Assembly (NCBI GenBank): GCA_029261065.1
Contig: JAJDCB010000026.1
Location: forward strand, 18,715-82,714
Length of the DNA: 64,000 bases
From: Candidatus Omnitrophota bacterium
GTDB lineage: Bacteria; Omnitrophota; Gorgyraeia; Zapsychrales; Zapsychraceae
Direction: 5' to 3'
Part shown: positions 1 through 64,000 of the stretch, one piece after another
Position numbering within the stretch: the first letter of the stretch is position 1
How the letters are laid out: the number at the start of each line of letters is the position of its first letter
Translations under genes and position numbers: made by a program
Notes under the pieces: model-generated
What the model saw: only the letters and a program-made list of their open reading frames with translations
The model's database searches: none
What the model was told of the DNA's origin: nothing

Positions 1-638
1 CAAACGAGGCCCCCATGGCTACAAGAAGAATGACAGCATCGCACAACCTTTCAAAATTTTCCGGAAGAGCCTTAGAAACATATTTTTGAAAAAGTTGTCT
101 AAAGAGTGGAGCCATTCCCATTTCTTTGTGTAGAGCATGTAAAAAAATTAAACCCGCATGATCAATCTGTTCTCCATCAACAGTGGGCGCCATTTGAAAA
201 CTACTTGCAACATCATCTTTTATGATTTGTGGTTTGAAAGTATCCTCGACGGAGTTTTGGGTAATTTCCTTCGAATGAACTTTCGGAGATTCTTTTAACT
301 TTGGTTTGGTTCTCGGCTTGTCCTTCTTCTCGATTTTTAAGGCGGCTTCTTCCGAGGGCTTAAATCCAAATTTTTTAAAAGTGGAAGAAAGTTGTTCCTT
401 TTTGGCTTGTGGGATAGTAAATTTTTTGGCGGCACTTACGTTTCTGCCGCGCCTTCCCACCGAACTACTAAGCTGTGATTTTTTTAAAATGGTATTAATC
501 GATGACTTTGAAACTTTTACCTCAAAACATTCATAGACCAGCTCTGAGAGTTTACGACAACTCACACCTGGATCATTTTTCTTTGTATCAACAATAAATG
601 ATACAACTTCATCTTTAAGTTTATATATAACACCCATA
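1..638 (-). CDS. Partial ORF running off the window start (stop not seen). N-terminal HTH-like segment; possible transposase-like or regulator protein
   Basis: Reverse-strand ATG at 636-638 gives MGVIYKLKDEVVSFIVDTKKNDPGVSCRKLSELVYECFEVKVSKSSINTILKK..., open through coordinate 1. It is absent from the ORF track only because it has no stop in the window. The +306..536 ORF lies inside it. Confidence 0.4.
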
Positions 639-712
639 ATTTAATACCTTACCAAAATTTTTTGCGATATACGATTCCGAGCTCTCTTCGAAAAAAGAAA
701 AATTGAGTTACT

Positions 713-1123
713 TTACTTGTCCTTCTTTTTAATTACGATGTGATCGCCCACAGAGGTTTTACTTGAAGAAATGACGCCAACGGGTAACTCAATGGCGTAA
801 TTAGCCTTCCAATATATGGCACTTAATCGATTAGGTTTAATATCATTAACTATACCTACCACATAATTTTCTTTATTAAGAAAAATAACATCAATAGAAA
901 ATTCCATAAAAAACATATGAATAGAATTACACTTTGTGATAATTAGGGCCTCATCCTTAAATAATTTCTTTCTCCCAAGCAATCCTTTCATACGTGTCCA
1001 AAAGGTGTTGGCGAGTAAGCCATTGTCGGCGAGAGATGTATTTTTGGTTTGGTTAAGAATTTGAAAGGATAAGTCTTTATGGCTTTGAGATGATTGTAAG
1101 TGGTTGCTCATTTGAAGCCACAC
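713..1123 (-). CDS. DUF192 (COG1430) family protein
   Basis: Motifs MKGLLGR...IHMFFM...IDVIFLNKENYVVGI...AIELPVGV...VGDHIV match the DUF192 pattern. Co-oriented immediately downstream of the cpaF-like gene. Confidence 0.55.
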   Translation of the reverse strand: MWLQMSNHLQSSQSHKDLSFQILNQTKNTSLADNGLLANTFWTRMKGLLGRKKLFKDEALIITKCNSIHMFFMEFSIDVIFLNKENYVVGIVNDIKPNRLSAIYWKANYAIELPVGVISSSKTSVGDHIVIKKKDK

Positions 1124-1198
1124 GCCTTTGAGGTTTTGGATAAATACTTGTGAGGCGCGATCCTTTTACTGTGGTTATTTTTTTTACGGAGGAAAAAG

Positions 1199-3370
1199 CT
1201 ACGAGTCTTTTTTGTTAAATATATTTTTATCCATTTGAAGACCTCGGGTAATAAAATCATCGTAACATTTTGGAATATAACCTGTGGTTTGATAATCACC
1301 CAAGACGACACCACCTTCACCAATGCCTGCCTGCTTATAAACAAAAACATCTGCAAGCTCCAATTGAAACTCTTTATCTAACCCAAGCGTTTCAGTAATT
1401 CCGGTAATTTTTCGTGTCCCATCAGACATCCTATTAACATGCACAACAATTTGAATAGCTGAGGAAATCATCTCGTTAATAGCACGAACGGGAAGCTCGA
1501 CACCACTTAACAAAATGAGAGAATGCAACCTTGTAATCGCATCTCTTGTGGAGTTGGCATGAAGGGTTGTCATGGATCCATCGTGCCCCGTGTTCATAGC
1601 TTGAAGCATATCTAAAACCTCGCCCCCTCGACACTCACCAATGAGGATTCGGTCCGGTCTCATACGAAGACTGTTAACAAATAAATCTCTAATAGTAACA
1701 GCACCTCGTCCTTCAACGTTCGGTGGACGAGTTTCTAACCGCCCCCAATGACTCTTTTTCAAACGTAACTCAGCAGCATCTTCAATGGTTAAAATACGTT
1801 CCTCGTCGGGGATAAATTCCGAGATAACATTAAGCAGGGTTGTCTTACCAGCACCCGTTCCCCCCGATACAATAATATTTTTTCGCGTCAAAACACACGC
1901 TTTAATAAAATCTCTCATATCAACCGTTAAACTTTTATATTTTTCTAATAAGTCTGTTGATTCTAATTTTTCATGAGCAAATTTTCGAATCGTAATCATA
2001 GGACCATTTAATGAAAGTGGTGGGATAATGGCATTAACACGAGATCCGTCGGGTAAACGGGCATCAACCATAGGTGTTGACTCATCAATTCTTCTTCCAA
2101 GAGGGGCGATGATTCTATCAATAATGGCTCTCATCTTGTCATTCGATATAAATTTTCTATTTGTAAAAACAAGCTTACCGCTTTTCTCAACGTAAATTGT
2201 GTCTTTATTGTTAGCCATAATATCCGTGACTTCTGGATCTGCCAAAAACTCCTCCAAAGGTCCTAAACCAAGGGCTTCATTAACGATATCCTTTACTAAA
2301 CGCGTCCGCTCATCGTGTGAACCTATGGTTCCCCCACTTTCTTCCAATAAAAGGTTTCCAACAATTTCTTCTGAACTCTTCTTAACTTTTAGAGCGGCAC
2401 TCGGATCGCTTAATGTATCAATCGTAATACCATCTAAATTCAATCTTTCGACGAGCTTTTCATGAATTTTTTGTTTGAGTGCGAAAATTTCGGATTCTTC
2501 TGTTGTATACCCCGCATCCGGTCCCGGTCCCGAAGGTACACCTGTGGTAACACCAAACTTTTGCCAAAATTTATCTGGTTGCTCTAAACCTTCTGTTGTT
2601 CGTAATGTTTCGGTATCCGCTGGCTTTACAAAAATGGCTTCCTTAATTAGCATACTAATTGTTTTAACAAAAGCCTCTGTAACTTTACTTCGAGGGCTAT
2701 CAACGACACAAGGAATCCCTTGATTTAATGCAATTCCAACCGTTTTACCATCAGATGGAATGTGACTAAATATTTCACAAGGCAAGGCCGAACGCACTTC
2801 CTGCCAGGCAACACTACCTCGAGATTCAGAACGATTTAAGATAAGCTTAACCATCTTTAGAGGATATTGTAAGTTTTGCAAAACCTCCAAACACCACTTT
2901 ATTTGGTAAACAGCAAGAATGTCTGGGGTTGCGATTAGAAGAATGAGGTTGGAGTAATCAAGAACAGCAATCAAGTTTTCTGAAAAAGACTTACCTGCGT
3001 CGACAAAAATGTAATCATAGGCAGTGATAGCTTTTTTAAAAAATAATTTTATATTGTCTGGAGTAACTAAACTAATTTGTTGAGCATTTTTTATAGCTGG
3101 TAGGAAATCTATACCGCAGGAATGGGTTGTTACAAAACTTTTAACAGCATTTGGATCATCATTGCCTTCCAGTTGTCCTATGACATCAGCGATGCAATTT
3201 CTGGGTGATAAATTAAGCATGCGAGCCATGTCTTGGCTAGCCTGAAAATCAAGATCTATTAAAAGAACTTTTTTCCCTGTTAAGGACATTGCTGCCGCTA
3301 GATTAACAGTTGCAAAGGTCTTTCCAACACCCCCCTTAGAACTAAATATTGTTATAATTTTACAATCCAT
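1199..3370 (-). CDS. Fusion protein: N-terminal ParA/MinD-like (TadZ/CpaE-like) P-loop ATPase plus C-terminal CpaF/TadA (VirB11/GspE superfamily) secretion ATPase
   Basis: N-terminus has the deviant Walker [12 protein letters not shown] Gly/Pro linker follows ([14 protein letters not shown]). The C-terminal half has Walker [13 protein letters not shown] plus [18 protein letters not shown] and [14 protein letters not shown] motifs typical of CpaF/TadA. Confidence 0.8.
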
Positions 3371-3519
3371 AATCTAAAATTATGTTACAAACCTTTTGTT
3401 ATAATTGACTACTCATTTTTGATTTATATAATCTATCAAATGCGCAGTCTCTTTGCAAGTACGTTGTCTTCTTAGGTAAAAAGCTAGAAATTTCAGGTCT
3501 CTTTATAACAAATTAAATA

Positions 3520-5184
3520 CTAATTTTTTTGTAAACTATAAACAATAGGTATAGTGACATTTAATTCTTGCAGATCGGAGTTGGCGGGAAAACTAGAAAA
3601 TGGAGCAGAATTTTTTGCTGTTTCTAAAGCAATATCATCAAAAATATTGCGACCCGAAGATTCTTTAACCAAAGCAAAAGCAAGTGTTCCATCGTTAAGA
3701 ATAAGCATTCCAACCTTGACTGTTCCTTCCCATCCGTACCTTAAGGCTTCTTCTGGATAAACAACGCCTTTAGATATTTGTTTCTGAATGCTTCGCACAT
3801 AGGCTGTCATTTCGCGGGGAATCCCAGAATAATAAGGGGCAACATCTTTTATCGTTGGCGTCGCTAATCTTTGCGACTGAGAACTTTCATTACCCATCAT
3901 GGATGTCTTTGCGTTATCATCACTTTGTTCGTTATTATCTTCTTTTTCTGTAGATAAATCATTACGATACTTATGTAAAATACGAGGCGTTAGTGAAATA
4001 ACGATTTCCGTATCTGTTTCCGGCGTTGGCATAGATTTGCTACGGAAGAGAGCTCCGACGACAGGTACATTTCCTAGGAAAGGAACCTTTTTAATGCTCT
4101 CAGAACGTAATTCTCTAATTAATCCGGCCATAATAGTTGTTTGCCCATCGTCCAAAAATAAATGTGTCTGAGCACTTCTTGTGACAAAGGCGACATCATC
4201 ACCAACGGCATTGGCAGCATCAATATCGCTAATTTCAACACTCATTGAAATGTCAATTTTTTCTTTAATAATCGTTGGTGTAATCGACATAGATACACCA
4301 TATTCTTTATAAGCAACATTTGCTGATGTAACACCTTCAGATGTTGTGGTTGTTCTTACAGGAACTTCTCCACCTACTAAAAATGTTGCCTGCTCGCCAC
4401 TACTAACAAGTAGTTTTGGCTTTGACAACACTCGTCCTTTTCCTTCTTCTAATAAGGCATTAATTACGGACAATAAAGGCGTTGTGCGTCTAAAATCACC
4501 GATTTTAAAATAATCTGAAACGGAACCATCTAGGCTTGGCAATGTTTCCGCATATTTTAATATAATTCTACTATCGGCACCTGTTGACCAATCAAAACCT
4601 AAACTTTTAGTCAGAGTCGTATTAAGCTCTGTTACCTGCATATTAATTTCAAGTAAGTCGTCAATTTCTTCAAGTTTTGCCAGGTTTATAATATGATCGT
4701 CAAAAGGCGTTAAGATTTGATCTAAGTGATCTTCTCTATGTTCTGGAATGTACCCAGAAACAATAATTCGTCCTTCTTTTTTATTTATGTCTAAATCAAT
4801 CTTCGTAATTCTCGCGGAATCCAAAAGTTTTTGAATTCTCTTTTTAATATACTCTAGATCTTCTGCTGTTACATTAATGACAATTGGTCTCTTTCCATTT
4901 TCATCCCAAACAAATAAAGTTGTAATACCAACACTTTGCGCGACAAGTAAAATTTCATTGTCGTCGGCATCAACAATGTCGACAATATCTGGATCTGTTA
5001 TAGAAAGTCTTGTTAAGGTGTATACCTTTAATGTCACAAGTTCACCTTTGACCATTTGAACTTCATTTATATAGACGGTATCTATAACCTCGCTAAGTGC
5101 GTTTTTAGCAAGAAATGGCGCTGATACCATTGTGAGGACGATTAAAAAAGTAAAAAAGATCTGAGTATACGAATGTTTTTTCAT
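3520..5184 (-). CDS. CpaC/RcpA-type secretin with a C-terminal TonB_C-like domain
   Basis: Signal peptide, then a pilus-formation N-terminal (BON-like) region. Secretin core (KPKLLVSSGEQATFLVGGEVPV...). C-terminal ~95 aa has the TonB C-terminal pattern (YPEEALRYGWEGTVKVGMLILNDGTL...VKESSGRNIFDDIALETAKNSAPFSSFP...IPIVYSL). Confidence 0.75.
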   Translation of the reverse strand: MKKHSYTQIFFTFLIVLTMVSAPFLAKNALSEVIDTVYINEVQMVKGELVTLKVYTLTRLSITDPDIVDIVDADDNEILLVAQSVGITTLFVWDENGKRPIVINVTAEDLEYIKKRIQKLLDSARITKIDLDINKKEGRIIVSGYIPEHREDHLDQILTPFDDHIINLAKLEEIDDLLEINMQVTELNTTLTKSLGFDWSTGADSRIILKYAETLPSLDGSVSDYFKIGDFRRTTPLLSVINALLEEGKGRVLSKPKLLVSSGEQATFLVGGEVPVRTTTTSEGVTSANVAYKEYGVSMSITPTIIKEKIDISMSVEISDIDAANAVGDDVAFVTRSAQTHLFLDDGQTTIMAGLIRELRSESIKKVPFLGNVPVVGALFRSKSMPTPETDTEIVISLTPRILHKYRNDLSTEKEDNNEQSDDNAKTSMMGNESSQSQRLATPTIKDVAPYYSGIPREMTAYVRSIQKQISKGVVYPEEALRYGWEGTVKVGMLILNDGTLAFALVKESSGRNIFDDIALETAKNSAPFSSFPANSDLQELNVTIPIVYSLQKN

Positions 5185-5187
5185 GGT

Positions 5188-6033
5188 TTACAACTCTCTT
5201 CCTGCTCTAAAAATTTGAATGAATGGTTCCACTTCATCAGAATCATCGTCAGAAACCTCATTGACCACGATACTAGATTTTGGTAGATCCAACTCTGTTC
5301 CTTGTCTCTCAAGAACATAATCTGCAAGAGCATCCCAAGAGGCAACTTGCATTTCTTTAGTGGACCTTTCAGAAGGGGACCTTAGTGTTAATTGTAGGCG
5401 TCCAAAAGACTGCGCAAAGGATAGAAGCGAGGCTTCTTCTGGATTAACGGCAAGTGTTACATTTAATTGTTTAGTTTGTTGTTGTGTTTGATAGAGTACG
5501 GCGTTTCCAACGGGCTTAAAATTTGCCCCAACAGCAAGGACTTGAACATTTTGAAATAACACACTTGTTACTTTTGTGTTATCTTGTGATTCGCCTGGTT
5601 TAGGAATTTTTAAATGGCCAATGATGTCAACAAAATCACCTGGATTAATCAAACCGCCAACCGCAGACAACGAATCAAGCAATACGGTCATCGCTCGTTT
5701 CCCAGGCGGAGTTACTACTGAGAAAACAGTGCTGTCGACTATTTCTTTTGGTGCTCCCGGACCAACATTACCTGCTCCACGTGGTTGGGAGGCGAGATGT
5801 TTTTGTTGTTTTGCTAAAGAAACTTGATTTTGTTCTAACTTCTTTAGTTGTCCTCTTAATCCTTCAAATTCTTGAATAATTTTAGAGCTTTTCTTCTCAT
5901 AATTTTTTACGATAATCTTACGTTGTTCGTCAATACTACTCTTAACATATTGTGCTGTTAAATAGGCTGCAACCAAACCTAATCCTATCGCTAAAGCTAA
6001 TGTTGCAAACTGTTTTTTATTTTCAATATTCAT
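5188..6033 (-). CDS. CpaB/RcpC-like Flp pilus assembly protein
   Basis: N-terminal TM segment, coiled coil, and a C-terminal RcpC-like region (...LNVTLAVNPEEASLLSFAQSFGRLQLTLRSP). Stop overlaps the cpaC start (translational coupling). Confidence 0.55.
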   Translation of the reverse strand: MNIENKKQFATLALAIGLGLVAAYLTAQYVKSSIDEQRKIIVKNYEKKSSKIIQEFEGLRGQLKKLEQNQVSLAKQQKHLASQPRGAGNVGPGAPKEIVDSTVFSVVTPPGKRAMTVLLDSLSAVGGLINPGDFVDIIGHLKIPKPGESQDNTKVTSVLFQNVQVLAVGANFKPVGNAVLYQTQQQTKQLNVTLAVNPEEASLLSFAQSFGRLQLTLRSPSERSTKEMQVASWDALADYVLERQGTELDLPKSSIVVNEVSDDDSDEVEPFIQIFRAGREL

Positions 6034-6088
6034 AACATAAACCTCTTTACGTAAACTTTAAGATATTTGGACTGCCAAGAACATTAAT

Positions 6089-7048
6089 CTATTTCAATAG
6101 ATCGCTGTTTATCTCTACAGAACCTTTTTCTCTTAATTCATTGATATATTCAAGGATCACTTTTTGCTGCTTATCCAACGTAATTTGCTGAATAATTGTA
6201 TTTTTAACCTCTTCAAAAGGAATCTGTTCTCCGCCTTGCTTATCTTCCAGCTTAATGATGTAGTAACCATCCGGACCTTGAAAAACATCACTTGTCTCTC
6301 CCTCACTAAGAGCTAATAAAGGAGCAGCCATTTGCTCAAAAGGAACATCATTAATAAAACCCAAATCTCCGCCCTTAAGCGACGTGTCACTTTTTGAGTG
6401 CTCTCTTGCTAAAGATGCAAAGTCTTCACCACTTTGGATTTTTAACTTTATCTCATTTGCTTTGGATTCGGAATCGAGCTTGATTTCGCGAACTTGCCAT
6501 TGCCCAGGCTGTGTTATTAAATCTTTGTTGAGATCATAAAACTCTCTGGCCTCATCGCTCGATACTTTAACATCTTCGACAAGACCTCGAGCAAGTTCTC
6601 TAACAATAACTGTTCGGCGAAATTCTTCGACTGCGGCGACAATATCTTTACTATTGGCTAAGCCTGATCTTTCGGCCTCATTAACTAATAGCTGTTGTCT
6701 TACCAACTCTTCTAAGACTAACTCGCGAGCTTCTAAATTTGAAAGATCAAAATCTGGAACAACTTCTTTTAAGGCTTCTAGCCTATCATTAAATTCTTCT
6801 AAGGTTAAAGACCAATTGCCAACAACCGCAACCGTGTTGCCTGTTAAGGTAGGTTGACTTTTAGCTTTTTCTTTCGGTGCTTCGGACTGTTGTTTTTCTT
6901 CCTTGGCAGTATTCTTTTCTTCTGTTTTGGAAAAACGATCTTTGATGCTTTTAAAAACTTCACAACCCAACGAGCTTGTAACTGTAATAAAGCAAAAAAG
7001 AATTAAAAATGCGTGGTACTTGTGGTGCCCAATTTTATTCTTTTTCAT
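6089..7048 (-). CDS. Secreted parvulin-type peptidyl-prolyl cis-trans isomerase (SurA/PrsA-like)
   Basis: Signal peptide. The rotamase domain has FASLAREHSKSDTSLKGGDLGF...DVFQGPDGYYIIKL. First gene of the minus-strand cpaB-cpaC cluster. Confidence 0.7.
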   Translation of the reverse strand: MKKNKIGHHKYHAFLILFCFITVTSSLGCEVFKSIKDRFSKTEEKNTAKEEKQQSEAPKEKAKSQPTLTGNTVAVVGNWSLTLEEFNDRLEALKEVVPDFDLSNLEARELVLEELVRQQLLVNEAERSGLANSKDIVAAVEEFRRTVIVRELARGLVEDVKVSSDEAREFYDLNKDLITQPGQWQVREIKLDSESKANEIKLKIQSGEDFASLAREHSKSDTSLKGGDLGFINDVPFEQMAAPLLALSEGETSDVFQGPDGYYIIKLEDKQGGEQIPFEEVKNTIIQQITLDKQQKVILEYINELREKGSVEINSDLLK

Positions 7049-7428
7049 TTTTTAAAACCTGTTTCTTTCTATAAATCGGTCATATATGACTGTTTAGGTC
7101 AATAATATTATTAAGTATACCCGCTCGATCAGCAAAAGACAAGGGCAATCCAGAAAATTCATATTTTTTCTGGAAATACCTCACCGAATTCGATAAAAAT
7201 TCCCCTTCTGATTGAATTCGCCCTATCATTTACCCGAGTAATTATAATTTTAATGGAAAATTATGCTCTTGTCATCATAAAATGCCTATTTTTTGAGCAA
7301 GAAAATCGCCGACAGAGATAACTTTAGGTGTATTTTTGGTGCCGATAGGAAGATATTACAATTTTTATACTTTCCTATACGGCAAAAAATTCTATTCCAA
7401 AATAAAATAATTCGTGATTTTGAACCCC

Positions 7429-8415
7429 TTAAGTCAAAAGCTCTTTAACCGCCTCTCTTTCAGAAATGAGCTCCTTATGTGTCACGTCAATTTTCTGCTG
7501 AGAGAAATCATTATGCTCTACTCCTTGGACAACCTCCCATTTTTCTCCATCTGTTCGAATAGGATAACTAAAGATTAGCCCTTCCTCCACACCATAGCTT
7601 CCATCCGAACATACTGCAACAGAGAAGCTTTCGCCACTTTTGGTGGGAGTAGATAGATTACGAACGGTGTCAACAACAGCATTAGCCGCTGAGGCCGCTG
7701 ATGATAGCCCTCGCGCTGCTATGATAGCCGCACCGCGTTTCTGTACGGTCTCTAGAAACTCCGTTTGAAGCCAATTCTCATCCGTAATGACCTCATTAGC
7801 CGGCTTGCCCCCAATCATGGCATTATAAATATCGGGGTATTGCGTTGCAGAATGATTGCCCCAGATAATGAGATTTTTGATCTCTGTGACATCCACCTGT
7901 GCCTTTTGCGAAATTTGAGCATATGCTCTATTTTGGTCAAGCATGGTCAGAGCAAACACATTTTTGGGGTCAATATTCTTAGCGGCATGTTTTGCAATGA
8001 AAGCGTTTGTGTTGCAAGGGTTTCCAACAACTAGCACCTTACAGCTTGGCTTAGCATTATCGGAAATGGCCTTTCCCTGGGCTGTAAATATGCCCCCGTT
8101 TATTTTAAGCAGATCGCCACGCTCCATACCAGCCTTTCTTGGAACACTTCCAACCAACAAGCACCAATCAGCATCCTTAAAGGCCACATTAGCATCAGCA
8201 CTTTGGGTAACGCTCTTTAATAAAGGGAAGGAGCAATCATCTAATTCCATGACAACCCCTTTTAAAGCTGGAAGGGCGGCCTCCAATTCCAGCAGATTAA
8301 GATGGACTTCTGTATCCGCTCCAAACATCTGGCCTGAAGCAATTCTAAATAATAACGCATATCCAATTTGTCCGGCAGATCCCGTGACAGCAACTCTTAC
8401 TGACTTCTTCGACAT
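7429..8415 (-). CDS. mdh: Malate dehydrogenase (NAD-dependent, LDH-like/cytosolic type 2 family)
   Basis: [21 protein letters not shown] Rossmann motif and IWGNHS catalytic region. Confidence 0.85.
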
Positions 8416-8465
8416 TTCTTTCTCCTTTTGATAATACTGATAATGTTGTGCTTACTACATTTATT

Positions 8466-8501
8466 TAGGAATTTCGAAGCTTTAACAAAATTCCAGATTG
8501 G
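8466..8501. repeat. Intergenic hairpin repeat, family A copy 1 (TAGGAATTTCGAAGCTTTAaCaAAATTCCAGATTGG)
   Basis: Near-identical to copies at 41195 and 47792. Inverted-repeat stem GGAATTT/AAATTCC. Confidence 0.7.
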
Positions 8502-8555
8502 TTTAATGCCCCGTGGCTTGCTGCGGATAATTGAGTCCAAAGCTTACTTTTGGGT

Positions 8556-9362
8556 TCATACCCTTGATTTTCGAACACTAGGTAAAATCTTTCTACAACG
8601 CACCAATTCCTTCATATCCAATTTGGCATAGATGATCTCTTCTCTATTATTAGAAGCCTTCGCAAGAATCTCTCCCCAAGGGCTAACAATCATACTATTA
8701 CCATAAAGTTTAATCCCTCGATTGTCTGTGCCCAATTGATTTGGCGCCAAAACATAACAAAGGTTTTCAATAGCGCGAGCCCTAACTAATATTTTCCAAT
8801 GAGCTTCGCCTGTTTTTTGTGTAAAGGCGGAAGGGATCGCAAGGATGTGGGCCCCATCTTGTGCATAACTCTGATACAAATTAGGAAAACGCAAATCATA
8901 ACAAATAGAAAGTCCACATTTAAATTTATCAACTTTTGAAAGGGTTCGTTTTTTTCCTTTTAAAAAATTATTAGACTCCCTAATCTTTTTCTGGCCTAAC
9001 AGAGCATCAAACATATTTATCTTTCGATACTTTGCTTGAATCTGCCCCTTAGGATTGATTAAAAGAGATGTGTTGTAAACCTTTCTCTGTGTGGACACCT
9101 TTTCATAAATTGATCCTGCTAATACGTGTATTTTTCTTTTTTTAGCAAGGTCTTTTATGGGATTTATCGACGGGCCAGGTGTTGACTCTGCGATCGATTG
9201 CAATAAAGTTTTATTCGCTATTGCCCCGCGATAAGAGAAAACTTCCGGTAGTAAAATAAATTTTGCGCGAGCATCAGCCGCTCGATTAATAAAGTCTAGA
9301 GCTTTATCGATATTTTTTTGTTTATTGTTCTGTGCATTTAGTTGTATCAAAGCTGTTTTCAT
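8556..9362 (-). CDS. Carbon-nitrogen hydrolase family protein (nitrilase/amidase superfamily)
   Basis: LPEVF (Glu), KINMFD (Lys) and ICYDLRFP (Cys) catalytic-triad contexts. Confidence 0.75.
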   Translation of the reverse strand: MKTALIQLNAQNNKQKNIDKALDFINRAADARAKFILLPEVFSYRGAIANKTLLQSIAESTPGPSINPIKDLAKKRKIHVLAGSIYEKVSTQRKVYNTSLLINPKGQIQAKYRKINMFDALLGQKKIRESNNFLKGKKRTLSKVDKFKCGLSICYDLRFPNLYQSYAQDGAHILAIPSAFTQKTGEAHWKILVRARAIENLCYVLAPNQLGTDNRGIKLYGNSMIVSPWGEILAKASNNREEIIYAKLDMKELVRCRKILPSVRKSRV

Positions 9363-9364
9363 AA

Positions 9365-10012
9365 TTAACCTTCTGTAAACTTCTTTAAGCTTTCACCGTA
9401 TGTCTCATGACACATGGCGTAGAAAGGTTCCTGTTTTAAAGAAACGCGCCACTGTGTAATATTTTTATATGCATTTAAATCAATCTGGCAGACATCAGCA
9501 GGATCTAACATAGCAAGAAGAGCCACGTCCGCTAAAGAAAAATCTTCTCCGGCTAAAAATGGTCTTTGAAATAGTTGCTGATCAATGGTTGGAAGATATT
9601 TTCCTAAAAACATAACGCCATCCTTTAAAGATTGTTCATCAATTTTCTTTCCAATAATTTTGGCAAAAACACGATTAAATAAAACCTTTCCGACGGGAAT
9701 ACCAATATGAAAGGCCGAGAAGTCTGACCATTGATCAACAATCGCCCTTTTTTCTGGATCTACAGGATAAATGGATGACCCTATCTTATCTGCCAGATAT
9801 CTACAGATAACACCGCTCTCAAATAAAACAAAACCATTGTCATCGATAACAGGTATCTTCCCAAACGGGTTCAACTCTAAGAATTCAGGTTTACGATTAT
9901 CGCCTTCCTTGATCCGAATGCGTATATATTCATATTCCATTCCTAAATAATTGGCAACTAATCGTACTCGAATAGCTGGTGCGGATAAATCTGCGCCATA
10001 AATTTTTAACAT
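9365..10012 (-). CDS. Glutathione S-transferase family protein
   Basis: N-terminal thioredoxin-like GST fold (KIYGADLSAP...ELNPFGKIPVIDDNGFVLFESGVICRYL). Confidence 0.7.
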   Translation of the reverse strand: MLKIYGADLSAPAIRVRLVANYLGMEYEYIRIRIKEGDNRKPEFLELNPFGKIPVIDDNGFVLFESGVICRYLADKIGSSIYPVDPEKRAIVDQWSDFSAFHIGIPVGKVLFNRVFAKIIGKKIDEQSLKDGVMFLGKYLPTIDQQLFQRPFLAGEDFSLADVALLAMLDPADVCQIDLNAYKNITQWRVSLKQEPFYAMCHETYGESLKKFTEG

Positions 10013-10027
10013 AATTAAATCTCCCTA

Positions 10028-10993
10028 TTATGATGGAACAGGATTTGGAAAAGATCCATCTTTAAAAAAAGCCACTAATGAATCTACGGTTAATCTTGCC
10101 TTGTTTTGAGTCGACTCCATTGTATTAAATGCGTTGTGCGGTGTAAATAAGACATTGTCTTTATCTTTAAGTTTGAAAATATCCTGTATCTCATCCTCTT
10201 TTGCCTCTTTGTTCCCTCTGAGGTGCTCGGCAAGAACCCCCTCGTTGGGATAAACATCTAAACTCAAAGCCCCTAAGATACCTTCGCTATATAAGGCATA
10301 TAAATCTTTTATAGGTGTAATTTCTCCTCGAGAAATGTTAATTAAAAGGGTTCCGGGGTTTGCATTTTTTAAGTTTTCATAATTAAGCATTTCATGTGTT
10401 TGCCCTGTCAACGGAAGGGCGCACACAATAATTTCTGCCCAAGCGATACCTTCTTTTAGGTCAACATATTCCAAAGATGCTGCTTGTTGTACTATATCGA
10501 TGCCTTTAACCTGCATGCCTAAGGCTTGGGCTTGTTTGACAATCTCCAAACCAATATTACCAACACCAACAACTAAAACATTGCGCCCCAAACATTGTCT
10601 TCCAGATAAATTATCACGTTCAAAATTGTCGAATTGTCGAATCTGTTGCTTGATATTTTTTAATAACACAAACATCGCACCAATGGCATGTTCAGCTACA
10701 GACCTAGAGCAGTAATCTCCTAAATAGCCACTCGATAGCGTTGCCTTATTTTCTTTTAGGTAACGCGTAACATGATCAAACCCTTGACTACGCGTTAAAA
10801 TGCCTTTGAGTTGATTGCTCCATGGAGCGGGGATATGTGATTGTGTCCGAATACAAATAACAGGGGATGGTAACTGCAAATCGTCATTTACCTGAATGGT
10901 GTTGACCGTAAAACCCGCTTTAATAGAAGTGGGCAAAACCTGACGAATAGCCTGTTCTTCTTCCTTAAAAACTTCGTAAAACATTACATCCAT
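10028..10993 (-). CDS. D-isomer-specific 2-hydroxyacid dehydrogenase (NAD-binding)
   Basis: VLVVGVGNIGLEIVKQAQALGMQV Rossmann motif. Family-typical R/E/H catalytic context near FTPHNAF. Confidence 0.75.
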   Translation of the reverse strand: MDVMFYEVFKEEEQAIRQVLPTSIKAGFTVNTIQVNDDLQLPSPVICIRTQSHIPAPWSNQLKGILTRSQGFDHVTRYLKENKATLSSGYLGDYCSRSVAEHAIGAMFVLLKNIKQQIRQFDNFERDNLSGRQCLGRNVLVVGVGNIGLEIVKQAQALGMQVKGIDIVQQAASLEYVDLKEGIAWAEIIVCALPLTGQTHEMLNYENLKNANPGTLLINISRGEITPIKDLYALYSEGILGALSLDVYPNEGVLAEHLRGNKEAKEDEIQDIFKLKDKDNVLFTPHNAFNTMESTQNKARLTVDSLVAFFKDGSFPNPVPS

Positions 10994-11144
10994 ACTATTT
11001 TTTCCTTAGTGAGCTTTGTTCCTTTTGAGAAACATCATTATATCGCATTCGTTGGTAAGAAAAAAGCTGTTCGATAGAAAAAAATTGTGTGCCAATCGTC
11101 GCCATGATACAATGAGGCCTTCTTAATTATTAGGTAAGAGCCCT

Positions 11145-11636
11145 ATGTCAAAAAAATCGCCAAATTTTGGAATCAACGCATTCGGAATAATATTAATTGT
11201 TAGCTCTATTTCAAACCTTTTAACAATCGTTTTAAAGCAAGACTGGTATCTCAACGAACTTTATGCGCATTGGCCTGCATGGGCTGCCTGGTTAAGATAT
11301 GGGTTCTCGTTTTTTCAACGCATTTTGGGGCTAACAGCAGGATTTGGTCTTCTTTTCCGCAAGGAGTTCGGTCGAATAATTGCCCTCGTTATTGGTTGTT
11401 TTACTATTTCAACCGTGTATTGGAAGCACCCCTTTGTTTCCTATTTTCTTCATACTCATCGTGTTATGGAAGAACTCACACAAGCTGGCCTGCTCAACAC
11501 AAAAGTATCTCTCGGCACAATGACAATGATTGCCATGATTACTAATTGTCTGCTTGATATCGGCTTTTGTCTATTTCTTATTTACTTTTTAACACGCCCA
11601 GCAGTTGTGTCCATATTTAAAAGAAAAGATTCATGA
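11145..11636 (+). CDS. Small multi-pass membrane protein, unknown function
   Basis: Four predicted hydrophobic helices. Putative extended -10 promoter (TGaTACAAT) about 30 nt upstream. Confidence 0.35.
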   Translation: MSKKSPNFGINAFGIILIVSSISNLLTIVLKQDWYLNELYAHWPAWAAWLRYGFSFFQRILGLTAGFGLLFRKEFGRIIALVIGCFTISTVYWKHPFVSYFLHTHRVMEELTQAGLLNTKVSLGTMTMIAMITNCLLDIGFCLFLIYFLTRPAVVSIFKRKDS

Positions 11637-12232
11637 CCTTCTCATTCTTACAAGGCATTCCCTATCGTGATGTTTTCATTTATAATTTCTTAACATTTTT
11701 GAAATTAGGATATAGTTATGATTTGCGCTTTAAGATTGTTCAACCATACCTACATAAAGATGATGTCATTTTAGACGTGTGTGCCGGTTATGGCAGATTA
11801 AAAAAATTTATTCCTAAAGAATGCACCTACCATTGTATCGATGCTAGTCCGACATTTCTAAAAAAATTAAAACAAAAGGAAATACCCTCCTCTTTGCAAA
11901 ACATTAATGAAAAATGTGTCATTAATTATTCTCATTATACTGTCGTTGTAATGATTATCTCTTTGTGTCACTTTCCAAAATCTAGAATTCACACATTGTT
12001 AGACTCTTTTACAAAAATGGGCAACCGTGTGATTATCATTGAAGAGGTTATAAAAACACCCAAACAGAACCACACGTGGTTAAGAAAGATAATGAATTAC
12101 TTGTGCTGTGTAGATTATAACAAACACCTCTCTTTATTAACATTTGAAGAGTTTAAAGACATTCTATCAAAACATAATTACAAGGTAACTCGCTATAACA
12201 ATCGTTATAGCATAGGAACGTTTGGCGTATGA
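11633..12232 (+). CDS. Class I SAM-dependent methyltransferase
   Basis: VILDVCAGYGRL motif I. Overlaps neighbouring genes by 4 nt (operon). Confidence 0.5.
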   Translation: MTFSFLQGIPYRDVFIYNFLTFLKLGYSYDLRFKIVQPYLHKDDVILDVCAGYGRLKKFIPKECTYHCIDASPTFLKKLKQKEIPSSLQNINEKCVINYSHYTVVVMIISLCHFPKSRIHTLLDSFTKMGNRVIIIEEVIKTPKQNHTWLRKIMNYLCCVDYNKHLSLLTFEEFKDILSKHNYKVTRYNNRYSIGTFGV

Positions 12233-13338
12233 AGACTCCCTTGATACCTTGGGCTAAGCCCACCTTATTTGAAAAAGAAAAAGAATACATGTTAGCGGCC
12301 CTTGAGTCGACATGGATCTCAGATGGTAGCTTTGTTGATCAATTCGAAAAAAACTTATCTAATCTTCATAACAACCTTAAGTGCGTGACCACATCAAGTG
12401 GAACCGCAGCACTTCAACTTGCCTTGTTAGCTCTCAATATTGGCGAAGGTGATGACGTAATCGTACCAGGATACACTTTTGCTGGCCCCATCAATATGGT
12501 TTTGGCTCAAAAAGCCCGTCCCGTTTTTGTAGATATTAATCCTCATACATGGTGCATCGATGCTGCAACCCTTGAACTACACATAACACCACAAACTAAA
12601 GCTATCCTCCTCGTTCATATTTATGGTAATGTTTGCAACATAGATAGTATTCGCGAGATTGCCAACAAACACAACTTGGTCATAATCGAAGATGCCGCTC
12701 AAGCTATCTTTTCAAAATACAAAAATCAATATGCAGGAACCTTTGGCGACATCGGTTGTTTTAGCACGCAAGCTACAAAAACAATTACAACGGGCGAAGG
12801 TGGTTTTATTATGACGCCACATAAACACTTAGATGAAAAATGTCGCATTATCCGCAATCATGGCGTAACACCCAACAAAAAATATTGGCATGAACGTTTA
12901 GGTTTTAACTTTCGTTTAACAAATATACAGGCGGCGTTAGGTTGCGCCCAATTAGAAAACATGCGCTCTCTTACAAAAGACAAAAAAAGAGTGCATGTTC
13001 GATATAAAAACGAGTTAAAAGATTTTGAAAAAATTCGTTTTCAAGAATTTACCGATGATGTTGCTCCCGTCATTTGGAGTACCACCATTCAACTGCATGA
13101 TCAATTTACATCTACACAACGTAACACTATTATTGAAAAGATGCTGACGAATAACATAGAATGTCGTCCGGGATATTACGCGTTTAACGATATGCCCCTT
13201 TATAATGCCCCAGAGCTTAAAGAGTCCATTAAAGTCAGCCAAAGCACCATAAGTTTGCCTTCATATCCATCGTTGTCAGACAGCGACATTAATTTCGTTG
13301 CTCAAACACTCAAAAATATAATATCAAATGACTTATAA
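12229..13338 (+). CDS. DegT/DnrJ/EryC1/StrS-family PLP-dependent sugar aminotransferase (ArnB-like)
   Basis: Full-length similarity pattern (TSSGTAALQLAL...GDIGCFSTQATKTITTGEGG). Confidence 0.85.
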   Translation: MKTPLIPWAKPTLFEKEKEYMLAALESTWISDGSFVDQFEKNLSNLHNNLKCVTTSSGTAALQLALLALNIGEGDDVIVPGYTFAGPINMVLAQKARPVFVDINPHTWCIDAATLELHITPQTKAILLVHIYGNVCNIDSIREIANKHNLVIIEDAAQAIFSKYKNQYAGTFGDIGCFSTQATKTITTGEGGFIMTPHKHLDEKCRIIRNHGVTPNKKYWHERLGFNFRLTNIQAALGCAQLENMRSLTKDKKRVHVRYKNELKDFEKIRFQEFTDDVAPVIWSTTIQLHDQFTSTQRNTIIEKMLTNNIECRPGYYAFNDMPLYNAPELKESIKVSQSTISLPSYPSLSDSDINFVAQTLKNIISNDL

Positions 13339-14087
13339 TGATCGACAAAACTTCAAAAACTGTCTCAATCGTCCTCCCTGCTTATAACGAATGTGAGTCT
13401 ATCTCTCCTCTTATTCAAACCATTCAATCAGAACTAAATGATACACGTTTAGAAATTATCGTAGTTGATGATGCTAGCCCTGACTTTACTGGTAAAAAGA
13501 TTGAAGATACTCATCTAAAAAATGTGACGGTACTTTTTAATGCACCACGAATAGGTTTGGCTAAATCTATTCGTCGAGGTATTGAAAAAACAACAGGTGA
13601 TTATATTGTCATTATGGACTCTGATGGTAACCATCAACCCCAATATTTAAAATCTATGATTCAAAAACTAAATCAGTATGATTGTATTAGCGCATCACGT
13701 TTTCTCAATAACGAGGTTCAACACAAAACATCACAAAGTCATGCGGTATCCAACCCCTGGCGCTTTCGGACAACGAAGATATTTAATAAAATCACTCGGT
13801 CTCTTCTTAAGGGAACCATTACAGATTATTTTTATGGATTTCTTATCATTAACAAAAAATGTTTAGAATTATGCGACTATACTCATATATTCTATGGTTA
13901 CGGTGATTATTGTATGCGGTTACTAAACGCTTTACAAAAACAAAACGTCAACATTTCCGAAATTCCCGTCATTAACGGCCCTCGTCTTGCTGGCGTAGGT
14001 AACAAAAACTTTGCTCCCATATTTGCTCAGTATTCTAACGAGGTTCTAAAAACATTTTTTAATAATTCAAAAAGGTCTCATGTATAA
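13338..14087 (+). CDS. Family 2 glycosyltransferase (DPM1/ArnC/GtrB-like polyprenyl-phosphate sugar transferase type)
   Basis: SIVLPAYNE...VVDDASPD...MDSDGNHQP motifs. Confidence 0.75.
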   Translation: MIDKTSKTVSIVLPAYNECESISPLIQTIQSELNDTRLEIIVVDDASPDFTGKKIEDTHLKNVTVLFNAPRIGLAKSIRRGIEKTTGDYIVIMDSDGNHQPQYLKSMIQKLNQYDCISASRFLNNEVQHKTSQSHAVSNPWRFRTTKIFNKITRSLLKGTITDYFYGFLIINKKCLELCDYTHIFYGYGDYCMRLLNALQKQNVNISEIPVINGPRLAGVGNKNFAPIFAQYSNEVLKTFFNNSKRSHV

Positions 14088-15324
14088 AGAAGTGCATCAA
14101 TGCCGCATTTGTGGTAACAAAAACCTAATACCCATCATCGATTTAGGGGAACATCATTTAACAAGTTTATTTCCTCGTACAAAATCGACCCCCATTCCCC
14201 TGGCACCACTTACATTGATTAAATGTTCTGGCAATACAGGCTGTGGTTTTGTGCAACTGAAACATACCGTTGAGCCTAAATACTTATATACCGATAATTA
14301 TGGCTACCGCTCCGGACTTAACATAACCATCGTCAATCATCTTAAAGAAGCCTTTAAATATTTAACAACGATTGTTTCTCTTAAAGACAAGGATCTTATC
14401 ATCGATATCGGTAGTAACGATGGGACTTTTTTAAATTTCTTTGAACAAAAATACGATTTGTTGGGTATTGATCCTTTAATAAAAAAATTTGAAAACTGTT
14501 ACACTGAAGGCACCCATCTCATATCGGACTTCTTCACAGAAGATACCATTCATTCGTACCTCAAAAACCGTAGAGCTAAAATTATCACCTCTTTCTCTAT
14601 GTTTTATGACGTCGACAATCCTCTCGCGTTTATGAAAACCATAACGGAATCCTTGGCTAATAATGGTGTCTGGTTATTGGAACAAAACTATTTACCAACG
14701 ATGTTGAAACAAACAGCATACGATACTATTTGCCATGAACACATCGGTTATTATTGTCTTAAACAAATCCAGTGGATGGCAGATAAAGTTGATTTAAAAG
14801 TTGTTGATGTATTTTTAACGGATCTTAATGGCGGGAGTTTTTCGGTAACACTTGCACATAAAAGCTCTTCTCTAGAGGTAGCCACAAAAAAAATCGAGAA
14901 CTTTGTAAAAAACGAGGAAGAATTCTTTAACGATGCCAGCTTAATATCTTCATTCACCCATCGCGTTGCCCAACACAAAATTGACATGAAACAATTGTTA
15001 AAAGAATTGAAGCATCAAAACAAAAAAGTTGTAGGCTTTGGGGCCTCTACAAAGGGAAACGTTATTCTTCAATATTGCCAGGTTACCCCTGAAGAATTAA
15101 CTTGTATCGTTGAGGTCAACGAAGAAAAATTTGATATGCTAACACCAGGCACTCACATCCCAATCGTATCCCAAGAAAAACTAAAAGATCTTAACCCCGA
15201 TTACATATTAGTCCTCCCTTGGCATTTAAAAAACTTTATTCTCAAAGAAGGAGCTCGCTTATTCCCTCCAAAAGCTTCCATTATCTTTACGCTACCGAAT
15301 ATTGAAATTGCAAAAAATAACTAA
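14080..15324 (+). CDS. Sugar C-methyltransferase-like protein (N-terminal zinc ribbon plus SAM methyltransferase plus C-terminal domain)
   Basis: CRICGNKN...C..C zinc ribbon. DIGSNDGTF SAM motif. About 410 aa, typical of the TylC3/NovU-type family. Confidence 0.55.
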   Translation: MYKEVHQCRICGNKNLIPIIDLGEHHLTSLFPRTKSTPIPLAPLTLIKCSGNTGCGFVQLKHTVEPKYLYTDNYGYRSGLNITIVNHLKEAFKYLTTIVSLKDKDLIIDIGSNDGTFLNFFEQKYDLLGIDPLIKKFENCYTEGTHLISDFFTEDTIHSYLKNRRAKIITSFSMFYDVDNPLAFMKTITESLANNGVWLLEQNYLPTMLKQTAYDTICHEHIGYYCLKQIQWMADKVDLKVVDVFLTDLNGGSFSVTLAHKSSSLEVATKKIENFVKNEEEFFNDASLISSFTHRVAQHKIDMKQLLKELKHQNKKVVGFGASTKGNVILQYCQVTPEELTCIVEVNEEKFDMLTPGTHIPIVSQEKLKDLNPDYILVLPWHLKNFILKEGARLFPPKASIIFTLPNIEIAKNN

Positions 15325-15341
15325 AGCTTCTTACGGATTCA

Positions 15342-17282
15342 TTATTTTCGATTAAGTTTATAGAGAGCAAAAAGATCCGAAATATAAACAAGCGATAATG
15401 TTTTGGTTGGTTTTGGCGCTTCTCCTCGAAAAAAGACTATATAATCGACATTATAATCCCGAATCGCTCGCATGACAGCTTGCTTGTACGATGCGCGCGG
15501 TGCGTTAAATTTAAAACTACCTAAATGCTCTAGCTTAACCAAATAGTCTTTAATCGATGCGATATCAAGAGCAAACGTTCCTGTGTCGGCTTCGGAAAAA
15601 ACTAAACTGCGTTGGGCATGCAAACGAAACGTATTGTAAGGAATCTCTGGAAATAAAAAGAGGGCGTCTTTCTCTGTGTGTGTGCGGATATGTTTGCCCA
15701 GCACCTCAACATCTTTATGAATAAGTTCAATAGGGGTTCGGGCACGCCTCATATCCTTAATATGACGCCCTGTGTATCCACTCAAAAAAACACACAGCGG
15801 AATAAGTAGCATTATACGAAGAATCATTACCTTAGCCCCCTGCGGAACAAAATAATACACAAAGGCCGATAAAAGCATCAGCCAGCTGACAAGTACAAAG
15901 AGAGGCGATTGAAAAGGATTCGCGTGAACCAGCTGGCACATTTTGATAAGACCCCAAATAATAATACCTGTGCTAAAAAGCACGCACAGACAAAGCTTGG
16001 GCCAAACACGTATATAATATTTCAATCCCCATCCACGAAGAGCCTCTGCTGGCATACTTGATGATACCCCTTCTTTATTTACTTGCACGACACCTGTAAA
16101 AATCCAAATCGGTAAAAGTAATATTAAAAAACCAATAGAACTAAAATCTTTGTTCGTAAATGTCAGCATAGCAAAACCCATCACTACCCCTAACAAAAGA
16201 TTTTGTCTCTCTCCTAAAGCCTTCCAACATCCACTGATATATATCCCGATAAGAATAAATGAAAGAATACCGATTTGACGATTTAAAAGTAAACACAACA
16301 CTGTTAAATTTGGATGTATGTAGCTAGCCCAAAATTGCAGAACCAAACTTAAGAAAATAATAACACCCATAACATGAAACTTAGGTTGAGAGCGAAACTC
16401 TTTTGAAATTAATAAACTTGTTCCGTAAAGAGTAATAAGAAAAATTATAAATTTTAAACTAATCAAACCTTGAAAAAATGAACTAAAGGCCTCTGATAAC
16501 GGAAGCCTGCCGAAAAAGAAAAAGTAGGGGGCATAGTGTCTTATAAGCTTAAAAAATTCCGCAAACTCTTCTGGACCAAGTCCAGCCGACGTCCCTGTTT
16601 TGGACCTCAGATAAAAAATGACAACCGGCAAACTAAACAGCGTAAACAGGCCTATGGATTCTAAACATACACGAAATTTGTGTCGCAACTTTAATAAAAG
16701 ATAAGTAACAAGATAAAACATCGGAAAGAGTGCAAAGACAAGATGAATATTCATGGTAACACCTAAAATGATTGACGCTGTACGGTATCTGCTTTTAAAG
16801 AAATAATATAATCCGGCAAACATAGGCGCCAAGGCAAACTCAGCGTGCGAAAATGTCCGATACAAAAACATCTCAGAACGAAGAACGACCATAAACCCTA
16901 AAACACAGAACAAACTTAAAACGCGCTTTTTAGTTATCAAAAGCCAAAATTTATACATCCAAAAAAACATTAACAGACGGGAAACAAAAAAGAGAAGGGC
17001 GTAAACAGGTTTAATGTGCTCAGTTAGGACGATTCTACCCAAACTTTTGTAAAAAAAGGTAAGGTAATGAGCATGTTTCGTCTGTACGTAATCATCACGT
17101 GGATACAACTCCGGATCAATCGCCATCTTTAAAAACGGAATCTCAATCAACTGATCATCCATAGCATAACGATACCCGTGACTTATGTAAAAAATTCCGG
17201 TTATAAGCAAGGCGAAAAATAAGGGGTGGGATAAAATAGAAAAAAATGAGTGTTTTTTTAATTTCATTGGACTTCTAAACAT
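15342..17282 (-). CDS. Large polytopic membrane protein, possible GT-C-fold glycosyltransferase (ArnT/PMT-like)
   Basis: More than 12 predicted TM helices. Acidic DD motif in the first extracytoplasmic loop (YRYAMDDQLIEIPF). C-terminal soluble domain. Convergent with the sugar-modification operon. Confidence 0.35.
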   Translation of the reverse strand: MFRSPMKLKKHSFFSILSHPLFFALLITGIFYISHGYRYAMDDQLIEIPFLKMAIDPELYPRDDYVQTKHAHYLTFFYKSLGRIVLTEHIKPVYALLFFVSRLLMFFWMYKFWLLITKKRVLSLFCVLGFMVVLRSEMFLYRTFSHAEFALAPMFAGLYYFFKSRYRTASIILGVTMNIHLVFALFPMFYLVTYLLLKLRHKFRVCLESIGLFTLFSLPVVIFYLRSKTGTSAGLGPEEFAEFFKLIRHYAPYFFFFGRLPLSEAFSSFFQGLISLKFIIFLITLYGTSLLISKEFRSQPKFHVMGVIIFLSLVLQFWASYIHPNLTVLCLLLNRQIGILSFILIGIYISGCWKALGERQNLLLGVVMGFAMLTFTNKDFSSIGFLILLLPIWIFTGVVQVNKEGVSSSMPAEALRGWGLKYYIRVWPKLCLCVLFSTGIIIWGLIKMCQLVHANPFQSPLFVLVSWLMLLSAFVYYFVPQGAKVMILRIMLLIPLCVFLSGYTGRHIKDMRRARTPIELIHKDVEVLGKHIRTHTEKDALFLFPEIPYNTFRLHAQRSLVFSEADTGTFALDIASIKDYLVKLEHLGSFKFNAPRASYKQAVMRAIRDYNVDYIVFFRGEAPKPTKTLSLVYISDLFALYKLNRK

Positions 17283-17401
17283 AAAGACATATTACATCCA
17301 GATACACCGTAGGACAAGAATGAAAAGAATGAAATCTTAAAAATTTATTCTAACTGAAAAAAAGCCATCCTTCCTAATGGAAAAATGGCTTTTTGAAAAA
17401 A

Positions 17402-17475
17402 CGACCCCAGAGGGATTTGAACCCGCGCTGCCAGAATGAAAATCTGGTGTCCTGACCGGGCTAGACGATGGGGTC
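17402..17475 (-). tRNA. tRNA-Glu (anticodon UUC)
   Basis: Cloverleaf folded by hand: acceptor GACCCCA/TGGGGTC, anticodon loop TTTTCAT, T-loop TTCAAAT. Confidence 0.85.
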
Positions 17476-17539
17476 AAAATGAATTTTGTTATTATATTTA
17501 AGATTCAATTTTCGTCAAGTAAAATATTTTTCGGCGAAT

Positions 17540-19993
17540 TTATGCTTCGTCTTTATGCACGACATTGGCAATGGAGCTTACAATGTCATCTTTACTTAAA
17601 TTAATGAGTTTAACACCAACCGCACTGCGTCCTGTTTGACGAACGTCACTTGGGGCACATCTAACAACCATGCCTTGTTTGGTTACTGTCATAACTTCAT
17701 CACCTTCGACAACAGCTAAAACGCCAACAACAGGTCCGTTACGATCTGTGACCTTAACGTTAATTATACCTTTTCCTCCACGAGACTGTGTTCGGTAATC
17801 TTCAAAATTAGATCTTTTAGCATATCCTTTTTCTGTTACCGATAAAAGAGTGCTTCCTGTTTTACTGATGTCTGGTGGGAAGACTTGCATGCTGACGACT
17901 TGATCGGATTTTCTAAGACCAATTCCCTTAACTCCTTTTGCGCCTCGTCCCATATCTCGTATTTGCTTCTCAGAGAAACGCAAAGATTTACCTTCCTTCG
18001 TTGCCAAAAGAACATCATATTTTCCTGTGCTTAAAGATGTTCCTATTAAAGCATCCCCTTTGTCCAATGTGATTCCTACAATTCCCGATTTGCGAGGATT
18101 GCTAAAGGCGGAAAGTTTTGTCTTTTTAACATTTCCCTTGGCTGTTGCCATAACAAGAGACATGGTGTCTGTAAATTCTTTGACCGCTACAATGGAGCTA
18201 ATATTTTCATCCTTTGCCAAAGATAGCAGATTAACAATATTTTTTCCCTTAGCATGTCTTGCCGCTATTGGTATCTCATAAACTTTAAGCCAGCGAATAA
18301 TACCTTTGTTTGAGAAGACAAGTAGATAATCTTTAGATGATGCGACAAATAATTGTCTGACAAAATCTTCTTCTCGCGTTGTCATCGCAGCAACACCCTT
18401 ACCACCACGTTTTTGTTTTCGATACGATGAAACGGCTAACCGCTTGATATATCCGGCATTACTAATCGTAATCGCCATGTCTTCTTCAGCAATTAAATCT
18501 TCTATTTCAATTTCTTCCGCTTTTGCCGCAATCTCTGTTCGACGCGGATTAGAATATTTTTTCTTAATAGCAGCTAATTCATCTTTAACTATATCATTTA
18601 TCATTTGCTCAGATGCTAAAATAGAGCGGTAGAGATCGATATCTTTTAATAAGGCCTTATATTCATCATCAATTTTATGTTGTTCTAGAGCTGTTAGCCT
18701 TTGCAGTTGCATTTCCAAAATGGCTTGCGCTTGGATTTCGGAAAGTTTAAAATTTTTCATCAAATTGACTTTAGCGATCGACGACGATTTTGACTCACGA
18801 ATCGTTTTAATAACTTGATTAATAAAGTCTAAAGCAATTTTCAATCCTTCTAGGATATGAGCTCTTCTAAGGGCTTTGTCTAAATCAAATTGTGTACGAC
18901 GACGGACAACAACACGACGATGTACGATAAAGTTTGAACATATTTGTTTAAGATTTAAAATTTGTGGACTGTTGTTTACAAGGGCAAGATTAATAACACC
19001 GAAGGTTGTTTCCAATTGTGTATGTTTGTACAAATAATTAAGAACGATTTGTGGCTGAACATCTCGGCGTAGTTCGATAACAATACGAATACCATCTTTA
19101 TCAGATTCATCACGAAGATCTGTAATGCCATCAATTTTTTTAAGTTGAACAAGTTTTGCGATAGCCTCTATCAAATTGGATTTATTAACCTGATATGGGA
19201 TTTCCGTAACAACAATCGTATCTTTATTTGCCTTTTGTCGTTCAATCGTTGCTCGCGCACGAACAGTTAGCTTGCCGCGCCCCGTTTCCTGAGCATTTTT
19301 GATTCCTTCTCGACCACAAATAATCCCACCTGTAGGGAAATCCGGACCCTTTACAAACTTAGCTAGCTGTTTGATTGTCGCCTCTGGCGTATCAATTAAA
19401 TGAGTGATCGCATCAATAGACTCACCCAAATTATGCGGAGGCATATTTGTGGCCATACCAACGGCAATTCCACTAGAACCATTGATAAGTAAATTTGGAA
19501 TAACAGATGGCAGACAGGTTGGTTCTTTTAAAGAGCCATCGTAATTAGGGACAAAATCAACCGTGTTCTTTTCAATATCATTTAACATCTCATGAGCAAT
19601 ACCGGTAAGTCGGGCTTCCGTATAACGCATCGCGGCCGCAGCATCCCCGTCGACAGAACCAAAATTTCCTTGGCCATCCACTAAAGGGTATCTCATGCTA
19701 AATTCCTGAGCCATGCGCACCAAGGTATCATAAATCGCTGAATCCCCATGAGGATGATATCCCCCCATAACGTCCCCAACGATCTTCGCACATTTTCTAA
19801 ACGGTTTGTTTGGAGCTAAACCCATGGCATGCATCCCATAAAGGATACGTCTATGTACAGGTTTTAAACCATCTCTGACATCCGGTAAGGCCCTTCCGAC
19901 AATAACACTCATCGAATAAGAAAGATAAGAGCTCTTCATCTCTTCTTCTATAAAAACAGGAACTATTTTTTCTCGAATAGATAAATCACGCAT
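17540..19993 (-). CDS. gyrA: DNA gyrase subunit A
   Basis: AMRYTEARL active-site Tyr region. 817 aa. Confidence 0.95.
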
Positions 19994-20015
19994 TGCTTCT
20001 TACCTTTCACCTTTA

Positions 20016-22798
<2,783 letters not shown>

Positions 22799-22848
22799 AA
22801 AGAATCAAAAATTTCTAGTCAATTTTATTTTTATTTAAACTTCGGGAT

Positions 22849-23937
22849 CTAGATCCTCATCGGAAGAGCCAAATACAAATAATCATCTATTCTCATAACA
22901 GCAGGTTTATCTACACCTAAAAGCTCCATATCAATATCCTCTTCATCAATATTCTTAAGAAAATCGATGAGAAATTGGGGATTAAAACCTACAACTAATT
23001 CGTTTCCTGCGTATTCGACAGGAATTTCCTCTCTAGATTCTCCAACATCAGGTGTCGTCTTTGAGATGACCATTTTATCCTTAAATATCTCGAATTTAAC
23101 GGCTTGGAAATCCGGAGTTGCTAACAAATTGGCGCGACGGATCGAAAATAAAAAATCTTTAGTATTCATTTTAATCCGATTTTTAGCTGGTTTTGGAATA
23201 ACTTGGTTATAATTTGGAAAATCGCCCTCAATCATTCTTGTCGCAATAAGAACACCATCAATATCAAATAAAATCTGATTAACCCCAATGATAAAAGAAA
23301 CCTGGCCATCTTCTTTTAAATTTCGACTAATTTCCATAACAGCCTTAATAGGCAAAATAACAGAAACTTCCTTTTTTATAGATTTTTCTAGTTTTTTCTC
23401 CGATTTAGCTAATCTTCTTCCATCAGTTGCCACAACACGAATTAAATCATTTTGGATCTCCAAAAGAACTCCGTTTAAAACATATCGAGATTCTTCGTGT
23501 GAAACAGCAAAAGACGTTAATCTAAACATTTCCTTTAAAATAGCCTGATCTATCTGGATAACCTCTTTGTCCTTAAACTCCGGAAATTTGGGGAATTCTT
23601 CTTTAGGAAGCCCTATGAGTTTAAACCGGCAATTAACACCTTCAATATCAATCTGATTGTTTTTCTTAGCATGAATAGTTATATCCCCAGCAGGAAGTTC
23701 TTTGACAATGTCGCTAAATCTTTTCGCTGGAATAGTTATTGCCCCTTCTTCAAGAGTTTCCACAGGTAATTCACAGGATATACCTATGTCTAAATCAGTA
23801 GCATTGAGCTTAATGTGACCATCGCGAGCTTCCATTAATATGTTAGAAAGTATAGGTAGAGTCGCTTTAGGCGATACCACGTTTTGAACTGTATGAATAC
23901 CGTTTAACAAAATATCTTTAGAAAGTTTAATTTTCAT
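22849..23937 (-). CDS. dnaN: DNA polymerase III beta sliding clamp
   Basis: 362 aa with the three-domain beta-clamp pattern, directly downstream of dnaA. Confidence 0.9.
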   Translation of the reverse strand: MKIKLSKDILLNGIHTVQNVVSPKATLPILSNILMEARDGHIKLNATDLDIGISCELPVETLEEGAITIPAKRFSDIVKELPAGDITIHAKKNNQIDIEGVNCRFKLIGLPKEEFPKFPEFKDKEVIQIDQAILKEMFRLTSFAVSHEESRYVLNGVLLEIQNDLIRVVATDGRRLAKSEKKLEKSIKKEVSVILPIKAVMEISRNLKEDGQVSFIIGVNQILFDIDGVLIATRMIEGDFPNYNQVIPKPAKNRIKMNTKDFLFSIRRANLLATPDFQAVKFEIFKDKMVISKTTPDVGESREEIPVEYAGNELVVGFNPQFLIDFLKNIDEEDIDMELLGVDKPAVMRIDDYLYLALPMRI

Positions 23938-24085
23938 TGTTAATACATCCTCCTATTATACTAAGGTATAATGTCCCCAATTAGTATTAGTCTAAGTAGG
24001 CCCTGTGGAAAACTAGAACAACTTCGAAAACAATTTAAAACAAACAACTTATAGAAAAAAATCCCGTTAATAACCTTGGGATGAA

Positions 24086-25429
24086 TTATGAATCTCGTTG
24101 TAAAGTATGGGATAACTCTAAAAGGATATTTTTCATCGAAGAATTTTTACCTTCTTCTCCTTCAATCTTTTTACAAGAATGCAACACAGTTGTGTGGTCT
24201 TTACCTCCAAAGGCATAGCCGATCTCTGGCAAAGACATGTGTGTTAACTTACGCGTGAGAAACATAGCTACTTGGCGCGCGTTTACGATATTTTTATTTC
24301 GCTTTTTAGCCCGCAATTCTGTTACCGGAATATTAAAATATTCAGAGACACATTTTTGCACCTGCTCAACGCTAATCGTTTTGGTTGTTTCTTTAACCAT
24401 ATCTTTAAGAACTACTTTGGCCATGTCTAATGTAATGTCTGTATCATCTAATAAAGAATATGCAGCAACACGAATGAGGGCTCCCTCCAATTCGCGAATG
24501 TTTGTTTGAATTTGTTCGGCAATAAAAATAATAACCTCATCTGGAATGTTGGCCGGTTCCAACTCTGCTTTTTTTCTTAAAATGGCAACGCGCGTTTCAA
24601 AATCTGGAGGTTGAATATCTGTAATAAGTCCCCAGGCAAAACGGGAACTTAACCTCTCCTCTAGATTTGCAATTTCTTTTGGAGGCCTATCAGATGTTAT
24701 GATGATTTGTTTGTGGTTGTTGTGTAGATTATTAAAGGTGTGGAAAAATTCTTCTTGTGTTGATTCTTTACCAGCAATAAATTGAATATCATCAATAAGT
24801 AAAACATCTATCTCTCTATATTTTTTTCTAAAGGCAACAGTTGACCGATGACGAATGGCATCTATCAGTTCGTTTGTGAACTTCTCCGACGACATATAAC
24901 AAATTTTTATATCTGGAGATATCTCTCGAATTTTTTGTGTAACAGCCTGCATAAGATGAGTTTTTCCTAAGCCCACTTGGCCATAAATAAAAAGCGGATT
25001 ATATGCTTTTGCTGGCGATTCGGCAACGGCAAGACTTGCCGCACAGGCGAAACGATTAGATGGGCCGACAACAAAGTTATCAAAATTAAATCGAGTATTT
25101 AAGTTTTGGGAAATGTTTGGGCCCTTTTCTGGAACGACTTGTTGGGCTTCATTTAGTCGTAAGTGAGACTCGTCTTCTAAAATTTGGGAGTTAACCAAAT
25201 ATTCTATTTGAACGCTATACGTGGCGAGATTGTTGACGGTTTCTTGAATATAGGATTCGTAATGTTCTACAATCCAATTTTTAAAGAAATCGTCGGGGGT
25301 TTCGATAATAAGAGTTTCAGGATCTTTTTCTTTAACCTGAATAGTTGAAAACCACGTTTCGTAAGAAGTGGTTCCTACCTTATTTTTAATTTCCTCTTTG
25401 GCTTTATCCCAAATTTCTGAAAGACTCAT
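24086..25429 (-). CDS. dnaA: Chromosomal replication initiator DnaA
   Basis: AAA+ Walker A (GQVGLGKTHLMQA), sensor motifs, and C-terminal DNA-binding domain (VAMFLTRKLTHMSLPEIG). Confidence 0.95.
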   Translation of the reverse strand: MSLSEIWDKAKEEIKNKVGTTSYETWFSTIQVKEKDPETLIIETPDDFFKNWIVEHYESYIQETVNNLATYSVQIEYLVNSQILEDESHLRLNEAQQVVPEKGPNISQNLNTRFNFDNFVVGPSNRFACAASLAVAESPAKAYNPLFIYGQVGLGKTHLMQAVTQKIREISPDIKICYMSSEKFTNELIDAIRHRSTVAFRKKYREIDVLLIDDIQFIAGKESTQEEFFHTFNNLHNNHKQIIITSDRPPKEIANLEERLSSRFAWGLITDIQPPDFETRVAILRKKAELEPANIPDEVIIFIAEQIQTNIRELEGALIRVAAYSLLDDTDITLDMAKVVLKDMVKETTKTISVEQVQKCVSEYFNIPVTELRAKKRNKNIVNARQVAMFLTRKLTHMSLPEIGYAFGGKDHTTVLHSCKKIEGEEGKNSSMKNILLELSHTLQRDS

Positions 25430-25881
25430 ATTTTGACAGATAAATTTCTAACAAACATGACCAGTGGATTACTCCAAAGGTGTATTTGTCTATTATTGTT
25501 AAGGTTAAACGCGTAGAAAAAAGTTGTACACAAGTTTTCCACAGCAGTGAATAAACTTTATTTTCTTTAAGTCCTAGAAAATCTTGATGATGTGTTGATG
25601 TTGTTTCCGCGAGTACTACTTTGAAATGTTTATTTCAAAAGATTGTTTATTATAACAAAGAAATTTTTTATTACAATTCATATTTTAAGTCTCCTATAGC
25701 GATGGGAAACAAATTCAATAAAGATAAAAGCAATATGGTGTAATAAAAGGGTCGTCGATAAAAGAGTTAATTTATGTAGAATTAAAAGTTGTTGGTATCA
25801 CTTAAGATTTAAATCTTTTTGGGATTTATTTAGGGTTAAAACGCTTGACTAACAAAGGCTCTGTGTTATAATCTTCGAATT
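25430..25881. promoter_or_regulatory. Candidate oriC region (dnaA-rpmH intergenic)
   Basis: AT-rich 450-bp spacer at the point where gene orientation diverges. DnaA-box-like TTTTCCACA at ~25525. The same 9-mer (as TGTGGAAAA) lies in the dnaA-dnaN spacer at ~24003. Confidence 0.5.
25845..25872 (+). promoter_or_regulatory. Sigma-70-type promoter for rpmH (TTGACT-N16-TGtTATAAT)
   Basis: -35 TTGACT at 25845-25850 and extended -10 TGTTATAAT at 25864-25872. The ATG at 25882 is only ~10 nt downstream, so the mRNA would be near-leaderless. Confidence 0.5.
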
Positions 25882-26019
25882 ATGAAAAAGAATTTAACTA
25901 CACCAACGATCATAAAAGGTAAACGAACCCACGGTTTTAGAAAAAGAATGCAAACGGCCGATGGGCGCGCTGTGTTAAAAAGACGACGAGCCAAGGGCCG
26001 TACTCGACTGAGCAAGTAG
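25882..26019 (+). CDS. rpmH: 50S ribosomal protein L34
   Basis: [45 protein letters not shown] (45 aa). Below the ORF-track size cutoff, so translated by hand. Confidence 0.9.
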
Positions 26020-26030
26020 TCCAAACTCCT

Positions 26031-26240
26031 ATGGTTTGGTTTATTACACAAATTATCAAAGTTTATCAAAAAATAAGTCGATACTGCTTCCCACGATGCT
26101 GTCGATATTATCCTTCGTGCTCCCAATACGCCCTAGAATCCATACAAAAGTACGGTGCTTTTAAGGGGCTCTACAAATCAATCATACGTATTCTCAAGTG
26201 TTCACCCTTTTTTAAAGGTGGATTTGATCCTGTAAGGTAA
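26031..26240 (+). CDS. yidD: Membrane protein insertion efficiency factor YidD
   Basis: [19 protein letters not shown] motif. Confidence 0.85.
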
Positions 26241-26244
26241 TATT

Positions 26245-27915
26245 ATGGAAAAACGTTTTGTAATAGCTATAATACTATCCTTTTTAGTATTATATGTATG
26301 GTCGCTCACAAATCCTCAAAAAAGCAAACCACTCCTCCAAAACAAAACATCACAAATTATTGAAAATAAAGAATTTACAGAAAACAAGAGACCTTCTTTA
26401 GATTCAAACACAGATAGACCTGCCCAGCTGGCCCCCAGCAACGACTCCAACATTAAAGAAGAACCCTTTGTTGCTGAAACGAGTAAATTCGTTGCTAGTT
26501 TTTCAAGTATCGGAGGAAATCTTAAGGAAATAACCCTTAAAGAGTACAACCACACTTTACCCGTAAGATTTTTTTTAAACCTACCAGAATTTGAACATGT
26601 ACCATTTGTCTTAAATGATTCCGCCAGAAATTTTGTGTCATATGTATATCAAAATAACGAAATTAAGGTTGTCAAAACATATCATTTGTCCAATGAGGAT
26701 AATTTGATCAATGTTGCGTTGGAAATCACCAATAAAACGGAAATGTCCAAACTGATGGATATCAAAATAGATAGTTTTAGTGTGGATTTTTCCAGTTTGG
26801 ACAAAAAAAGACAGCGGCTAAACATGCTTATGGAGTACGCCATATCACATAACGGAACGATTGACAGAAAGAAAAATATATCTAAGTTTAAGCAAGAGAA
26901 CGATATAGCTGTAAACGACACAGTTAATTGGATCGGTTTTAGAGATCAATATTATTGTACCATTGTACAACCAGAATTTGAGACAAATAGCTACTATATT
27001 GAATCTGTAAACGAGAAAAAGGCTAGATTAGGGATGAAAGTCGTTGAAAACAGGATAGAACCGAATAATAGGGTGACGTTTGAATCTACCGTGTATATAG
27101 GGCCTCAAGATGTAAAACTTTTAAATTCCTATGACAGAGGATTTGAAAAGATAATAAGTTTTGAGATTGGAGGATTTTTTGACATAATGGCCCTTGGCCT
27201 AACAGATAAGATAGCAAAAATATTGTTAATATTACTAAATTTTATACACAAAATTGTCCCAAATTGGGGGATGACGATTATATTATTTGCTGGAGTTATA
27301 TATGGAATAACGTATCCATTTACCTATAAAAGTATGCTTTCTATGAAGAAATCGCAAAGTAGGATGCAGGTTATACAGCCAGAATTAAAGAAGATACAAG
27401 ATAAATATAAAAGCAATCCCAAAAAGATGCAAGAAGAGATAATGAAGATTTACAAAAAGCACAACTTTAACCCTTTAAGTACGTTGGGGGGGTGTTTGCC
27501 TATGTTGTTCCAAATGCCTATATTTGTAAGCCTTTACCAACTTTTATGGAGAAATTACGCCTTTAAAGGGGCCAATTTCTTATGGATTAAGGATCTTTCT
27601 GAGCCGGACAGACTATTTGGGTTACCTTTTAATTTACCTTATTTTGGAAACGAATTCAACATTTTACCAATTCTATACGGGCTGATGATGTTTTTTCAGC
27701 AAAAAATGCAGTCAAAGAATATGACCGTTTCTGATCCCGCCCAGGCTGAAGCTCAAAAGATGATGGCCAAGATATTCCCAGTTATGTTAGGTGTTTTATT
27801 TTACAAATTTGCCAGTGGACTTACACTATATTTTACTGTATACTTCTTGTTGACTACGCTGTCACATTGGAAAATGAACAAGACCCTTAAAATGGAAGAG
27901 CAGAAAGCGGCGTGA
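26245..27915 (+). CDS. yidC: Membrane protein insertase YidC
   Basis: N-terminal TM segment, large periplasmic domain, and C-terminal five-TM Oxa1 core. Confidence 0.9.
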   Translation: MEKRFVIAIILSFLVLYVWSLTNPQKSKPLLQNKTSQIIENKEFTENKRPSLDSNTDRPAQLAPSNDSNIKEEPFVAETSKFVASFSSIGGNLKEITLKEYNHTLPVRFFLNLPEFEHVPFVLNDSARNFVSYVYQNNEIKVVKTYHLSNEDNLINVALEITNKTEMSKLMDIKIDSFSVDFSSLDKKRQRLNMLMEYAISHNGTIDRKKNISKFKQENDIAVNDTVNWIGFRDQYYCTIVQPEFETNSYYIESVNEKKARLGMKVVENRIEPNNRVTFESTVYIGPQDVKLLNSYDRGFEKIISFEIGGFFDIMALGLTDKIAKILLILLNFIHKIVPNWGMTIILFAGVIYGITYPFTYKSMLSMKKSQSRMQVIQPELKKIQDKYKSNPKKMQEEIMKIYKKHNFNPLSTLGGCLPMLFQMPIFVSLYQLLWRNYAFKGANFLWIKDLSEPDRLFGLPFNLPYFGNEFNILPILYGLMMFFQQKMQSKNMTVSDPAQAEAQKMMAKIFPVMLGVLFYKFASGLTLYFTVYFLLTTLSHWKMNKTLKMEEQKAA

Positions 27916-27942
27916 TTAGAGGGTATTTGAAGGAAAGAGGCT

Positions 27943-28143
27943 ATGAACGAAAAATTACATAAAGGAATAGAAGTAGAGGGTACTAACGTAGAAGACGCAA
28001 TAGTGAAGGCTCTAGAGCAGCTAGAGGTAACCAGAGACGAAGTTAACATCAAGATCGTTTGTGAAGAAAAAAAGGGCCTTTTTGGAATGGAAGGGGCTAA
28101 GCCCGCCAAGATAAAGGTAACCCTTAAAGAAAAAACAGAATAA
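27943..28143 (+). CDS. Jag_N-domain-only protein (truncated Jag/KhpB homologue lacking KH/R3H)
   Basis: The 66-aa product matches the Jag N-terminal domain and sits in the jag position after yidC. No KH/R3H coding follows in any frame. Confidence 0.5.
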   Translation: MNEKLHKGIEVEGTNVEDAIVKALEQLEVTRDEVNIKIVCEEKKGLFGMEGAKPAKIKVTLKEKTE

Positions 28144-28187
28144 GGCTTGATTTTTTAGCCATTTATAAGAAAATATATACAGATTAA

Positions 28188-28227
28188 TGTTTCACGTGAA
28201 AACAAATGTTTGAGTTTCACGTGAAAC
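28188..28227. promoter_or_regulatory. Two parS centromere-like sites (TGTTTCACGTGAAAAC and GTTTCACGTGAAAC)
   Basis: Matches to the parS consensus tGTTTCACGTGAAACa at 28188-28203 and 28214-28227, immediately upstream of parA. Confidence 0.7.
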
Positions 28228-28258
28228 GTCAAATAACATTCACCAATCCCAAAGTCCT

Positions 28259-29116
28259 ATGGGAAAAACAATATCCATATGTAATCAGAAAGGCGGCACT
28301 GGTAAAACAACTACCAGTGTTAATCTTTCGGCTTCTTTGGCAGAACTTGGCAAAAAAGTTCTTATTGTTGATGCCGACCCGCAAGGAAATGCAACAAGCG
28401 GGGTAGGGGTTAATAAGAATGAATTAGATATATCTGTATACGATCTTCTTATAAATAAACATACAGCACGGGAAGCCATCATCAAAGACGTCTGTCCTAG
28501 ATTGGACATTGTTCCTTGCAATATTAATCTTACAGCTGCAGAGATAGAACTTGTTGGTGCTTTGTCCAGAGAAACAAGACTAAAAAAAGCGCTAGAACAG
28601 GTTAAAAAAGAGTACGATTTTATATTTATCGATTCGCCACCATCCTTAGGCCTACTAACCTTAAACGCTCTGGTTGCCAGCGACTCTATAATAGTACCTA
28701 TACAATGCGAGTTTTACGCGCTAGAAGGGGTCACACAGCTCTTAAATACTTTAGGTCTAATAAGAGATGGTCTTAATCCGGATTTGGCCATAGAGGGCGT
28801 ATTAATGACCATGGCTGATTACCGGACTAACTTGACGAACGAAGTAATAAAAGAGATAAGTTCCTATTTTAAAGATAAAGTATATAAGGCCGTAATTCCT
28901 AGAAATATACGTTTAAGTGAAGCCCCAAGTCATGGTAAACCCATTAATCATTACGATAACACGTCAATTGGTGCGAAAAAGTATTTGGAGTTGGCACATG
29001 AACTTGTTGGGAAAAATCAAGACGACTATAAAGCTATGCAAGTAAACAGGTTAGGTGGTGTCGAGTCTGAGCGTACTGACGAATCTTCAATTAGTGATCA
29101 AGGTCCCATTGCTTAA
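28259..29116 (+). CDS. parA: Chromosome partitioning ATPase ParA/Soj
   Basis: Deviant Walker A KGGTGKTT. Confidence 0.9.
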   Translation: MGKTISICNQKGGTGKTTTSVNLSASLAELGKKVLIVDADPQGNATSGVGVNKNELDISVYDLLINKHTAREAIIKDVCPRLDIVPCNINLTAAEIELVGALSRETRLKKALEQVKKEYDFIFIDSPPSLGLLTLNALVASDSIIVPIQCEFYALEGVTQLLNTLGLIRDGLNPDLAIEGVLMTMADYRTNLTNEVIKEISSYFKDKVYKAVIPRNIRLSEAPSHGKPINHYDNTSIGAKKYLELAHELVGKNQDDYKAMQVNRLGGVESERTDESSISDQGPIA

Positions 29117-29218
29117 TTAATTTAATTTGTTCATATTTTGAACGTAAAATACGTTGTTAGTAAAGAAATTCAATATTTAGCTTTATCCGTATCTGAAGAA
29201 TAAAACATAGGGGGATAA

Positions 29219-30070
29219 ATGGATAACAAAGCCTTAGGCAAAGGTCTTTCAGCCTTAATACCTGAAAAAGCAGAAGAAGCTATTAAACCACAAGATGGTT
29301 TAATGCAGCTAAAAATTGAGAGTATAAAAGATAACAGTTTACAGCCTCGCGTTAATTACGATGAGTCAAAACTTGATGAGCTTAAAGCATCCATTAAAGA
29401 GAAGGGTGTGTTACAACCCATTTTGGTAAGACAAAAAGGGGATGGGTATGAAGTTGTTGCAGGTGAGCGACGGTTAAAAGCAGCAAGGGCCCTAAATTTA
29501 AAAGAATTGCCTGTTATTATTAAAGAAGTTTCGGATAAAGAGGCTTTTGTCATCGCCCTTGTTGAAAACATTCAACGCGAAGATTTAAATCCTATTGAGG
29601 AAGCTCAATCTTACAAAAAGTTAATGGAAGAATTTTATTATACACAAGAGGATGTCGCCAAATCTGTTGGAAAAAATAGAACAACAGTTAGCAACATGAT
29701 GCGATTGCTTAAGCTACCTGAAGAGATACAACAAAGTTTGTTCGAGGGTGTTTTAACAGTGGGCCATGCACGCGCATTGTTGGCGGTAGAATCTCTCGTC
29801 GATAAAAAGAAATTATTTGAAGAAACAATTAAAAATAAATATTCAGTTAGAGATTTAGAAAGTAGAATTCGTCGTTTAGAGCAAGCTGGATCAAAACCGA
29901 AAAAAGCACAGAAACAAAAAATGCCAGAGTTGTTGGTGTTAGAAGACAACTTACAGAAAACGTTAGGAACAAAAGTGAACATTTCGTCATCTAAAAAAAG
30001 AGGAAAGATCACAATTGACTATTATTCTTTCGATGACTTAGATAGAATTTTACAATTAATAAAAAAATGA
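29219..30070 (+). CDS. parB: Chromosome partitioning protein ParB/Spo0J
   Basis: ParB box (GERRLKAA) and HTH (TQEDVAKSVGKNRTTVSNMMRLL). Confidence 0.9.
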   Translation: MDNKALGKGLSALIPEKAEEAIKPQDGLMQLKIESIKDNSLQPRVNYDESKLDELKASIKEKGVLQPILVRQKGDGYEVVAGERRLKAARALNLKELPVIIKEVSDKEAFVIALVENIQREDLNPIEEAQSYKKLMEEFYYTQEDVAKSVGKNRTTVSNMMRLLKLPEEIQQSLFEGVLTVGHARALLAVESLVDKKKLFEETIKNKYSVRDLESRIRRLEQAGSKPKKAQKQKMPELLVLEDNLQKTLGTKVNISSSKKRGKITIDYYSFDDLDRILQLIKK

Positions 30071-30570
30071 AAGAGCCAGCCCTTATAATTATTAAACCAG
30101 ACGCTATTAGTAAAAAACTAGTAGGCCATGTTATAACAAAGTTTTCTCAGACAGGTCTAGAGATGGTTGCCATTAGTATAACAAAAGCCACGAAAAGATT
30201 AGCCGAGGAACATTACCGACACATTAAGGATGAGCCTTTTTTCGACGGGGTGATATCTTATTTGATGGGACGATATCACGTGGAGAAAAAATTGTTGGCC
30301 ATTATTTTTTATGGAGAAGGTGCCATAAAAAAATGTCGAAAGATCGCAGGAGCCACCAACCCTGAGGATGCTCAGCCAGCAAGTATTCGAGGATCTTTTG
30401 GACGTATTACAACAAAAGGTATTTATGAAAACGTTGTACATGTTTCTTCAGATAAAGGGGAAGCTGAAAGAGAAATAAAATTGTGGTTTGATCCTATCGA
30501 TGTCACTGCTAATTTATATAAGACGAAACTAATATCTGATCAGTCTAAAAAAAGAAGGGTTTGGGCATGA
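30067..30570 (+). CDS. ndk: Nucleoside diphosphate kinase (variant active-site context HVSSD)
   Basis: IIKPDA...FFDGVISYL...IRGSFG...NVVHVSSD. The catalytic His is present but the usual HGSD is HVSS. Confidence 0.75.
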   Translation: MKEPALIIIKPDAISKKLVGHVITKFSQTGLEMVAISITKATKRLAEEHYRHIKDEPFFDGVISYLMGRYHVEKKLLAIIFYGEGAIKKCRKIAGATNPEDAQPASIRGSFGRITTKGIYENVVHVSSDKGEAEREIKLWFDPIDVTANLYKTKLISDQSKKRRVWA

Positions 30571-31388
30571 TAAAAGGAATGACGGGTTTTGGACACACTC
30601 AAATTATGATGGGCAAGGTTAAGGCTGTTATAGAGGTTAAAAGTTTAAATCATCGATACTTTGACGTTAATTATTATTTGCCTGTTGGGTTTGGTTCCGT
30701 GGAAAATAAGATTAGAACGTTAGCCCAAAAATTTATTCAAAGGGGACGAATTACAATAGCCATTAAAATTACGGAAAAGCCACCGCAAACAATTACGTTA
30801 AATAAAGAGGCTATTAAGACCCATTTAAAATACGCAAATGTTGTTAAAAGAGAATTTAAGCTTTCAAACGATTTAACCCTTTCTGATTTAGTCAAGCTTC
30901 CAGGGGTTTACGAAATTAAAGAAAATTTGGTAACGCCTGATGGCCTGTGGAATGCGATAGATAAGGGTCTTAAAAAAGCTCTGGTTAGTTTGGAATCTAT
31001 GCGAAAAAGAGAGGGTGTTAGTCTTGCAAAGGATATAGCAGATAAGCTAAGGCGAATGTTGTTGCAAAAAAAGAAGATACAATCGAGAACCAAAACTTTT
31101 TTAAGCGAGAAGAAAAAATTGTTAAACCTCGATGAATTTAAATCTCTTCAGAAAAGTTGTGATGTTAATGAAGAAATTACGCGGTTAACACATTATATTG
31201 AAGAAATGAAGCTCCTATTAAAAAGTAAAGTTCCTGTTGGGAAAAAAATTGATTTTGTCGCACAAGAAATGCAAAGAGAAACGAATACGATTGGTTCGAA
31301 GTTGCAAGATAAAGTTGTATCAAATTCAGTTATTGCTTTAAAAAGTAAAATTGAAAAAATTCGTGAACAGGCGCAAAACATCGAATAA
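30561..31388 (+). CDS. yicC: YicC-family stress-induced protein
   Basis: N-terminal MTGFG motif and C-terminal DUF1732-like region. Canonical yicC-gmk-rpoZ order. Confidence 0.75.
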   Translation: MGMIKGMTGFGHTQIMMGKVKAVIEVKSLNHRYFDVNYYLPVGFGSVENKIRTLAQKFIQRGRITIAIKITEKPPQTITLNKEAIKTHLKYANVVKREFKLSNDLTLSDLVKLPGVYEIKENLVTPDGLWNAIDKGLKKALVSLESMRKREGVSLAKDIADKLRRMLLQKKKIQSRTKTFLSEKKKLLNLDEFKSLQKSCDVNEEITRLTHYIEEMKLLLKSKVPVGKKIDFVAQEMQRETNTIGSKLQDKVVSNSVIALKSKIEKIREQAQNIE

Positions 31389-31436
31389 CATAGGGTCAAG
31401 CAAGTAGCCCCCAAAGTATGTATCATTCGAAAAAAA

Positions 31437-31997
31437 ATGAAAACTAAGGGCAAAATAGTTATCCTTTCCGGCCCTTCAGGTTCTGGCAAAACAACGTTAT
31501 ACAGAAAATTATTGGCGAATTATTCTTCGCTTGTTAAATCTATTTCTGTAACAACTCGCCCCCGTCGAAAAGGTGAAACTCACGGCCGGGACTATTTTTT
31601 TGTCAGCACGAAAATGTTTTTATATAAAAAACGTGCAGGCCACTTTTTGGAATCTCAAAAGGTTTTTGATAACTATTATGGCACTCCAAAAAAGAACGTA
31701 AAGGATTTGATGAATGAAGGAAACAATGTTCTTTTGTGTATTGATGTAAAAGGTGCCAATGTTGTTGGTAACAGGTTTTCAAAGGCCACAAAAATTTTTG
31801 TCAAAACGCCTTCATTAATTAGTCTCAGAGAAAGGCTGGAAATAAGAGGTACGGAGTCCAAAGAGACCATTAATTTGCGCTTAAGAAGAGCCAAAGAAGA
31901 ACTTGAACAGGCTTCAGAATACGATTATGTCGTTGTTAATGATAACTTAGAAGAAGCTTTTGCTAAGCTAAGTAAGATTATTGAAAAAACACTGTAA
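31437..31997 (+). CDS. gmk: Guanylate kinase
   Basis: GPSGSGKTTL P-loop. Confidence 0.9.
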   Translation: MKTKGKIVILSGPSGSGKTTLYRKLLANYSSLVKSISVTTRPRRKGETHGRDYFFVSTKMFLYKKRAGHFLESQKVFDNYYGTPKKNVKDLMNEGNNVLLCIDVKGANVVGNRFSKATKIFVKTPSLISLRERLEIRGTESKETINLRLRRAKEELEQASEYDYVVVNDNLEEAFAKLSKIIEKTL

Positions 31998-32199
31998 GTT
32001 ATTTATTTTCAACGCTAAATACCTAGAGAAGGCAATTTAAGGTTGATTTTCTTCTCATAAGTTTTTTTTGACATTATAGAGCGGTTATGTTAGATTATTC
32101 CCTATTATTGAACCATATAATATGGGGATTTTTTTTATTGTCAGTAAAGGCCTTTTTATTCCTAGAAAGGTCTCAATGTTTAAAAAGGGAGCTTAAAAG

Positions 32200-32490
32200 A
32201 TGTCAAAGATTCCACTAGAAGATTTATTGCCTAAATCAGATTGGAGTATCTATCGATTGGCTCGTATGGCGTCCATTCGTGCTATGGAGTTGGCAGAGGG
32301 TAGAGCTCGACTTACTAAAGAAACTGAGTCTGAAAAAGAGGCGACGATTGCATTAGAAGAAATTTATCAAGGTCTTGTTGTTTCAAAAGAGGCTTGCGAT
32401 AAGTTTCCTACTCCAGAAGATAAGAAAGTTGTTCTTCAGGAAAGTGTTGAAGAAGAAAAAAAAGTACCGGCCACAAGTGAAGCGAAATAA
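32200..32490 (+). CDS. rpoZ: DNA-directed RNA polymerase omega subunit
   Basis: SIYRLARMASIRAMELAEG omega core motif. Sits in the gmk-rpoZ-coaBC context. Confidence 0.65.
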   Translation: MSKIPLEDLLPKSDWSIYRLARMASIRAMELAEGRARLTKETESEKEATIALEEIYQGLVVSKEACDKFPTPEDKKVVLQESVEEEKKVPATSEAK

Positions 32491-32491
32491 C

Positions 32492-33037
32492 GTGGGTGAA
32501 AAAAAACGAATTATATTAGGGGTTACAGGAAGCATTGCTGCGTATAAATCCGCAGATTTAACGCGAGGCCTTATCGAGAAGGGCTTACGCGTTTCCGTTG
32601 TTTTGACAAAAAAGGCAGAACATTTTATTACCCCGTTGACATTAGCTAGTCTTTCTGGAGAAAAAGTTTTTAGAGGGATGATTGATCAAGAGAATGATTC
32701 TTGGCAGATGCCGCATATTGAGTTAGCGAAGAATGCTGACTTGTTATTAATTGCACCAGCGACGGCGAATGTCATTGCGAAGATAGCACATGGCCTAGCA
32801 GACGATCTTTTAACATGCGTAACTCTTGCCACAAAGGCTCCCGTTTTACTAGCTCCCGCGATGAATACCGAAATGTTTCACAACAGTATCGTAGAAGATA
32901 ATTGCGAACGTCTACAGAAAAATGGTATGACATTTATAAAACCTGTTGAGGGTAAATTGGCTTGTGGTGTGTTTGGCGACGGTCATATTGCAGAAGAAGA
33001 GACGATTATAAATTCGGTTTTGGAGCATCTCAAATAA
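32492..33037 (+). CDS. coaC: Phosphopantothenoylcysteine decarboxylase (CoaC flavoprotein, stand-alone)
   Basis: GVTGSIAAYK flavin-binding motif. Start re-assigned to GTG 32492 one nt after the rpoZ stop; the longer track ORF overlaps rpoZ. Confidence 0.8.
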   Translation: MGEKKRIILGVTGSIAAYKSADLTRGLIEKGLRVSVVLTKKAEHFITPLTLASLSGEKVFRGMIDQENDSWQMPHIELAKNADLLLIAPATANVIAKIAHGLADDLLTCVTLATKAPVLLAPAMNTEMFHNSIVEDNCERLQKNGMTFIKPVEGKLACGVFGDGHIAEEETIINSVLEHLK

Positions 33038-33044
33038 TATATGC

Positions 33045-33116
33045 GGCGTGGTAGCCAAGTGGTAAGGCGGAGGTCTGCAAAACCTTTATTCACCGGTTCG
33101 ATTCCGGTCCACGCCT
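33045..33116 (+). tRNA. tRNA-Cys (GCA)
   Basis: Hand-folded cloverleaf: acceptor GGCGTGG/CCACGCC and anticodon loop CTGCAAA. Confidence 0.85.
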
Positions 33117-33165
33117 TCCTTTTGCCCGTTCTCTAAATGTTTTAAGAAAAAGGGCAAAGATGGTT

Positions 33166-33205
33166 CTTCGAAGCTCAAACGCGCAAGCATTTGAGCGTAG
33201 TAGAA
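33166..33205. repeat. Palindromic repeat family B copy 1 (cttcgaaGCTCAAA-N10-TTTGAGCgtagtag), inverted orientation
   Basis: Same architecture as the elements at 33433 and 33611. Confidence 0.6.
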
Positions 33206-33432
33206 TGATGTCGTGTTGATATTTTTAACTATTACGTGATCCCCGCTTTCGCGGGGATGACATTATTATTTTGTCATTCCCACTAAAGTGGGAATCCATA
33301 GCCGGATGTAGAAAAAAGTTTAAATTTTTTTTCTTCAATCTGACTTTTGACGCAGCCTGAAAAGTGGGAAACAATCAGTAAAAATTTACTTTTTGCTTTT
33401 TAATAATACATTTAGTATTCGCACGTGGGCCC

Positions 33433-33470
33433 TACTACGTTCAAATATTTACATGTTTGAACTTCGAAGG
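33433..33470. repeat. Palindromic repeat family B copy 2 (ctactacGTTCAAA-N10-TTTGAACttcgaagg)
   Basis: 7-bp stem GTTCAAA/TTTGAAC with conserved ctacg/cgaagg flanks. Confidence 0.6.
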
Positions 33471-33524
33471 ACCCAATTCGCTGTAATACTTACGACAAAA
33501 ACCGTCGTAAGTATAACGCTCATT

Positions 33525-33607
33525 GGGCAAGTGGTGGAATGGCATACACGTTGGACTTAAAATCCAATGGCCGTAAGGCCGTGTGGGTTCGACTCCCACC
33601 TTGCCCA
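33525..33607 (+). tRNA. tRNA-Leu (UAA), class II long variable arm
   Basis: Acceptor GGGCAAG/CTTGCCC and anticodon loop CTTAAAA. Confidence 0.85.
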
Positions 33608-33610
33608 TCC

Positions 33611-33648
33611 TTCTACGCTCAAATACTTCCGTGTTTGAGCTACGAAGG
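33611..33648. repeat. Palindromic repeat family B copy 3 (ttctacGCTCAAA-N10-TTTGAGCtacgaagg)
   Basis: Starts 4 nt after tRNA-Leu. Confidence 0.6.
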
Positions 33649-33728
33649 ACAGGCCCTGCAAAGTTAAATATTTTAAGTATTTGATTTTGTAGGGTATCTT
33701 ACGTTTTATGAAAAGACTAAAAATTTTT

Positions 33729-33785
33729 GGGCCTATAACTCAGTTGGTTAGAGTATCACAATGACATTGTGAGAGTCCGAGGTTC
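33729..33785 (+). pseudogene. tRNA-Val 5' fragment (57 nt, duplicate of the first two-thirds of the downstream tRNA-Val)
   Basis: Identical to tRNA-Val 33902-33958 except one base (ataactc vs atagctc). Diverges after GGTTC with no T-arm or acceptor partner. Confidence 0.5.
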
Positions 33786-33901
33786 TCCCGCCAATCTGGG
33801 TTTTTAATGATGTAGGCGGGACCCCGCATACCAGAAAAAGCAGAAATGCGGGGGAGCCCTAAGATAAGTTAAAAGATTTTTTGATAAATATATACATTTA
33901 T

Positions 33902-33978
33902 GGGCCTATAGCTCAGTTGGTTAGAGTATCACAATGACATTGTGAGAGTCCGAGGTTCGAGCCCTCGTGGGCCCACCA
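33902..33978 (+). tRNA. tRNA-Val (GAC) with encoded CCA
   Basis: Acceptor GGGCCTA/TGGGCCC, anticodon loop ATGACAT, T-loop TTCGAGC, and 3' ACCA. Confidence 0.9.
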
Positions 33979-34118
33979 TTTTAGAAAAGAGGAGTTCTAC
34001 GGATGAGTGAAGACAAGCACGACGAAACGGAAATAGAGGCTCTGCTGATAGCAAAGGACGTAGAAAAAAAACATAAGTTGTTTTAAGAGCCAGAAATAAA
34101 AAGTTAAAACTTGTTTTA

Positions 34119-34304
34119 ATGTTAGAACCTTTTTTGGTTTTTGGCGTAATTTTTGCCGTTGTTGGTTTTGGAGAACATCTCGCTGTGGCTGCTGCCATTA
34201 TTTTTGTGATTTATGCCCGTATGTATGACCTGTCAAGCAAAGTTGATGCCCTTATTGATTTGTTGGGTGATGAAGAGTTAATAAAGAAAAAGCAAAACAA
34301 ATAA
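34119..34304 (+). CDS. Small hydrophobic protein (61 aa), possibly translationally coupled to thrS
   Basis: Two hydrophobic segments followed by a charged tail. Stop lies 4 nt before the thrS ATG. Confidence 0.3.
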   Translation: MLEPFLVFGVIFAVVGFGEHLAVAAAIIFVIYARMYDLSSKVDALIDLLGDEELIKKKQNK

Positions 34305-34308
34305 AGTT

Positions 34309-36039
34309 ATGGAATATAAAACAGATTTAGACAAATTAAGACACAGCTGCTCGCACGTCATGGCACAAGCGGTTAAGGAATTGTGGCCGGAGACGAAGGT
34401 GACGATTGGGCCGGCGATTGATAATGGGTTTTATTATGATTTCGATAAGGCCGATCCTTTTACAGATCTAGATTTGCGTAAGATTGAAAAGCGGATGAAG
34501 AAGATAATTGAGCGGAAACCAAAATTTCTTCATAGCACCATGGATCGCGATGAGGCGATTAAGCTATTTAAAGAAATGAAAGAAGATTATAAGATTGAGT
34601 TGATTGAAGGCTTGGGCGATGAGGAAATATCTATTTATAAAACAGGTGATGAGTTTTTAGACTTGTGTAAAGGTCCTCATATTGAGCATGCTGGAGAGAT
34701 TAAGGCTTTTAAGTTATTGTCGGTTGCTGGGTCCTATTGGCGAGGAGATGAGAAAAAAGCGCAGTTGCAACGAATTTATGGAACGGCATTTTTTTCTAAA
34801 GAAGAGTTAGATGATTTTTTACAAATAATGGAAGAAGCCAAAAAGAGAGATCATCGCAAATTAGGTGTTCAGCTTGACCTGTTTAATTTTTATCAAGAAT
34901 CCGCTGGGGCTGGACTTGTTTTTTATCATCCACCTGGAGCCTTACTACGAAAAATTATAGAAGATTATGTTAAAGAAAAACATTTAGAGTACGAATATGG
35001 TTTGGTTGTTACTCCTAACATTTTAAAGGGAAAACTTTGGGAAGAAAGTGGGCATTCGGAGCATTATCGGGAAAATATGTATTTTTTTGATGTTGATGGT
35101 GAGGAGTATGCTGTTAAACCGATGAATTGTCCGGGGCACATTTTAATTTATAAATCAAAAATTCGTTCTTATAGAGATTTACCTATCAAATATTTTGAAT
35201 TAGGAACTGTTTATCGTCAAGAAAAGACGGGCGTCCTGCACGGACTATTACGCGTAAGAGGATTCACCCAAGACGATGCGCATATTTTTTGTCGAGAAGA
35301 TCAAATTAAAAATGAAGTGATCAAGGTTATCAATTTTGTTTTTGAAGTCATGAAAGATTTTGGATTTAATGATATCAATATTGAATTAAGTACACGTCCG
35401 GAAAAATATATAGGAAGTTTGGAAGAATGGGATATCGCGACTAAGGCTTTGGAAGCTTCTTTAAAAGAGAAGGAAATGGTTTACGAAATTTATGATGGCG
35501 ACGGTGCTTTTTATGGGCCAAAAATTGATATTAAGCTAAAAGATGCCTTAAAACGAGAATGGCAATGTGCTACGATCCAATGCGACTTCTCTTTACCTGA
35601 AAGGTTTAAATTAAGTTACATTAATGAGGAAGGAACGGAGAGTCGGCCGATCATGATTCATAGGGCTATTTTAGGAAGCATGGAACGGTTTATCGGAACC
35701 CTTATAGAGCACTATGCTGGAGCCTTTCCGATGTGGCTGGCTCCCAGGCAGATCACAATTATCCCAATAAATGACGCACATAACGAATATGCAGCCCATG
35801 TAAAAGAATGTTTACAAAATGAGGGGTTGCGCGCTATAATTGACCAGCGAAACGAGAGCTTAAGTAAGCGAATTCGTGAGGGGACCGTTAGCAAGATTCC
35901 TTATTTGTTGATTATAGGTGACAAAGAGATTGCTGACAAAAAGGTTAGTGTACGAAAATATGGCCAAGGAGACGTAGGGTCTCTCTTAGCAGAGGAATTT
36001 GTTGCTAAGGCAAAAGAAGAAACGGCCAATAAAACTTAA
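34309..36039 (+). CDS. thrS: Threonyl-tRNA synthetase (lacks N-terminal TGS domain)
   Basis: Class II motifs (FRQEKTG...; GPKIDIKL...) and C-terminal anticodon-binding domain. At 576 aa it is shorter than typical ThrRS. Confidence 0.9.
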   Translation: MEYKTDLDKLRHSCSHVMAQAVKELWPETKVTIGPAIDNGFYYDFDKADPFTDLDLRKIEKRMKKIIERKPKFLHSTMDRDEAIKLFKEMKEDYKIELIEGLGDEEISIYKTGDEFLDLCKGPHIEHAGEIKAFKLLSVAGSYWRGDEKKAQLQRIYGTAFFSKEELDDFLQIMEEAKKRDHRKLGVQLDLFNFYQESAGAGLVFYHPPGALLRKIIEDYVKEKHLEYEYGLVVTPNILKGKLWEESGHSEHYRENMYFFDVDGEEYAVKPMNCPGHILIYKSKIRSYRDLPIKYFELGTVYRQEKTGVLHGLLRVRGFTQDDAHIFCREDQIKNEVIKVINFVFEVMKDFGFNDINIELSTRPEKYIGSLEEWDIATKALEASLKEKEMVYEIYDGDGAFYGPKIDIKLKDALKREWQCATIQCDFSLPERFKLSYINEEGTESRPIMIHRAILGSMERFIGTLIEHYAGAFPMWLAPRQITIIPINDAHNEYAAHVKECLQNEGLRAIIDQRNESLSKRIREGTVSKIPYLLIIGDKEIADKKVSVRKYGQGDVGSLLAEEFVAKAKEETANKT

Positions 36040-36054
36040 ATCAGGAGGTGCTTT

Positions 36055-36570
36055 ATTCAGAAGTTCATTCGAATCAATCAACGCATTAAGGCCCCAGAAG
36101 TTAGGGTTATAGGTCCGGAAGCAGAACAGTTAGGAGTGGTCCTTCTTAAAAGGGCTTTGGATCTTGCCAAGGAACACGAACTTGATTTGGTTGAAATTGC
36201 ACCCACGGCAAAACCTCCGGTTTGTCGGATCATGGATTACAGCAAATATAAGTACGACCAAGAGAAAAAAGAGCGGCGTGTTAAACGTAATCAGAAGGTT
36301 ACACAATTAAAACAATTACGTTTAAAACCTCATATTGATGGTAACGACTATCAAATCAAATTGCGACAAGCAATTGGGTTTTTAGAAAATAAAGATAAGG
36401 TCAAAGTTAACATGATGTTTAAAGGGCGCGAAATGTTGCATAAGGAGCTTGGACGAAATATTTTGGAACAAATGATTGTTGATTCAAAAGAATTTGGACA
36501 ACCAGAAAAATCTCCTTCCATGGAAGGCCGCGTTATGTCGATTGTGCTGGCTCCGATAAGTGCAAAGTAA
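36055..36570 (+). CDS. infC: Translation initiation factor IF-3, probable AUU start codon
   Basis: In-frame extension upstream of the track ORF encodes the IF3 N-terminus (IQKFIRINQRIKAPEVRVIGPEAEQLGVV...). AGGAGG at 36043-36048 is followed by ATT at 36055. No ATG or GTG precedes the conserved N-terminus. Confidence 0.75.
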   Translation: MQKFIRINQRIKAPEVRVIGPEAEQLGVVLLKRALDLAKEHELDLVEIAPTAKPPVCRIMDYSKYKYDQEKKERRVKRNQKVTQLKQLRLKPHIDGNDYQIKLRQAIGFLENKDKVKVNMMFKGREMLHKELGRNILEQMIVDSKEFGQPEKSPSMEGRVMSIVLAPISAK

Positions 36571-36658
36571 AGAAACGATTTTTTTAAACACAGGTCTCTA
36601 GATGCTTTTTGCGATAGAGGAAAAGAAGAAACGGTAACGGCTAGAAAGGACACTTAAG

Positions 36659-36856
36659 ATGCCTAAATTAAAAACAAATAGATCAGCTGCCAAGCGCTTT
36701 AAAATTACAAAAAGTGGTAAGCTAAAAAAAAGAAGTGCACGACGAGGTCATATATTGAGTAAAATGACACGCAAAGCAAAAAGAAAATTGCGGTCAAGTA
36801 GTTATGTCTCTGATGCAGATGCAAAGAAGATAAGGAGGTTGTTGCCTTATGGTTAG
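36659..36856 (+). CDS. rpmI: 50S ribosomal protein L35
   Basis: MPKLKTNRSAAKRFKITKSGK... Confidence 0.9.
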   Translation: MPKLKTNRSAAKRFKITKSGKLKKRSARRGHILSKMTRKAKRKLRSSSYVSDADAKKIRRLLPYG

Positions 36857-37217
36857 AATTAGAGGTGCCATGGCGGCACAAAAAAGAAAAAAAAGAATCC
36901 TTAAAGATGCAAAGGGACAGTTTGGACACAGAAGCACGCGGTATCGCCAAGCAATACGTTCAGTTGTTAAGGGTTTAGCTTATCAATTTCGCGACCGAAA
37001 AGTAAAAAAACGTGAATTCCGACGTCTTTGGATTATTCGTATTAATGCGGCTTGTCAAGAGCAGGGAATAAATTATAGTCGGTTTATAAATGGTTTAGCT
37101 AAAGCGGAAGTTGGAATCGACCGGAAAATGTTAGCGGACTTAGCTATACATTCCCCCGAAGTTTTTAACAAACTCGTTGAGGTATCCAAGGAAGCACAAA
37201 CAGAAAAAGCAAAATAA
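36849..37217 (+). CDS. rplT: 50S ribosomal protein L20
   Basis: MVRIRGAMAAQKRKKRILK... Confidence 0.9.
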   Translation: MVRIRGAMAAQKRKKRILKDAKGQFGHRSTRYRQAIRSVVKGLAYQFRDRKVKKREFRRLWIIRINAACQEQGINYSRFINGLAKAEVGIDRKMLADLAIHSPEVFNKLVEVSKEAQTEKAK

Positions 37218-37255
37218 TTTTGTTTCACATTATTATTTGTAGTTATAAATGGTAT

Positions 37256-37290
37256 AGGGCCCTAATTTTAGGGCCCTGTTTATTTTTGGA
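37256..37290 (+). terminator. Rho-independent terminator after rplT
   Basis: aGGGCCC-taatttta-GGGCCCt stem-loop followed by GTTTATTTTT. Confidence 0.7.
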
Positions 37291-37332
37291 TTCCTTCTTT
37301 TACATAAAAGATAACTAGTATAAAATGTCACT

Positions 37333-38679
37333 ATGAAAATTATAATTGTTGGTGCGGGACGTATTGGAAAAAATTTGGCAAGAGCTTTATCTGATGAAGA
37401 TAACGAGGTGTATCTTATAGAAAAAAATGAAGATATAGGACGCAAGATTGCCGATAAACTTGATATAAAAGTTATTGTGGGCAATGGCGCCGATCCCGAC
37501 ACTCTTCATAAAGCCTCCATTGAGGAAGCTGATTTAGTTTTGGCTGTTACAACCTCAGATGAAACAAACCTTGTTGTATGTTCCTTGGCTGCAATGCTGG
37601 GAGCAAAACGACGCATTGCGCGCGTTCGTAATACAGCGCTTAGTACGATATTACAGTTTTCTGAAGATAATATTTTCAAAATAGATGAAATTATTAATCC
37701 TGAGTTAGTCGCGGCACAAACCATTGTTAAAACCATCGAAACTCCAGGGGCAAGTGAGGTCGCCGATTTTGCTGATGGACGGTTACTCCTAAGGGGTTTT
37801 GACATTTCTGAAACCTCTTCGATGTGTGGTATGAAAATGGTTGATTTTAGCGACGAAGATTTTCCATGGCCTTTTTTGATTGTCTCTATTGTACGAAATG
37901 AAACAGTCTTAATACCCAAAGGTGACACATCTATTGAAGCCGGCGATCTTATTTATGCTCTTCTTCCAGACCAATCGTTGGCAGAATTCCTATCCTTTGT
38001 AGATCCCAAAGTTAAAAAAGCAAAAAAAGTTGTTATTTATGGAGCGACGATTATTGGTAAAGAAGTAGCTCGTTCGCTTTCTAAAAAGATGAGAGATATC
38101 ATTTTATTAGAAGAAGATCCGGAAAAAGCACGAGAGGTTGCTGGTGAACTTACAGATGTCCGTGTCATTAATGGTTCTCCATCAGATACAGAAATTATGA
38201 TTGAATGTGGGATGGAGGCAACAGATGCCTTTATTGCCACCTCCGATAATGATCATTCAAATCTTATTAGCGCTGTGTTGGCTAAAAAACTAGGAGCAAC
38301 AGAGACGATTATTTCAACGGAACAGCCCGATTATTTAGCTATAGTTCACGATTTAGATATAGATGCCATTGTTAATCCTCATCATGCTGCCGTTGAACAA
38401 ATTTTACATTTGGTTCGAGGAAAAGGCATTAACACCGTTGCCCGAATGTTAGAGTGCGATGCCGAGGCCTTGGAATTTGTTACGGAAGAAGAGTCCCCAA
38501 TTACAAAAGACGTGTTAAAAAATTTAAAATTTCCAAAACATTGTATTGTCGGAGCTGTTTACGGGAGTGATGGCCTTTCTTTAGCTAATGGGGAGACTCA
38601 CGTTAAGGTTGGAGATAAGGTGATTGCTTTTTGTCAACAATCCGAAATAAAGAAGTTTCAAAAAATGTTTTCACGCTAG
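37333..38679 (+). CDS. trkA: Trk K+ uptake protein TrkA (tandem RCK/NAD-binding domains)
   Basis: KIIIVGAGRIGKNLAR and a second VVIYGATIIGKEVAR Rossmann motif. Confidence 0.85.
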   Translation: MKIIIVGAGRIGKNLARALSDEDNEVYLIEKNEDIGRKIADKLDIKVIVGNGADPDTLHKASIEEADLVLAVTTSDETNLVVCSLAAMLGAKRRIARVRNTALSTILQFSEDNIFKIDEIINPELVAAQTIVKTIETPGASEVADFADGRLLLRGFDISETSSMCGMKMVDFSDEDFPWPFLIVSIVRNETVLIPKGDTSIEAGDLIYALLPDQSLAEFLSFVDPKVKKAKKVVIYGATIIGKEVARSLSKKMRDIILLEEDPEKAREVAGELTDVRVINGSPSDTEIMIECGMEATDAFIATSDNDHSNLISAVLAKKLGATETIISTEQPDYLAIVHDLDIDAIVNPHHAAVEQILHLVRGKGINTVARMLECDAEALEFVTEEESPITKDVLKNLKFPKHCIVGAVYGSDGLSLANGETHVKVGDKVIAFCQQSEIKKFQKMFSR

Positions 38680-38705
38680 AACACCTCACCAAAAAATATT
38701 AAGAT

Positions 38706-40160
38706 ATGCATAAAAGATTTGTCGTCAACATTATTTCTCGCGTTTTATTGTTTGTCTGCTTTATCATGCTCATTCCTCTTGGTTGGGCCATGTCAGATGA
38801 CATCCATCATCCAGAAGTTAATGCGTTTATCCTTACAATCATCATTGGTACCATTATTTCAACAGTTTGTTTATGGAATCTTCGTATCAAAAAAGGGGAT
38901 TATAAAAAGCTAAACACAAAAGATGGACTGGCCATTGTGGGAATTTCATGGATTGTTCTATCTCTGTTTGGTGCTTTGCCTCTTTATTTTAGCGGAGTTG
39001 TAAATGGATATACAGATGCCTTTTTTGAAATTGCTAGTGGATTTACGACGACAGGGGCAACGATTTTTGAGGATATTGAAGCCCTACCTCATGGGATCCT
39101 CTTTTGGAGAAGTTTGACGCATTGGTTAGGAGGCATGGGTATTATTGTTCTCTATATTGCGTTATTGCCGGCTTTAGGTGGAAACGCATCTCAACTATAT
39201 AAGGCTGAGGTCCCCGGTTTATCTGTTGAAAGAATTGAGCCTCGCATTAAGGAAACGGCGAAACATTTATGGGGTATTTATTTTTTCCTATCCCTTATGG
39301 AAACAATTCTCCTTATGGCTGGGGGAATGCCCATTTTTGACGCGTTATGTCATACTTTTTCAACGATGGCAACGGGAGGTTTTTCAACAAAAAATGCAAG
39401 TATAGGAGCGTATAGTCCCTATATTCAATGGGTCATTACAGTCTTTATGTTTTTTGCTGGAATGAATTTTATTTTGCATTATCAACTGTCTCGAGGAAAG
39501 CTTAAGGCTATTATTCGAAATGAAGAATTTAAAATTTATTTTTTTGCAGCGATTATTGTGTCAACGTTGTTCGGCTTTCTCCTTAGCCGACTTGAGATGA
39601 GTGAAAGCCCTTTTAGAGATGCCTTCTTTCAGGTAATCTCAATTTTGACAACGACAGGATTTGGAACAACAGACTTTGAGGCGTGGCCATATTTATTACA
39701 ATTTATTTTGGTTTTGATGATGTTTGTGGGTGGTTGTGGAGGTTCAACGGGTGGTGGCATGAAAATTGTTAGGGTTTATTTATCTGTAAAAATTGGATTA
39801 AGTTCTATTTTCCAGGTCTTGTTTCCAAACGCCGTTATTCCGATTAAGTTTAATAAAAAGCCTATACCTGATAAATTGGTCATGACGGTCATGTCGTATT
39901 TTGTTTTATACATCCACCTTTTTTTCGTAGGTACGATTCTGTTTCTTATCCTTGAATCTTGTGATATTATAACGGCCTTGACTGCTTCTGTTTCAGCCAT
40001 TAGTAATATCGGTCCAGGACTTGGACAAATCGGACCGACGGACAATTTTGCCTGGGTTTCAGCCCCGGGTAAATGGTTATTAACATTTTTGATGCTTGCC
40101 GGACGCCTTGAGTTTTACGCCATTATGATGTTGTTTGTTCCCTCTGCATGGAGGAAGTAA
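38706..40160 (+). CDS. trkH: Trk-type K+ transporter membrane subunit TrkH
   Basis: Repeated selectivity-filter-like TTTG/TTGF motifs in a 484-aa polytopic protein. Confidence 0.85.
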   Translation: MHKRFVVNIISRVLLFVCFIMLIPLGWAMSDDIHHPEVNAFILTIIIGTIISTVCLWNLRIKKGDYKKLNTKDGLAIVGISWIVLSLFGALPLYFSGVVNGYTDAFFEIASGFTTTGATIFEDIEALPHGILFWRSLTHWLGGMGIIVLYIALLPALGGNASQLYKAEVPGLSVERIEPRIKETAKHLWGIYFFLSLMETILLMAGGMPIFDALCHTFSTMATGGFSTKNASIGAYSPYIQWVITVFMFFAGMNFILHYQLSRGKLKAIIRNEEFKIYFFAAIIVSTLFGFLLSRLEMSESPFRDAFFQVISILTTTGFGTTDFEAWPYLLQFILVLMMFVGGCGGSTGGGMKIVRVYLSVKIGLSSIFQVLFPNAVIPIKFNKKPIPDKLVMTVMSYFVLYIHLFFVGTILFLILESCDIITALTASVSAISNIGPGLGQIGPTDNFAWVSAPGKWLLTFLMLAGRLEFYAIMMLFVPSAWRK

Positions 40161-40181
40161 TTTTAGCCCTAGGAGAAAGAA

Positions 40182-41192
40182 GTGACGTGGAATTTTTCAG
40201 AAATTAATCAAGATGTTGATAAGGATATCGAAAGCGTTGTTGATCAGAAAACGTTAGAAGACTTTCGAATTAAATATCTTGGTCGTAAGGGGTTGGTTCA
40301 AAAAATCTTTGCCTCTCTTGGTACCCTTTCAAAGGAAGAGAAACCGATTGTCGGTAAAGATTCAAATATATTAAAGAATCGTTTATCCTCGTTGCTGGAG
40401 CAAAAGCAAAAAGAGATTGCAAATAAAAAAAGCAACGCTGGCAAAACCAAACTGGATGTAAGTCTACCAGGAGTTTCTTTTGCTTCCGGTCACACACACT
40501 TAATTTCACAAACTATTGAAGAGATTTGCGATATTTTTGAAAAATTGGGCTTCATTGTTGAAGAAGGGCCGGAAATCGAAACAGAGCATTATAATTTTTC
40601 AGCCCTTAATATACCTGCCAATCACCCCTCGAGAGATGGATTCGACACTTTTTATCTTAACGCCCCTGATCCAAAAGAAAAAGGAGTTAATCTGTTATTA
40701 CGCAGTCATACTTCTCCGGGACAAATTAGAATCATGGAAGAGCATAAACCACCGTTGGCTGTGATTATCCCTGGAAAGGTTTATCGTCCAGACGCCGTTG
40801 ATGCTAGTCACTCCTTTATGTTCCATCAAATCGAAGGGCTGTTAATTGATAAAGACATCAAATTTTCGCATCTTAAAGGACTTTTAAGTGCCTTTTGCAA
40901 ACGTCTTTTTGGTGATAAAATAGAAATGAGATTTCGACCTCATTTTTTTCCCTTCACAGAGCCTTCAGCCGAAGTTGACATCTCCTGGGCTCAAGGAAAA
41001 AAAACGTGGTTGGAAATTATGGGTTGCGGTTTGGTTCATCCAGCTGTTTTTAAGGCCGCAGGATACCCTAAGGGAAAGTATACAGGGTTGGCTTTTGGTT
41101 TGGGTGTTGAAAGAATTGCGATGTTAAAGTACGGCATTAAAGACATAAGAACTTTTTATGAAAATGATGATAGGTTTTTAAAACAATTTTAA
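40182..41192 (+). CDS. pheS: Phenylalanyl-tRNA synthetase alpha subunit
   Basis: HPSRDGFDTFYL...FRPHFFPFTEPSAEVD...GLAFGLGVERIAM. Confidence 0.9.
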   Translation: MTWNFSEINQDVDKDIESVVDQKTLEDFRIKYLGRKGLVQKIFASLGTLSKEEKPIVGKDSNILKNRLSSLLEQKQKEIANKKSNAGKTKLDVSLPGVSFASGHTHLISQTIEEICDIFEKLGFIVEEGPEIETEHYNFSALNIPANHPSRDGFDTFYLNAPDPKEKGVNLLLRSHTSPGQIRIMEEHKPPLAVIIPGKVYRPDAVDASHSFMFHQIEGLLIDKDIKFSHLKGLLSAFCKRLFGDKIEMRFRPHFFPFTEPSAEVDISWAQGKKTWLEIMGCGLVHPAVFKAAGYPKGKYTGLAFGLGVERIAMLKYGIKDIRTFYENDDRFLKQF

Positions 41193-41194
41193 TT

Positions 41195-41230
41195 TAGGAA
41201 TTTCGAAGCTTTAGCGAAATTCCAGATTGG
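41195..41230. repeat. Intergenic hairpin repeat, family A copy 2
   Basis: TAGGAATTTCGAAGCTTTAGCGAAATTCCAGATTGG, followed by the shared CCTTTGATTATGAA start-codon context. Confidence 0.7.
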
Positions 41231-41245
41231 CGGATACCTTTGATT

Positions 41246-41737
41246 ATGAAAAATTTAATAAGATTATTAGTGTTAGTCGTATTTTTGGGGTCTTTTACAA
41301 GCGTCGTAGAGGCAAAAAGAGATAATGCCGAATATGAACAATTGGCCGAAAAAATAATTGATCGTGTAAAGGGTCTAAGAAAATATTATATTCATCTTGC
41401 TAAGATAGATGAGGGTGGAGAAATAGTAAAGAGAGACGACACATTTTGGATTGTTTTTAAGTACGAATACGGGACGAAATGGATTTCAAATCCAGAGTAC
41501 GATGTTTTTAAGTACAATGAAGATAGAGTAAGAGCCTTTGACAGGAATAAGGGAATTTATGTGCGCCTAGATTTTTTTAAAGGTCCATGGCTGGGAGACC
41601 CTAAGCTTCATCTAAGAAGCATTGAGGAGCTTAACATTACTGTTACCGTAGAAGGGCGTGATAAAGAAAGCATAAACAGGATTCGGCAAACGATATACGA
41701 CATCATTGCAGAAGAAAGGAAACTTATTAAACAATGA
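41246..41737 (+). CDS. Secreted hypothetical protein inserted between pheS and pheT
   Basis: Signal peptide (LIRLLVLVVFLGSFTSVVEA). Start taken at the ATG that follows repeat-derived TTGATT. No recognisable domain. Confidence 0.4.
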   Translation: MKNLIRLLVLVVFLGSFTSVVEAKRDNAEYEQLAEKIIDRVKGLRKYYIHLAKIDEGGEIVKRDDTFWIVFKYEYGTKWISNPEYDVFKYNEDRVRAFDRNKGIYVRLDFFKGPWLGDPKLHLRSIEELNITVTVEGRDKESINRIRQTIYDIIAEERKLIKQ

Positions 41738-43764
41738 AGGTGAGTCTAAACTGGTTAAATGAATACGTAAAGATTAATCTTTCAGCGCAGGAGTTATCCC
41801 ATAGGTTAACGATGGCGGGTCTCGAGGTTGAGTCGATTGATACGGTAAAGGGTGACAAAGTTTTCGAACTAGAAATTACACCTAATCGAGCTGATTGCTT
41901 AAGTATCATAGGTTTGGCTCGCGAAGTGTCGGCTATGTTAAATAAGAGTCTGAAGGTTCCTACCATAAAAAAAACACCACAGGTTAAGAATAAAATTTCA
42001 ATAACGATTGAAGACAAAAAGGCCTGTTTACAGTATGTTGGTTTTCTTGTTGAGAATATTACGGTCGGGAAAACACCAACAGGGATGTCCAACCATCTAT
42101 CATCATTGGGACTTCGTTCTATAAATAACATCGTTGATATTACTAATTTTTGTTTAATGGAATTGGGTCAACCGTTACACGCTTTTGATTATGATAAATT
42201 AAGTGGTGGAAAGATAATTGTACGAAGAGCTAAAAAAGGCGAATCAATTGTTACGTTAGACGATGTTGAGCGTAAACTCGATCCCTCGATCCTCGTTATT
42301 GCTGATGCCAAACGCCCTGTTGCCATTGCAGGCGTTATGGGCGGAAAAGATTCTCAGGTAACTTCACAAACAAAAAATATTCTTTTAGAAAGCGCCTATT
42401 TTGATCCTATTCTTATTAGACATACATCGAGAAAATTAGCTTTATCGAGTGACTCCTCTTATCGTTTTGAAAGAGGTGTTGATCAACAAAATGTGTTACC
42501 CACAGCAAACAGGGCATTGGCTTTAATTTTGGAAAACGCTAAAGGAAAGATGGTTAGTTTTTCTGACGCACGTGTTTCAAAAAAGAAGGCACTACAAAAA
42601 AATGTTAGCATTACCCTTGATCAAATCAATTCTTATTTGGGAGCACAGATAAGTAGTGCGAAAATTAAAAGCATTTTGACCAAATTAGATTTTAAATTGA
42701 AGGAAACAAAAAAGAACTCTTATCAGATTACACCACCATCTTTTCGACCAGATATAAAACAAGAGGTTGATATTATAGAAGAAATTGCTCGCATTATAGG
42801 TTACGATCAGCTGCCGGAGGCCCTCCCATTGATTAATGCAACGAATATGAAAGAAAATGTTAGGCGGCAAAAGAGAAATCTTTTAAAAAGGACTCTCGTT
42901 GGTCAAGGGCTTAAAGAAATTATCACTTTTGCCATGGTTAACCAATCAATGTTAGATAAATCAAATTATGACGGAATTAAAGGCATTGAGGTTTGTAATC
43001 CCATAACTCAAGATCATGCCATGATGAGACCATCGCTTTTTTCAAGTATGATGAGTGTTGTTCAAACTAACATTAACAAGGGGCAACGTAAATTAAGTTT
43101 TTTTGAAACAGGTAAGACATATACGAAAAATAAAGAAGAAGAGGTTCTGTGTTTGTTGATTTCTGAGGAAACCAATAGCGATTGGAGAGATCAAAAAAGA
43201 GGTTATCGCAACTATTTTGATTTAACAGGAAAGATTAACGAAATTTTTGATTGCTTGTCTTTGCAGGGTGTTACCTATGAGGTGAAGAATTACAGAAATT
43301 TAGAGGAAGGTCAATCGGCACAAATTAATTGGGACGGAAAAAGTATTGGCTTTGTGGGTAAGGTTGCAGGCGAGGTTCTAAATAACTGGGGAATTAAGGC
43401 CGGACGTTTTTATTGTGCAGAAATCAATGTAGAAAATATTCTTAGTCGTTCGCTTAAAGAAAAATCTTTTGTTCCGTTGTGCGAATATCCAGCGGTTTCA
43501 CGAGACGTGAGTATTGCCGTTAATAAAGATGTTTCTTTTGATAAGGTTAAGGCGGTTGTTGTTAAAAATGGAACTAAGCTATTGTCGAATTTTCGTTTTG
43601 TAGAAGAATATTTAGGTGAAAAAATTGAAAACGATAAAAGGGGCTTGATGTTTTCTGTTACTTATCAATCTTCTAATAAAACATTAAGAGAAGAAGACGT
43701 TAACGTGATTCACGAAAAAGTTTTAAAAGCTTTGGTTGTCGATCTTGATGTTATTATTCGTTAG
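41734..43764 (+). CDS. pheT: Phenylalanyl-tRNA synthetase beta subunit (short form, 676 aa)
   Basis: N-terminal MKVSLNWLNEYV, B3/4 and B5 domain pattern, and C-terminal FDT domain. Confidence 0.85.
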   Translation: MKVSLNWLNEYVKINLSAQELSHRLTMAGLEVESIDTVKGDKVFELEITPNRADCLSIIGLAREVSAMLNKSLKVPTIKKTPQVKNKISITIEDKKACLQYVGFLVENITVGKTPTGMSNHLSSLGLRSINNIVDITNFCLMELGQPLHAFDYDKLSGGKIIVRRAKKGESIVTLDDVERKLDPSILVIADAKRPVAIAGVMGGKDSQVTSQTKNILLESAYFDPILIRHTSRKLALSSDSSYRFERGVDQQNVLPTANRALALILENAKGKMVSFSDARVSKKKALQKNVSITLDQINSYLGAQISSAKIKSILTKLDFKLKETKKNSYQITPPSFRPDIKQEVDIIEEIARIIGYDQLPEALPLINATNMKENVRRQKRNLLKRTLVGQGLKEIITFAMVNQSMLDKSNYDGIKGIEVCNPITQDHAMMRPSLFSSMMSVVQTNINKGQRKLSFFETGKTYTKNKEEEVLCLLISEETNSDWRDQKRGYRNYFDLTGKINEIFDCLSLQGVTYEVKNYRNLEEGQSAQINWDGKSIGFVGKVAGEVLNNWGIKAGRFYCAEINVENILSRSLKEKSFVPLCEYPAVSRDVSIAVNKDVSFDKVKAVVVKNGTKLLSNFRFVEEYLGEKIENDKRGLMFSVTYQSSNKTLREEDVNVIHEKVLKALVVDLDVIIR

Positions 43765-43999
43765 CGAGATGATACGAAATTTTATGTTTGTAATTTTTAC
43801 GCTGTGTTATAATTAATTTATAGTCCCTGCTGTGCTCGTGGGGAGGAGCTTTAAAAAGAACCAATAATCTTATTTGGGTCGCTAAACTTTTCGGGTGTCC
43901 GTGGATGTCCGAAAGAGGTACCCACCTGGTGAGCCTGGTTCACCTTTGGGCTTTTCTAACGGCATAAGCGGGGATTTTTTTATCGCGGAATTCCTTTTT

Positions 44000-45352
44000 A
44001 TGAAACGTAAAATACCCTCCCTATCCAACGAAGAAAGTTTGTTTTCATCGATCGATAAAGAAACTCTGCTAAAAAATTCTCCATTAAGCGTCAGAATGCG
44101 ACCTCAATCATTAGATGAGTATATTGGACAAAAGCATATTTTGGGAGAGGGGCAACTTCTGCCTCGCGCGATAGCAGCGGATAAGCTTAATTCCGTCATA
44201 TTTTATGGCCCTCCCGGTGTTGGTAAGACGACATTAGCACAATGTATGTCAAAAAACACAAAAGCACACTTTGAGCGGCTCAATGCCGTTTCTTCAAACG
44301 TCGAAGAGCTTCGAAAAATTATCGCAGCCAGCCAAAATAGATTTTTTTCTACACAAACAAAGACGATTGTCTTCATTGATGAAATTCACCGATTTAATAA
44401 AGGTCAACAAGACGTCCTTATGCCAGATCTTGAGGCTGGGCATCTCGTCTTAATTGGAGCAACGGTTTTTAATCCGTTTTTTTCATTAACGAGTCCCCTT
44501 CTTTCGAGGTCTTTAGTTTTTGAACTTCAATCTCTTTCTAAAGAAGATTTGGTAAATATTTTAAAGCGGGCGATCGTTAATAAAGAAAAGGGAATGGGAT
44601 TTCTAGATATAAAGGCTGATGACGATGCTATTTCATTTTTAGCGGATATTTGTAACGGAGACGCGCGAAAGGCTCTTAATGCTTTAGAAATTGGATGTTT
44701 GACAGCGTCAAAAAATAAAAATCAAGAAATAGAATTTACGTTACAGGTAGCACAAGAATCCATACAGAAAAAACAGGTTGTCTATGATAAAGATGGGGAT
44801 GAACATTACGACACCGCGTCAGCTTTTATTAAGTCCATGCGTGGCTCAGATCCGGATGCTACTCTTTATTGGCTAGCCAAAATGATATATGCTGGTGAAG
44901 ATCCTCGATTTATCGCTAGAAGAATATGTATCTGTGCAGCTGAGGATGTCGGAAACGCAGATCCACAAGCATTAATACTGTCCAATGCCGCCTTACAGGT
45001 GTCCGAATTTATAGGCCTACCTGAAGCGAGAATTCCACTAGCCCAGGCTGCTGTATATATTGCCTGTGCGCCTAAGTCCAATGCCGCGTATATGGGCATA
45101 GAAAAGGCGTTATCTGATGTCAAAAATAAGAAAACACAGAATGTCCCTCAACATCTGAAGGATTCTTCTTATTCTGGGGCAAAAAAGCTCGGAAATGGAC
45201 AAAATTACAAATATGCCCATAATTATGAGGGTCATTATGTTAATCAAGAGTATATGCCGGTCAAAGCAAAGTATTATGAGCCAACGAATATGGGAGACGA
45301 GCGGAAAATCAAGGAAAGACTTGATGAGCTAAAGAAACAGATTAAGAGTTAA
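44000..45352 (+). CDS. rarA: Replication-associated recombination protein A (RarA/MgsA AAA+ ATPase)
   Basis: RMRPQSLDEYIGQ...FYGPPGVGKTTLA. Start placed at ATG 44000; the track ORF extends upstream through a likely non-coding leader. Confidence 0.8.
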   Translation: MKRKIPSLSNEESLFSSIDKETLLKNSPLSVRMRPQSLDEYIGQKHILGEGQLLPRAIAADKLNSVIFYGPPGVGKTTLAQCMSKNTKAHFERLNAVSSNVEELRKIIAASQNRFFSTQTKTIVFIDEIHRFNKGQQDVLMPDLEAGHLVLIGATVFNPFFSLTSPLLSRSLVFELQSLSKEDLVNILKRAIVNKEKGMGFLDIKADDDAISFLADICNGDARKALNALEIGCLTASKNKNQEIEFTLQVAQESIQKKQVVYDKDGDEHYDTASAFIKSMRGSDPDATLYWLAKMIYAGEDPRFIARRICICAAEDVGNADPQALILSNAALQVSEFIGLPEARIPLAQAAVYIACAPKSNAAYMGIEKALSDVKNKKTQNVPQHLKDSSYSGAKKLGNGQNYKYAHNYEGHYVNQEYMPVKAKYYEPTNMGDERKIKERLDELKKQIKS

Positions 45353-45509
45353 CCCAATTTTTTCGGACAACCCGTGAGGAAGCGCCATTTTGATGTTGTA
45401 TAAATAGCGAAAAGGTGATAACATAACGGCAATCATTAGGGAATTAAATAAGTTTTTATTGGCTATTAATTAGAGAAAAGACCAACATCTGGTCTACACA
45501 AGTAATCAC

Positions 45510-46073
45510 GTGTCGGTGTTAACAAAAGCAGATCTTAGAAAACAAGTAACAACTCTTTTAAGCAACCAAAAGGAGGAAGAACGTTTAGAAAAAAGCTTAA
45601 TTATTCAAAAAAAGCTTTTTGATTTACAGGAGTTTCAAAATTCCAACGTTATTCTTTTTTATGCGTCTTTTAAAGGAGAGGTATCCACAACCGAAATGAT
45701 AATTCGAGCCCAACAATTAGGAAAAAAAATAGGATTGCCAAGAGTCAATGTTAAAGAAAAGGCAATTATTCCAACCTTAGTGGAAAATTTAGATGAAAAT
45801 TTAGAAAATGGACCTTATGGTATTAAAGAGCCAAAGGAAACGGCACAAAATAGATTAGCACCGCATGAGATTGATATGGTAGTTGTTCCTGCCGTTGCAT
45901 TTGATAAAGCTAATTATCGTTTAGGCCGCGGTGGCGGCTATTACGACCGTTTCCTTAAAGGCCTTTCATCTGATATCCCCACAGTCGGCTTAGCATTTGA
46001 TTTTCAAATCGTAGAGACCCTCCCACAATTAGAAGACCACGATATTCCTGTATCCCTTGTCTTAGCAAACTAG
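45510..46073 (+). CDS. 5-formyltetrahydrofolate cyclo-ligase
   Basis: GRGGGYYDRFL motif. GTG start as given in the track. Confidence 0.7.
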   Translation: MSVLTKADLRKQVTTLLSNQKEEERLEKSLIIQKKLFDLQEFQNSNVILFYASFKGEVSTTEMIIRAQQLGKKIGLPRVNVKEKAIIPTLVENLDENLENGPYGIKEPKETAQNRLAPHEIDMVVVPAVAFDKANYRLGRGGGYYDRFLKGLSSDIPTVGLAFDFQIVETLPQLEDHDIPVSLVLAN

Positions 46074-46165
46074 ATATTTTCTAGTCCTAAAACTGTAAAA
46101 CTTAAAATTAGTAAACAAACTCTTATCGCGATTGCTCGCGTTGTAGTTAAGAAGGAGCGTTAGAT

Positions 46166-47728
46166 ATGGAAGAATACTTAGTCGTTGTCATGGGTGTTTT
46201 TGGAACACTTATGTTTGTCACAGGTTATTTTATTCGTTGGGTTTTTGCCGGAAAAAAGCTAAAAGAATCTGAAGAAAGAGCCAATCGGGTCATTGAACAA
46301 GCTGATAAAGAGGCAGAATCTAAAAAGAAAGAAATAGAACTTCAGGGAAAAGACCTGATGATTAAACTACGTCAGGACTTTGAAAGGGAAACAAAAGACA
46401 GGCGAGAAGAAATTCTTGCCAATGAAAAAAGAATTTTACAAAAGGAAGAAAATTTAGAAAAAAGAGTCGATCTATTAGAAAAGAAGGAAAAAGATCTTAA
46501 TGGTCGGCTAGCAACATTACATGAAAAAGAAAAAGGTATTGATGATCGAAAAGCCTCCCTCGATAAGCTTATTATAGAAGAAAAGGAAAGACTTCAAAAA
46601 ATATCCAATTTAACACAAGAAGAGGCAAAAAACTTGTTGTTATTAAGGGTCGATGAAGAATTACTTGAGGAGAAGGCTACACGTATTCGGCAAATGGAAG
46701 AAGACATAAAAAATAATGTCGACAAAAAGGCCCGAACAATTATTAGTACAGCCATACAACGCTGTTCATCGGAACACACCGCGGCATCAACAGTAACTGT
46801 TGTTGTTCTTCCAAGTGATGAAATGAAAGGCCGAATTATTGGACGTGAAGGTCGAAATATTAGGGCCTTAGAAGCCGCCGCTGGAGTAGATATTATCATT
46901 GATGACACACCTGAGGCTGTAACGATTTCAGGTTTTGATATGTTTCGTCGTGAAATAGCAAAAATTGCATTGGAAAATTTAATTGCTGATGGAAGAATTC
47001 ATCCAGGGCGTATAGAAGAAGTTGTTGAGAAAGCTAAGTTAGAAATGGATAATATTATTAGAGAAGAAGGTGAGAAGGTTGCCTTTGATTTAGGTATTCA
47101 TGGAATGCACATCGAGTTGCTAAAGTTGGTTGGTCGTTTGAAATTTAGAACCAGCTACGGGCAAAATGGATTGCAGCATACCAAAGAGGTTGCTATGCTT
47201 ATCGGTTCTATGGCGTCTCAATTAAACCTAGATCCTAAGGTTGCCATGAGAGCGGGACTTCTTCATGATATCGGTAAAGTTGTTAGTCAAGATGTTGAAG
47301 AGGGAACTCATGCTATTGTTGGTGGAACCCTTTCTCGAAAATATGGTGAAAAGGAAGAAGTTGCAAACGCCGTTGAATCTCATCATGAAGAGGTTGAAAT
47401 GACATCCATGTATGGGGCTTTGGTTTGTGCGGCCGATGCTATTAGTGCGGCCCGTCCAGGAGCAAGGGCGGAAACCTTAGAAACGTACGTTAAGCGATTA
47501 GAAAATTTAGAAAAAATTGCCAACTCTTATAAGGGTATAAGCAAAGCTTATGCGTTACAAGCCGGACGAGAAATTCGTATTATTGTAGATCCTGATAAAA
47601 TTAACGACGATGAATCCATCGTGTTGGCTCGAGATCTTCGTAAAAAGATTGAAGAAGAGATGGAGTATCCTGGGCAAATCAAAGTTATTGTTTTAAGAGA
47701 AACAAGAGCTGTAGAGTTTGCAAAGTAA
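46166..47728 (+). CDS. rny: Ribonuclease Y
   Basis: N-terminal TM, coiled coil, KH domain ([15 protein letters not shown]) and HD domain (LLHDIGK). Confidence 0.85.
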
Positions 47729-47748
47729 ACATTTTACCATTTACTAAC

Positions 47749-47790
47749 ACTGTCATCCCCTTGTATTTGGGGGATGACAAATTTTTTTAG
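47749..47790 (+). terminator. Rho-independent terminator after rny
   Basis: GTCATCCCC-ttgtatttg-GGGGATGAC hairpin followed by AAATTTTTTT. Confidence 0.7.
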
Positions 47791-47791
47791 T

Positions 47792-47827
47792 TAGGAATTT
47801 CGAAGCTTTAGCGAAATTCCACATTGG
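47792..47827. repeat. Intergenic hairpin repeat, family A copy 3
   Basis: TAGGAATTTCGAAGCTTTAGCGAAATTCCACATTGG, then ...CCTTTGATTATGAA. Confidence 0.7.
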
Positions 47828-47848
47828 ATTAAAATCCTACCTTTGATT

Positions 47849-48649
47849 ATGAACATTCTTTGCATTGGCGATATCATGGGCAAACCAGGTCGAGAGGCCA
47901 TAATCCAGTTGCTTGATGGTATCAAAAAAGAATATAAAATTGATTGCGTAATCGCTAATGCAGAAAATGCTGCAGGTGGTTCGGGTTTAACGTCGCGTTT
48001 GGCTAAACAATTTTTTAAGGCTGGGTGCGATGTTTTGACGTTAGGTGATCACACGTGGGATCAAAAAGAGCTGGAAGAATATTTGGATGTAGAGCGGAAT
48101 GTTATACGCCCGGCAAACTTTCCGGAAGGAGCTCCTGGTAAAGGATGGGTTATCAAAGAATCTGATAAGGGTGTTAAGGTCGGTGTTGTTAATTTGTTAG
48201 GACGGGTATTTATGCGCTATCAGGTTGGATGTCCGTTTCTGGCATTAGATGCTATTATTAAAGAGATCAAAAAAGAAACCTCAATTATTATTGTTGATAT
48301 GCACGCTGAAACAACGAGTGAAAAAGTTGCTATTGGCCATTACGCTAATGGTAGGGTCTCTGGAGTCGTGGGCACACATACACATATTCAAACAGCAGAC
48401 GATACCATTCTTTCCCAAAAGACAGCATACATCACAGACATGGGGATGACAGGTCCTTACGACTCCGTTATTGGCCAAAACAAAGATATCATTATCAAAC
48501 GATTTTTGACAAGCCGTCCCATTCGCTTTGGAGTGGCTAAAGATGATATTAGACTTTGTGGCGTTGTCATCGAAGTTGATGAAAAAAATGGTCAGGCCAA
48601 GAAAATCACGCGATTGCAGAAAAAGTACGTAGAGGCCAAAGACAAATAG
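47849..48649 (+). CDS. ymdB: YmdB-like metallophosphoesterase (2',3'-cyclic-nucleotide phosphodiesterase family)
   Basis: MNILCIGDIMGKPGR N-terminus and rny-ymdB gene pair. ATG start preferred over the track's TTG. Confidence 0.8.
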   Translation: MNILCIGDIMGKPGREAIIQLLDGIKKEYKIDCVIANAENAAGGSGLTSRLAKQFFKAGCDVLTLGDHTWDQKELEEYLDVERNVIRPANFPEGAPGKGWVIKESDKGVKVGVVNLLGRVFMRYQVGCPFLALDAIIKEIKKETSIIIVDMHAETTSEKVAIGHYANGRVSGVVGTHTHIQTADDTILSQKTAYITDMGMTGPYDSVIGQNKDIIIKRFLTSRPIRFGVAKDDIRLCGVVIEVDEKNGQAKKITRLQKKYVEAKDK

Positions 48650-48770
48650 AAGTGCTATAAACGACATAGGGTTACGTATTATTTTCCCCAGATTTATTTT
48701 TTTTGTCATTATAAATATGTTATAATTTAACAGCAGCTTCAATTTTATAGGCCTGATTAAGGAGTCTTTG

Positions 48771-49151
48771 ATGAGTAAATGGGAAGGTTTAGATCGAAGA
48801 AAGTTTCCACGTGTTAGTTTTCCTTGCCTTGTCGTTATTGGTGATGACGGTAAAAAAGGGGTTATTTTAACACATACAGAAAATTTAGGAATTGGAGGCG
48901 TTTGTGTCATATTAAAAGAAGACATAAAGCTTTTTAGTGGAGTTCGATTGGAATTAGACTTATTAGATATGCAGCCACACATCAAGTGCAAGGGCAAGGT
49001 TGTTTGGAACGTCAAACGAAAGATGGACCAAAAGAAAAAGCCTTTATTTTTCGATATCGGAGTTGAGTTTCAAGACATGAGTAGTTCAGACCTTAAACGG
49101 TTAGAACAGATAGTTAAAAAAATTGAACGTAAACATGGTGTTGTTTCATAA
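48771..49151 (+). CDS. PilZ-domain protein (putative c-di-GMP receptor)
   Basis: RRKFPR (RxxxR) and NLGIGG (D/NxSxGG) motifs. Confidence 0.6.
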   Translation: MSKWEGLDRRKFPRVSFPCLVVIGDDGKKGVILTHTENLGIGGVCVILKEDIKLFSGVRLELDLLDMQPHIKCKGKVVWNVKRKMDQKKKPLFFDIGVEFQDMSSSDLKRLEQIVKKIERKHGVVS

Positions 49152-49215
49152 AACTTCCCCACGGATGTTTCATTAGTTCACCTCAAACATAAATATTAAT
49201 TTTTAGGATACCATT

Positions 49216-50499
49216 ATGGTTAAAGTTAGATTTGCGCCTAGTCCAACAGGATTTTTGCACATTGGTGGTGCTAGAACCGCGTTGTTTAATTGGATGTATG
49301 CCCGAGTGCAAAAGGGTAAGTTTGTTTTAAGAATTGAAGATACGGATCAAGTGCGTTCTAAAAAAGAATTTGAAGAAGAAATTTTGGATAGCATGAAGTG
49401 GTTGGGTCTTGATTGGGATGAAATTTATTATCAAAGCGAGCGCTTTGACATTTACAAAGAACATGCAACAAAACTTCTGGACGAAGGTAAGGCCTACAAA
49501 GAGGGTGAGGCCATTATTCTTAAGATTCCTCAACAAGAAATAAAACTATACGATTTGATTCGTGGAGAAATTACATTTGATTCGGCTCTAATAAAAGATC
49601 AGGTTTTAATGAAATCAGACGGCTCTCCAGCGTATAGTTTTGCTTGTGTTATGGACGATGCTCTTATGGAGATATCTTGCGTTATCCGAGGAGAGGATCA
49701 CATATCAAACACGCCTAAACAAATGATGATCTATAACGCTCTTGGTTTTAAAATTCCAAAATTTGCTCATCTTCCTCTTATTATGGGTGAAGATGGTTCT
49801 CGTCTTTCAAAAAGGACGGGAGCTGTGGCTGTCAGCGATTATCGTAAAGAAGGTTTTTTGCCGGACGCTTTGGTTAATTATCTTATGTTGCTTGGTTGGT
49901 CCCCTGGAAACAATCAGGAAGTTGTGTCTCTTGATGCCGCTGTAAAAAAGTTTTCGATTAAAAAGGTCAATAAAGCTGCTGCAATTTTTTCAATAGATAA
50001 ATTAAATTGGATAAATGGTCAATATTTAAAAAAGATTGATACAGACAAATTAGTTGATCTTTTAATTCCTTTTTTGCAAGAGAAAGGATATGTAGATCAG
50101 GATGTAGATAAATCTTCACTTAAGAGTATTGTGGAATTATTTAAAGGTCGTTTATCTAAGTTGGTGAATTTTATTGAATGGGCAGATTTTGCCTTTATAG
50201 AAAAGCCTAATTTTGATAAGGAAGCCCAAGAAAAACATTTAGCCCAAGATCGCAGTAAGGAGTTTAAAATTTTGATAGAAAGATTTTCAGCCCTCGATTC
50301 TTTTGATAAAGATAGCATTGAAGAGACGTATAAGACAGTTATGGAAGAGTTAGGCTTAAAGCCCGCTGAGTTGGTTCATGCTATTCGTGTTGCGGTCACA
50401 GGCCGTGCGATTGGGCCAAGTTTATTTGAGTGTATTGCCCTTTTAGGCAAAGAGAAATCTATCCAACGGCTGGAAGCCGCTTTTAGCTGTGTTGGATAA
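49216..50499 (+). CDS. gltX: Glutamyl-tRNA synthetase (short form)
   Basis: FAPSPTGFLHIGGARTA (HIGH) and LSKR (KMSKS-type) motifs. Confidence 0.85.
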   Translation: MVKVRFAPSPTGFLHIGGARTALFNWMYARVQKGKFVLRIEDTDQVRSKKEFEEEILDSMKWLGLDWDEIYYQSERFDIYKEHATKLLDEGKAYKEGEAIILKIPQQEIKLYDLIRGEITFDSALIKDQVLMKSDGSPAYSFACVMDDALMEISCVIRGEDHISNTPKQMMIYNALGFKIPKFAHLPLIMGEDGSRLSKRTGAVAVSDYRKEGFLPDALVNYLMLLGWSPGNNQEVVSLDAAVKKFSIKKVNKAAAIFSIDKLNWINGQYLKKIDTDKLVDLLIPFLQEKGYVDQDVDKSSLKSIVELFKGRLSKLVNFIEWADFAFIEKPNFDKEAQEKHLAQDRSKEFKILIERFSALDSFDKDSIEETYKTVMEELGLKPAELVHAIRVAVTGRAIGPSLFECIALLGKEKSIQRLEAAFSCVG

Positions 50500-50664
50500 A
50501 ATGCTGCAGTTTGATGCCTGGATTCAGCAATACGTCTGGTAATACGAATCATCCAAGATCCTTTTTAGCCTGGTGGCTATCTACATATTTAACCCCTTCC
50601 AAAAGCGCAAGTTGTTTGATTTAAACAACTTATAATTCAAAAATCACCAATATCTTGCAGCTAT

Positions 50665-51159
50665 TTGCTTTCCCGATGGAGATGGTATACTTACAGAAAT
50701 ATCGAAATTCTTATAACTGAGGTGTTTATTTTGAAGCGAGGCATATATTTTTTATTGGTTGTCCTTTTTTTTAGTGGATCATTTACGGCTCATTCTCGAT
50801 CCATGGATCAAATTGAAGAATATAAGATGGTAAATATTATCCAGTTCGTTCTTATTCTGGGTGGCGATCAATATGCAGAGGAGTCTATACACGGCATGAT
50901 AGATTTTTATGCCTCAATTATTGATGAACTTTTTAGTGATGATGAGTTAGAAGAAATTGTGGCATTTGGTAAAACTTCAGCGGGCCGCAAGCTTTTTAAA
51001 GATTTAAGAATGGGTGTATTATCTTCTGATTTGACTGACGAAGAATTATTGACTTACGACTGGTTTTGGAATTCCAAAATTGGACATAAATACGATCAAT
51101 TAAGTAAGAAAACTATGGATAAGATGGAAAATCGCCAACTCAAAGCCCTGGGACGTTGA
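50665..51159 (+). CDS. Secreted hypothetical protein
   Basis: Signal-peptide-like segment (IYFLLVVLFFSGSFTAHS); no recognisable motif. True start may be internal. Confidence 0.3.
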   Translation: MLSRWRWYTYRNIEILITEVFILKRGIYFLLVVLFFSGSFTAHSRSMDQIEEYKMVNIIQFVLILGGDQYAEESIHGMIDFYASIIDELFSDDELEEIVAFGKTSAGRKLFKDLRMGVLSSDLTDEELLTYDWFWNSKIGHKYDQLSKKTMDKMENRQLKALGR

Positions 51160-51289
51160 TCGAAGTAACATTTTTATCGCTTTGTTCAAACTTCTCATTT
51201 AATCCTTCCCCAAATTGTGTTATAAAGAGATATCCTTCCCAATTCTACGAATTAAAATTTATCACTAACACTAAATAAAAAGGCCTTAA

Positions 51290-51889
51290 TTGAAACTCCT
51301 TTTATTTTTAAAAGCTCAAAGAAATTTGTTCCAATTAATGGTAGCCCTATGTTTATTGTGTTTTTCATCTATAAGTTGCGATGCCATTTATCGGCTACTT
51401 GATAAAGAGGGGGCCGAGGAGAAGGATCTTGTTGGTGAAATTGTGCCTTTTGAAAAAAATCCAACGATTGAGGAGGTGCAGGTCCTTTTGAAACTTTATG
51501 GATATAATTCTGGTAAAGTTGATGGTGTTTTGGGGTTGCGTACAAGAGATGCGATTGAAAGGTTTCAGAAAGATAATGGACTCAAAGAAACCAGATTTGT
51601 TGATCAGGAAACATGGCGAGCCCTTAAATTGTTTAGGGAAGAAGGCTTTATCGTTGAGGAGAAGTTAAATGTTTTATTGGTTCAGACTATTTTGAAAGAA
51701 AATGGCTTTGATTCAGGCAATATTGATGGGAAATTTGGACCAAAGACAAGAGAGAAGGTTATGGAGCTGCAGAAAACGTATGAATTGAAAGTTGATGGAA
51801 AAGTTGGTTATCAAACATTAAAAAGGTTGTTGGAGTTACATAAAGGGGAGAGTGTTTTAGTGGAGGAAGTCATTCCGTCGGAAATGTAA
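51290..51889 (+). CDS. Protein with two peptidoglycan-binding (PG_binding_1) repeats
   Basis: Twice-repeated pattern LK..GY.....DG..G..T..A...FQK.....DG. Confidence 0.6.
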   Translation: MKLLLFLKAQRNLFQLMVALCLLCFSSISCDAIYRLLDKEGAEEKDLVGEIVPFEKNPTIEEVQVLLKLYGYNSGKVDGVLGLRTRDAIERFQKDNGLKETRFVDQETWRALKLFREEGFIVEEKLNVLLVQTILKENGFDSGNIDGKFGPKTREKVMELQKTYELKVDGKVGYQTLKRLLELHKGESVLVEEVIPSEM

Positions 51890-51939
51890 GGTTTGCTTGA
51901 ATGACTGTCGAAAAAGCCGTATAATGAAGTTTTAATATC

Positions 51940-52707
51940 ATGAACATTGAAAAACATCCAAAACATTTTGATTGTGTTATTTTTGACCTAGATGGTGTGA
52001 TCACCAAAACAGCCAAAGTCCACGCAGCGGCTTGGAAAGGCATGTTTGACGAATATTTACAAAAGAGATCACAGCTGGGTTTAGTAGATTTTCGTGAATT
52101 TAGTTACGATAAAGATTATTTAACGTATGTAGATGGTAAACCTCGATATGAGGGTGTTCAAAGTTTTTTGGAATCGAGGGAAATCTCTCTCCCCTTTGGT
52201 AATGTTGATGATGAAGACGATCAAGAAACAATATGCGGTTTAGGAAATCGAAAAAATACAAAATTTTTAGAGGTGTTAAATACGGATGGTATTGAAGTCT
52301 ATACTTCGACCGTTGATCTTATTAAAAATTTGCAAGCCCACAACATACGTATAGGCGTCGCTTCTTCAAGCAAAAATTGTCAGCACGTTTTAAAGGTGAC
52401 GGGATTAGAAAAATATTTTGAAACGCGTGTCGATGGTGTTGTTTCTCATGAATTAGGACTGAAGGGGAAGCCTGAGCCAGATATATTTTTAAGGGCGGCT
52501 CAAAATTTAAATATGACGCCGCAACGCTCCGTTGTTATTGAAGACGCCGTCTCAGGTGTCGCCGCCGGTTTTAAAGGAGGTTTTGCTTTAGTGATCGGTG
52601 TGGCTCGGGAATCTAATGAAAAAGACTTAAAAGATAATGGAGCTCATGTTGTGGTCAACGGATTTAAAGAGGTCACGACAGAGACAATTGATCAATGGTT
52701 AAGCTAA
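51940..52707 (+). CDS. pgmB: Beta-phosphoglucomutase (HAD superfamily)
   Basis: DCVIFDLDGVITKT nucleophile motif and C-terminal IEDAVSGV. Confidence 0.75.
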   Translation: MNIEKHPKHFDCVIFDLDGVITKTAKVHAAAWKGMFDEYLQKRSQLGLVDFREFSYDKDYLTYVDGKPRYEGVQSFLESREISLPFGNVDDEDDQETICGLGNRKNTKFLEVLNTDGIEVYTSTVDLIKNLQAHNIRIGVASSSKNCQHVLKVTGLEKYFETRVDGVVSHELGLKGKPEPDIFLRAAQNLNMTPQRSVVIEDAVSGVAAGFKGGFALVIGVARESNEKDLKDNGAHVVVNGFKEVTTETIDQWLS

Positions 52708-53486
52708 TGCAAAATGTAGATTATTTTTTTGATCATGAAAACGAATTTAAAAAAGTTATTACACAAAAAGAACCTCTCATCTTTTTGGACTACGATGGAA
52801 CTCTCACACCCATTGTTGACACACCTGATTTGGCAATCCTCACAGATGAAATGAGAGATCTCATTTCTGAAATTTCAAAACGATACAAAACGGCCATTGT
52901 TAGTGGAAGAGCAACGGATGATGTTAAGAAAAAAGTTGCTATCGAAAACATTTTTTATGCGGGAAGTCATGGTTTTGAAATTATTACCCCCCAAGGACAC
53001 ATTGAAATTAATAAAGAAGCAAACGCAATAAAGCCTAGAATAGACCGTATTTATGAGGAATTAAAGGCTGCATTAAAAGATGTTAAAGGCTCGTTAGTTG
53101 AGCATGTCAAATATACGGTTTCTCTTCATTATCGTTTGGTCTCTGACGAAGATTTTCCTACCTTTAAAACGTTAGCTCTAAAAGTATTAAACTCCTACCC
53201 TGAGTTAAGAATAACAGAAGGGAAAAAAGTTTTTGAGATACGGCCCGATATTGATTGGAATAAGGGAAGGGCTGTGGAGTGGATTCTTTCAACACTAAAG
53301 TTTGACACAAATAAAAATGTCGTTTTGTATGTTGGAGACGATACAACCGATGAGGATGCATTTAAGGCGATTAAGAATTACGGATATGGCCTTTTAGTTT
53401 CTGAGACTAACCGTGAAACAGCGGCAAAATATTTTTTGAAAGATACTCGAGACGTTAAGCGATTTTTAAATTTTCTAATAGATTGA
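52695..53486 (+). CDS. otsB: Trehalose-6-phosphate phosphatase (HAD IIB)
   Basis: FLDYDGTLTPIV...YVGDDTTDEDAF motifs. Confidence 0.75.
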   Translation: MVKLMQNVDYFFDHENEFKKVITQKEPLIFLDYDGTLTPIVDTPDLAILTDEMRDLISEISKRYKTAIVSGRATDDVKKKVAIENIFYAGSHGFEIITPQGHIEINKEANAIKPRIDRIYEELKAALKDVKGSLVEHVKYTVSLHYRLVSDEDFPTFKTLALKVLNSYPELRITEGKKVFEIRPDIDWNKGRAVEWILSTLKFDTNKNVVLYVGDDTTDEDAFKAIKNYGYGLLVSETNRETAAKYFLKDTRDVKRFLNFLID

Positions 53487-53493
53487 AAACTCT

Positions 53494-55929
53494 ATGAATC
53501 CCTGGAAATTAATATACAACAAATTTGATCCCGAAAAAGAAAGTCTACGGGAAACTCTGTGTACTTTGGGTAATGGTTATTTTGGCACAAGAGGGGCTGT
53601 GGCCGAAACACCTGTGAGCAAAGTTCATTATCCAGGGACTTATATTGCGGGGGTTTACAATGCTTTAGACACAGATATTGCTAGCCGAACAATTAGTAAT
53701 GAAGATTTTGTAAACTGTCCTAATTGGCTGTTATTAAACTATCGTATTAACGACGGTCCTTGGTTTGATCGATCAAAGGTAAAAATTTTATCTTGGAAGC
53801 GTGAACTAAATATGAGAAAGGGAATTTTACTTTCGCGGTTACGCTGGAAGGATGAAGAAGGCAACATCACGTTGGTCGAGAATTGTCGAATGGTTAGTAT
53901 GTCTAATCCTCATTGTGGAGGCTTAAGGTGCACCTTCACACCTGAAAATTACAATGGCCAATTAACAATACGCAGTGGGATAGATGGCTTGATTTTAAAT
54001 GGTGGTGTTGAAAGGTATCGACAGTTAAATAATAAACATCTTCAGCCATCGTTATATGGAATTTTTGGCGAAGATGGCATTTATTTGCAGATGCAAACAG
54101 TACAATCAAAAATAAAGATATCAGAGGCGTTAAGAACTTTGGTGTATCGAGGACATGAGAGAATTTCCCCAAAACTTTCTGTTATTACGCATGGTCGACA
54201 AAGAATAATTCATGAATGTAAAATAGAGGTTGAAAAAGGCCATCGTTATTCCATTGAAAAATTAGTAAGCATTTATACATCAAGAGATCAGGGCGTTTTA
54301 GATAGCTCTACAGCTGCACAAGAAACAGCAGGTCAACTTGAGAATTTTGAAAGTCTTTTGTTACCTCATCAAGGAAAATGGAAAGCCTTGTGGAAACGAT
54401 TTGACATGGAAGTTCAAGGGGATCCTTTTGTGCAACAAGTTTTGCGTCTACATATATTTCATCTCCTGCAATCAGCATCAACGTATAACGAAGATATTGA
54501 CGCTGGAATGCCGGTAAGAGGTCTTCATGGCGAGGCGTATCGGGGACATATTTTTTGGGATGAGTTATACGTATTTCCTTTTTACAATCTTCATGCTCCA
54601 GAAACAACAAGAGCGTTGTTGATGTACCGATACCGTCGATTAATGGCAGCTAAAGAAAATGCCAAGCAAAATGGTTTTAAAGGTGCAATGTATCCGTGGC
54701 AGACCGCATCGACGGGAGAAGAAACAACTCAAGTGATTCATATTAATCCCATTTCTGGTACATGGGGTCCTGATTATAGTTCATTACAAAGACATGTGTC
54801 TTTGGCCGTCGCTTATAACGTGTGGAATTATTATTATTTATCAGGTGACCGTGATTTTATGGATCGTTATGGGGCTGAGATGATTATTGAGATATCTCAT
54901 TTTTGGTCAAGCATCGCTAAATGGAATCCAAAAACAGAACGATATGATATTGATGGTGTTATGGGCCCAGATGAGTTTCATGAGAAATATCCAGCGGCAA
55001 ATCGAGGAGGATTAAAAAATAACGCCTATTCAAATGTTATGGCCGTATGGGTATTTAAAAAGGCTTTATACATTCTAGAGGAGATGATGAACGCAGAAGA
55101 TAAAAATGCGTTGTTACTGAAGTGTGAGATTTCAGAAACGGAGGTTGAGCGATGGAAAGATATTGTCACGAAAATTGCTATCCCTATGGATAAGTCGGGA
55201 CTCATTCATCAGTTTGAAGGATATATGGATCTTGAGGAGTTAAACTGGGAGGAGTATCGTCAGAAATATGAAAACATTCATCGGATCGATCGCATTTTAA
55301 AGGCAGAAGGTCTTTCTCCGGATAGTTTTAAGGTTGCCAAACAAGCAGATGTGTTGATGTTGTTTTACGTGCTAAATAAAGATGAAGTCAAAGACATATT
55401 TAAAAAAGCAGGTTACCCGTATTCAAAAAATTTATTAAAGAAAAACTTTGAGTACTATTTTCCACGGACATCTCATGGGTCAACATTAAGTATGGCCGTT
55501 CATGCATATCTAGCAGAGATGTTAAACAAAAAAGAGGAAGCTCTTGGCTATTTTATGGAAACGCTTAAAAGTGACATCTTTGATACTCAAGGAGGAACGA
55601 CCCAAGAAGGTATTCATGCTGGCGTTATGGGCGCGTCTCTCGATTTATTTTTACGTAACTATGCTGGTCTTTCCGTTTTAGATGATCGCATTAGTTTAAA
55701 TCCTAAGTTGCCAGATAAGTGGGAGAGCGTAAAGTTTAGTGTAAGATTTAAAAATATTTGGTTTAGTATTAAGATTAATAAAGATAATTTAAGTATCCTG
55801 GCCGAGCCTCTGCAAGAGACTGGTTTTCAAGCAAATTCAAAAATCCCAATAGAAATTAGAAAAAAAATTCATCACATTCTTCCTGGAAAACCTTACAACA
55901 TTTCTACACGAACATTGTTTCTCATTTAA
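53494..55929 (+). CDS. GH65-family disaccharide phosphorylase (trehalose/kojibiose/trehalose-6-P phosphorylase type)
   Basis: 811 aa: N-terminal beta-sandwich, (alpha/alpha)6 catalytic core, and the family's general-acid Glu context. Confidence 0.85.
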   Translation: MNPWKLIYNKFDPEKESLRETLCTLGNGYFGTRGAVAETPVSKVHYPGTYIAGVYNALDTDIASRTISNEDFVNCPNWLLLNYRINDGPWFDRSKVKILSWKRELNMRKGILLSRLRWKDEEGNITLVENCRMVSMSNPHCGGLRCTFTPENYNGQLTIRSGIDGLILNGGVERYRQLNNKHLQPSLYGIFGEDGIYLQMQTVQSKIKISEALRTLVYRGHERISPKLSVITHGRQRIIHECKIEVEKGHRYSIEKLVSIYTSRDQGVLDSSTAAQETAGQLENFESLLLPHQGKWKALWKRFDMEVQGDPFVQQVLRLHIFHLLQSASTYNEDIDAGMPVRGLHGEAYRGHIFWDELYVFPFYNLHAPETTRALLMYRYRRLMAAKENAKQNGFKGAMYPWQTASTGEETTQVIHINPISGTWGPDYSSLQRHVSLAVAYNVWNYYYLSGDRDFMDRYGAEMIIEISHFWSSIAKWNPKTERYDIDGVMGPDEFHEKYPAANRGGLKNNAYSNVMAVWVFKKALYILEEMMNAEDKNALLLKCEISETEVERWKDIVTKIAIPMDKSGLIHQFEGYMDLEELNWEEYRQKYENIHRIDRILKAEGLSPDSFKVAKQADVLMLFYVLNKDEVKDIFKKAGYPYSKNLLKKNFEYYFPRTSHGSTLSMAVHAYLAEMLNKKEEALGYFMETLKSDIFDTQGGTTQEGIHAGVMGASLDLFLRNYAGLSVLDDRISLNPKLPDKWESVKFSVRFKNIWFSIKINKDNLSILAEPLQETGFQANSKIPIEIRKKIHHILPGKPYNISTRTLFLI

Positions 55930-56003
55930 AGTTAAAAATATTTTTGAAATTTAATGAATTACACTTGTGCTAAATCTAATATCTGCTAAGATTTAAAATA
56001 ATC

Positions 56004-57134
56004 ATGAAAATACACGAATATCAAGCCACACAATTATTTAAAGAAGCAGGCCTTCCTGTTGTTAACGGTCGCGTTGCCACGGAGGTTTATGAAGCTGTGT
56101 TGATTGCCGAGGAAACAGGGTATCCTGTCGTTCTAAAATCACAGGTTTTGGTTGGCGGTCGCGGAAAAGCAGGCGGTATTAAAGTGGTTAAAGACAAACA
56201 GGAATTAGAGACAACTTTTAATGAATTAAAAAAGTTAGTTATTAAAGGGTACCCTGTTGAAAAAATTTTGGTTGTTAAAGCCATTGATATCAAGAAAGAG
56301 TTTTATGCTGCGATTACGGTTGATGGAGGGGCTGGGGATGTTGTTTTGATAGCTAGTGCAGAAGGTGGTGTTGAAATAGAGGAAACAGCTAAAACAAATC
56401 CAGACGCCATAAAAAAATATTATTTAAAAGGAAAAAAAGAGCTAGATTCAACCCGTTGGCCGGCGTTTATTTCGTCCGTATTTTCAGAGGAGGAATTGCA
56501 AAATGCAGGGACAAAGGTTTTTGAAAGTTTGATTTCTGTGTTTTTTGAAAATGATTGTTCTATCGCAGAGATAAACCCTTTGGTGATAGATGGCAATGGC
56601 GATATTTTAGCGGCTGATGCCAAAATCAATTTTGATGACAACGCGCTTGATCGACATGAGGGTTTAGAGGCTATGCGCGACATGGCCTATGAGGATGCTG
56701 ATGAACTTGAGGCTAAAGAGAAAAATTTAAGTTTTGTTAAGTTGGAAGGTAATGTTGGTTGCATCGTAAACGGCGCAGGACTGGCAATGGCCACGATGGA
56801 TATTATTAAAATTTGCGGAGGACAGCCAGCCAACTTTCTCGACGTAGGTGGAAGTTCAAATCCCGAAAAAGTTTTAAATGCTTTAAAAATTATATTACGC
56901 AATAAAGATATCAAAGCAATCCTCATTAATATTTTTGGAGGAATCACAAGGTGTGATGATATTGCTAATGGAATTTTAGAAGCCAGAAAACAAATAGATT
57001 TGCCCGTGCCTTTAGTTGTGCGATTAACAGGGACCAACGAAAAAGAAGCGAAAGAAATATTAGCCCAAAACGATGTGACGACGTATTCAACGATGCGCGA
57101 AGCGGTTAACAAAGTTGTAGAACTATCTAAATAG
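56004..57134 (+). CDS. sucC: Succinyl-CoA synthetase beta subunit
   Basis: MKIHEYQATQLF...ATP-grasp. Confidence 0.9.
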   Translation: MKIHEYQATQLFKEAGLPVVNGRVATEVYEAVLIAEETGYPVVLKSQVLVGGRGKAGGIKVVKDKQELETTFNELKKLVIKGYPVEKILVVKAIDIKKEFYAAITVDGGAGDVVLIASAEGGVEIEETAKTNPDAIKKYYLKGKKELDSTRWPAFISSVFSEEELQNAGTKVFESLISVFFENDCSIAEINPLVIDGNGDILAADAKINFDDNALDRHEGLEAMRDMAYEDADELEAKEKNLSFVKLEGNVGCIVNGAGLAMATMDIIKICGGQPANFLDVGGSSNPEKVLNALKIILRNKDIKAILINIFGGITRCDDIANGILEARKQIDLPVPLVVRLTGTNEKEAKEILAQNDVTTYSTMREAVNKVVELSK

Positions 57135-57168
57135 TGGTTTGAACCCCAAAGGGGTATTAAGCAAACCT

Positions 57169-57195
57169 GGAATTTCGTTAAAGATTCGAAATTCC
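57169..57195. repeat. Hairpin related to repeat family A (GGAATTTCG-ttaaagatt-CGAAATTCC) in the sucC-sucD spacer
   Basis: Same 9-bp stem as family A with a different loop. Confidence 0.5.
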
Positions 57196-57213
57196 TAAAT
57201 AAAGGTTTACCTT

Positions 57214-58092
57214 ATGAGCATTATTATTGATCAAAGCACAAAACTATTAGTCCAGGGGATTACAGGTCGTGACGGTTCTTTTCATGCGAAACAGATGGTG
57301 GAATATGGAACGCAGGTCGTTGCTGGTGTTACGCCAGGTAAAGGTGGCCAAGATGTTCATGGCGTTTCGGTTTTTAATTCTGTGGCTGAAGCTAAGGAAG
57401 CAACCGAGGCCAATGCTGCTGTCATCTATGTTCCCGCTAGGTTTGCTAAAGATGCCATTTTAGAAGATATTGATGCAGGGATTGAACTTATTATTTGTAT
57501 TAGTGAAGGACTGCCCGTTTTGGATATGGTTGAAGTCACAAAGGCGATGGAAGGAAAAAATATTCGGCTTATTGGTCCTAATTGTCCTGGTGTTATTTCC
57601 CCGGGAAAATGTAAAGTGGGTATTATGCCTGGACACATCCACAAAGAAGGTCCGATTGGTGTTGTCTCAAGAAGTGGAACTCTGACTTATGAAGTTGTTT
57701 ATAATTTAACACTCAATGACATCGGCCAATCCAGTTGTGTGGGCCTTGGGGGAGATCCTATTATTGGAACACGCTTTATAGACGTGCTTGATATGTTTAT
57801 GAAGGATGAGCAAACTAAAGGTATTGTGATGGTTGGCGAGATAGGTGGCGAGGATGAGCAGTTAGCTGCAGAGTTTATTAAAAAGAACGTAACAAAACCG
57901 GTTGTTGGTTTTATTGCCGGTCGAACAGCCCCTCCTGGTAAACGCATGGGCCATGCAGGAGCCATTATTTCCTCCGGTGATAGCACGGCAGAAGCAAAAC
58001 GACAAATTTTGCAAGATGCTGGTGTTGAAGTTGTTGATATTCCCGATGAGATTCCAGCCCTTTTTAAACAAAAATTAAATGTTGGTGCGTAA
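57214..58092 (+). CDS. sucD: Succinyl-CoA synthetase alpha subunit
   Basis: Phospho-His loop MGHAGAII and CoA-binding Rossmann fold. Confidence 0.9.
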
Positions 58093-58144
58093 ATACTGAC
58101 TTTGTTTTTGAACTATTCTTCAGTGACGATCACTTAAAAAATTT

Positions 58145-59248
58145 GTGAAAAGTAAACCTCTTAAAAATATATTTCTTTCCTCAATTCATCAAAATGCTGG
58201 AAAAACAACAATGTCTTTGGGGTTGTTTCGCGCCTTAAAAGATAAAAAGTTTAAAACAGCATTTATGAAACCGGTCGGTCAACAGGTTGTCAACGTTGGG
58301 GATATCAATGTGGATAAAGACACCTATCTTATTGGCGAGGTTTTTCGAGCTAACAAAAATTTAAGAGACATGAGCCCGATCACAATAGGACGAGGATACA
58401 CGGAAAAATATATTTTTAAACCACACAAAGATAAACTAAAAAATATTTTAGAGAAGTCTTTTAAAAAGTTAACTAAAGGAAAAGACGCCATTATTGTCGA
58501 GGGAACAGGGCATGCGGGGGTTGGTGCTGTTATTGATTTTTCTAATGCGGACGTCGCGCGTCTTCTTAATTCAAAAGCTATTATTATTAGTGGGGGCGGC
58601 ATTGGTAAGTGTATTGATGAGATTATGTTAAACAAGGCCTTGTTTGATTTAAACAACGTTGAAGTTTTAGGTGTTATCGTCAACAAAGTGATGCCAGAAA
58701 AATATGACAGAATAAAGAAGGCTCTTGCCTGTGGGTTAAAAAATAAGGGAGTGCGTCTGCTAGGTGTTATTCCTATCCAACCGTTACTTAGTGCTCCTAC
58801 AGTTAATCAAGTTATGAACCGGTTAAATTTAAAATTATTGTGTGGTAAAAAGGAAGTTAACAAAAGGGTCAAACATACCATTGTTGCTGCGATGGAACCT
58901 CACAATATGATTCATTACCTAAAAGATGGCACGTTGGTCATTACTTCAGGGGATCGAGTTGACAATATTTTGGCAGCTGTAAGTTCTCATTTGATTCGTG
59001 ATGGAAGAAGTTTTCAAATTGCCGGAATTATTCTTACTGGCGGCCTCATGCCTAATCCAAAAATTGTAGATTTATTAGAAAAAAGCCAAATCCCTATTCT
59101 TATTTCTGATCAGGACACGTACACCATTGCTGCAAAGTTGGAACATCTTATTTGTAAGATTCAAAAGACAGATAAAGACAAAATTGAAGAGGCGACACGG
59201 CTTGTCAAAAAATATGTGGATGTGGATACAATTCTTGCAAATGTTTAA
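58145..59248 (+). CDS. Phosphotransacetylase N-terminal-like protein (CobQ/BioD-type P-loop plus DRTGG domain), stand-alone
   Basis: NAGKTT P-loop. Resembles the regulatory N-terminal half of Pta. GTG start. Confidence 0.55.
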   Translation: MKSKPLKNIFLSSIHQNAGKTTMSLGLFRALKDKKFKTAFMKPVGQQVVNVGDINVDKDTYLIGEVFRANKNLRDMSPITIGRGYTEKYIFKPHKDKLKNILEKSFKKLTKGKDAIIVEGTGHAGVGAVIDFSNADVARLLNSKAIIISGGGIGKCIDEIMLNKALFDLNNVEVLGVIVNKVMPEKYDRIKKALACGLKNKGVRLLGVIPIQPLLSAPTVNQVMNRLNLKLLCGKKEVNKRVKHTIVAAMEPHNMIHYLKDGTLVITSGDRVDNILAAVSSHLIRDGRSFQIAGIILTGGLMPNPKIVDLLEKSQIPILISDQDTYTIAAKLEHLICKIQKTDKDKIEEATRLVKKYVDVDTILANV

Positions 59249-59408
59249 AAATGTCTGACGCCGTTAAATCAGAGAAAAATATATAATTTTCTATTGAGTT
59301 CTTGACAATACAATGTTATTATGCGAACTTAATTCTATACAAGATTACGTAACATAAACACGTTAACTCATTTGTTTCTAAAAAGTTAAGTCATTTTAGC
59401 AATAAACA

Positions 59409-60758
59409 ATGTCGCATTTTTCTATCAAAAAAGGAAAAAATTTAAAGATCAAAGGCTCTGTTTCCTATGAAACAGTAGACTTGCCCCTGCCTAAGCAAGT
59501 TGCCGTTATGCCTCCGAACTTTAAAGGATTAAAATCTCGACTCGCCGTCAAAGTTGATGACGTGGTTAAGGTTGGTTCTCCTGTTATTACCGATAAAAGT
59601 ATTGAAGGCCTTTTAGTTTCCTCTCCTGTTAGTGGAAAAGTTGTGGCCATAAATCGTGGTGCAAAAAGATCTTTGCTTGAAGTTGTTATCGAAACGGACA
59701 ATCTTCAAGAGACAATTTCGTTTTTAAACAGCCCTTCCTCGGATGCTTCATCATATAGTTCTGATCAAATAAAGAAAACAATGTTAGAAAGTGGGTTATG
59801 GGCTGTTTTACGCCAAAGACCATTTTCGAAAATAGCCAACCCTTCTGATAAACCGAAATCATTATTTATCCATGCTATGAACACAGAACCTCTTGCTGCG
59901 GACATTGACTATATAATGGAAGATAAAGATATAGAGTATCAATTTGGAATTGACATTTTAAAGAAGCTCGTTGGAGTCAATATTCATCAATGTATTGATG
60001 CTCAGTCAAAAGCAAAAGCATTGAAAGAGGCGAAAAACGTTGAAACGCATACATTTTCTGGCCCACATCCAGCGGGCAACATTGGGACTCACATTCATTG
60101 TGTTGATCCTATTGGAAAAGGTGATGTTGTTTGGTTTATTGAAGTTCAAGATGTTTTAAGAGTTGCGCAATTATTTCAAAAAGGCACATATCCCGTTGAG
60201 CGTACTGTTGCAATATCAGGAGAAGGCGCCAAAAATCGTGTTTATACAAAGACAATTGTTGGGACACCCTTATCGTCTTTACTTCAAGGAAGTGATCTTC
60301 AAAATATGCGCTGTATTTCAGGAAGTGTTTTAACGGGAAGAAATGTTGGTAAAAATGGCTATTTAGGGTTTTACGACTCACAAGTGACGATTATTCCTGA
60401 AGGTGGGAGTAGAAAACTTCTTGGTTGGCTTGTTCCAGGTTTTAACAATTATACATTTTCCAGAACTTATGCATCGGCCTTTACAGGAAAAAAAGATTTT
60501 TCTCTGGATGCGGATAAAAATGGAAGTGATCGTGCCATTGTTCTTAATCATCTTTATGATGAGTTAAATGCATTAGATATTATGACATATTTTTTATTGA
60601 AGTCTGTCATCTCAGAAGACATTGAAGAAAGTGAAAAGTTAGGCATTTTAGAATGCGATGAAGAAGATTTTGCTTTATGTACCTTTGCCTGCCCATCAAA
60701 GATAGACGTCGGTGGCATCATTCAAAGTGGGTTAGAAATAATTGAGAAAGAAGGGTAG
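59409..60758 (+). CDS. nqrA: Na+-translocating NADH:quinone oxidoreductase subunit A
   Basis: 449 aa, first gene of the nqrABCDE order. Confidence 0.9.
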   Translation: MSHFSIKKGKNLKIKGSVSYETVDLPLPKQVAVMPPNFKGLKSRLAVKVDDVVKVGSPVITDKSIEGLLVSSPVSGKVVAINRGAKRSLLEVVIETDNLQETISFLNSPSSDASSYSSDQIKKTMLESGLWAVLRQRPFSKIANPSDKPKSLFIHAMNTEPLAADIDYIMEDKDIEYQFGIDILKKLVGVNIHQCIDAQSKAKALKEAKNVETHTFSGPHPAGNIGTHIHCVDPIGKGDVVWFIEVQDVLRVAQLFQKGTYPVERTVAISGEGAKNRVYTKTIVGTPLSSLLQGSDLQNMRCISGSVLTGRNVGKNGYLGFYDSQVTIIPEGGSRKLLGWLVPGFNNYTFSRTYASAFTGKKDFSLDADKNGSDRAIVLNHLYDELNALDIMTYFLLKSVISEDIEESEKLGILECDEEDFALCTFACPSKIDVGGIIQSGLEIIEKEG

Positions 60759-60764
60759 TTTTTT

Positions 60765-61946
60765 ATGAAGTGGCTTGCAGATAAATCGAAACAATTAGAA
60801 AAACTTTTTGAGAAAGGTAAACCTCTCGAAAAGTTTTATCCGTTGTTTGAAGCTTTAGATACCTTTTTATTGACCCCTGGTCAAACAACAAAAAAAGCGC
60901 CGCACGTTCGTGATTCTGTTGATATCAAACGTGTCATGATTTTTGTCGTTGTGGCATTGATCCCTTGTATCATTATGGGTATTTATAACACGGGCCGTCA
61001 AATCCTTTTAGCCAAAGGTCTTCCTCTTGAGTGTGGGGCGGCGATGTTCGAAGGGGCTCTTAAAGTTTTACCTATTATAATTGTGACATATGCTGTCGGT
61101 GGGATGTGGGAAGGTTTGTTTTCGACGATTCGTAAGCATGAGATTAATGAAGGATTTTTGGTCACTGGAATTTTATTTGCCCTTACATTACCTCCAACTA
61201 CTCCTTTGTGGCAGGTCGCTGTTGGGATATCATTTGGTGTTGTTATCGGAAAAGAAATTTTTGGAGGGACAGGCTTTAATGTTTTAAATCCAGCCTTAAC
61301 GGCGCGAGCCTTTATCTTTTTTGCTTATCCGGTTCAGATGTCTGGAGACATGGTCTGGGTTGCTGTCGATGGTTTTTCTCAAGCGACTCCTTTAGGAATC
61401 GTTGCAACGGCAGAGAGAGGAACGACGGCTGTCGCGGCGTTACAATCGGCCGGGTTTACCCTTAAAGATATGTTTGTAGGTTTTATTCCTGGATCCATTG
61501 GCGAAACATCAACAATAGCTTGTCTCTTAGGTTTGGGTTTTCTTTTGATTACGGGTGTGGCTAGTTGGCGGATTATCGCTGGATGTTTTCTTGGGTTAGG
61601 CGCCATGAGTTTTGTTTTTTCATTATTCAAAGGGCCAGACAGTCTTGTCTTCTTCTCGTTACCTGCCCATTGGCACATGGTGATGGGAGGATTTGCTTTT
61701 GGTTCGATCTTTATGGCAACGGATCCTGTTTCTTCAGCGGCAACAAACCCGGGACGGTGGATTTACGGATTCTTAATTGGGGTACTGGTTGTCCTAATAC
61801 GTATGGTCAATCCAGCTTATCCAGAAGGCGTTATGCTTGCGATTTTATTTATGAATGTCTTTGCTCCAACAATTGATCATTTTGTGGTTGAAACAAATGT
61901 TAAACGCAGAATGGCTCGAGCCACAACAGCAGAAATAAAAAGTTAA
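60765..61946 (+). CDS. nqrB: Na+-NQR subunit B
   Basis: Polytopic with FMN-attachment context. Operon position. Confidence 0.9.
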   Translation: MKWLADKSKQLEKLFEKGKPLEKFYPLFEALDTFLLTPGQTTKKAPHVRDSVDIKRVMIFVVVALIPCIIMGIYNTGRQILLAKGLPLECGAAMFEGALKVLPIIIVTYAVGGMWEGLFSTIRKHEINEGFLVTGILFALTLPPTTPLWQVAVGISFGVVIGKEIFGGTGFNVLNPALTARAFIFFAYPVQMSGDMVWVAVDGFSQATPLGIVATAERGTTAVAALQSAGFTLKDMFVGFIPGSIGETSTIACLLGLGFLLITGVASWRIIAGCFLGLGAMSFVFSLFKGPDSLVFFSLPAHWHMVMGGFAFGSIFMATDPVSSAATNPGRWIYGFLIGVLVVLIRMVNPAYPEGVMLAILFMNVFAPTIDHFVVETNVKRRMARATTAEIKS

Positions 61947-61960
61947 GGTTTTAAATAATT

Positions 61961-62719
61961 ATGGCGATGGATAAAAATAGCACAAAATATACCTTTATAT
62001 TCGCATTAATCGTTTGTGTGATTTGTAGTTTTCTTCTTTCTTTCGTGTCAGAAATGTTGCGAGACAAAAGAGAACTAAATGAAGCGTTAGACATCAAAAA
62101 AAATATTTTAAAAGCCGTTTCATTGCGAGAGCCTGTGGATGCTAAAGCAACGCCTGAGGAACTCCTTAAGGTTTATAGCGACAAAATTGAAGAAATCGTT
62201 ATTGATGGAGAAGGAAATAAGGTTGAAGGAGAAGTTGCAACCGAAGTGGAACGCGCCATCAAAGAAAGTCAGAATAATATTGTTCCCGCATCAGGCAAGG
62301 ATGCACGGTTTCCTCTGTATATTTATAAAGAAGGTGATGAGGTTGTCGCCTATTGTATTCCTATTATTGGTAAAGGACTTTGGTCAACGCTTTATGGATA
62401 TTTTGCTATTGAGCCCGATGCAAAGACGGTACGTGGCGTAACTTTTTATAAGCATGGTGAGACGCCAGGCTTGGGTGCGGAAATTGAAAAAGATTGGTTT
62501 TTAGATAATTATAAAGGTAAAAGCATTTGGGACGTTGATAAGTCGAATCTTTTCCCTGTTATTGTTAAAAAAGGAAAAGTTATTGAATCGGTGCAGAGCG
62601 AGAAAGATCATTACGTCGACGGCATTAGTGGTGCCACGATGACATCAAACGGTGTTACGGCTATGGTTGATGTGTGGTTAAATGCTTATGAAGTTTTCTT
62701 TTCAAAGATAAGAAAATAA
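61961..62719 (+). CDS. nqrC: Na+-NQR subunit C
   Basis: Single TM plus covalent-FMN motif SGATMTS. Confidence 0.9.
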   Translation: MAMDKNSTKYTFIFALIVCVICSFLLSFVSEMLRDKRELNEALDIKKNILKAVSLREPVDAKATPEELLKVYSDKIEEIVIDGEGNKVEGEVATEVERAIKESQNNIVPASGKDARFPLYIYKEGDEVVAYCIPIIGKGLWSTLYGYFAIEPDAKTVRGVTFYKHGETPGLGAEIEKDWFLDNYKGKSIWDVDKSNLFPVIVKKGKVIESVQSEKDHYVDGISGATMTSNGVTAMVDVWLNAYEVFFSKIRK

Positions 62720-62744
62720 GAAGTTTTTTTAGGAGGTTTATATT

Positions 62745-63377
62745 ATGCCAGCAGTTCTAACAAAACAAGATCGCAAATTAGTAAAAGACGCTTTGTGGGA
62801 TAATAACCCCGTCACGTTACAAGTGTTAGGGATCTGTTCTGCTTTGGCTGTAACCGTGCAATTAAAAACGGCCTTGGTTATGTGTGGGGCTCTAACGTTT
62901 GTTCTTACGTTATCCAATGTCAGCATTTCGTTATTAAGAAATTTTATTCCTTCAAAGATACGTATTATTGTCGAGTTATCTATAATTTCTTCGCTTGTTA
63001 TTTTGGCAGATCAATTTTTAAAAGCGTACATGTTTGAAGTGAGCAAAGCTTTAAGTGTTTTTGTTGGATTGATTATTACAAATTGTATTGTTATGGGACG
63101 AGCGGAAGCTTTTGCCATGGCCAATGGTCCTTGGAAATCATTTATGGATGGCCTTGGAAATGCTCTTGGTTATAGTGCTGTTTTGATTTTGGTAGCTATT
63201 CCACGTGAGCTTCTTGGTTCAGGATCATTGTTGGGATTTAAACTTATTCCAGATGCGATGTATGAGGCCGGATATGTTGACTGCGGTATGATGGTGTTGG
63301 CTCCCGGAGCTTTTTTCTTATTAGGTATTATTATATGGATTCAAAGAGCCATTAGTGGTTATAGCGAAGCTAATTAA
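62745..63377 (+). CDS. nqrD: Na+-NQR subunit D
   Basis: 210-aa polytopic protein in the NqrD/RnfE family. Confidence 0.9.
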
Positions 63378-63626
63378 GGGTAGATTGTAGATTATATTGC
63401 TCACAAGAATTATCAAGATACAAGTAACAAGAAATCCGGCCGTTGGCCGGACCTCGGCATCACTGGATGCCGGGCAAAAAAGAAACAAAAATCAATGACC
63501 AAACAGTTTAGTATGTTTGATTATTAATAAATTTTTAATTGATGTTTGAATATTTTTTGTATCTTGTGTCTTGTAACTTGGTTATTCTTGCTGCGGTAAT
63601 TGTAATCTTTTAAAGGGAGTTGTCAT

Positions 63627-64000
63627 ATGCTCGAACATTATTTAAGTTTAGCTGTTAAAAGTATTTTCGTTGAAAATATTTTATTAGCTTATTTTCTTGG
63701 CATGTGTTCTTTTTTGGCGTGTTCAAAAAAGATTGAGACGGCCATTGGTCTTGGAATAGCCGTGACATTTGTTTTGATTGTAACTTGTCCAGCCAATTGG
63801 GCTATTAATACATTTCTTCTTAAAAGAGGAGCTTTGGCTTGGGCTGGGTTGCCTGAGGCTGACTTTAGCTTTTTAAGTTTTATCGCTTTTATTGCGGTTA
63901 TCGCGACGATGGTACAAATTGTCGAACTTGTTTTAGATCGTTATAGTCCAAAATTATATGCAGCTCTTGGAATTTTTCTTCCTCTTATCGCTGTAAACTG
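63627..64000 (+). CDS. nqrE: Na+-NQR subunit E (5' part, runs off the window end)
   Basis: ATG at 63627 preceded by [38 protein letters not shown]... matches the NqrE/RnfA N-terminus. Confidence 0.85.

Follow-up and report, generated by a model that had tools for sequence, protein, structure and literature searches.

The 64-kb stretch of DNA analysed here (the window) comes from an Omnitrophota MAG and covers its oriC region. Its first 7,048 nucleotides contain five complete ORFs and one partial ORF, all on the minus strand, with coordinates exactly as given in an earlier note on this DNA (Table 1). Pfam and NCBIfam profile searches confirmed the gene and domain calls that the note had made for all five proteins. 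The remaining ORFs of the window are housekeeping-like, as judged by their N-terminal sequences only.

Table 1 Features at the start of the window
Feature	Position	Strand	Characteristics
HTH protein, first 212 codons of 598 aa	1..637	-	weak Tc3-type HTH
DUF192 (COG1430) protein, ~132-136 aa	713..1123	-	PF02643, 62 bits; without signal peptide
TadZA-type fusion ATPase, 723 aa	1199..3370	-	MinD/ParA-type P-loop domain, linker and CpaF/TadA motor
Spacer between secretin and ATPase genes, 149 nt	3371..3519	-	AT-rich; without terminator-like site
Tad-type secretin, RcpA/CpaC-like, 554 aa	3520..5184	-	PF13629, PF00263, PF03544
CpaB/RcpC periplasmic alignment protein, 281 aa	5188..6033	-	RcpC domain, CpaB profile
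Parvulin-type PPIase, SurA/PrsA-like, 319 aa	6089..7048	-	N-terminal signal peptide, possible lipobox (..SSLGC)
Spacer between malate dehydrogenase and PPIase genes, 380 nt	7049..7428	-	no ORF

The PPIase matches Rotamase_2 (67 bits), Rotamase and Rotamase_3, and weakly SurA_N. It is encoded by the conserved first gene of the locus, in the same position in the Omnitrophota loci L002, L004, L005 and L090. The CpaB/RcpC protein scores 92 bits against RcpC (PF16976) and 102 bits against the CpaB profile TIGR03177, which has a cut-off of 71; the latter match spans profile positions 107-221 only, leaving the N-terminal SAF part unmatched. Its N-terminal membrane anchor is followed by a stretch resembling a coiled coil, at the place where SAF normally matches, and then by the RcpC domain. 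The DUF192 protein has no sequence match in the PDB, and a literature search returned no functional study of DUF192. Its gene directly follows that of the ATPase in L001 (a contig of the source genome), L002, L003, L005 and L090, and is present as an uncalled ORF in L004.

The secretin consists of a T2SS-T3SS_pil_N domain (PF13629), a Secretin domain (PF00263, 138 bits) and, at residues 474-551, a TonB_C domain (PF03544, 53 bits), in agreement with the domain fusion that the note had proposed. Its closest solved structures are 8jvb and RcpA 8odn. The TonB domain forms the C-terminal end (residues ~452-553) behind a low-complexity linker of ~70 residues, and this end matches the TonB C-terminal domain structures 6sly and 5lw8. 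The same three domains are present in all 120 of the best homologues. A TonB energy transducer comprises an N-terminal membrane anchor that binds ExbBD, a proline-rich spacer and a C-terminal TonB domain. Only the last of these is found here, the rest of the protein being a secretin, which rules out such a transducer; the PGAP name 'TonB family protein' is a mislabelling that affects the secretins of this family.

The ATPase combines AAA_31/CbiA/ParA matches at residues 3-250 with a T2SSE match of 199 bits at residues 367-644, bearing out the proposed fusion of a TadZ-like domain with CpaF. The motor half retains intact Walker A, GECRGGE and His box motifs, and its residues 324-711 align with residues 102-489 of Caulobacter CpaF (E 4e-110, 372 bits). 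The N-terminal domain has a canonical deviant Walker A motif (SKGGVGKT) and its sequence resembles MinD more closely than it does any TadZ of solved structure: residues 4-249 match MinD 4v03 (E about 1e-16 to 2e-17), and no chain named TadZ or CpaE occurs among the best 60 of 86 PDB matches at E <= 1. Pfam finds no TadZ_N match in the protein, the P-loop domain beginning at residue 3. The best 120 homologues are 65-72% identical (P0072 lacks alignment figures), and all of those with an organism name are from Omnitrophota. The motor motifs are kept in 118-120 of these 120 proteins and the N-domain Walker A, KGGVGK[TS], in 118. No separate TadZ gene was found in the loci of relatives examined. 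We ruled out that the MinD/ParA::CpaF fusion is unique to Omnitrophota, as it also occurs in other Tad loci and in the TadZA of Bdellovibrio: full-length relatives with 37-49% identity fall in at least 45 separate clusters, including Bdellovibrionaceae and Elusimicrobiota, and those examined sit in Tad loci that have no separate TadZ.

A CpaF-type ATPase, an RcpA-type secretin and a CpaB equivalog above cut-off together uphold the note's assignment to a Tad/Cpa-type system. Its alternative of a distinct secretin-ATPase system is wrong. The components with a family assignment are all Tad-type. The 149-nt gap between the secretin and ATPase genes, which the note had pointed out, is real. Its greater length is lineage-specific, because the corresponding junction measures 25-57 nt in L002, L004 and L005. 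The genes of the locus are presumably co-transcribed. The spacer upstream of the PPIase gene might hold the promoter for the promoter-proximal half of the locus, and on its minus strand two sites, 7275-7247 (10/12) and 7288-7260, are sigma-70-like. We offer this only as a suggestion because such sites are no commoner in the region than in shuffled sequence: promoter and terminator scans of positions 1-8600 gave numbers of sites not above shuffles. An Rfam search of positions 1-9000 returned no match.

The note had described a module without pilins or platform. Within the window itself a six-frame motif scan found no class III/Flp signal, and no T2SSF or Peptidase_A24 match was obtained among the doubtful ORFs scanned. 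The contig L001 shares 4141 nt with the window without a single mismatch and continues for 4.8 kb past the window start. It carries the complete 598-aa HTH protein followed by eight co-oriented pilin-like genes of the Flp/class III signal type, the first of which begins ~1.7 kb past window position 1. The pilin N termini, which span 1.7-4.6 kb beyond the window, are of the KKGQSxxEY type and lead into a hydrophobic helix; positions 5835-6005 of L001 match Flp_Fap (E 7e-6) and positions 6038-6247 score 30.8 bits with Class_IIIsignal, above its gathering score of 23.7. The sequence of L001 stops inside the eighth of these genes. Its last complete pilin (8360-8680) has no relative among the genome and metagenome contigs searched. 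In the predicted cytoplasmic HTH protein, a Tc3-like HTH at the N terminus is joined by a disordered linker to an alpha/beta body without a confident structural relative; the protein is Omnitrophota-specific and fast-evolving.

In relatives, the same gene string ends with the platform genes. TadB and TadC close it in L004 and L005 and are also present in L089, and by synteny the source genome would be expected to encode both. The string is unbroken in five further contiguous loci (L002+L072, L003, L004, L005 and L090), although L002 and L003 probably derive from one organism because their ATPases are identical (P0070). In the 34 TadB-anchored Omnitrophota loci, which are the long ones examined out of 80 fetched, pilin-like ORFs lie upstream of TadB and TadC lies downstream. 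The platform consists of two half-size T2SSF proteins of ~290-300 aa each. Each locus has 6-11 pilin-like genes (median 9, 34 loci), indicating that the system is expanded rather than 'reduced', as the note had termed it. The L001 pilins show, and the TadB/TadC of the relatives suggest, that the apparent lack of pilins and platform stems from the window edge rather than from the locus itself, which in this truncated form mimicked a stripped-down machine. Of the four genes sought beyond the window start, flp is present in L001, tadB and tadC are supported by synteny only, and tadV was not found. The lack of TadV in the locus that the note had reported thus stands, with no A24 peptidase among the scanned window ORFs or in the loci of relatives. 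In 12 relatives the stretch that separates TadC from the giant ORF likewise holds only sporadic insertions and no prepilin peptidase. TadD TPR lipoprotein or RcpB-like calls were absent from the loci of relatives examined.

A self-standing secretin-CpaB-ATPase module that has no pilins or platform of its own, or whose parts are scattered through the genome, would account for the absence of pilin, T2SSF and A24 genes from the 64-kb window. Dispersed parts have a parallel in the tad genes of Bdellovibrio (bioRxiv 10.64898/2026.07.08.737194). They also occur within the phylum: in L089 the HTH-pilin-TadBC half is detached and has other neighbours than the secretin-ATPase half, so that contiguity is not universal. 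This part of the note's proposal therefore has a precedent, but it does not apply to the readable part of the source genome, in which the pilin genes come directly next on the same strand. With five more contiguous loci showing the uninterrupted string, we consider a reduced or scattered module to have almost no likelihood.

Taken together, these data make it very probable that positions 1-7048 are the promoter-proximal third of a conserved Omnitrophota Tad (type IVc pilus) locus. The full order would be PPIase, CpaB/RcpC, secretin::TonB_C, TadZ-like::CpaF ('TadZA'), DUF192, the ~600-aa HTH protein, two short Flp-type pilins, about five mid-size pilin-like proteins, TadE/G-like pseudopilins, TadB and TadC. 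The whole order is seen in L002+L072, L004, L005 and L090. In relatives the locus measures ~18 kb in all, lies near the replication origin and encodes pseudopilins of ~450-600 aa and ~830-1700 aa. A giant gene usually follows TadC.

Homology with characterised Tad machines leads us to propose the following mechanism. The CpaF hexamer would drive the assembly, and probably also the retraction, of an Flp filament on the TadB/TadC platform, and the filament would be threaded through a ring of CpaB and the pore of the secretin. In place of a separate TadZ/CpaE, the MinD/ParA-type domain fused to the motor may link it to the control of positioning or assembly, as Bdellovibrio TadZA does. Processing of the prepilins would fall to a peptidase whose gene lies outside the locus, presumably the type IVa PilD. 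The PPIase, in the periplasm, probably assists the folding or assembly of envelope components, and TonB_C probably serves as a periplasmic anchor or docking domain of the secretin, replacing the absent TadD/RcpB or pilotin. We guessed the roles of the PPIase, DUF192 protein, HTH protein and TonB_C domain from their position and fold. Biologically, the machine most likely serves contact with and attachment to host or prey cells, given that a predatory or parasitic lifestyle has been proposed for the phylum and that a giant surface-protein gene adjoins the locus.

An alternative function is a type II-like secretion or deployment machine, in which the many pilin-like proteins would form a short pseudopilus that pushes or presents effectors, such as the adjacent giant protein, through the secretin. 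A co-oriented giant ORF follows TadC in 31 of the 34 TadB-anchored loci, the pilin-like genes are unusually numerous and include the pseudopilins of 830-1700 aa, and the Tad-like Kil system of Myxococcus serves contact-dependent killing rather than plain adhesion (PMC8460266). West-Roberts 2023 (bioRxiv 10.1101/2023.11.21.568195) also terms the locus 'type II secretion system-like' and places it before giant genes across the phylum. However, none of the family-assigned components is of T2SS type. The ATPase scores 372 bits against CpaF but ~36 bits against GspE, the pilins carry Flp/class III signals and not the GspG type, the platform is split into two half-size T2SSF proteins, and the secretin matches Tad secretins best. 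Moreover, West-Roberts 2023 describes the giant proteins as having many transmembrane segments and SecA-like domains, features more in keeping with insertion into a membrane than with transit through a secretin. We therefore regard secretion as an unlikely main function, although the pilus and secretion roles are not mutually exclusive. Membership of the T2SS family proper was rejected, as the ATPase is not of GspE type, the platform is two proteins of ~290-300 aa instead of a single full-length GspF, and the pilins are not of GspG type; GspC, GspL and GspM gave no matches in the loci of relatives examined.

A competence or twitching pilus unrelated to host or prey is very improbable. The Tad pili of Liberibacter are reported to serve in DNA uptake and twitching. 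Separately, a single CpaF is reported to be able to drive both extension and retraction. Against this, comEA, comEC and dprA are absent from the locus in the relatives examined, and the conserved neighbour is a giant surface-protein gene. Omnitrophota also have type IVa pili, the usual competence and twitching pili, according to Seymour 2023 (PMC10066038).

Within the preferred reading of a Tad pilus for cell contact, TonB_C might be more than a passive anchor, pairing by a beta-strand with a TonB-box-like segment of a partner, and the DUF192 protein and the fast-evolving protein with its transposase-like HTH might be dedicated Tad accessory factors of a predatory or parasitic lineage. We hold this extension to be rather improbable. 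The partner could be the giant protein, CpaB or an outer-membrane barrel; if true, such docking would be a new mode of secretin gating or coupling that replaces pilotins, RcpB and TadD.

Compared with canonical Tad/Cpa systems (Caulobacter cpa, Aggregatibacter and Pseudomonas tad-rcp), the Omnitrophota locus shares the CpaF motor, the RcpA-type secretin, CpaB/RcpC, Flp pilins with a G-x4-EY motif, TadE/F/G-like pseudopilins, and TadB and TadC. By contrast, the canonical systems have a separate TadZ/CpaE with an ARD, encode TadV/CpaA in the locus, possess TadD, RcpB or CpaD, and lack the PPIase, DUF192, the HTH protein and the secretin TonB_C domain; their pilin-like genes are far fewer. The Kil system of Myxococcus xanthus (Seef 2021, PMC8460266) is likewise a Tad-derived machine of a predator, with an N-terminal fusion on its ATPase, a dispensable prepilin peptidase and no TadD or RcpB. 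As a further point of resemblance, it encodes an uncharacterised cytoplasmic multidomain protein, KilD, directly after the ATPase gene. Kil differs in that the fused domain is FHA (FHA::CpaF) rather than MinD/ParA, the genes form two clusters, and the short secretin has neither N0 nor TonB_C.

The Tad system of Bdellovibrio bacteriovorus, which is essential for prey attachment and invasion (bioRxiv 10.64898/2026.07.08.737194), resembles that of Omnitrophota in its TadZA fusion architecture without an ARD, the lack of TadV in its tad loci, its several flp genes, its TadG and its predatory context. Over its full length, the window ATPase shares 40% identity with a protein cluster to which a 751-aa 'TadA' of Bdellovibrionaceae belongs. 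The tad genes of Bdellovibrio are spread over several loci, whereas those of Omnitrophota form one string. In the Bdellovibrionota-type locus L086 the secretin lacks TonB_C, and no PPIase, DUF192 or HTH protein was seen. The N-domain Walker A of Omnitrophota is the canonical KGGVGK[TS], as opposed to the TadZ consensus K/RGGxGxS/T.

A locus of this type has already been published, and the present finding is largely ordinary. In Seymour 2023 (PMC10066038), a complete Tad complex is reported, and reported to be expressed, in V. archaeovorus LiM at 12382-29832; Omnitrophota TadB/TadC cluster with those of Bdellovibrionales, and Velamenicoccia RcpA groups with RcpA of the predatory Stigmatella, Vulgatibacter and Lysobacter. 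According to West-Roberts 2023, a conserved locus of more than ten genes lies upstream of the giant genes; it encodes a Rotamase_2 PPIase and contains rcpC, homologues of gspD/E/F and genes with class III signals. Of the parts of this giant-gene-associated locus, we found those up to and including the pilins in the source genome and the T2SSF and giant genes in relatives only. TonB, secretin and CpaF are not named in the available text of these two papers, figures aside, so that the secretin::TonB_C and MinD::CpaF fusions are apparently not discussed in either; PMC9324843 and PMC10469934 mention Tad and hold nothing specific on Omnitrophota Tad genes. The secretin::TonB_C fusion and the presence of DUF192 and a fast-evolving HTH protein in a Tad locus seem not to have been described so far. 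What is new is confined to details, namely the TonB_C domain on every secretin of the family, a fused TadZ domain whose Walker A is of the canonical MinD type, and the constant presence of accessory genes for DUF192 and the HTH protein. Such details could guide annotation and structural work on nanobacterial host attachment and do not define a new kind of system. Like the published locus, the one described here is the Tad system that Omnitrophota, an uncultured phylum of presumed predators or parasites, conserve near the replication origin, with the same components, an extent of ~17.5-18 kb and adjoining giant genes downstream in relatives; the two differ in nothing substantive, the window holding another genome's copy that is cut by its edge.

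Listing and translation of the ORFs at the window start recover the five minus-strand genes, all in one orientation, and the cut-off sixth gene of the earlier note, and profile searches confirm each of its domain assignments. A six-frame motif scan of the whole window finds no Flp or class III signal, and no T2SSF or A24 protein is present among its unclear ORFs, so that the reported absence of pilin, platform and peptidase genes is correct for the window itself. The description of a module without pilin and platform is nevertheless an artefact of the window edge, because pilin genes lie beyond the window start on another contig of the same genome, and relatives encode TadB and TadC.

Features of the Tad locus and of other parts of the window (window coordinates unless stated)
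Feature	Position	Strand	Evidence or remark
Parvulin PPIase	7048-6089	minus	Rotamase_2, 67 bits; weak SurA-like N-domain
CpaB/RcpC	6033-5188	minus	TIGR03177, 102 bits (cut-off 71)
Secretin with TonB_C	5184-3520	minus	PF13629; PF00263, 138 bits; TonB_C, aa 474-551, 53 bits
Fusion ATPase, 723 aa	3370-1199	minus	MinD/ParA-type P-loop domain, aa 3-250; T2SSE, 199 bits
DUF192	1123-713	minus	62 bits
Start of HTH protein	637-1	minus	Weak Tc3-type HTH
HTH-flp spacer	L001 5302-5834		Beyond window; 534 nt, non-coding
tRNA-Glu	17401-17476		
Origin region	17540-30070		
dnaA-, dnaN-, gyrB-, gyrA-like ORFs	17.5-25.4 kb	minus	N-terminal sequences and synteny
tRNA-Cys, tRNA-Leu, tRNA-Val cluster	33045-33978		
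89-aa ORF	33929-34198		Overlaps tRNA-Val; probably spurious
6S RNA	43821-43978	plus	Rfam, 50.5 bits (gathering score 46.4)
MgsA-type AAA+ ATPase	43895-45352		Long ORF; 5' end overlapped by 6S RNA
5-Formyltetrahydrofolate cyclo-ligase	45510-46073		
Stand-alone PilZ-domain protein	48768-49151	plus	52 bits

The same-genome contig (L001) was found by exact-protein look-up. Its reverse complement overlaps window positions 1-4141 with no mismatch and then continues for 4810 nt beyond the window, completing the edge gene as a 598-aa ORF. After the spacer 3' of this HTH gene follow eight co-oriented genes whose products begin K-K-G-Q-S-x-x-E-Y and continue into a hydrophobic helix. One of them scores above the Pfam Class_IIIsignal gathering threshold and a second matches Flp_Fap (E 7e-6). 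The first pilin gene thus lies ~1.7 kb past the window start and points the same way as the operon. The spacer, which measures 238-743 nt in four relatives (L002, L004, L005 and L090), is likely to hold a separate pilin promoter and is a candidate target of the HTH protein. This protein has only 34 detectable homologues, with full-length alignments at 24-31% identity; its AF2 model is of fair quality (pLDDT 77.5), and the only clear structural match in the prediction is the Tc3-like HTH.

Homologue neighbourhoods in loci of relatives (L002, L003, L004, L005 and L090) share one conserved gene string, preceded, as in the window, by 2-hydroxyacid dehydrogenase, CN-hydrolase and malate dehydrogenase genes. 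The string runs from PPIase, RcpC, secretin::TonB_C, MinD::CpaF and DUF192 (an uncalled ORF in L004) to an unannotated protein of ~550-660 aa, two short pilins and about five pilin-like proteins of 100-150 aa. Proteins of ~410-620, ~100, ~830-1700 and ~110 aa come next, and TadB then TadC end it. The large proteins of the string also have class III-type signals at their N-termini and are therefore TadE/G-like. From this string we infer that the window genome encodes TadB and TadC.

A TadB alignment, scanned against the species genomes of GTDB, recovered 80 loci, of which nearly all carry an Omnitrophota label. All 34 with long flanks, the set used for counting, have pilin-like ORFs upstream of TadB (6-11, median 9), and in 31 TadC is followed after 0.5-4 kb by the start of a co-oriented giant ORF. 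These giant ORFs (in L011-L083 at ~11.8-20.8 kb in locus coordinates, for example L072 13175-20819) run off the 10-kb flank, with >1800-2900 codons still open at the locus end. They physically link the Tad locus of these relatives to the giant genes of the phylum. The interval between TadC and the giant ORF contains nothing conserved and no peptidase in the 12 relatives inspected for it. One further locus, L089 (GCA_005239675.1, 1-21773), has the HTH protein, pilins and TadB/TadC in a different neighbourhood, preceded by RNase Y, YmdB, PilZ, gltX and an ABC transporter, with no secretin, ATPase or DUF192 genes there. The locus can thus break immediately upstream of the HTH gene, which suggests two transcription units with their boundary at that point. 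The housekeeping genes that precede this half in L089 lie at ~46-50 kb in the window.

The C-terminal part of the fusion ATPase aligns with residues 102-489 of Caulobacter CpaF (E 4e-110) and its N-terminal domain with MinD (E 1e-16) among solved structures. Named proteins among its best 120 homologues are from Omnitrophota MAGs (~720 aa, 65-72% identical). A full-library search extends full-length fusion relatives, at 37-49% identity, to 45 or more distinct clusters (formed at 50% identity), including Bdellovibrionaceae and Elusimicrobiota proteins; two that we examined (L086 and L087) belong to Tad-type loci without a separate TadZ. The N-domain has a canonical xKGGVGK[TS] motif in 118/120 Omnitrophota homologues, whereas many distant MinD/TadZ::CpaF fusions (P0159-P0294) have a degenerate, TadZ-like Walker A such as AKGGVGQT or GKSGVGTS. 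As read from these motifs, the contrast hints at a difference in ATP hydrolysis by the fused domain. A CbiA::T2SSE fusion ATPase in L088 (1-20228) adjoins Cas1, a RAMP protein and a Ser/Thr kinase, along with a pair of FHA proteins, another T2SSE ATPase and a single T2SSF, and represents a different system, Kil-like or unknown.

Solved structures place the secretin closest to the Tad secretins 8jvb and RcpA 8odn, and match its tail to TonB C-terminal domains. The TonB_C fusion occurs in 120/120 best homologues (P0312-P0431), many of which PGAP, the NCBI pipeline, names "TonB family protein", and the literature searched yielded no discussion of it. As deposited, the secretin of the window genome (P0312, 536 aa) falls 18 codons short of our ORF, so that this call loses the beginning of the signal peptide.

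The window covers the replication-origin region: near 24 kb the GC skew switches sign, the minus strand has dnaA-, dnaN-, gyrB- and gyrA-like ORFs, and the plus strand carries yidC-, parA- and parB-like ORFs, names that derive only from N-terminal sequences and synteny. The Tad locus, which lies close to the origin here and is oriented with replication, adjoins gyrA in L002 and L004, and in V. archaeovorus LiM it is found at 12-30 kb. Elsewhere in the window, the MgsA-type ORF, whose 5' end 6S RNA overlaps, probably has its true start further downstream.

By homology with known Tad systems, a TadB/TadC platform would carry a CpaF hexamer that polymerises, and probably also retracts, Flp pilins by way of a CpaB ring and the secretin. 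The fused MinD-type domain would replace TadZ and couple the motor to the control of positioning or assembly, and a peptidase encoded elsewhere would cleave the prepilins. The PPIase, TonB_C domain, DUF192 and HTH protein may be lineage-specific accessory factors, with possible roles in envelope folding (PPIase), periplasmic docking (TonB_C) and regulation of the pilin unit (HTH protein). Contact with host or prey cells is the likeliest task of the machine, perhaps in concert with the giant protein encoded next to it; the main rival is that the locus serves a secretion-type function.

Both the locus and its motor have published precedents. Seymour et al. (2023, PMC10066038) credit V. archaeovorus LiM with a complete Tad complex (12382-29832, 17.45 kb), said to be expressed in co-culture, and report Omnitrophota TadB and TadC that group with Bdellovibrionales counterparts; the LiM complex has the same size and origin-proximal position as the present locus. 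West-Roberts et al. (2023, bioRxiv 10.1101/2023.11.21.568195) report a conserved secretion locus of >10 genes upstream of giant genes, in which gspD/E/F homologues and rcpC occur with a gene for a Rotamase_2 PPIase and numerous small genes bearing class III signals, and mention conserved pilZ genes near giant-gene loci. The window has a stand-alone PilZ-domain protein, and a PilZ::T2SSE protein lies upstream in L005.

A 2026 preprint describes for Bdellovibrio bacteriovorus a "TadZA" in which a ParA/MinD-like TadZ region without ARD is joined by a linker to TadA and which binds to or otherwise interacts with RomR, a polarity hub; it also reports tad loci that lack TadV and a machine that the predator needs in order to attach to and invade its prey (bioRxiv 10.64898/2026.07.08.737194). 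The secretin of the Bdellovibrionota-type locus L086, unlike that of Omnitrophota, lacks TonB_C. A further precedent is the Myxococcus Kil system, whose CpaF has an N-terminal fusion, whose peptidase is dispensable and which lacks TadD and RcpB (PMC8460266). Little is new beyond the TonB_C fusion of the secretin and two or three accessory genes that lack an explanation; the published Omnitrophota Tad locus is present here in a further copy, and its fusion ATPase has a described Bdellovibrio counterpart.

Follow-up and report, generated by a model that had tools for sequence, protein, structure and literature searches.

A receiver-less TadZ-like ATPase fused to a CpaF/TadA motor in a Tad-type pilus locus of Omnitrophota

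Introduction

The 64-kb window analysed here, i.e. the whole stretch of DNA taken from a contig of a Candidatus Omnitrophota bacterium, carries near its start one long reading frame, tadZA, that joins a ParA/MinD-like ATPase to a secretion ATPase of the CpaF/TadA type. This raises the questions of whether the joined frame is genuine, to which family its N-terminal half belongs, and what it could mean for a pilus machine to have both ATPases in a single chain. A first-pass annotation of the locus had started from the premise that TadZ/CpaE and TadA/CpaF are separate proteins in the characterised Tad systems, which is out of date because a receiver-less TadZA fusion with a flexible linker has been studied experimentally in Bdellovibrio bacteriovorus (bioRxiv 10.64898/2026.07.08.737194, where an earlier prediction of the Bdellovibrio fusion is cited as well). 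The fusion type is already described in Bdellovibrio, and the protein reported here represents no novel kind of system. From the evidence below, tadZA very probably encodes a TadZA-type fusion serving as the cytoplasmic ATPase of the Omnitrophota Tad (type IVc, Flp) pilus machine.

Results

One polypeptide holds a receiver-less TadZ-like domain, a linker and a complete TadA

The tadZA frame and the features mapped on it and around it are collected in Table 1. Searching the 723-aa product against Pfam matched AAA_31, CbiA and ParA at residues 3–250 and T2SSE at residues 367–644 (199 bits), and NCBIfam added a TadA-family match at 329–658 and MinD models at 5–249, the latter far under their cut-offs; the domain comparison therefore yielded a ParA-family signal in the N-terminal half and a T2SSE/TadA signal in the C-terminal half. 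The motifs quoted by the first-pass annotation were all recovered, at residues 10–19, 275–288, 503–514, 575–584 and 595–606, including the deviant Walker A of ParA/MinD/CpaE type (S10–T18) and the Gly/Pro linker (275–288), the latter being variable among orthologues. Its statement that a receiver domain is lacking also stood, as no receiver (ARD) domain was found in tadZA and none is possible there, given that the Walker A begins at residue 10 and that no coding sequence lies in the 149 nt separating the ORF from the upstream secretin gene. The protein is one polypeptide composed of a receiver-less TadZ, a flexible linker and TadA.

An AF2 model of the full protein was of moderate quality (mean pLDDT 68.9, pTM 0.41) and uninformative on domain packing and oligomers, with the N-domain modelled well (pLDDT ~80–90) and part of the CpaF C-terminal domain poorly.

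Table 1. Features of the tadZA locus, with positions counted in the 64-kb window and residues in the tadZA product
Feature	Position (nt)	Strand	Evidence or remark
Conserved 550–620-codon gene, 5′ part	1..637	minus	no Pfam match; runs past the window start
DUF192 gene	713..1123	minus	Pfam DUF192; directly downstream of tadZA
tadZA fusion ORF	1199..3370	minus	723 aa; ATG start; stop codon 1199–1201; uninterrupted
CpaF/TadA NTD2 and catalytic C-terminal domain, residues 372–723	1202..2257	minus	CpaF homology; Pfam T2SSE
Walker motif of the CpaF part	1838–1864	minus	within NTD2 and catalytic C-terminal domain
CpaF N-terminal helical module (NTD1 equivalent), residues 292–371	2258..2497	minus	AF2 helices
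Gly/Pro/Gln-rich variable linker, residues 275–291	2498..2548	minus	unconserved sequence; AF2 pLDDT <50
Motif DKFWQKFGV, residues 266–274 (consensus PGxFWEKFGI)	2549..2575	minus	C-terminal edge of the TadZ-like domain
TadZ/CpaE-like ParA/MinD ATPase domain, residues 3–250	2621..3364	minus	Pfam AAA_31/CbiA/ParA
Deviant Walker A, S10-S-K-G-G-V-G-K-T18, signature lysine K12	3317..3343	minus	orthologue conservation
Secretin (CpaC/RcpA type) with C-terminal TonB_C	3520..5184	minus	Pfam T2SS-T3SS_pil_N, Secretin, TonB_C; directly upstream of tadZA
CpaB/RcpC	5188..6033	minus	Pfam RcpC; NCBIfam pilus_cpaB 102 bits (cut-off 71)
PpiC/SurA-type peptidyl-prolyl isomerase, first gene of the cluster	6089..7048	minus	syntenic

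The C-terminal part of tadZA appears by homology to be a complete CpaF/TadA motor with a helical NTD1, an NTD2 and a catalytic CTD, in agreement with what had been noted at first reading. By phmmer, residues 325–711 aligned with residues 103–489 of the solved Caulobacter crescentus CpaF (8rkd/8rjf/9e24) at E 1.2e-110, and the same structures were the top Foldseek matches of the AF2 model, in which FlaI was a clear structural relative of this part as well. The Walker A (GGTGAGKTT, 503–511), Asp box (E530/D531), Walker B (D573...E579) and His box (H596/H604) were invariant in 78 orthologues, and AF2 predicted helices at 291–312, 323–344 and 352–367, in the region equivalent to NTD1 as defined for CpaF (PMC11300603). 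Judged by these likenesses, the CpaF part would form a hexameric motor for pilus extension or retraction.

The fusion lies in a tad-type locus whose platform genes would be encoded elsewhere

The tadZA gene stands in a tad-type operon position, with the gene order CpaB/RcpC, secretin and then the fusion, which is where tadZ–tadA lie in Tad loci. Beyond the start of the window, the 550–620-codon gene is followed by six to seven Flp-like pilin genes (L001 3505–5301, 5835–8683), so that RcpC/CpaB, a secretin and Flp pilins accompany tadZA. The isomerase gene, the secretin architecture, the DUF192 gene and the 550–620-codon gene were syntenic in two other Omnitrophota loci (L082 and L083), and DUF192 homologues occur in Tad loci of other phyla too; by this synteny, the PpiC/SurA-type isomerase may belong to the system. 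A promoter and terminator scan of the operon returned counts at chance level.

No TadB/TadC (T2SSF) gene was detected in the 64-kb window with ORFs from 80 Tad loci as queries, nor was a T2SSF gene present within 10 kb in L082 and L083; this is a point against the TadZA reading, under which the platform would have to be encoded elsewhere. TadB/C of Omnitrophota have been reported elsewhere in the genomes (PMC10066038), and B. bacteriovorus likewise disperses its TadB/TadC platform genes (bioRxiv 10.64898/2026.07.08.737194).

An invariant motif marks the end of the TadZ-like domain in Omnitrophota

At the C-terminal edge of the TadZ-like domain, the FWxKFG motif was strongly conserved, F268, W269 and G273 being invariant and K271 and F272 conserved in >90% of the 78 orthologues, and the motif was present in 118 of the 120 best database matches. 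The hydrophobic moment of tadZA peaks at the motif, and AF2 placed a short, low-confidence helix at 267–271. Stand-alone TadZ proteins carry similar motifs at their C-termini (e.g. GLFGRIFS, RSIFGG, KGLFKLWARGK), FWxKFG occupying the same position, and for CpaE an amphipathic helix at the C-terminus has been reported (PMC13170226). FWxKFG is accordingly regarded as a putative amphipathic membrane-targeting helix, its position matching the tail of stand-alone TadZ, and an invariant motif exactly where stand-alone TadZ ends in an amphipathic tail appears to be the new increment of this analysis. FWxKFG was not found in the fused proteins of other lineages, those of Bdellovibrionota having an LxxLxxLxRP-like stretch instead, so it could alternatively be a lineage-specific partner-binding site.

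A tethered TadZ domain could position the motor or regulate it

While the architecture, homologies, residue conservation and lineage distribution are observed, the dimerisation, membrane binding, positioning and stoichiometric consequences of TadZA are what we infer, as follows. An ancestral tadZ lying a few nt upstream of tadA would have come into one reading frame with it, the receiver domain being absent. The CpaF hexamer, acting through platform proteins whose genes lie outside this locus, would drive the insertion and extraction of pilin, and its six tethered TadZ domains would bind ATP and pair as sandwich dimers of ParA/MinD type, of which one hexamer could have no more than three. With the help of the putative amphipathic motif and of partner proteins, the TadZ domains may keep the motor in place, or bring it into place, at the inner membrane below the RcpC–secretin complex. 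Being covalent, the fusion would fix TadZ:TadA at 1:1, taking the place of the CpaE ring, a separate assembly of six dimers in the Caulobacter model. Obligate co-localisation of the positioning ATPase with the motor, proposed at first reading, would be a fair reading of the sequence.

A different role, possible but in our judgement unlikely to be the main one, is that the TadZ-like domain is chiefly a cis-acting regulator or clutch, whose ATP-dependent dimerisation toggles CpaF between engaged and disengaged states or between extension and retraction, rather than a positioning device. Such a role would suit the full conservation of the N-domain catalytic residues including the signature lysine K12, which suggests real nucleotide cycling, and the loss of the receiver domain thought to contact polar landmarks; it would also suit Caulobacter cryo-ET suggesting that the position of CpaE with respect to CpaF differs between the non-piliated and the piliated state (PMC13170226) and the finding that B. 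bacteriovorus TadZA is highly dynamic and not statically polar (bioRxiv 10.64898/2026.07.08.737194). However, TadZ plus linker of B. bacteriovorus binds the polarity hub RomR, i.e. has a positioning function (bioRxiv 10.64898/2026.07.08.737194), and regulation and positioning are compatible with each other.

The N-domain is TadZ-like rather than MinD-like

An ATPase of MinD or FlhG type could instead have been recruited independently to CpaF, and the likeness of the protein to TadZ plus TadA would then be by analogy. What lends itself to such a reading is that the best solved-structure sequence matches of the N-domain were MinD (4v03, E 2.7e-17), 3ea0 and FleN, that its best NCBIfam matches were MinD models, and that its Walker A is of the full MinD-like KGGxGK[ST] form while a receiver domain is lacking; Eubacterium rectale TadZ, the sole solved protein so named in a very divergent family, was absent among the best 60 of 97 phmmer matches (E ≤ 10) and the 50 Foldseek matches listed. 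Automatic annotation (JGI, Tara) also labels the N-domain MinD, K03609 or COG0455. By Foldseek, the AF2 model of the N-domain matched 3ea0 at TM 0.88 and MinD/FleN at TM 0.72–0.83.

Direct comparison of the families, however, favoured TadZ. A profile of the TadZ ATPase domain, built from 53 stand-alone TadZ-like proteins that carry a receiver and whose genes immediately precede tadA, scored the tadZA N-domain at 207 bits, i.e. 80 bits above Aquifex aeolicus MinD (127 bits) and 130 bits above the window's own ParA (78 bits). In BLASTP the N-domain shared 30–35% identity with receiver-bearing TadZ-like proteins (110–154 bits), against ~66 bits with MinD; with a betaproteobacterial TadZ that has a receiver (Rugamonas), identity was 26% (E 4e-24). 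The NCBIfam models minD_arch and minD_bact gave it 83 and 77 bits, against cut-offs of 202 and 213. Moreover, the N-domain sits in the exact tadZ slot of the operon, after the secretin gene and before the tadA module, as a fusion, and no minC, minE or other min gene was present in the tadZA locus. A MinD identity is ruled out by the family cut-offs and the profile comparison, and independent recruitment of a MinD- or FlhG-type ATPase is improbable; by sequence relationship, the N-domain is TadZ-like rather than MinD-like. Its Walker A residues K12, G13, G14, V15, G16 and K17 were invariant among the 78 orthologues, and KGGVG[KR][ST] was present in 117 of the 120 best database matches. Residues 11–18 (S-K-G-G-V-G-K-T) fit K/RGGxGx[ST], the Walker-A-like consensus given for TadZ (bioRxiv 10.64898/2026.07.08.737194).

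A neighbour-joining tree of N-domains had saturated distances and a comb-like, uninformative shape and was discarded; with ParA as the imposed root, MinD and ParA fell outside every TadZ-like sequence in it.

The fusion is genuine and is the standard form across Omnitrophota

An assembly or sequencing artefact, by which a spurious frameshift or lost stop codon near nt 2500–2600 would have joined tadZ and tadA, a single error being able to mimic a fusion since the two genes are adjacent and only a few nt apart in most phyla, can be dismissed, as an independent Logan assembly encodes the identical protein, 119 of the 120 best relatives (drawn from NCBI, JGI, ENA and Logan assemblies; mostly Omnitrophota among the named ones) are single proteins of ~720 aa with both domains (median 721 aa), and the G273–L298 segment, 20–25 residues long in the 78 aligned orthologues, varies by whole codons only while being flanked in the same frame by the conserved motif and a conserved helix.

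A survey of CpaF homologues across phyla, an avenue already indicated by the first-pass annotation, found fused receiver-less TadZA in Omnitrophota, Bdellovibrionota, Elusimicrobiales and WOR-3, in at least 64 distinct 50%-identity clusters, some distant fused homologues having a degenerate Walker A. The fusion is thus, on sequence grounds, the standard form across Omnitrophota and no peculiarity of one genome. About 55 loci of other phyla (Chloroflexota, Bacillota, Acidobacteriota, Actinomycetota and others) had a separate tadZ with the receiver domain first, the stand-alone protein measuring 380–430 aa and its receiver domain 130–170 residues; unfused tadZ and tadA were separated by 2–184 nt, mostly <60, and one pair overlapped. 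These genome data come from the best 80 of at least 600 matches and are a sample rather than a census. In a neighbour-joining tree of CpaF modules, constructed without support values and from a sampling skewed to relatives of the query, 74 of 79 fused proteins fell into one half and 81 of 84 short unfused ones into the other, a grouping of the fused modules that is suggestive only.

Discussion

In the 2026 study of Bdellovibrio, TadZA is presented as something atypical that belongs to a single predator (bioRxiv 10.64898/2026.07.08.737194), whereas the receiver-less fusion is standard throughout Omnitrophota and is found in at least two further lineages beyond Bdellovibrio. For research on Tad pili it amounts to a natural experiment on the ratio of TadZ to TadA, on what the receiver does and on the amphipathic tail of TadZ, with FWxKFG as a ready target of mutagenesis, and it adds a concrete marker to the proposed predatory/parasitic toolkit of Omnitrophota. 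Annotation practice is changed more than concepts, such proteins being variously labelled MinD, CpaF or hypothetical.

A further conjecture, which we regard as doubtful although worth stating, is that FWxKFG survives from the tail by which a stand-alone TadZ ancestor was targeted to the membrane. In that case the six tethered domains, pairing under ATP into three dimers per hexamer, would be a built-in membrane clutch of the motor, replacing the twelve-subunit CpaE ring and the receiver contacts to polar landmarks, and receiver-less TadZA would then mark a distinct Tad lineage, possibly of single origin, of bacteria with small cells and a predatory or epibiotic life (Omnitrophota, Bdellovibrionota, Elusimicrobiota, WOR-3).

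Comparison with known systems

The archaeal FlaH–FlaI pair resembles tadZA in that a hexameric motor related to CpaF is accompanied by a nucleotide-binding protein that is itself no motor, and the comparison of FlaH has been raised before, the FlaH HMM profile reportedly resembling CpaE (PMC12637624); FlaH and FlaI are separate proteins, and the likeness is an analogy of organisation only. With MinD, the N-domain shares the fold, the full deviant Walker A (KGGxGK[ST]) and, putatively, a short amphipathic stretch with which the ATPase domain ends, but it falls far below the MinD cut-offs, has no MinC/MinE context, is closer to TadZ and is fused to a secretion ATPase.

The separate TadZ/CpaE and TadA/CpaF of Caulobacter and Aggregatibacter comprise both ATPase modules of the fusion, encoded in identical order. 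For the CpaF part, the match to a separate-type CpaF is of orthologue grade (E 1e-110), the TadZ ATPase domain is homologous, and a motif of putatively amphipathic type closes the TadZ module in the separate systems as in the fusion. Canonical TadZ, however, is a separate protein with an N-terminal receiver/ARD, whereas the protein of the window is receiver-less and has its modules covalently linked. In the Caulobacter cryo-ET model, six CpaE dimers surround one CpaF hexamer with receiver–receiver contacts (PMC13170226), and such contacts are not usable by a receiver-less 1:1 fusion.

The closest known counterpart is the Bdellovibrio fusion. TadZA of Bdellovibrio sp. HCB288, which is not the strain of the preprint, aligned with tadZA in one HSP over residues 2–723 (37% identity, E 1e-166), and named Bdellovibrionota clusters reached ~40% identity to the Omnitrophota protein. 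The two lineages nonetheless differ in several respects: their N-domains share only ~28–31% identity, the N-domain of the window being no closer to them than to some stand-alone TadZ (31–35%); FWxKFG is invariant in the Omnitrophota fused proteins and absent in the Bdellovibrionota ones; linker sequences are not conserved between them; the extra domain of the secretin is TonB_C in the window and BON in Bdellovibrio; and the fusion gene is followed by tadB in Bdellovibrio but by the DUF192 gene and the uncharacterised gene in the window. In Bdellovibrio, as in the Omnitrophota window, the TadZA gene comes after rcpC and the secretin gene, and the HCB288 locus, with RcpC, secretin, TadZA and a single T2SSF gene, corresponds to the published tad locus 1.

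A single ORF encodes a ParA/MinD-type ATPase and a CpaF/TadA motor

The first-pass annotation had claimed that a ParA/MinD-like ATPase lacking a receiver domain is fused to a CpaF/TadA secretion ATPase in one polypeptide, and this was confirmed by the domain architecture of the tadZA product. Pfam assigned AAA_31, CbiA and ParA matches to residues 3–250, verifying a ParA-family signal in the N-terminal half, and a T2SSE match to residues 367–644; an NCBIfam TadA-family match over residues 329–658 and the alignment of the C-terminal 435 residues with the solved Caulobacter CpaF (residues 103–489, E 1e-110) identified the remainder as CpaF/TadA. All the motifs quoted by the annotation were found in the ORF translation. 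With the Walker A motif starting at residue 10, and only non-coding sequence in the 149 nt between tadZA and the preceding gene, a receiver domain is excluded. Across 78 aligned orthologues, both ATPase modules retain every catalytic residue, the TadZ signature lysine K12 among them.

An assembly or frameshift artefact concealing two separate genes was rejected, given that an identical protein is encoded by a second, independently built contig, that both domain sets occur in one chain in 119 of the 120 best relatives (search among 5.8 billion proteins), and that in the 78 orthologues the segment from the invariant G273 to L298 (20–25 residues) changes length by whole codons only and is bordered on both sides by conserved sequence in the same frame. 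These 120 relatives (median length 721 aa, identity 65–72%) stem from NCBI, JGI, ENA and Logan assemblies, with the named organisms being mostly Candidatus Omnitrophota/Omnitrophica.

Features of the tadZA protein, its locus and the neighbouring chromosomal region (window coordinates in nt unless stated)
Feature	Position	Strand	Remark
PpiC/SurA-type isomerase	6089-7048	minus	first in listed gene order
CpaB/RcpC	5188-6033	minus	between isomerase and secretin
Secretin with added TonB_C domain	3520-5184	minus	just before fusion in gene order
tadZA fusion	1199..3370	minus	single uninterrupted ORF, ATG start, 723 codons
Walker A (10 protein letters)	residues 10-19		quoted motif, present
Gly/Pro stretch (14 protein letters)	residues 275-288		present
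Motif of 12 protein letters	residues 503-514		quoted motif, present
Motif of 10 protein letters	residues 575-584		quoted motif, present
His box (12 protein letters)	residues 595-606		present
DUF192	713-1123	minus	directly after fusion
Conserved gene without family match	1-637	minus	runs off window start; continues in L001 (second contig) 3505-5301
Flp-like pilin genes, six or seven	L001 5835-8683		just outside window start, downstream of locus
dnaA	24086-25429	minus	dnaN, gyrB, gyrA also minus
parA	28259-29116	plus
parB	29219-30070	plus	yidC also plus

The N-terminal domain is a TadZ-type module

The best sequence matches of the N-domain among solved structures were Aquifex MinD (E 2.7e-17), the ParA-family protein 3ea0 and FleN, and E. 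rectale TadZ was absent among the best 60 of 97 matches (E ≤ 10). Its AF2 model was good (pLDDT ∼80–90) and superposed best on 3ea0 (TM 0.88), then on FleN and MinD. The NCBIfam MinD models scored 77–83 bits on residues 5–249, far under their cut-offs of 202–213.

In a genome scan queried with an alignment of fused proteins, the best 80 loci of at least 600 matches were taken for ORF analysis, and the homologous ATPase domain resided in a separate protein in about 55 of them, i.e. in Chloroflexota, Bacillota, Acidobacteriota, Actinomycetota, Nitrospirota, Planctomycetota, Burkholderiales and others. In most unfused loci the separate TadZ-like protein comprises 370–460 aa, with the ATPase domain beginning at residue 130–170 and, by Pfam, a receiver domain ahead of it, and the gap to the downstream unfused tadA (430–480 aa) is 2–184 nt, mostly <60 nt, with one pair overlapping. 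Such a separate receiver-bearing protein upstream of tadA is the canonical TadZ/CpaE arrangement. On a TadZ profile built from 53 of the stand-alone ATPase domains, the window N-domain scored 207 bits, compared with 127 bits for A. aeolicus MinD and 78 bits for the window's own ParA. Pairwise, it shared 30–35% identity with stand-alone TadZ proteins (up to 154 bits) and matched a betaproteobacterial TadZ across the whole domain (E 4e-24). Thus, the profile and pairwise scores, together with its slot between the secretin gene and tadA, the tadZ position in the operon, identify the N-domain as a TadZ-type module that has lost its receiver domain, upholding the earlier TadZ/CpaE-like assignment.

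The locus lies in a conserved context near the likely replication origin

Two other Omnitrophota genomes (L082 and L083) share this gene order, starting at gyrA, passing mdh and ending with the pilin array. The window also carries dnaA, dnaN, gyrB, gyrA, yidC, parA and parB, and at ∼24–26 kb the GC skew changes sign and gene orientation flips; window positions ∼17 500–30 100 are likely the chromosomal origin region, which puts tadZA ∼20 kb away from the likely origin of replication. Its chromosomal surroundings are conserved. T2SSF genes (TadB/TadC) were found neither in the whole 64-kb window nor up to 10 kb from the ATPase in L082 and L083; the Tad system is probably dispersed in the genome, as in B. 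bacteriovorus.

The secretin TonB_C domain is C-terminal (residues 474–551), with the same architecture in L082 and L083, whereas the secretin of Bdellovibrio sp. HCB288 carries BON in its place. DUF192 is syntenic in Omnitrophota, and homologues recur in Tad loci from unrelated phyla (L072, L042 and L063), where they lie downstream of tadA at a distance of a few kb, which suggests an unrecognised Tad-associated component. The gene between DUF192 and the pilin array encodes, in all three Omnitrophota loci, a 550–620 aa protein with a helix-turn-helix-like N-terminus and no Pfam match. The Flp-like prepilin genes are in tandem, with leaders of the KKGQS-x-x-EY type.

TadZA fusions occur in several lineages

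Both modules were found in a single ORF in Bdellovibrio sp. HCB288, Pseudobdellovibrionaceae, an Oligoflexia MAG, Bdellovibrionales, a groundwater 'Deltaproteobacteria' MAG, two Omnitrophota MAGs, an unclassified bacterium, an Elusimicrobiales MAG and a WOR-3 MAG. When 1.84 billion representatives at 50% identity were searched exhaustively with HMMER, at least 64 of the best 150 examined were fused; their CpaF modules share 44–60% identity with the window (mostly 50–58%), their N-modules just 20–40%. Named clusters at ∼40% full-length identity are Bdellovibrionaceae, Bdellovibrionota, Bdellovibrionales and Bacteriovoracia. The survey of CpaF homologues for N-terminal ParA-like fusions returned them in Omnitrophota, Bdellovibrionota, Elusimicrobiales and WOR-3, and shows TadZA to be widespread and, in Omnitrophota, typical of the phylum.

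In a neighbour-joining tree of CpaF modules, which is rough, has no support values and was built from a biased sample, one half holds 74 of the 79 fused proteins and the opposite half 81 of the 84 short unfused ones. Omnitrophota and Bdellovibrionota are separate clades inside the fused half. This topology is compatible with a single or a repeated origin of the fusion. The N-domain tree was uninformative.

Numerous CpaF homologues with N-terminal extensions of 120–270 residues, forming a large group (L033, L046, L057, L067, L081 and many representatives of 530–640 aa), branch among the fused proteins in this rough tree, and the extension of the Acidithiobacillus ferrianus homologue (L057) had no Pfam match. 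Two or three complete CpaF modules stand in tandem in P0121 (1156 aa, three modules), P0122, P0123, P0124, P0126, P0129 and P0072, which would be covalently linked motor subunits. The TadZ-module Walker A is degenerate in the distant fused P0132, P0135, P0137 and P0156 (GAKSGSGTT, GGKSGVGTS, GGARDGVGKT, GAKDGVGVS) and KGGVGK[ST] is kept in Omnitrophota and Bdellovibrionota; in some lineages the module may retain catalysis and in others serve as a scaffold only.

A conserved FWxKFG motif precedes the variable linker

The consensus PGxFWEKFGI marks the C-terminal edge of the TadZ module and is followed by a variable linker; within it, F268, W269 and G273 are invariant and K271 and F272 >90% conserved among the 78 Omnitrophota orthologues; the motif is present in 118 of the 120 best relatives. 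Stand-alone TadZ tails at the corresponding position are short and basic/aromatic (e.g. [quoted passage not shown] In the inter-domain region, the helical hydrophobic moment is highest on the motif, where the AF2 model has a five-residue helix of low confidence. We infer that the motif is the retained tail of an ancestral TadZ, now internal; it may just as well be a partner site specific to the lineage, consistent with its absence from the fused proteins of other lineages examined. The motif offers a testable handle. The N-terminal 79 residues of Caulobacter CpaF are disordered and dispensable (PMC11300603), which fits a variable tether left over from the intergenic spacer together with that CpaF region.

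Proposed mechanism and comparison with known TadZA systems

The CpaF part would form a hexameric bidirectional motor, whose six tethered TadZ modules would bind ATP and pair as dimers of the ParA/MinD type (no more than three in each hexamer) and, via the putative amphipathic motif and partners, hold the motor at the membrane beneath the RcpC–secretin complex. TadZ:TadA would be fixed at 1:1, with receiver–receiver contacts absent, whereas Caulobacter CpaE was modelled as six dimers surrounding the CpaF hexamer, a CpaE:CpaF ratio of 2:1 (PMC13170226). A purely regulatory (clutch) role of the TadZ modules is a live alternative to this anchoring role.

The first-pass interpretation is supported except for its premise that the two proteins are separate in characterised systems and the fusion unique; the obligate co-localisation of positioning ATPase and motor that it proposed would be a plausible consequence of the fusion. 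An 'atypical TadZA hybrid protein' of the same architecture, i.e. a ParA/MinD-like TadZ with a Walker-A-like motif, a flexible linker and TadA, and likewise missing the atypical receiver domain, was described in Bdellovibrio bacteriovorus; it shuttles dynamically from pole to pole, its TadZ and linker bind the polarity hub RomR, and tadZA-tadB silencing blocks prey invasion (bioRxiv 10.64898/2026.07.08.737194). Its authors refer to a previous prediction of such a fusion and suggest that conserved tadZ/tadA adjacency eased it (bioRxiv 10.64898/2026.07.08.737194). Our literature search for TadZ/TadA or CpaE/CpaF fusions returned no other description; Seymour et al. (2023) reported Tad systems in Omnitrophota, whose TadB/C group with Bdellovibrionales, and the words fusion, TadA and CpaF do not occur in their main text (PMC10066038). 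The Bdellovibrio sp. HCB288 TadZA aligned with the window protein in one HSP over residues 2–723 (37% identity, E 1e-166), and its locus (RcpC, secretin, TadZA and a single T2SSF gene) matches the published B. bacteriovorus tad locus 1. Since the architecture was already described there, the window fusion is not a new kind of system, and the FWxKFG motif appears to be one increment beyond the known Bdellovibrio TadZA.

Follow-up and report, generated by a model that had tools for sequence, protein, structure and literature searches.

The question raised by this locus is what a TonB C-terminal (TonB_C) domain is doing at the end of an outer-membrane secretin of a Tad (Flp, type IVc) pilus system. 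The secretin gene lies near one end of the window (the whole 64 kb stretch of Omnitrophota DNA analysed here), in an uninterrupted ORF at 3520..5184 on the reverse strand, as do all of the features described below, and it encodes 554 residues. Its ATG start codon at 5184 is 3 nt past the stop codon (TAA) of rcpC and is preceded by a Shine-Dalgarno-like GGAAGAGAG; its own stop codon occupies 3520–3522. The first 29 residues (5098..5184) form a signal peptide with a KK motif and a hydrophobic helix (residues 3–29 in the AlphaFold2 model), which is missing from the database gene model (P0001, 536 aa) that begins at M19. We note that automatic pipelines label such secretins as ‘TonB family protein’, which masks their identity as secretins.

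The mature protein starts with an N-terminal extension (residues 32–41, EVIDTVYINE; 5062..5091) recognised by its conservation and carrying a [VIL]-D-[ST] motif upstream of the Pfam pil_N match. The motif is found in 34 of the 40 evaluable loci, its aspartate (D35) is at least 90% conserved among homologs, and residues 33–35 are modelled by AlphaFold2 as a short strand directly before the N-domain; in its sequence the extension appears loosely TonB-box-like. Next is a Tad-type secretin N-domain (T2SS-T3SS_pil_N; residues ~42–106; 4867..5061), which matches PF13629 with 43.6 bits (cut-off 23), has a pLDDT of 90–96, and shares a mean identity of 57% with its homologs. It is followed by a second periplasmic ring-type alpha/beta domain (residues ~110–171; 4672..4857) that is N1/BON-like, with sub-threshold matches to YscD BON-like domains, and is modelled as helix-strand-strand-helix-strand with a pLDDT of ~90. 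A Pfam profile search found no match in the secretin to AMIN or to the N0/STN domains that T2SS/T3SS secretins have in place of pil_N. The secretin core, which forms the outer-membrane pore, spans residues ~177–404 (3973..4656), with a PF00263 score of 138.4 bits (cut-off 27.5) over residues 243–403. It resembles RcpA (8odn), PilQ and GspD in both sequence and fold, and Foldseek matches the secretin to RcpA, PilQ, GspD and InvG at E-values of 1e-13 to 1e-26. The similarity to RcpA stops at residue ~406.

Beyond the core is a disordered tether of ~48 residues (~405–452; 3829..3972), with a pLDDT below 50 over residues 409–451 of the full-length AlphaFold2 model. It is unconserved, with 11% identity to homologs and a column entropy of 3.29 bits, and its length among homologs ranges from 31 to 156 residues (median 44). 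The residues A/E/S/K/P are abundant in it in the family as a whole, and S/N/Q/D/E in the window protein; an earlier note on this DNA had described a low-complexity Ser/Asn/Gln/Asp linker, and the composition, model confidence and low identity all bear this out.

The remainder of the protein, residues 453–554 (3523..3828), is the TonB_C domain. PF03544 matches residues 474–551 of the full protein with 53.4 bits (E 3.7e-14) and the tail alone with 57.7 bits (E 1.6e-15), against a gathering cut-off of 24.6; the tail alone also matches TonB_2 (PF13103; 23.7 bits, cut-off 22), and the NCBIfam tonB_Cterm model TIGR01352 gives 46.5–50.1 bits (cut-off 27.1). The nearest solved structures by sequence are the Helicobacter pylori TonB C-terminal domains 6sly and 5lw8 (E ~1e-5). 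The pLDDT is 87–95 at residues ~455–550 of the full-length AlphaFold2 model, and a tail-only AlphaFold model has a mean pLDDT of 91.3 and a pTM of 0.82. The predicted elements are helices at 457–473, 478–483 and 513–526 and strands at 487–496, 501–508 and 540–549, giving a three-stranded sheet packed on helices that superposes on solved TonB C-terminal domains. When the tail-only model was searched against the PDB with Foldseek, all 24 of the best matches were TonB, HasB, FusB or TolA C-terminal domains, the best being 6sly (TM 0.79/0.78, rmsd 2.3 Å over 104 columns), and the TM-score to 9dc4_T is 0.77 (rmsd 1.5 Å). The protein is thus a CpaC/RcpA-type (Tad) secretin with a C-terminal TonB_C domain, as the earlier note had proposed, and the tail is folded rather than disordered. 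The domain span given in that note, 3520–3810, corresponds to the stop codon and residues 459–554; the span is real, but the folded module starts about 6 residues (~18 nt) further upstream, and we place it at about 3523..3828 because a conserved extra N-terminal helix spans residues 457–473.

A trivial explanation is that a sequencing or assembly frameshift has fused the secretin to a separate TonB gene, or that the TonB_C match is due to chance, and we regard the likelihood of this as negligible. The sole hints of it are two loci (L054 and L070) out of 80 in which the ORF caller recovered no joint frame for core and tail; in the other 78 both are in a single ORF. The reading frame in the window is unbroken, the profile scores are twice the curated cut-offs, the fold is predicted with confidence, and PF13629, PF00263 and PF03544 occur together in 120 of the 120 best homologs, which come from independent assemblies. 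Because the fusion is conserved in this way, we reject the frameshift, which the earlier note had named among the things that would refute its reading. Species-representative genomes contain 543 candidate stretches that encode a relative, in a survey biased towards fusion-bearing genes since one of its two scan patterns lay within the tail; among the best 80 of the 543, matches with identities down to 33% still extend to residue ~550.

The tail is as well conserved as the secretin domain: mean identities to homologs are 66% in the tail, 63% in the Pfam secretin domain and 11% in the linker, and 16 of the protein's 45 invariant columns fall within the tail. Its motifs (YGWEGTVK, ILNDGTLA, KESSG and TIPIVYSL) are tighter than the generic TonB_C signature, and in some lineages the secretins have two TonB_C copies in tandem. 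The TonB_C tail is therefore folded, under strong purifying selection and in one frame across the lineage, and it is sometimes duplicated. The fusion is shared by members of the phylum Omnitrophota: in a survey for carriers outside of it, all of the named sources were either Omnitrophota or generic placeholders. Judged from these sequences, the fusion is genuine and old. We found no description of a secretin–TonB_C fusion in a keyword search of the literature that included Omnitrophota genomics and a 2025 survey of TonB/TolA evolution. Such a tail is atypical for secretins, as the earlier note had implied.

The pil_N N-domain and secretin core are shared with Pseudomonas aeruginosa RcpA (8odn) and Caulobacter crescentus CpaC, and the operon likewise has RcpC/CpaB and a TadZ-TadA ATPase, to which syntenic loci add Flp/TadE-like pilins. 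The difference is at the C-terminus. In canonical RcpA the end of the chain is a short disordered tail, and its last four residues are the binding site for the TPR pilotin TadD (PMC10499894), whereas here a tether of 31–156 residues and one or two folded TonB_C domains take its place. The short TadD-binding tail of Tad-type secretins is absent, a difference of variant and not of family.

The secretin gene is translationally coupled to rcpC/cpaB (5188..6033; 281 aa; PF16976, 91.9 bits; TIGR03177 pilus_cpaB, 102 bits, cut-off 71), which encodes the periplasmic alignment-ring protein and is found in 77 of 82 loci. Directly upstream of rcpC is a gene for a PpiC/SurA-like prolyl isomerase (6089..7048; Rotamase_2, 67 bits; sub-threshold SurA_N) with a lipobox ...SSLGC followed by E, and homologs are present in 72 related loci in addition to the window. 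Of these, the 65 whose lipobox can be recognised are all lipoproteins that have D/E at position +2. This is possibly a dedicated chaperone. It was also considered as the bearer of a TonB-box-like N-terminal peptide, but this candidate is weak and was not adopted: the peptide following the lipidated Cys is semi-conserved, and hydrophobic residues at +4, +7 and +11 suggest an amphipathic helix and not a strand.

To the other side of the secretin gene is a TadZ/CpaE-like ParA/MinD domain fused to a TadA/CpaF pilus ATPase (1199..3370; 723 aa), with AAA_31/CbiA/ParA matches at residues 3–250 and a T2SSE match at 367–644 (199 bits); TIGR03819 scores 320 bits, below its cut-off of 373. This fusion is syntenic in one related locus (L002) and found in 80 loci. 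Downstream of it is a DUF192 gene (713..1123; PF02643, 62 bits) that is conserved in 58 loci, and Flp and TadE-like pilin genes are downstream in a syntenic locus (L001). TadB and TadC were not found in the stretches examined. We clustered 999 ORFs within ±6 kb in 82 loci, with single-linkage merging some adjacent families, and no conserved TadD/CpaD-like, OmpA-like or TPR lipoprotein cluster was found within that distance. A pilotin or accessory gene could be elsewhere in the genome, beyond the ±6 kb covered.

The tail shares its fold with the C-terminal domains of TonB (H. pylori 6sly/5lw8, Neisseria 9dc4/9ddz and Escherichia coli 2gsk/2grx) as well as HasB and FusB. The likeness to H. pylori TonB includes the extra N-terminal helix of the long construct, with 31–32% identity and TM-scores of 0.78–0.80. 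The tail also retains the YP and SSG motifs, along with the C-terminal strand used in TonB for pairing with TonB boxes, and this strand (540–549 in the AlphaFold2 model) is highly conserved. P0259, which is close to it in sequence (39% identity), is a canonical TonB whose gene is next to one for a TonB-dependent receptor, and related proteins carry two to seven tandem TonB_C copies. However, the tail is borne by an outer-membrane protein and not by an inner-membrane anchor, and its topology is therefore inverted relative to TonB.

In TonB it is the N-terminal membrane anchor that engages ExbB/ExbD. The secretin instead starts with a cleavable signal peptide, after which come the secretin domains, and full-length TonB models fail on it: NF008080 and NF008082 score 14–15 bits against cut-offs of 265–418 (14 against 265 for NF008082). 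Pfam annotation of 57 proteins across the window, which includes nearly every large ORF, found no ExbB, ExbD, TolQ, TolR, TonB or TonB-dependent receptor encoded in the 64 kb, nor do any of these genes appear among the neighbour clusters present in at least 21 of the 82 loci. An N-terminal transmembrane anchor, a Pro-rich spacer and nearby exbB/exbD or receptor genes, by which a TonB transducer is recognised, are thus all absent. Lacking the membrane anchor through which TonB is coupled to ExbBD, the secretin is not a TonB-type energy transducer in its own right.

A related idea has the outer-membrane-tethered TonB_C in contact with a motor of the ExbBD/TolQR type, for example via the periplasmic domains of ExbD or TolR, so that the proton motive force drives secretin gating or pilus dynamics. 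The periplasmic domains of ExbD do cross-link to the C-terminal region of TonB. TonB_C links inner-membrane motors to outer-membrane complexes in the Ton, Tol and Myxococcus Agl-Glt systems; in all of these known systems, however, the bearer of TonB_C is the inner-membrane-anchored partner (PMC5349195), which is the reverse of the arrangement here. With no TonB-like N-terminal transmembrane helix, no motor genes in the window or in the common neighbour clusters, a linker that is unconserved, variable in length and without a rigid Pro-rich spacer, and a Tad pilus powered by a cytoplasmic ATPase encoded in the same operon, we consider energy coupling very improbable. The earlier note had suggested an anchoring or energy-coupling interface, perhaps contacting an ExbBD/TolQR-like motor; anchoring is plausible, but energy coupling and the motor contact are unsupported.

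What then might the tail do? We favor, with a probability of roughly 60%, a role as a cis-tethered periplasmic docking or anchoring module on the Tad secretin that captures a peptide of its partner as an added strand and is not an energy transducer. This mechanism draws on homology and position. Every structurally characterised relative of the fold (TonB, HasB, FusB and TolA-III) captures a partner, and for TonB and TolA the partner is a short exposed peptide added as a beta-strand to the sheet of the domain. The fold matches of the tail include several partner-bound structures, namely TonB-BtuB (2gsk), TonB-FhuA (2grx), TonB-FoxA (6i97), TolA-TolB peptide (6s3w), TolA-g3p (2x9a) and FusB-ferredoxin (9hi3). 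Since these relatives all capture partners, docking through the heads is the most likely mechanism. The C-terminus of the secretin is expected to be external to the barrel, at the periplasmic face of the outer membrane, so that one TonB_C head would hang into the periplasm from each of the ~13–14 subunits. Through many such heads at once, the secretin would be docked in cis on a partner in the envelope, either a protein bearing a TonB-box-like peptide or, with lower likelihood, the cell wall.

Such a tail would do the job of the TadD pilotin, the CpaD OmpA-like belt, the PilQ AMIN domains or TsaP, which hold the pore in position, stabilise it or anchor it while a retractile adhesive pilus pulls on it. 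The OmpA-like lipoprotein CpaD of Caulobacter encircles CpaC as a belt and is its proposed peptidoglycan anchor (PMC13170226), and the known secretin anchors (the CpaD belt, PilQ AMIN, the LysM protein TsaP of type IVa pili, and the GspD S-domain and its pilotin) are periplasmic and lie around or beneath the barrel (PMC13170226; PMC10499894). They position, stabilise or wall-anchor the pore, and the same role is proposed for the TonB_C tail. They differ in being separate proteins or N-terminal domains of other folds, whereas here there is a C-terminal fusion in cis with a TonB/TolA-type fold.

Alternatively, the heads may bind the cell wall directly and tether the pore to the sacculus, the equivalent of PilQ AMIN, TsaP LysM or the CpaD belt. 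Tandem arrays of two to seven TonB_C in related proteins look more like cell-wall-binding repeats than peptide-docking modules, and these arrays favor such an anchor: the module is doubled in some secretins and present in three to seven tandem copies in relatives, as is typical of avidity-based wall-binding repeats. In 2008 Kaserer et al. reportedly saw the C-terminus of E. coli TonB bind peptidoglycan. The peptidoglycan attachment of other type IV and Tad secretins is provided by accessory domains or proteins (PMC13170226), and the module is also on TolC-like OEP proteins, a second family of outer-membrane channels, which suggests a generic envelope tether over a Tad-specific protein partner. 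However, there is no LysM, OmpA, SPOR, AMIN or PG_binding fold among the 24 significant structural matches, all of which are TonB/TolA-type, and current Ton models, according to a paper cited in PMC12204202, ascribe contact with peptidoglycan to ExbD and not to the TonB C-terminal domain. Direct peptidoglycan binding by the tail found no positive support, and we consider a wall anchor of this type unlikely, if still the foremost of the alternatives.

The OEP fusions rank with the closest relatives of the tail by sequence (E-values of 1e-12 to 1e-15) and form a small family (14 matches), in which the TonB_C domains (two to three in P0216, P0225 and P0246) are N-terminal and joined to a channel of another family. 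An MxcH-type TonB-dependent receptor model (NF038079) likewise matches the tail through the N-terminus of the model. The OEP fusions and MxcH-type receptors resemble the secretin in having a periplasm-facing TonB_C covalently joined to an outer-membrane channel.

Another candidate partner is within the secretin itself. The 13–14 heads could bind each other, or the N-terminal [VIL]-D-[ST] peptides of their neighbours, and form a collar that stabilises or gates the multimer with no outside partner. The motif is in a TonB-box-like position at the extreme mature N-terminus, before the first domain, in 34 of 40 loci, and even the shortest linkers (at least 31 residues) are long enough to reach down the barrel. 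However, the residues past D-[ST] are variable, several TonB_C-bearing homologs have no motif, and dimeric TonB crystal forms are described in PMC3005593 as absent in vivo; we think self-assembly distinctly improbable.

The fusion bears on several aspects of secretin biology. Secretins are known to vary at their N-termini and to depend on separate proteins as pilotins or wall anchors, and a folded C-terminal accessory domain that is phylum-wide is a new solution to the accessory functions of a secretin. In addition, the TonB C-terminal domain is attached here at the outer membrane, whereas every characterised Ton, Tol and Glt system has it on the opposite side, and the TonB_C fusions on TolC-like channels point to a wider pattern. 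The tail is a soluble domain of ~100 residues and a concrete experimental target. The Omnitrophota are ultra-small, uncultured bacteria that probably live by predation or parasitism, and Tad pili are their main candidate organelle for host attachment (PMC10066038); the hold of the pore in the envelope therefore bears on the grip on the host. A bolder and rather improbable extension is that Omnitrophota use TonB_C in an inverted manner, with heads on outer-membrane channels (the Tad secretin and TolC-like proteins) grabbing TonB-box-like peptides of partners in the inner membrane or associated with the wall, perhaps with an ExbD/TolR-type motor among them. If true, this would represent a lineage-wide system, so far unrecognised, by which outer-membrane machines are tethered or coupled to force, and the Tad secretin would be a load-bearing or gated element in these ultra-small predators or parasites.

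The Tad secretin with a TonB_C tail is encoded by a single unbroken ORF of 554 residues (3520..5184, minus strand). Its ATG at 5184 lies 3 nt past the rcpC stop codon, is preceded by a Shine-Dalgarno-like GGAAGAGAG, and gives the protein a normal signal peptide. The identical database protein P0001 has a gene model of 536 residues that begins 18 residues later, at Met19, and so lacks most of the signal peptide; the upstream ATG, which is coupled to the end of rcpC, is well supported as the better start. A [VIL]-D-[ST] motif that loosely resembles a TonB box is conserved at the mature N-terminus (5062..5091, minus strand), ahead of the first domain, in 34 of 40 loci.

Three Pfam domains score above threshold: T2SS-T3SS_pil_N (residues 48–105, 43.6 bits), Secretin (residues 243–403, 138.4 bits) and TonB_C (residues 474–551), the last at 53.4 bits in the full protein and 57.7 bits in the tail alone (cut-off 24.6). 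The secretin also passes the NCBIfam model tonB_Cterm (46.5–50.1 bits; cut-off 27.1), and among solved sequences the tail is nearest to the TonB C-terminal domains of H. pylori (E about 1e-5, 31–32% identity). A full-length AlphaFold2 model (mean pLDDT 79) contains an N-domain, a second ring-type domain and a secretin core resembling solved secretins, including RcpA (8odn), with which sequence homology ends at residue ~406. Residues 409–451 are disordered (pLDDT <50), and residues ~455–550 form a helix-helix-strand-strand-helix-strand domain (pLDDT 87–95). Modelled alone, the tail has a pLDDT of 91.3 and a pTM of 0.82, and aligns with 6sly (TM 0.79, rmsd 2.3 Å over 104 columns), 9dc4_T (TM 0.77, rmsd 1.5 Å) and TolA-III 1lr0 (TM 0.52); C-terminal domains of TonB, HasB, FusB or TolA account for all of its best 24 PDB matches. 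Profile scores, model and fold matches therefore confirm the C-terminal TonB_C domain proposed in the earlier note for this CpaC-type secretin. The span proposed there (3520–3810) captures the domain itself but not its start, because an extra conserved N-terminal helix places the beginning of the folded module upstream, at about residue 453–457 (nt ~3828).

The same three Pfam domains are present in 120/120 of the best database homologs (41–58% identity), drawn from numerous independent assemblies; database entries with this architecture are titled 'CpaC' or, misleadingly, 'TonB family protein'. When one genome per GTDB species was scanned, 543 candidate stretches proved to encode a relative; the survey leans towards fusion-bearing genes, as one of its two patterns lay inside the tail. 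Among the best 80 of these, matches down to 33% identity still extend to residue ~550, and at 78 of the 80 loci the ORF calls join core to tail in one reading frame. The shared architecture and single frame exclude a frameshift joining two genes, the artefact raised in the earlier note; the fusion is real and ancient. All matches with informative organism names are Omnitrophota, including 'Ca. Aceula' and 'Ca. Zapsychrus', as is the most divergent named cluster; some others are titled 'uncultured Planctomycetales', a generic label, and the informatively named matches give no evidence of the fusion outside Omnitrophota. Keyword searches of the literature found no description of it, and there is none in the main genomics study of Omnitrophota, which includes an analysis of RcpA phylogeny (PMC10066038), a 2026 complete-genome survey (10.64898/2026.06.07.730766) or a 2025 survey of TonB/TolA evolution (PMC12204202).

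Mean identity of homologs to the query is 66% in the TonB_C tail, 63% in the Pfam secretin domain, 57% in pil_N, 39% in the second N-domain and 11% in the linker. Although it accounts for 18% of the secretin length, the tail has 16 of the 45 invariant columns, and this conservation indicates that it is under selection. The linker ranges from 31 to 156 residues (median 44), and a subset of lineages, with secretins of 764–826 residues, has two tandem TonB_C domains. A conserved tail, a variable linker and tandem copies together mark a functional head carried by a flexible tether.

The head sits exactly where RcpA has its pilotin-binding tail; in P. aeruginosa, TadD is the pilotin bound by the final four RcpA residues, an interaction essential for assembly (PMC10499894). 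RcpC docks on the N-domain of RcpA (PMC12307814), and in Caulobacter the OmpA-like lipoprotein CpaD encircles CpaC as a belt, with a proposed role in anchoring it to the wall (PMC13170226). Across the 82 loci compared, the ±6 kb around the secretin gene encodes no conserved OmpA-like or TPR lipoprotein. Ton, Tol and Agl-Glt systems have an inner-membrane-anchored protein that bears TonB_C and whose head contacts TonB-box proteins of the outer membrane (PMC5349195), whereas the Omnitrophota head is tethered to an outer-membrane protein and has no TonB membrane anchor. We propose, with a probability of about 0.6 and by analogy with TonB and TolA, that the heads, held in cis on the secretin, would act as a multivalent docking or anchoring device, each most likely using strand addition to bind a short peptide on an envelope partner. 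Self-assembly of the heads into a collar through the conserved N-terminal [VIL]-D-[ST] motif is improbable. Coupling to an ExbBD/TolQR-type motor, also suggested in the earlier note, appears more improbable still, and the 64-kb window encodes no ExbB, ExbD, TolQ, TolR, TonB or TonB-dependent receptor. The secretin is not itself a TonB protein, since none of three defining features tested (membrane anchor, Pro-rich spacer and, within the window, ExbBD or receptor association) was found.

Searching 1.84 billion representatives with the tail alone yielded 170 clusters at E <= 1e-10, of which 146 were retrieved. A secretin core is present in 89 of the 146, and many short core-bearing clusters are N-terminally truncated fragments of the fusion. 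The other relatives in this set include canonical TonB-like proteins; one example is P0259 (39% identical), whose gene adjoins a Plug-plus-barrel receptor in a cobalamin cluster. Also among the tail relatives are Peptidase_M56 proteins with 4–6 TonB_C copies and proteins built of 5–7 tandem copies (multi-copy or Peptidase_M56 examples are P0125, named Omnitrophota, P0156, named KSB1, P0217, P0212 and P0262). Tandem TonB_C arrays favour direct binding of the heads to the cell wall, but this has no fold-level support, with no LysM, OmpA, SPOR or AMIN fold among the best 24 PDB matches of the tail model, and we consider it rather unlikely. Notable among the tail relatives is a small family of TolC-like outer-membrane efflux (OEP) proteins (14 matches) with 2–3 N-terminal TonB_C domains. 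Two of these, at L083:6001-8391 and L085:6001-8076, adjoin RND pumps and are divergent from giant ORFs of at least 2,294 and 4,373 residues; the arrangement recalls reported 'TonB-domain' genes that neighbour giant genes in Omnitrophota (10.64898/2026.06.07.730766). The MxcH receptor model NF038079 aligns its own N-terminus to the secretin tail. With the OEP fusions, this match shows that TonB_C joined to an outer-membrane channel is a recurring theme and no one-off.

The conserved Tad operon order is PPIase, rcpC/cpaB, secretin, TadZ-TadA, DUF192, a ~580-residue protein and Flp/TadE-like pilins. The PPIase, a PpiC/SurA-like prolyl isomerase (6089..7048, minus strand; lipobox …SSLGC followed by E), is encoded directly upstream of rcpC and has homologs at 72 related loci plus the window. 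Asp or Glu occupies +2 after the lipid Cys in 65/65 homologs with a recognisable lipobox, and a semi-conserved C-D-x-[ILF]-x-x-[IL]-K-E-Y-F precedes a ~47-residue low-complexity linker; this lipoprotein may be a dedicated Tad chaperone. TadZ/CpaE and TadA/CpaF are normally separate proteins; here a 723-residue fusion (1199..3370, minus strand) joins a TadZ/CpaE-like ParA/MinD domain (residues ~3–250) to the TadA/CpaF pilus ATPase (residues ~329–660), and the syntenic locus L002 carries the same fusion (721 residues). Directly after it is the DUF192 gene (COG1430; 713..1123, minus strand), found in 58 of the related loci; to our knowledge, no connection of DUF192 with Tad systems has been reported. 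The ~580-residue protein, which has no Pfam domain, follows DUF192 in 50 Tad loci (e.g. L001:14511-16274); its N-terminal part is at the left window edge (1..~620, minus strand) and the remainder runs off. This protein is apparently not membrane-embedded, and it is not TadB/TadC.

The remaining window is housekeeping DNA round the replication origin, including dnaA, dnaN, gyrBA, yidC and parAB. The origin neighbourhood (22849..30070) comprises dnaN, dnaA (24086..25429, minus strand), an 815-bp gap, yidC (26245..27915, plus strand) and parA/parB, with gyrB and gyrA (17540..22517) just below it. The Tad operon is about 19 kb from dnaA. A 646-residue ORF (15342..17282, minus strand), which lies between gyrA and genes for sugar modification, matches no Pfam family at E <= 1e-6.

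The fusion inverts the usual topology of the well-studied TonB_C domain and is part of the candidate host-attachment machinery of the uncultured Omnitrophota.

Follow-up and report, generated by a model that had tools for sequence, protein, structure and literature searches.

A putative operon for a methyl-branched amino sugar beside a DUF6798 membrane protein with a predicted GT-C fold in an Omnitrophota genome

Introduction

Five sugar-modification-like genes and a convergent gene for a large membrane protein lie side by side in the 64-kb stretch of Candidatus Omnitrophota DNA analysed here (the window), which raises the question of whether they form one system acting outside the cytoplasm and, if so, what sugar it handles. 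A first-pass annotation had described the locus as resembling the Arn modification of lipid A with Ara4N. Our comparisons lead to a reading that we hold at about even probability, namely that the region encodes a Gtr/Arn-type three-component extracytoplasmic (periplasmic) glycosylation system that is analogous, but not orthologous, to ArnB/C/T. Such a system would follow a known logic with new parts; DUF6798, the family of its GT-C protein, is unstudied.

Organization of the locus

All six open reading frames were confirmed at the coordinates given by the first-pass annotation (Table 1), and its domain calls were upheld by Pfam profile searches. Successive plus-strand genes overlap by 4, 4, 1, and 8 nt, which indicates that the five are translationally coupled and form one operon.

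Table 1. Genes of the locus, with positions in the window.
Predicted product	Length (aa)	Position	Strand	Family or remark
Small membrane protein	163	11145-11636	+	First cassette gene
Class I SAM-dependent methyltransferase	199	11633-12232	+	Methyltransf_23
PLP-dependent NDP-4-keto-sugar 4-aminotransferase	369	12229-13338	+	DegT_DnrJ_EryC1
TM-less GT2, DPM1/ArnC/AglJ kind	249	13338-14087	+	Glycos_transf_2 (PF00535)
Zinc-ribbon SAM-dependent NDP-hexose C-methyltransferase, TylC3/MtmC/TcaB9 type	414	14080-15324	+	Methyltransf_13/_23/_14
Polytopic membrane protein, GT-C fold	646	15342-17282	-	DUF6798 (PF20604)

Genes for a 4,6-dehydratase or an epimerase are missing from the cluster, as had been pointed out before, and a 4,6-dehydratase from Omnitrophota used as a tblastn query, a check previously proposed for the whole genome, retrieved no sugar 4,6-dehydratase from the entire 64-kb window; the entry substrate is therefore not fixed by the locus, a point against the three-component reading. 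The identified genes flanking the cassette are housekeeping genes, and the gene map places neither an initiating phosphoglycosyltransferase nor Wzx/Wzy-like genes next to it, which fits a system that decorates side branches. Pfam and NCBIfam searches of the cluster revealed no N-acyltransferase or N-formyltransferase, so the amine of the product may remain free or methylated, and hence cationic.

Predicted synthesis and lipid loading of the sugar

The cassette probably builds a methyl-branched amino sugar and loads it on a membrane lipid carrier, judging from the families of its products. The aminotransferase belongs to DegT_DnrJ_EryC1 (E-value 1.2e-108), and its top PDB match, over the full length, is the Caulobacter perosamine synthase 3bn1 (3.6e-76), followed at a distance by ArnB (4.7e-42); in alignments with both ArnB and Per, Lys184 occupies the position of the PLP lysine. 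The protein falls under every NCBIfam equivalog cut-off, and an identity as ArnB is not supported, the score for that model being 201 bits against a cut-off of 631 and perosamine synthase being much closer. By sequence comparison it is nearest to GDP-perosamine synthase, a similarity that suggests GDP as the nucleotide.

The 414-aa protein, previously called a zinc-ribbon sugar C-methyltransferase-like protein, is indeed TylC3/TcaB9-like in PDB searches. Besides the three methyltransferase domains and the four zinc-ribbon cysteines (Cys8/11/49/55), its matches include the D-mycarose 3-C-methyltransferase MtmC (4rv9, 3.4e-45), TcaB9 (~1e-36), and KijD1 (4e-34). The 199-aa protein matches Methyltransf_23 (1.4e-8), carries a visible SAM motif (VLDVCAGYG), has no relative in the PDB, and shares 47% identity with the corresponding protein from the cassette of locus L080; it is a candidate N- or O-methyltransferase acting on the sugar.

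The GT2 (Glycos_transf_2, 1.5e-27) is a candidate polyprenyl-phosphate sugar synthase. Its assignment to the DPM1/ArnC kind held up: PfDPMS (5mlz, 1.3e-16) is the best PDB match, followed by ArnC (9hwj, 1.1e-9), and P14, N17, E18, D44, D96, P101, R216, and G219 are conserved when it is aligned with ArnC of E. coli and with GT2s from Omnitrophota. Hydropathy analysis revealed no hydrophobic segment or membrane helix. In NCBIfam the protein lies far under the ArnC cut-off, and its matches include both polyprenyl-phosphate enzymes, PpgS (1.9e-11) among them, and ordinary GT2s like EpsD and PgaC.

The 163-aa protein has about four hydrophobic or TM segments by hydropathy and no Pfam or NCBIfam match, even at E<=1. 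Only five homologues occur among 5.8 billion proteins, and in L080-L083 and L086 the gene always precedes the same methyltransferase and DegT genes (with or without the GT2 and C-methyltransferase genes). Conserved motifs are WYxxExYxHWPxW and TxSTVYWKHP. Position suggests that it could be a flippase for the lipid-linked sugar or a membrane partner of the TM-less GT2; it matches no flippase family, which counts against a three-component reading.

Taken as a pathway, an NDP-4-keto-6-deoxyhexose would be supplied by a 4,6-dehydratase encoded elsewhere. Following the chemistry of its family, the TylC3/TcaB9-like enzyme would methylate the carbon adjoining the keto group, and the Per-like aminotransferase, with Lys184 in place, would then convert the 4-keto into a 4-amino group; this order, with C-methylation beside a 4-keto group before transamination, makes chemical sense. 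The 199-aa enzyme would add an N- or O-methyl group. Given its homology and motifs, the GT2 would load the sugar on polyprenyl phosphate at the inner membrane face, and the small four-TM protein, placed here by gene position, might anchor the GT2, flip the lipid-linked sugar, or both. A product like 3-C-methyl-perosamine or kansosamine is conceivable, although this is speculative.

The DUF6798 protein and its GT-C fold

The 646-aa protein matches PF20604 just above threshold (27.2 bits vs a cut-off of 26.9). An AlphaFold2 model built from a 60-sequence alignment (pLDDT 91.1, pTM 0.91) has a GT-C fold: the best 17 Foldseek matches in the PDB are all GT-C enzymes, among them DPY19 (1.7e-4), ArnT (5f15, 4.4e-4, TMt 0.49), STT3, and AftA, at probability 1.0. 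The GT-C-like character first proposed is thus borne out by the model, whereas membership in GT83/GT39 is not apparent from the sequence, with no PMT_2 match in Pfam and an hhalign probability of 0.2 (not significant) against E. coli ArnT. Sequence bridges are provided by two distant DUF6798 members, which match PMT_2 (3e-6) and Glucos_trans_II/GtrII (1e-5); distant members also show fusions to GH10-like domains.

About 15 TM helices are predicted, with the N-terminus inside and the C-terminus outside, and an alpha/beta domain of ~130 aa at the C-terminus lies outside as well. The acidic DD motif that had been noticed in the first external loop corresponds to D42-D43, 8-9 residues past TM1 (residues 20-34) in a loop of 52 residues, where acidic residues are conserved. 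By the positive-inside rule, this loop lies on the outer side of the membrane in the 646-aa protein as well as across 60 relatives. Conserved residues of the outer face are D43 and D63 (loop 1), N178, H180, P219, and R335.

The protein is a candidate transferase of a lipid-linked sugar onto a periplasmic acceptor. That it instead serves as a transporter, as a polymerase or ligase, or as a GT-C-like scaffold without catalytic activity, comparable to PIGU of the GPI transamidase, seems to us very improbable, the least probable of the readings considered. Such a role would agree with the lack of a sequence-level match to any solved GT-C, with PIGU among the weak fold matches (ranks 18-19), and with the loss in the window copy of several near-invariant residues of the C-terminal domain (W525V, Q529G, G551T, S556A, R/K565A, F572L, W580Y, and N635S), losses that also weaken the preferred reading. 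However, MurJ, MATE, and MFS transporters, a class whose recovery had been named beforehand as a refuting outcome, reach a Foldseek probability of <=0.18 against 1.0 for catalytic GT-Cs; D43, D63, N178, H180, and R335 are conserved family-wide; and the family persistently adjoins a DPM1-like GT2. As a transferase, the protein would use these five outer-face residues to pass the sugar to an acceptor in the periplasm; LPS, another glycan, and a protein are all candidates.

Pairing of the DUF6798 gene with GT2 and cassette genes

A GT2 gene and a DUF6798 gene genuinely recur as a pair in Omnitrophota: in 49 of 68 loci, the DUF6798 gene is directly preceded, on the same strand, by the gene for a 234-aa GT2 (top family matches AglJ at 2.8e-28, dolichyl-P hexose transferase, and ArnC). 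The "core" locus of the phylum consists of tRNA-Thr/Tyr/Gly, this GT2, DUF6798, gpsA, and tRNA-Pro. Its GT-C is of the same family as the window copy (26-39% identical over the best-aligned segment), and its GT2 is of the same TM-less DPM1/AglJ-like class as the window GT2, although the two are only ~25% identical. Unlike the convergent genes of the window, the core pair is adjacent and co-directional; its GT2 is 73-85% conserved phylum-wide, and sugar-tailoring genes are absent. The window DUF6798 is a diverged paralogue located elsewhere in the genome.

The cassette itself is kept in L080-L082 in the same five-gene order, with 47-55% amino acid identity, and has a B12-radical-SAM gene and then housekeeping genes downstream; no DUF6798 homologue lies within 5-10 kb of it. 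The pairing in the window could therefore be coincidental; the evidence for it is the proximity of the genes, together with comparable clusters in two further Omnitrophota genomes. One of these (L010) contains DUF6798, a GT2, DegT, a dTDP-glucose-4,6-dehydratase-like gene, a methyltransferase, and a second GT2, and the other (L003) contains DUF6798, a GT2, a methyltransferase, and a B12-rSAM gene. The earlier treatment of operon and GT-C as one system is weakened by the solitary cassettes and retains the support of the recurrent gene pair.

It is possible, though in our judgement rather unlikely, that operon and DUF6798 gene are unrelated neighbours. The cassette would then be self-contained and make a modified NDP-amino-sugar, its GT2 would be an ordinary Leloir enzyme with a cytoplasmic-face acceptor or a donor-maker for a GT-C elsewhere, and the DUF6798 protein would use another donor, e.g., the product of the core 234-aa GT2. 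Consistent with this, besides the occurrence of the cassette without DUF6798 in L080-L082, the genes are convergent and not co-transcribed, their stop codons being just 17 nt apart; the DUF6798 gene lies downstream of gyrB-gyrA-tRNA-Glu on the same strand; most accessory paralogues (L002, L016, L027, L036, and others) lack neighbouring GT2 or sugar genes; and non-lipid enzymes occur among the NCBIfam matches of the GT2. These observations are set against the strongly recurrent GT2-DUF6798 adjacency, the composition of L010 and L003, the lipid-phosphate enzymes that are the best structural relatives of the window GT2, and the poor fit of a short TM-less GT2 with a small membrane protein, and no other glycan-assembly genes, to a conventional polysaccharide pathway. 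The three-component reading is supported by the DPMS/ArnC relatives of the GT2, the GT-C fold, and the recurrent pair.

Comparison with known systems

A DegT-family aminotransferase, an ArnC-like GT2, and a GT-C likewise occur together in the Arn system (PmrHFIJKLM); ArnT ranks with the best structural matches, and the product could be a cationic amino sugar. In a true functional analogue, the GT-C would add this sugar to a lipid A or core phosphate and alter surface charge and cationic-peptide resistance. Omnitrophota relatives encode LptD and so make LPS, and L004 has a DUF6798 paralogue at a distance of two genes from lptD. We nevertheless consider such an analogue improbable, and the specific Ara4N analogy was not sustained: homologues of ArnA, ArnD, ArnT, ArnE, and ArnF are absent from the 64-kb window, the aminotransferase and GT2 score far under the ArnB/ArnC cut-offs, and the GT-C lacks sequence similarity to ArnT. 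Moreover, the implied 6-deoxy, C-methyl chemistry is unlike Ara4N, the protein- or glycan-modifying DPY19, STT3, and AftA match the fold equally well, and the GH10-like fusions suggest that the substrates are glycans and not lipid A.

Polyprenyl-phosphate amino-sugar systems are also represented by PpgS/Rv3779 (GalN of mycobacterial arabinogalactan), FlmF2/FlmK of Francisella, and LgmA/LgmB of Bordetella, which use a UDP-HexNAc and remove its N-acetyl group while the sugar is lipid-linked. As proposed here, a GT2 loads an amino sugar on polyprenyl phosphate and a GT-C transfers it outside the cytoplasm. In the window, however, the amine would come from 4-keto transamination and the sugar would also be C-methylated, and the GT2s of the window and of L010 (PpgS model, 1.6e-16 for the latter) score far under the equivalog cut-offs.

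The tailoring enzymes are clear homologues of those for actinomycete antibiotic sugars (TylC3, MtmC, TcaB9, and KijD1; 3e-45 to MtmC) and GDP-perosamine (Per/RfbE; 4e-76 to Per). Those pathways differ in that a soluble GT-B/GT-A enzyme finally attaches the sugar to an aglycone or O-antigen, and their clusters contain a 4,6-dehydratase, whereas a DPM1-like GT2 and a GT-C are the only transferases here.

In the three-component paradigm, a polyprenyl-P sugar synthase and a small flippase act with a GT-C, and the pentofuranose systems of this kind are the founders of GT136 (PMC11127046). Compared with GtrA/GtrB/Gtr* of Shigella and Salmonella, the window GT2 is without the TM helices that GtrB carries at its C-terminus, the small protein, which has no Pfam match, is not of the GtrA or SMR/EamA kind, and the GT-C, a member of the uncharacterised family DUF6798, is convergent and is unlinked to the cassette in relatives; the locus also adds an aminotransferase, a C-methyltransferase, and a further methyltransferase. 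The Gtr and GT136 systems share with it a DPM1-like GT2, a small membrane protein (the proposed flippase), and a polytopic GT-C, encoded in compact loci without genes for the glycan backbone.

Gene organization and genomic context

The five plus-strand genes of the cassette encode, in order, a small membrane protein (small TM), a methyltransferase, a DegT-type aminotransferase, a family-2 glycosyltransferase (GT2), and a C-methyltransferase. Successive genes overlap by 4, 4, 1, and 8 nt, which indicates that the five constitute a translationally coupled operon. The 646-aa DUF6798 gene is convergent with it, and 17 nt separate its stop codon from the last stop codon of the operon. A promoter/terminator scan found no convincing terminator between the convergent genes, and its promoter predictions were uninformative (27 promoter-like sites versus 23 expected). 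The six ORFs called here in the first-pass annotation all lie exactly where it had placed them, each of its domain assignments holds in Pfam and NCBIfam, and the gene content bears out the absence of a 4,6-dehydratase and an epimerase from the cluster. Searching the whole 64-kb window by tblastn with an Omnitrophota dehydratase identified no 4,6-dehydratase, so this enzyme must be encoded elsewhere.

The genes upstream of the operon are housekeeping genes (2-hydroxyacid dehydrogenase, GST, nitrilase, and mdh), and no glycan-backbone genes were found among them. On the minus strand, the DUF6798 gene comes after gyrA and tRNA-Glu. The window covers the replication origin region: dnaA, dnaN, dciA (a 94-aa DciA-domain gene), gyrB, and gyrA all occupy the minus strand. 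Near 24 kb the GC skew switches and its cumulative curve has its lowest point; yidC and parA/parB-like genes come next, on the plus strand. Part of the window shares its gene order with contig JAHFFT01 from an Omnitrophota MAG (L061), with amino acid identities of 51-80%, and this synteny places the window in the Omnitrophota. A 6S/SsrS RNA match (50.5 bits versus an Rfam gathering score of 46.4) partly overlaps the start of a predicted 485-aa ORF. Upstream of the region, gene calls made on an identical Logan contig include apparent Tad/Flp pilus assembly genes encoding a ParA/CpaE-like protein (723 aa), a putative secretin (554 aa), an RcpC/CpaB-domain protein, and a SurA-like rotamase.

Coordinates of the cassette, the DUF6798 gene, and other features in the window and in related loci
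Sequence	Feature	Coordinates	Strand
Window	Tad/Flp block	1199-7048	-
Window	Cassette: small TM (163 aa), methyltransferase (199 aa), DegT (369 aa), GT2 (249 aa), C-methyltransferase (414 aa)	11145-15324	+
Window	DUF6798 gene (646 aa)	15342-17282	-
Window	DciA-domain gene	22514-22798	-
Window	dnaA	24086-25429	-
Window	6S/SsrS RNA match	43821-43978	+
Window	Start of 485-aa ORF	43895
Window	Genes collinear with L061	47843-59248
L001	457-aa Cys-rich ORF	6954-8327	-
L001	Core block	8679-13134
L003	B12-radical-SAM homologue	12460-13833	-
L004	Region of accessory DUF6798 paralogue	64-10853
L010	First tandem membrane protein	16560-18407	-
L010	Second tandem membrane protein	18397-20217	-
L061	DUF6798 gene and preceding methyltransferase	9288-11884
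L080	B12-binding radical-SAM gene	8933-10399

Cassette enzymes and the probable sugar

The aminotransferase belongs to the DegT/DnrJ/EryC1 family (Pfam, 1.2e-108), and its best PDB relative is the GDP-perosamine synthase of Caulobacter (3bn1; 3.6e-76 over residues 4-364), while ArnB matches at 4.7e-42 only. Its Lys184 aligns with the PLP lysine, and the NCBIfam LegC and PseC models give comparable scores, both under their cut-offs. The C-methyltransferase carries a Methyltransf_13 zinc ribbon (Cys8/11/49/55) followed by Methyltransf_23 and Methyltransf_14, and matches MtmC (3.4e-45), TcaB9, and KijD1 over its full length. This four-Cys zinc domain, SAM domain, and Methyltransf_14 combination identifies it, judging from its sequence, as a TylC3/TcaB9-type NDP-hexose C-methyltransferase. 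Enzymes of the MtmC/TcaB9/KijD1 type transfer the methyl group to the carbon neighboring the 4-keto function of NDP-4-keto-6-deoxyhexoses. The 199-aa protein is a class I SAM methyltransferase (Methyltransf_23), and no relative of it was identified in the PDB.

The cassette might thus perform C-methylation of a 4-keto-6-deoxyhexose nucleotide and then 4-transamination, after which the 199-aa enzyme would add an N- or O-methyl group. Such a route would yield a branched 4-amino-4,6-dideoxyhexose, and one may speculate that this sugar resembles 3-C-methyl-perosamine or kansosamine. Neither an N-acyl nor an N-formyl transferase is encoded in the cassette, so the amine might stay cationic.

The 163-aa product of the first gene has about four hydrophobic segments and matches no Pfam or NCBIfam model even at E<=1; it does not belong to the small flippases of the GtrA, SMR/EamA, or MATE families, and it is the position of its gene that suggests a flippase role. 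Just five homologues were found in 5.8 billion proteins, and a metagenome scan with the small-TM alignment returned two short contigs only.

The window GT2

The window GT2 is a PF00535-type family-2 glycosyltransferase (1.5e-27) in which no hydrophobic segment was detected. Membrane anchoring of comparable enzymes is provided either by C-terminal TM helices, as in GtrB, ArnC, and the Pyrococcus DPMS (PfDPMS), or by a separate small subunit, as in human DPM1 with DPM3. The closest solved relatives of the window GT2 are PfDPMS (1.3e-16) and ArnC (1.1e-9). In an alignment with Escherichia coli ArnC and Omnitrophota GT2s, P14/N17/E18, D44, D96, and P101 are kept, as are R216/G219 within a C-terminal 'EIPV....R..G..K' stretch, and D44/D45 and D94-x-D96 align with ArnC. 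We take the signature of polyprenyl-phosphate GT2s to be a GT-A domain with DxD plus a C-terminal (E)IPVxxxxRxxGxSK-like motif. NCBIfam matches are mixed (PgfS, EpsD, PgaC, PpgS, ArnC, and AglJ) and each is far under its cut-off, so assignment of this sequence to the lipid-phosphate (polyprenyl-phosphate) enzymes is probable rather than proven.

Fold, topology, and conserved residues of the DUF6798 protein

The sole Pfam match of the 646-aa protein is DUF6798 (PF20604), a short model of 61 positions, which matches residues 530-563 near the C-terminus at 27.2 bits, a borderline score given that membership requires a score above the gathering cut-off of 26.9. The same model is matched by 60 of 60 aligned relatives (best 3e-17). 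A word-indexed protein search recovered just five DUF6798 relatives even with a profile query, and an exhaustive search of cluster representatives with the family profile was needed, which yielded 1565 representatives at E<1e-3. All 75 genome loci encoding relatives come from MAGs labelled Omnitrophota or the placeholder 'Planctomycetales'; no close relatives were found in a metagenome scan, and no paper mentioning DUF6798 was found in the literature.

An initial AlphaFold2 model based on five sequences was poor (pLDDT 62.9) and was discarded; the model from a 60-sequence alignment reached pLDDT 91.1 and pTM 0.91. GT-C enzymes are recognized by a polytopic domain of 7-13+ TM helices with a fold matching solved members. 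In the model, TM1 (residues 20-34) and ~14 further TM helices precede an alpha/beta domain of ~130 residues, and ranks 1-17 of a Foldseek search against the PDB are all GT-C enzymes, including DPY19 (C-mannosyltransferase, 1.7e-4), ArnT (5f15, 4.4e-4, TM-score 0.49 on the target), yeast and human STT3, AftA, and ALG3, whereas MurJ, MATE, and MFS transporters have Foldseek probabilities of 0.18 or lower. The 646-aa protein is therefore, on its predicted structure, very probably a GT-C-fold enzyme.

Membership in ArnT/GT83 or PMT/GT39 is not apparent from its sequence. The protein has no PMT/PMT_2 match in Pfam, and the GT-C models PMT_2 and Glucos_trans_II are touched by two of 60 relatives (PMT_2 by one of 60). 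Against PDB sequences, the family profile matched nothing but designed helical proteins (E about 0.1), and its hhalign comparison with E. coli ArnT was not significant (probability 0.2, E 0.29).

With the model helices as boundaries, cytoplasmic loops are K/R-rich and the alternate loops neutral or acidic, both in the window protein and in the mean of 60 relatives. This positive-inside pattern indicates an N-in, C-out topology that places the first loop on the outer side. The loop, 52 residues long (35-86), follows TM1 and has three short helices in the model (44-55, 64-72, and 77-84). D43 is present in 31 of 31 close relatives, and 28 of 29 distant ones have D or N at this position; D63 is found in 59 of 60 sequences. 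The first-pass annotation had proposed a GT-C-like membrane protein with acidic residues in its first external loop, and both features agree with these results. On this topology, D43, D63, N178, H180, P219, R335 (an invariant residue at the outward end of a TM helix), and the C-terminal domain would all face outward, an arrangement expected of a GT-C active site in which these residues may be catalytic. Use of a polyprenyl-phosphate-linked sugar is indirectly hinted at by R335 and by the adjacency of DPM1/AglJ-like GT2s.

The window copy is only 26-39% identical to all other DUF6798 copies (best aligned segment) and is a divergent paralogue, different from the copy of the core locus. It keeps the loop-1 and TM-face residues despite changes across residues 525-635, where residues near-invariant in 59 relatives are replaced (W525V, Q529G, G551T, S556A, R/K565A, F572L, W580Y, R583K, and N635S). 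These replacements suggest a change in acceptor specificity or, alternatively, looser constraint acting on the C-terminal domain.

Eight distant relatives of about 980-1140 aa (P0077, P0096, P0117, P0118, P0120, P0122, P0132, and P0137) carry a Glyco_hydro_10-like TIM barrel fused C-terminally, after the DUF6798 membrane and C-terminal domains, which hints that the family may work on an extracytoplasmic glycan.

Linkage of GT2 and DUF6798 genes across Omnitrophota

Among the 68 Omnitrophota loci having enough upstream sequence, 49 encode a TM-less 234-aa GT2 immediately upstream of DUF6798 on the same strand. This GT2 is 73-85% identical across the phylum; its PDB matches are only DPMS and ArnC, and its best family matches are AglJ (2.8e-28) and dolichyl-phosphate hexose transferase. 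This arrangement lends independent support to the lipid-phosphate assignment of the window GT2. The core locus lies between a tRNA-Thr/Tyr/Gly trio and a gpsA/tRNA-Pro pair. In full, this synteny block, which is conserved throughout the phylum, reads tRNA-Thr(tgt), tRNA-Tyr(gta), tRNA-Gly(tcc), the AglJ/DPM1-like GT2, DUF6798, gpsA, and tRNA-Pro(ggg) in the genome locus L001, with the same arrangement in L006, L009, L011, L021, L024, L033, L043, L051, L053, L059, L063, L067, L071, L072, and L075. In two further loci (L016 and L027), the tRNA trio directly precedes DUF6798 without a GT2 between.

Two other loci are arranged differently. In L061, the MAG most syntenic with the window, the gene before DUF6798 encodes not a GT2 but a class I SAM methyltransferase (237 aa, Methyltransf_11) and overlaps DUF6798, which crcB follows. 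In L004, an accessory paralogue has a FAD_binding_4 oxidase, of a family that we take to include DprE1, on one side and a ROK kinase, LptD, two UDP-glucose/GDP-mannose dehydrogenases, and epimerase/dehydratase-like genes on the other. This locus shows that LPS transport is encoded in Omnitrophota and that some DUF6798 paralogues have envelope-sugar genes as neighbors.

The cassette in related genomes

The order small TM, methyltransferase, DegT, GT2, C-methyltransferase recurs at 47-55% identity in three related loci (L080-L082), on contigs that carry homologues of the small TM protein, and partially in two more (L085 and L086), which identifies the five genes as a conserved cassette. Downstream in L080-L082 are a B12-radical-SAM gene, DUF212, a YkuD transpeptidase, accA, and rlmN, and no DUF6798 homologue was identified within 5-10 kb of the cassette. 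Pairing of the cassette with the window GT-C thus has no conserved linkage behind it and is uncertain, resting on adjacency and on analogy with the core pair and with two other clusters: L010, which contains DUF6798, an AglJ/PpgS/ArnC-like GT2, DegT, a dTDP-glucose-4,6-dehydratase-like gene, a methyltransferase, and a second GT2; and L003, which contains DUF6798, a GT2, a methyltransferase, and a B12-radical-SAM gene.

The B12-binding radical-SAM gene directly follows the C-methyltransferase in L080, L081, and L082, and its homologue in the L003 DUF6798-GT2 cluster is distant (26% identity); its product may catalyze one more methylation, a step that the window lacks. Adjoining the second GT2 of L010 are tandem paralogous polytopic proteins (about 615 aa, about 12 TM, 60% identical) without Pfam or NCBIfam matches, which may be further uncharacterized lipid-linked-sugar transferases.

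Proposed mechanism and acceptor

We consider the chances roughly even that the system operates as follows. The cassette would make a modified NDP-sugar, and the DPM1/ArnC-like GT2 would load it onto polyprenyl phosphate. The 4-TM protein conserved along with them may anchor the GT2 to the membrane, flip the lipid-linked sugar, or do both, and the DUF6798 GT-C would then transfer the sugar to a periplasmic acceptor.

Hints about the acceptor are faint and conflict with one another. The GH10-like domain of the ~1,100-aa distant relatives weakly suggests a glycan context, one paralogue lies two genes from lptD, and the best matches of the predicted fold include protein-, lipid A-, and arabinan-modifying enzymes. 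A link to DPY19-like protein C-glycosylation, prompted by a Cys-rich ORF upstream in L001, was rejected because that ORF is present in no other DUF6798 locus. The ORF encodes four thrombospondin type-1-like repeats (SPWGPCS..C, SPCSTNCGPG..T) and is probably unrelated to the GT-C; two shorter JGI gene calls overlap it in a different frame.

Implications

The Omnitrophota are uncultured bacteria, frequently ultra-small, that possibly depend on hosts. Tentatively, and with somewhat less confidence than in the mechanism, a wider reading may be put forward: DUF6798 would be an unrecognized GT-C family, with no CAZy family, literature, or sequence link to solved GT-Cs, and a near-universal Omnitrophota envelope enzyme firmly tied to a DPM1-like GT2 within a conserved locus that tRNA genes flank; the window copy, a divergent paralogue, would have been recruited to a mobile cassette for decorating the surface with a lipid-carried C-methyl-branched, possibly cationic, 4-amino-6-deoxyhexose. 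We know of no such C-methyl-branched sugar delivered to a cell surface by a lipid carrier.

If this is true, DUF6798 (~1,500 cluster representatives) would gain a role as lipid-linked-sugar transferase and found a new GT family, and the GT2 and GT-C pair conserved across the phylum would probably make a core envelope modification. Sugars delivered by polyprenyl phosphate would also extend to branched-chain methylated amino sugars, a chemistry that, to our knowledge, has otherwise been described in the pathways to antibiotics and to mycobacterial glycolipids.

Relation to known systems

The first-pass annotation had interpreted the region as an Arn-like cluster with a GT2 and a GT-C-like protein, and had likened its logic to the Ara4N modification of lipid A with extra methylation steps. 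Its GT2 plus GT-C logic stands, given the family-level GT2-DUF6798 linkage and the GT-C fold, and the pairing within the window is uncertain; the Arn/lipid A part does not stand, since every test for Arn membership was negative. With E. coli K-12 proteins as tblastn queries, ArnA, ArnE, and ArnT have no match in the 64-kb window, and ArnD and ArnF have chance-level matches only (E 0.3-0.8). The cassette aminotransferase and GT2 are 28-29% identical to E. coli ArnB and ArnC and score far below the corresponding models (NF008658, 201 bits versus a cut-off of 631; NF007986, 43 bits versus 529). An aminotransferase, a GT2, and a GT-C together do not by themselves imply lipid A modification.

The proposed mechanism follows the three-component paradigm common to the Gtr, Arn, and GT136 systems (PMC11127046). 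The window system would work like Arn and Gtr, yet without sequence relation to GT83; its logic is known, whereas its parts are unstudied and its phylum is uncultured. The most fitting description is that of a three-component variant in which an uncharacterized GT-C family is combined with a cassette for a branched amino sugar.
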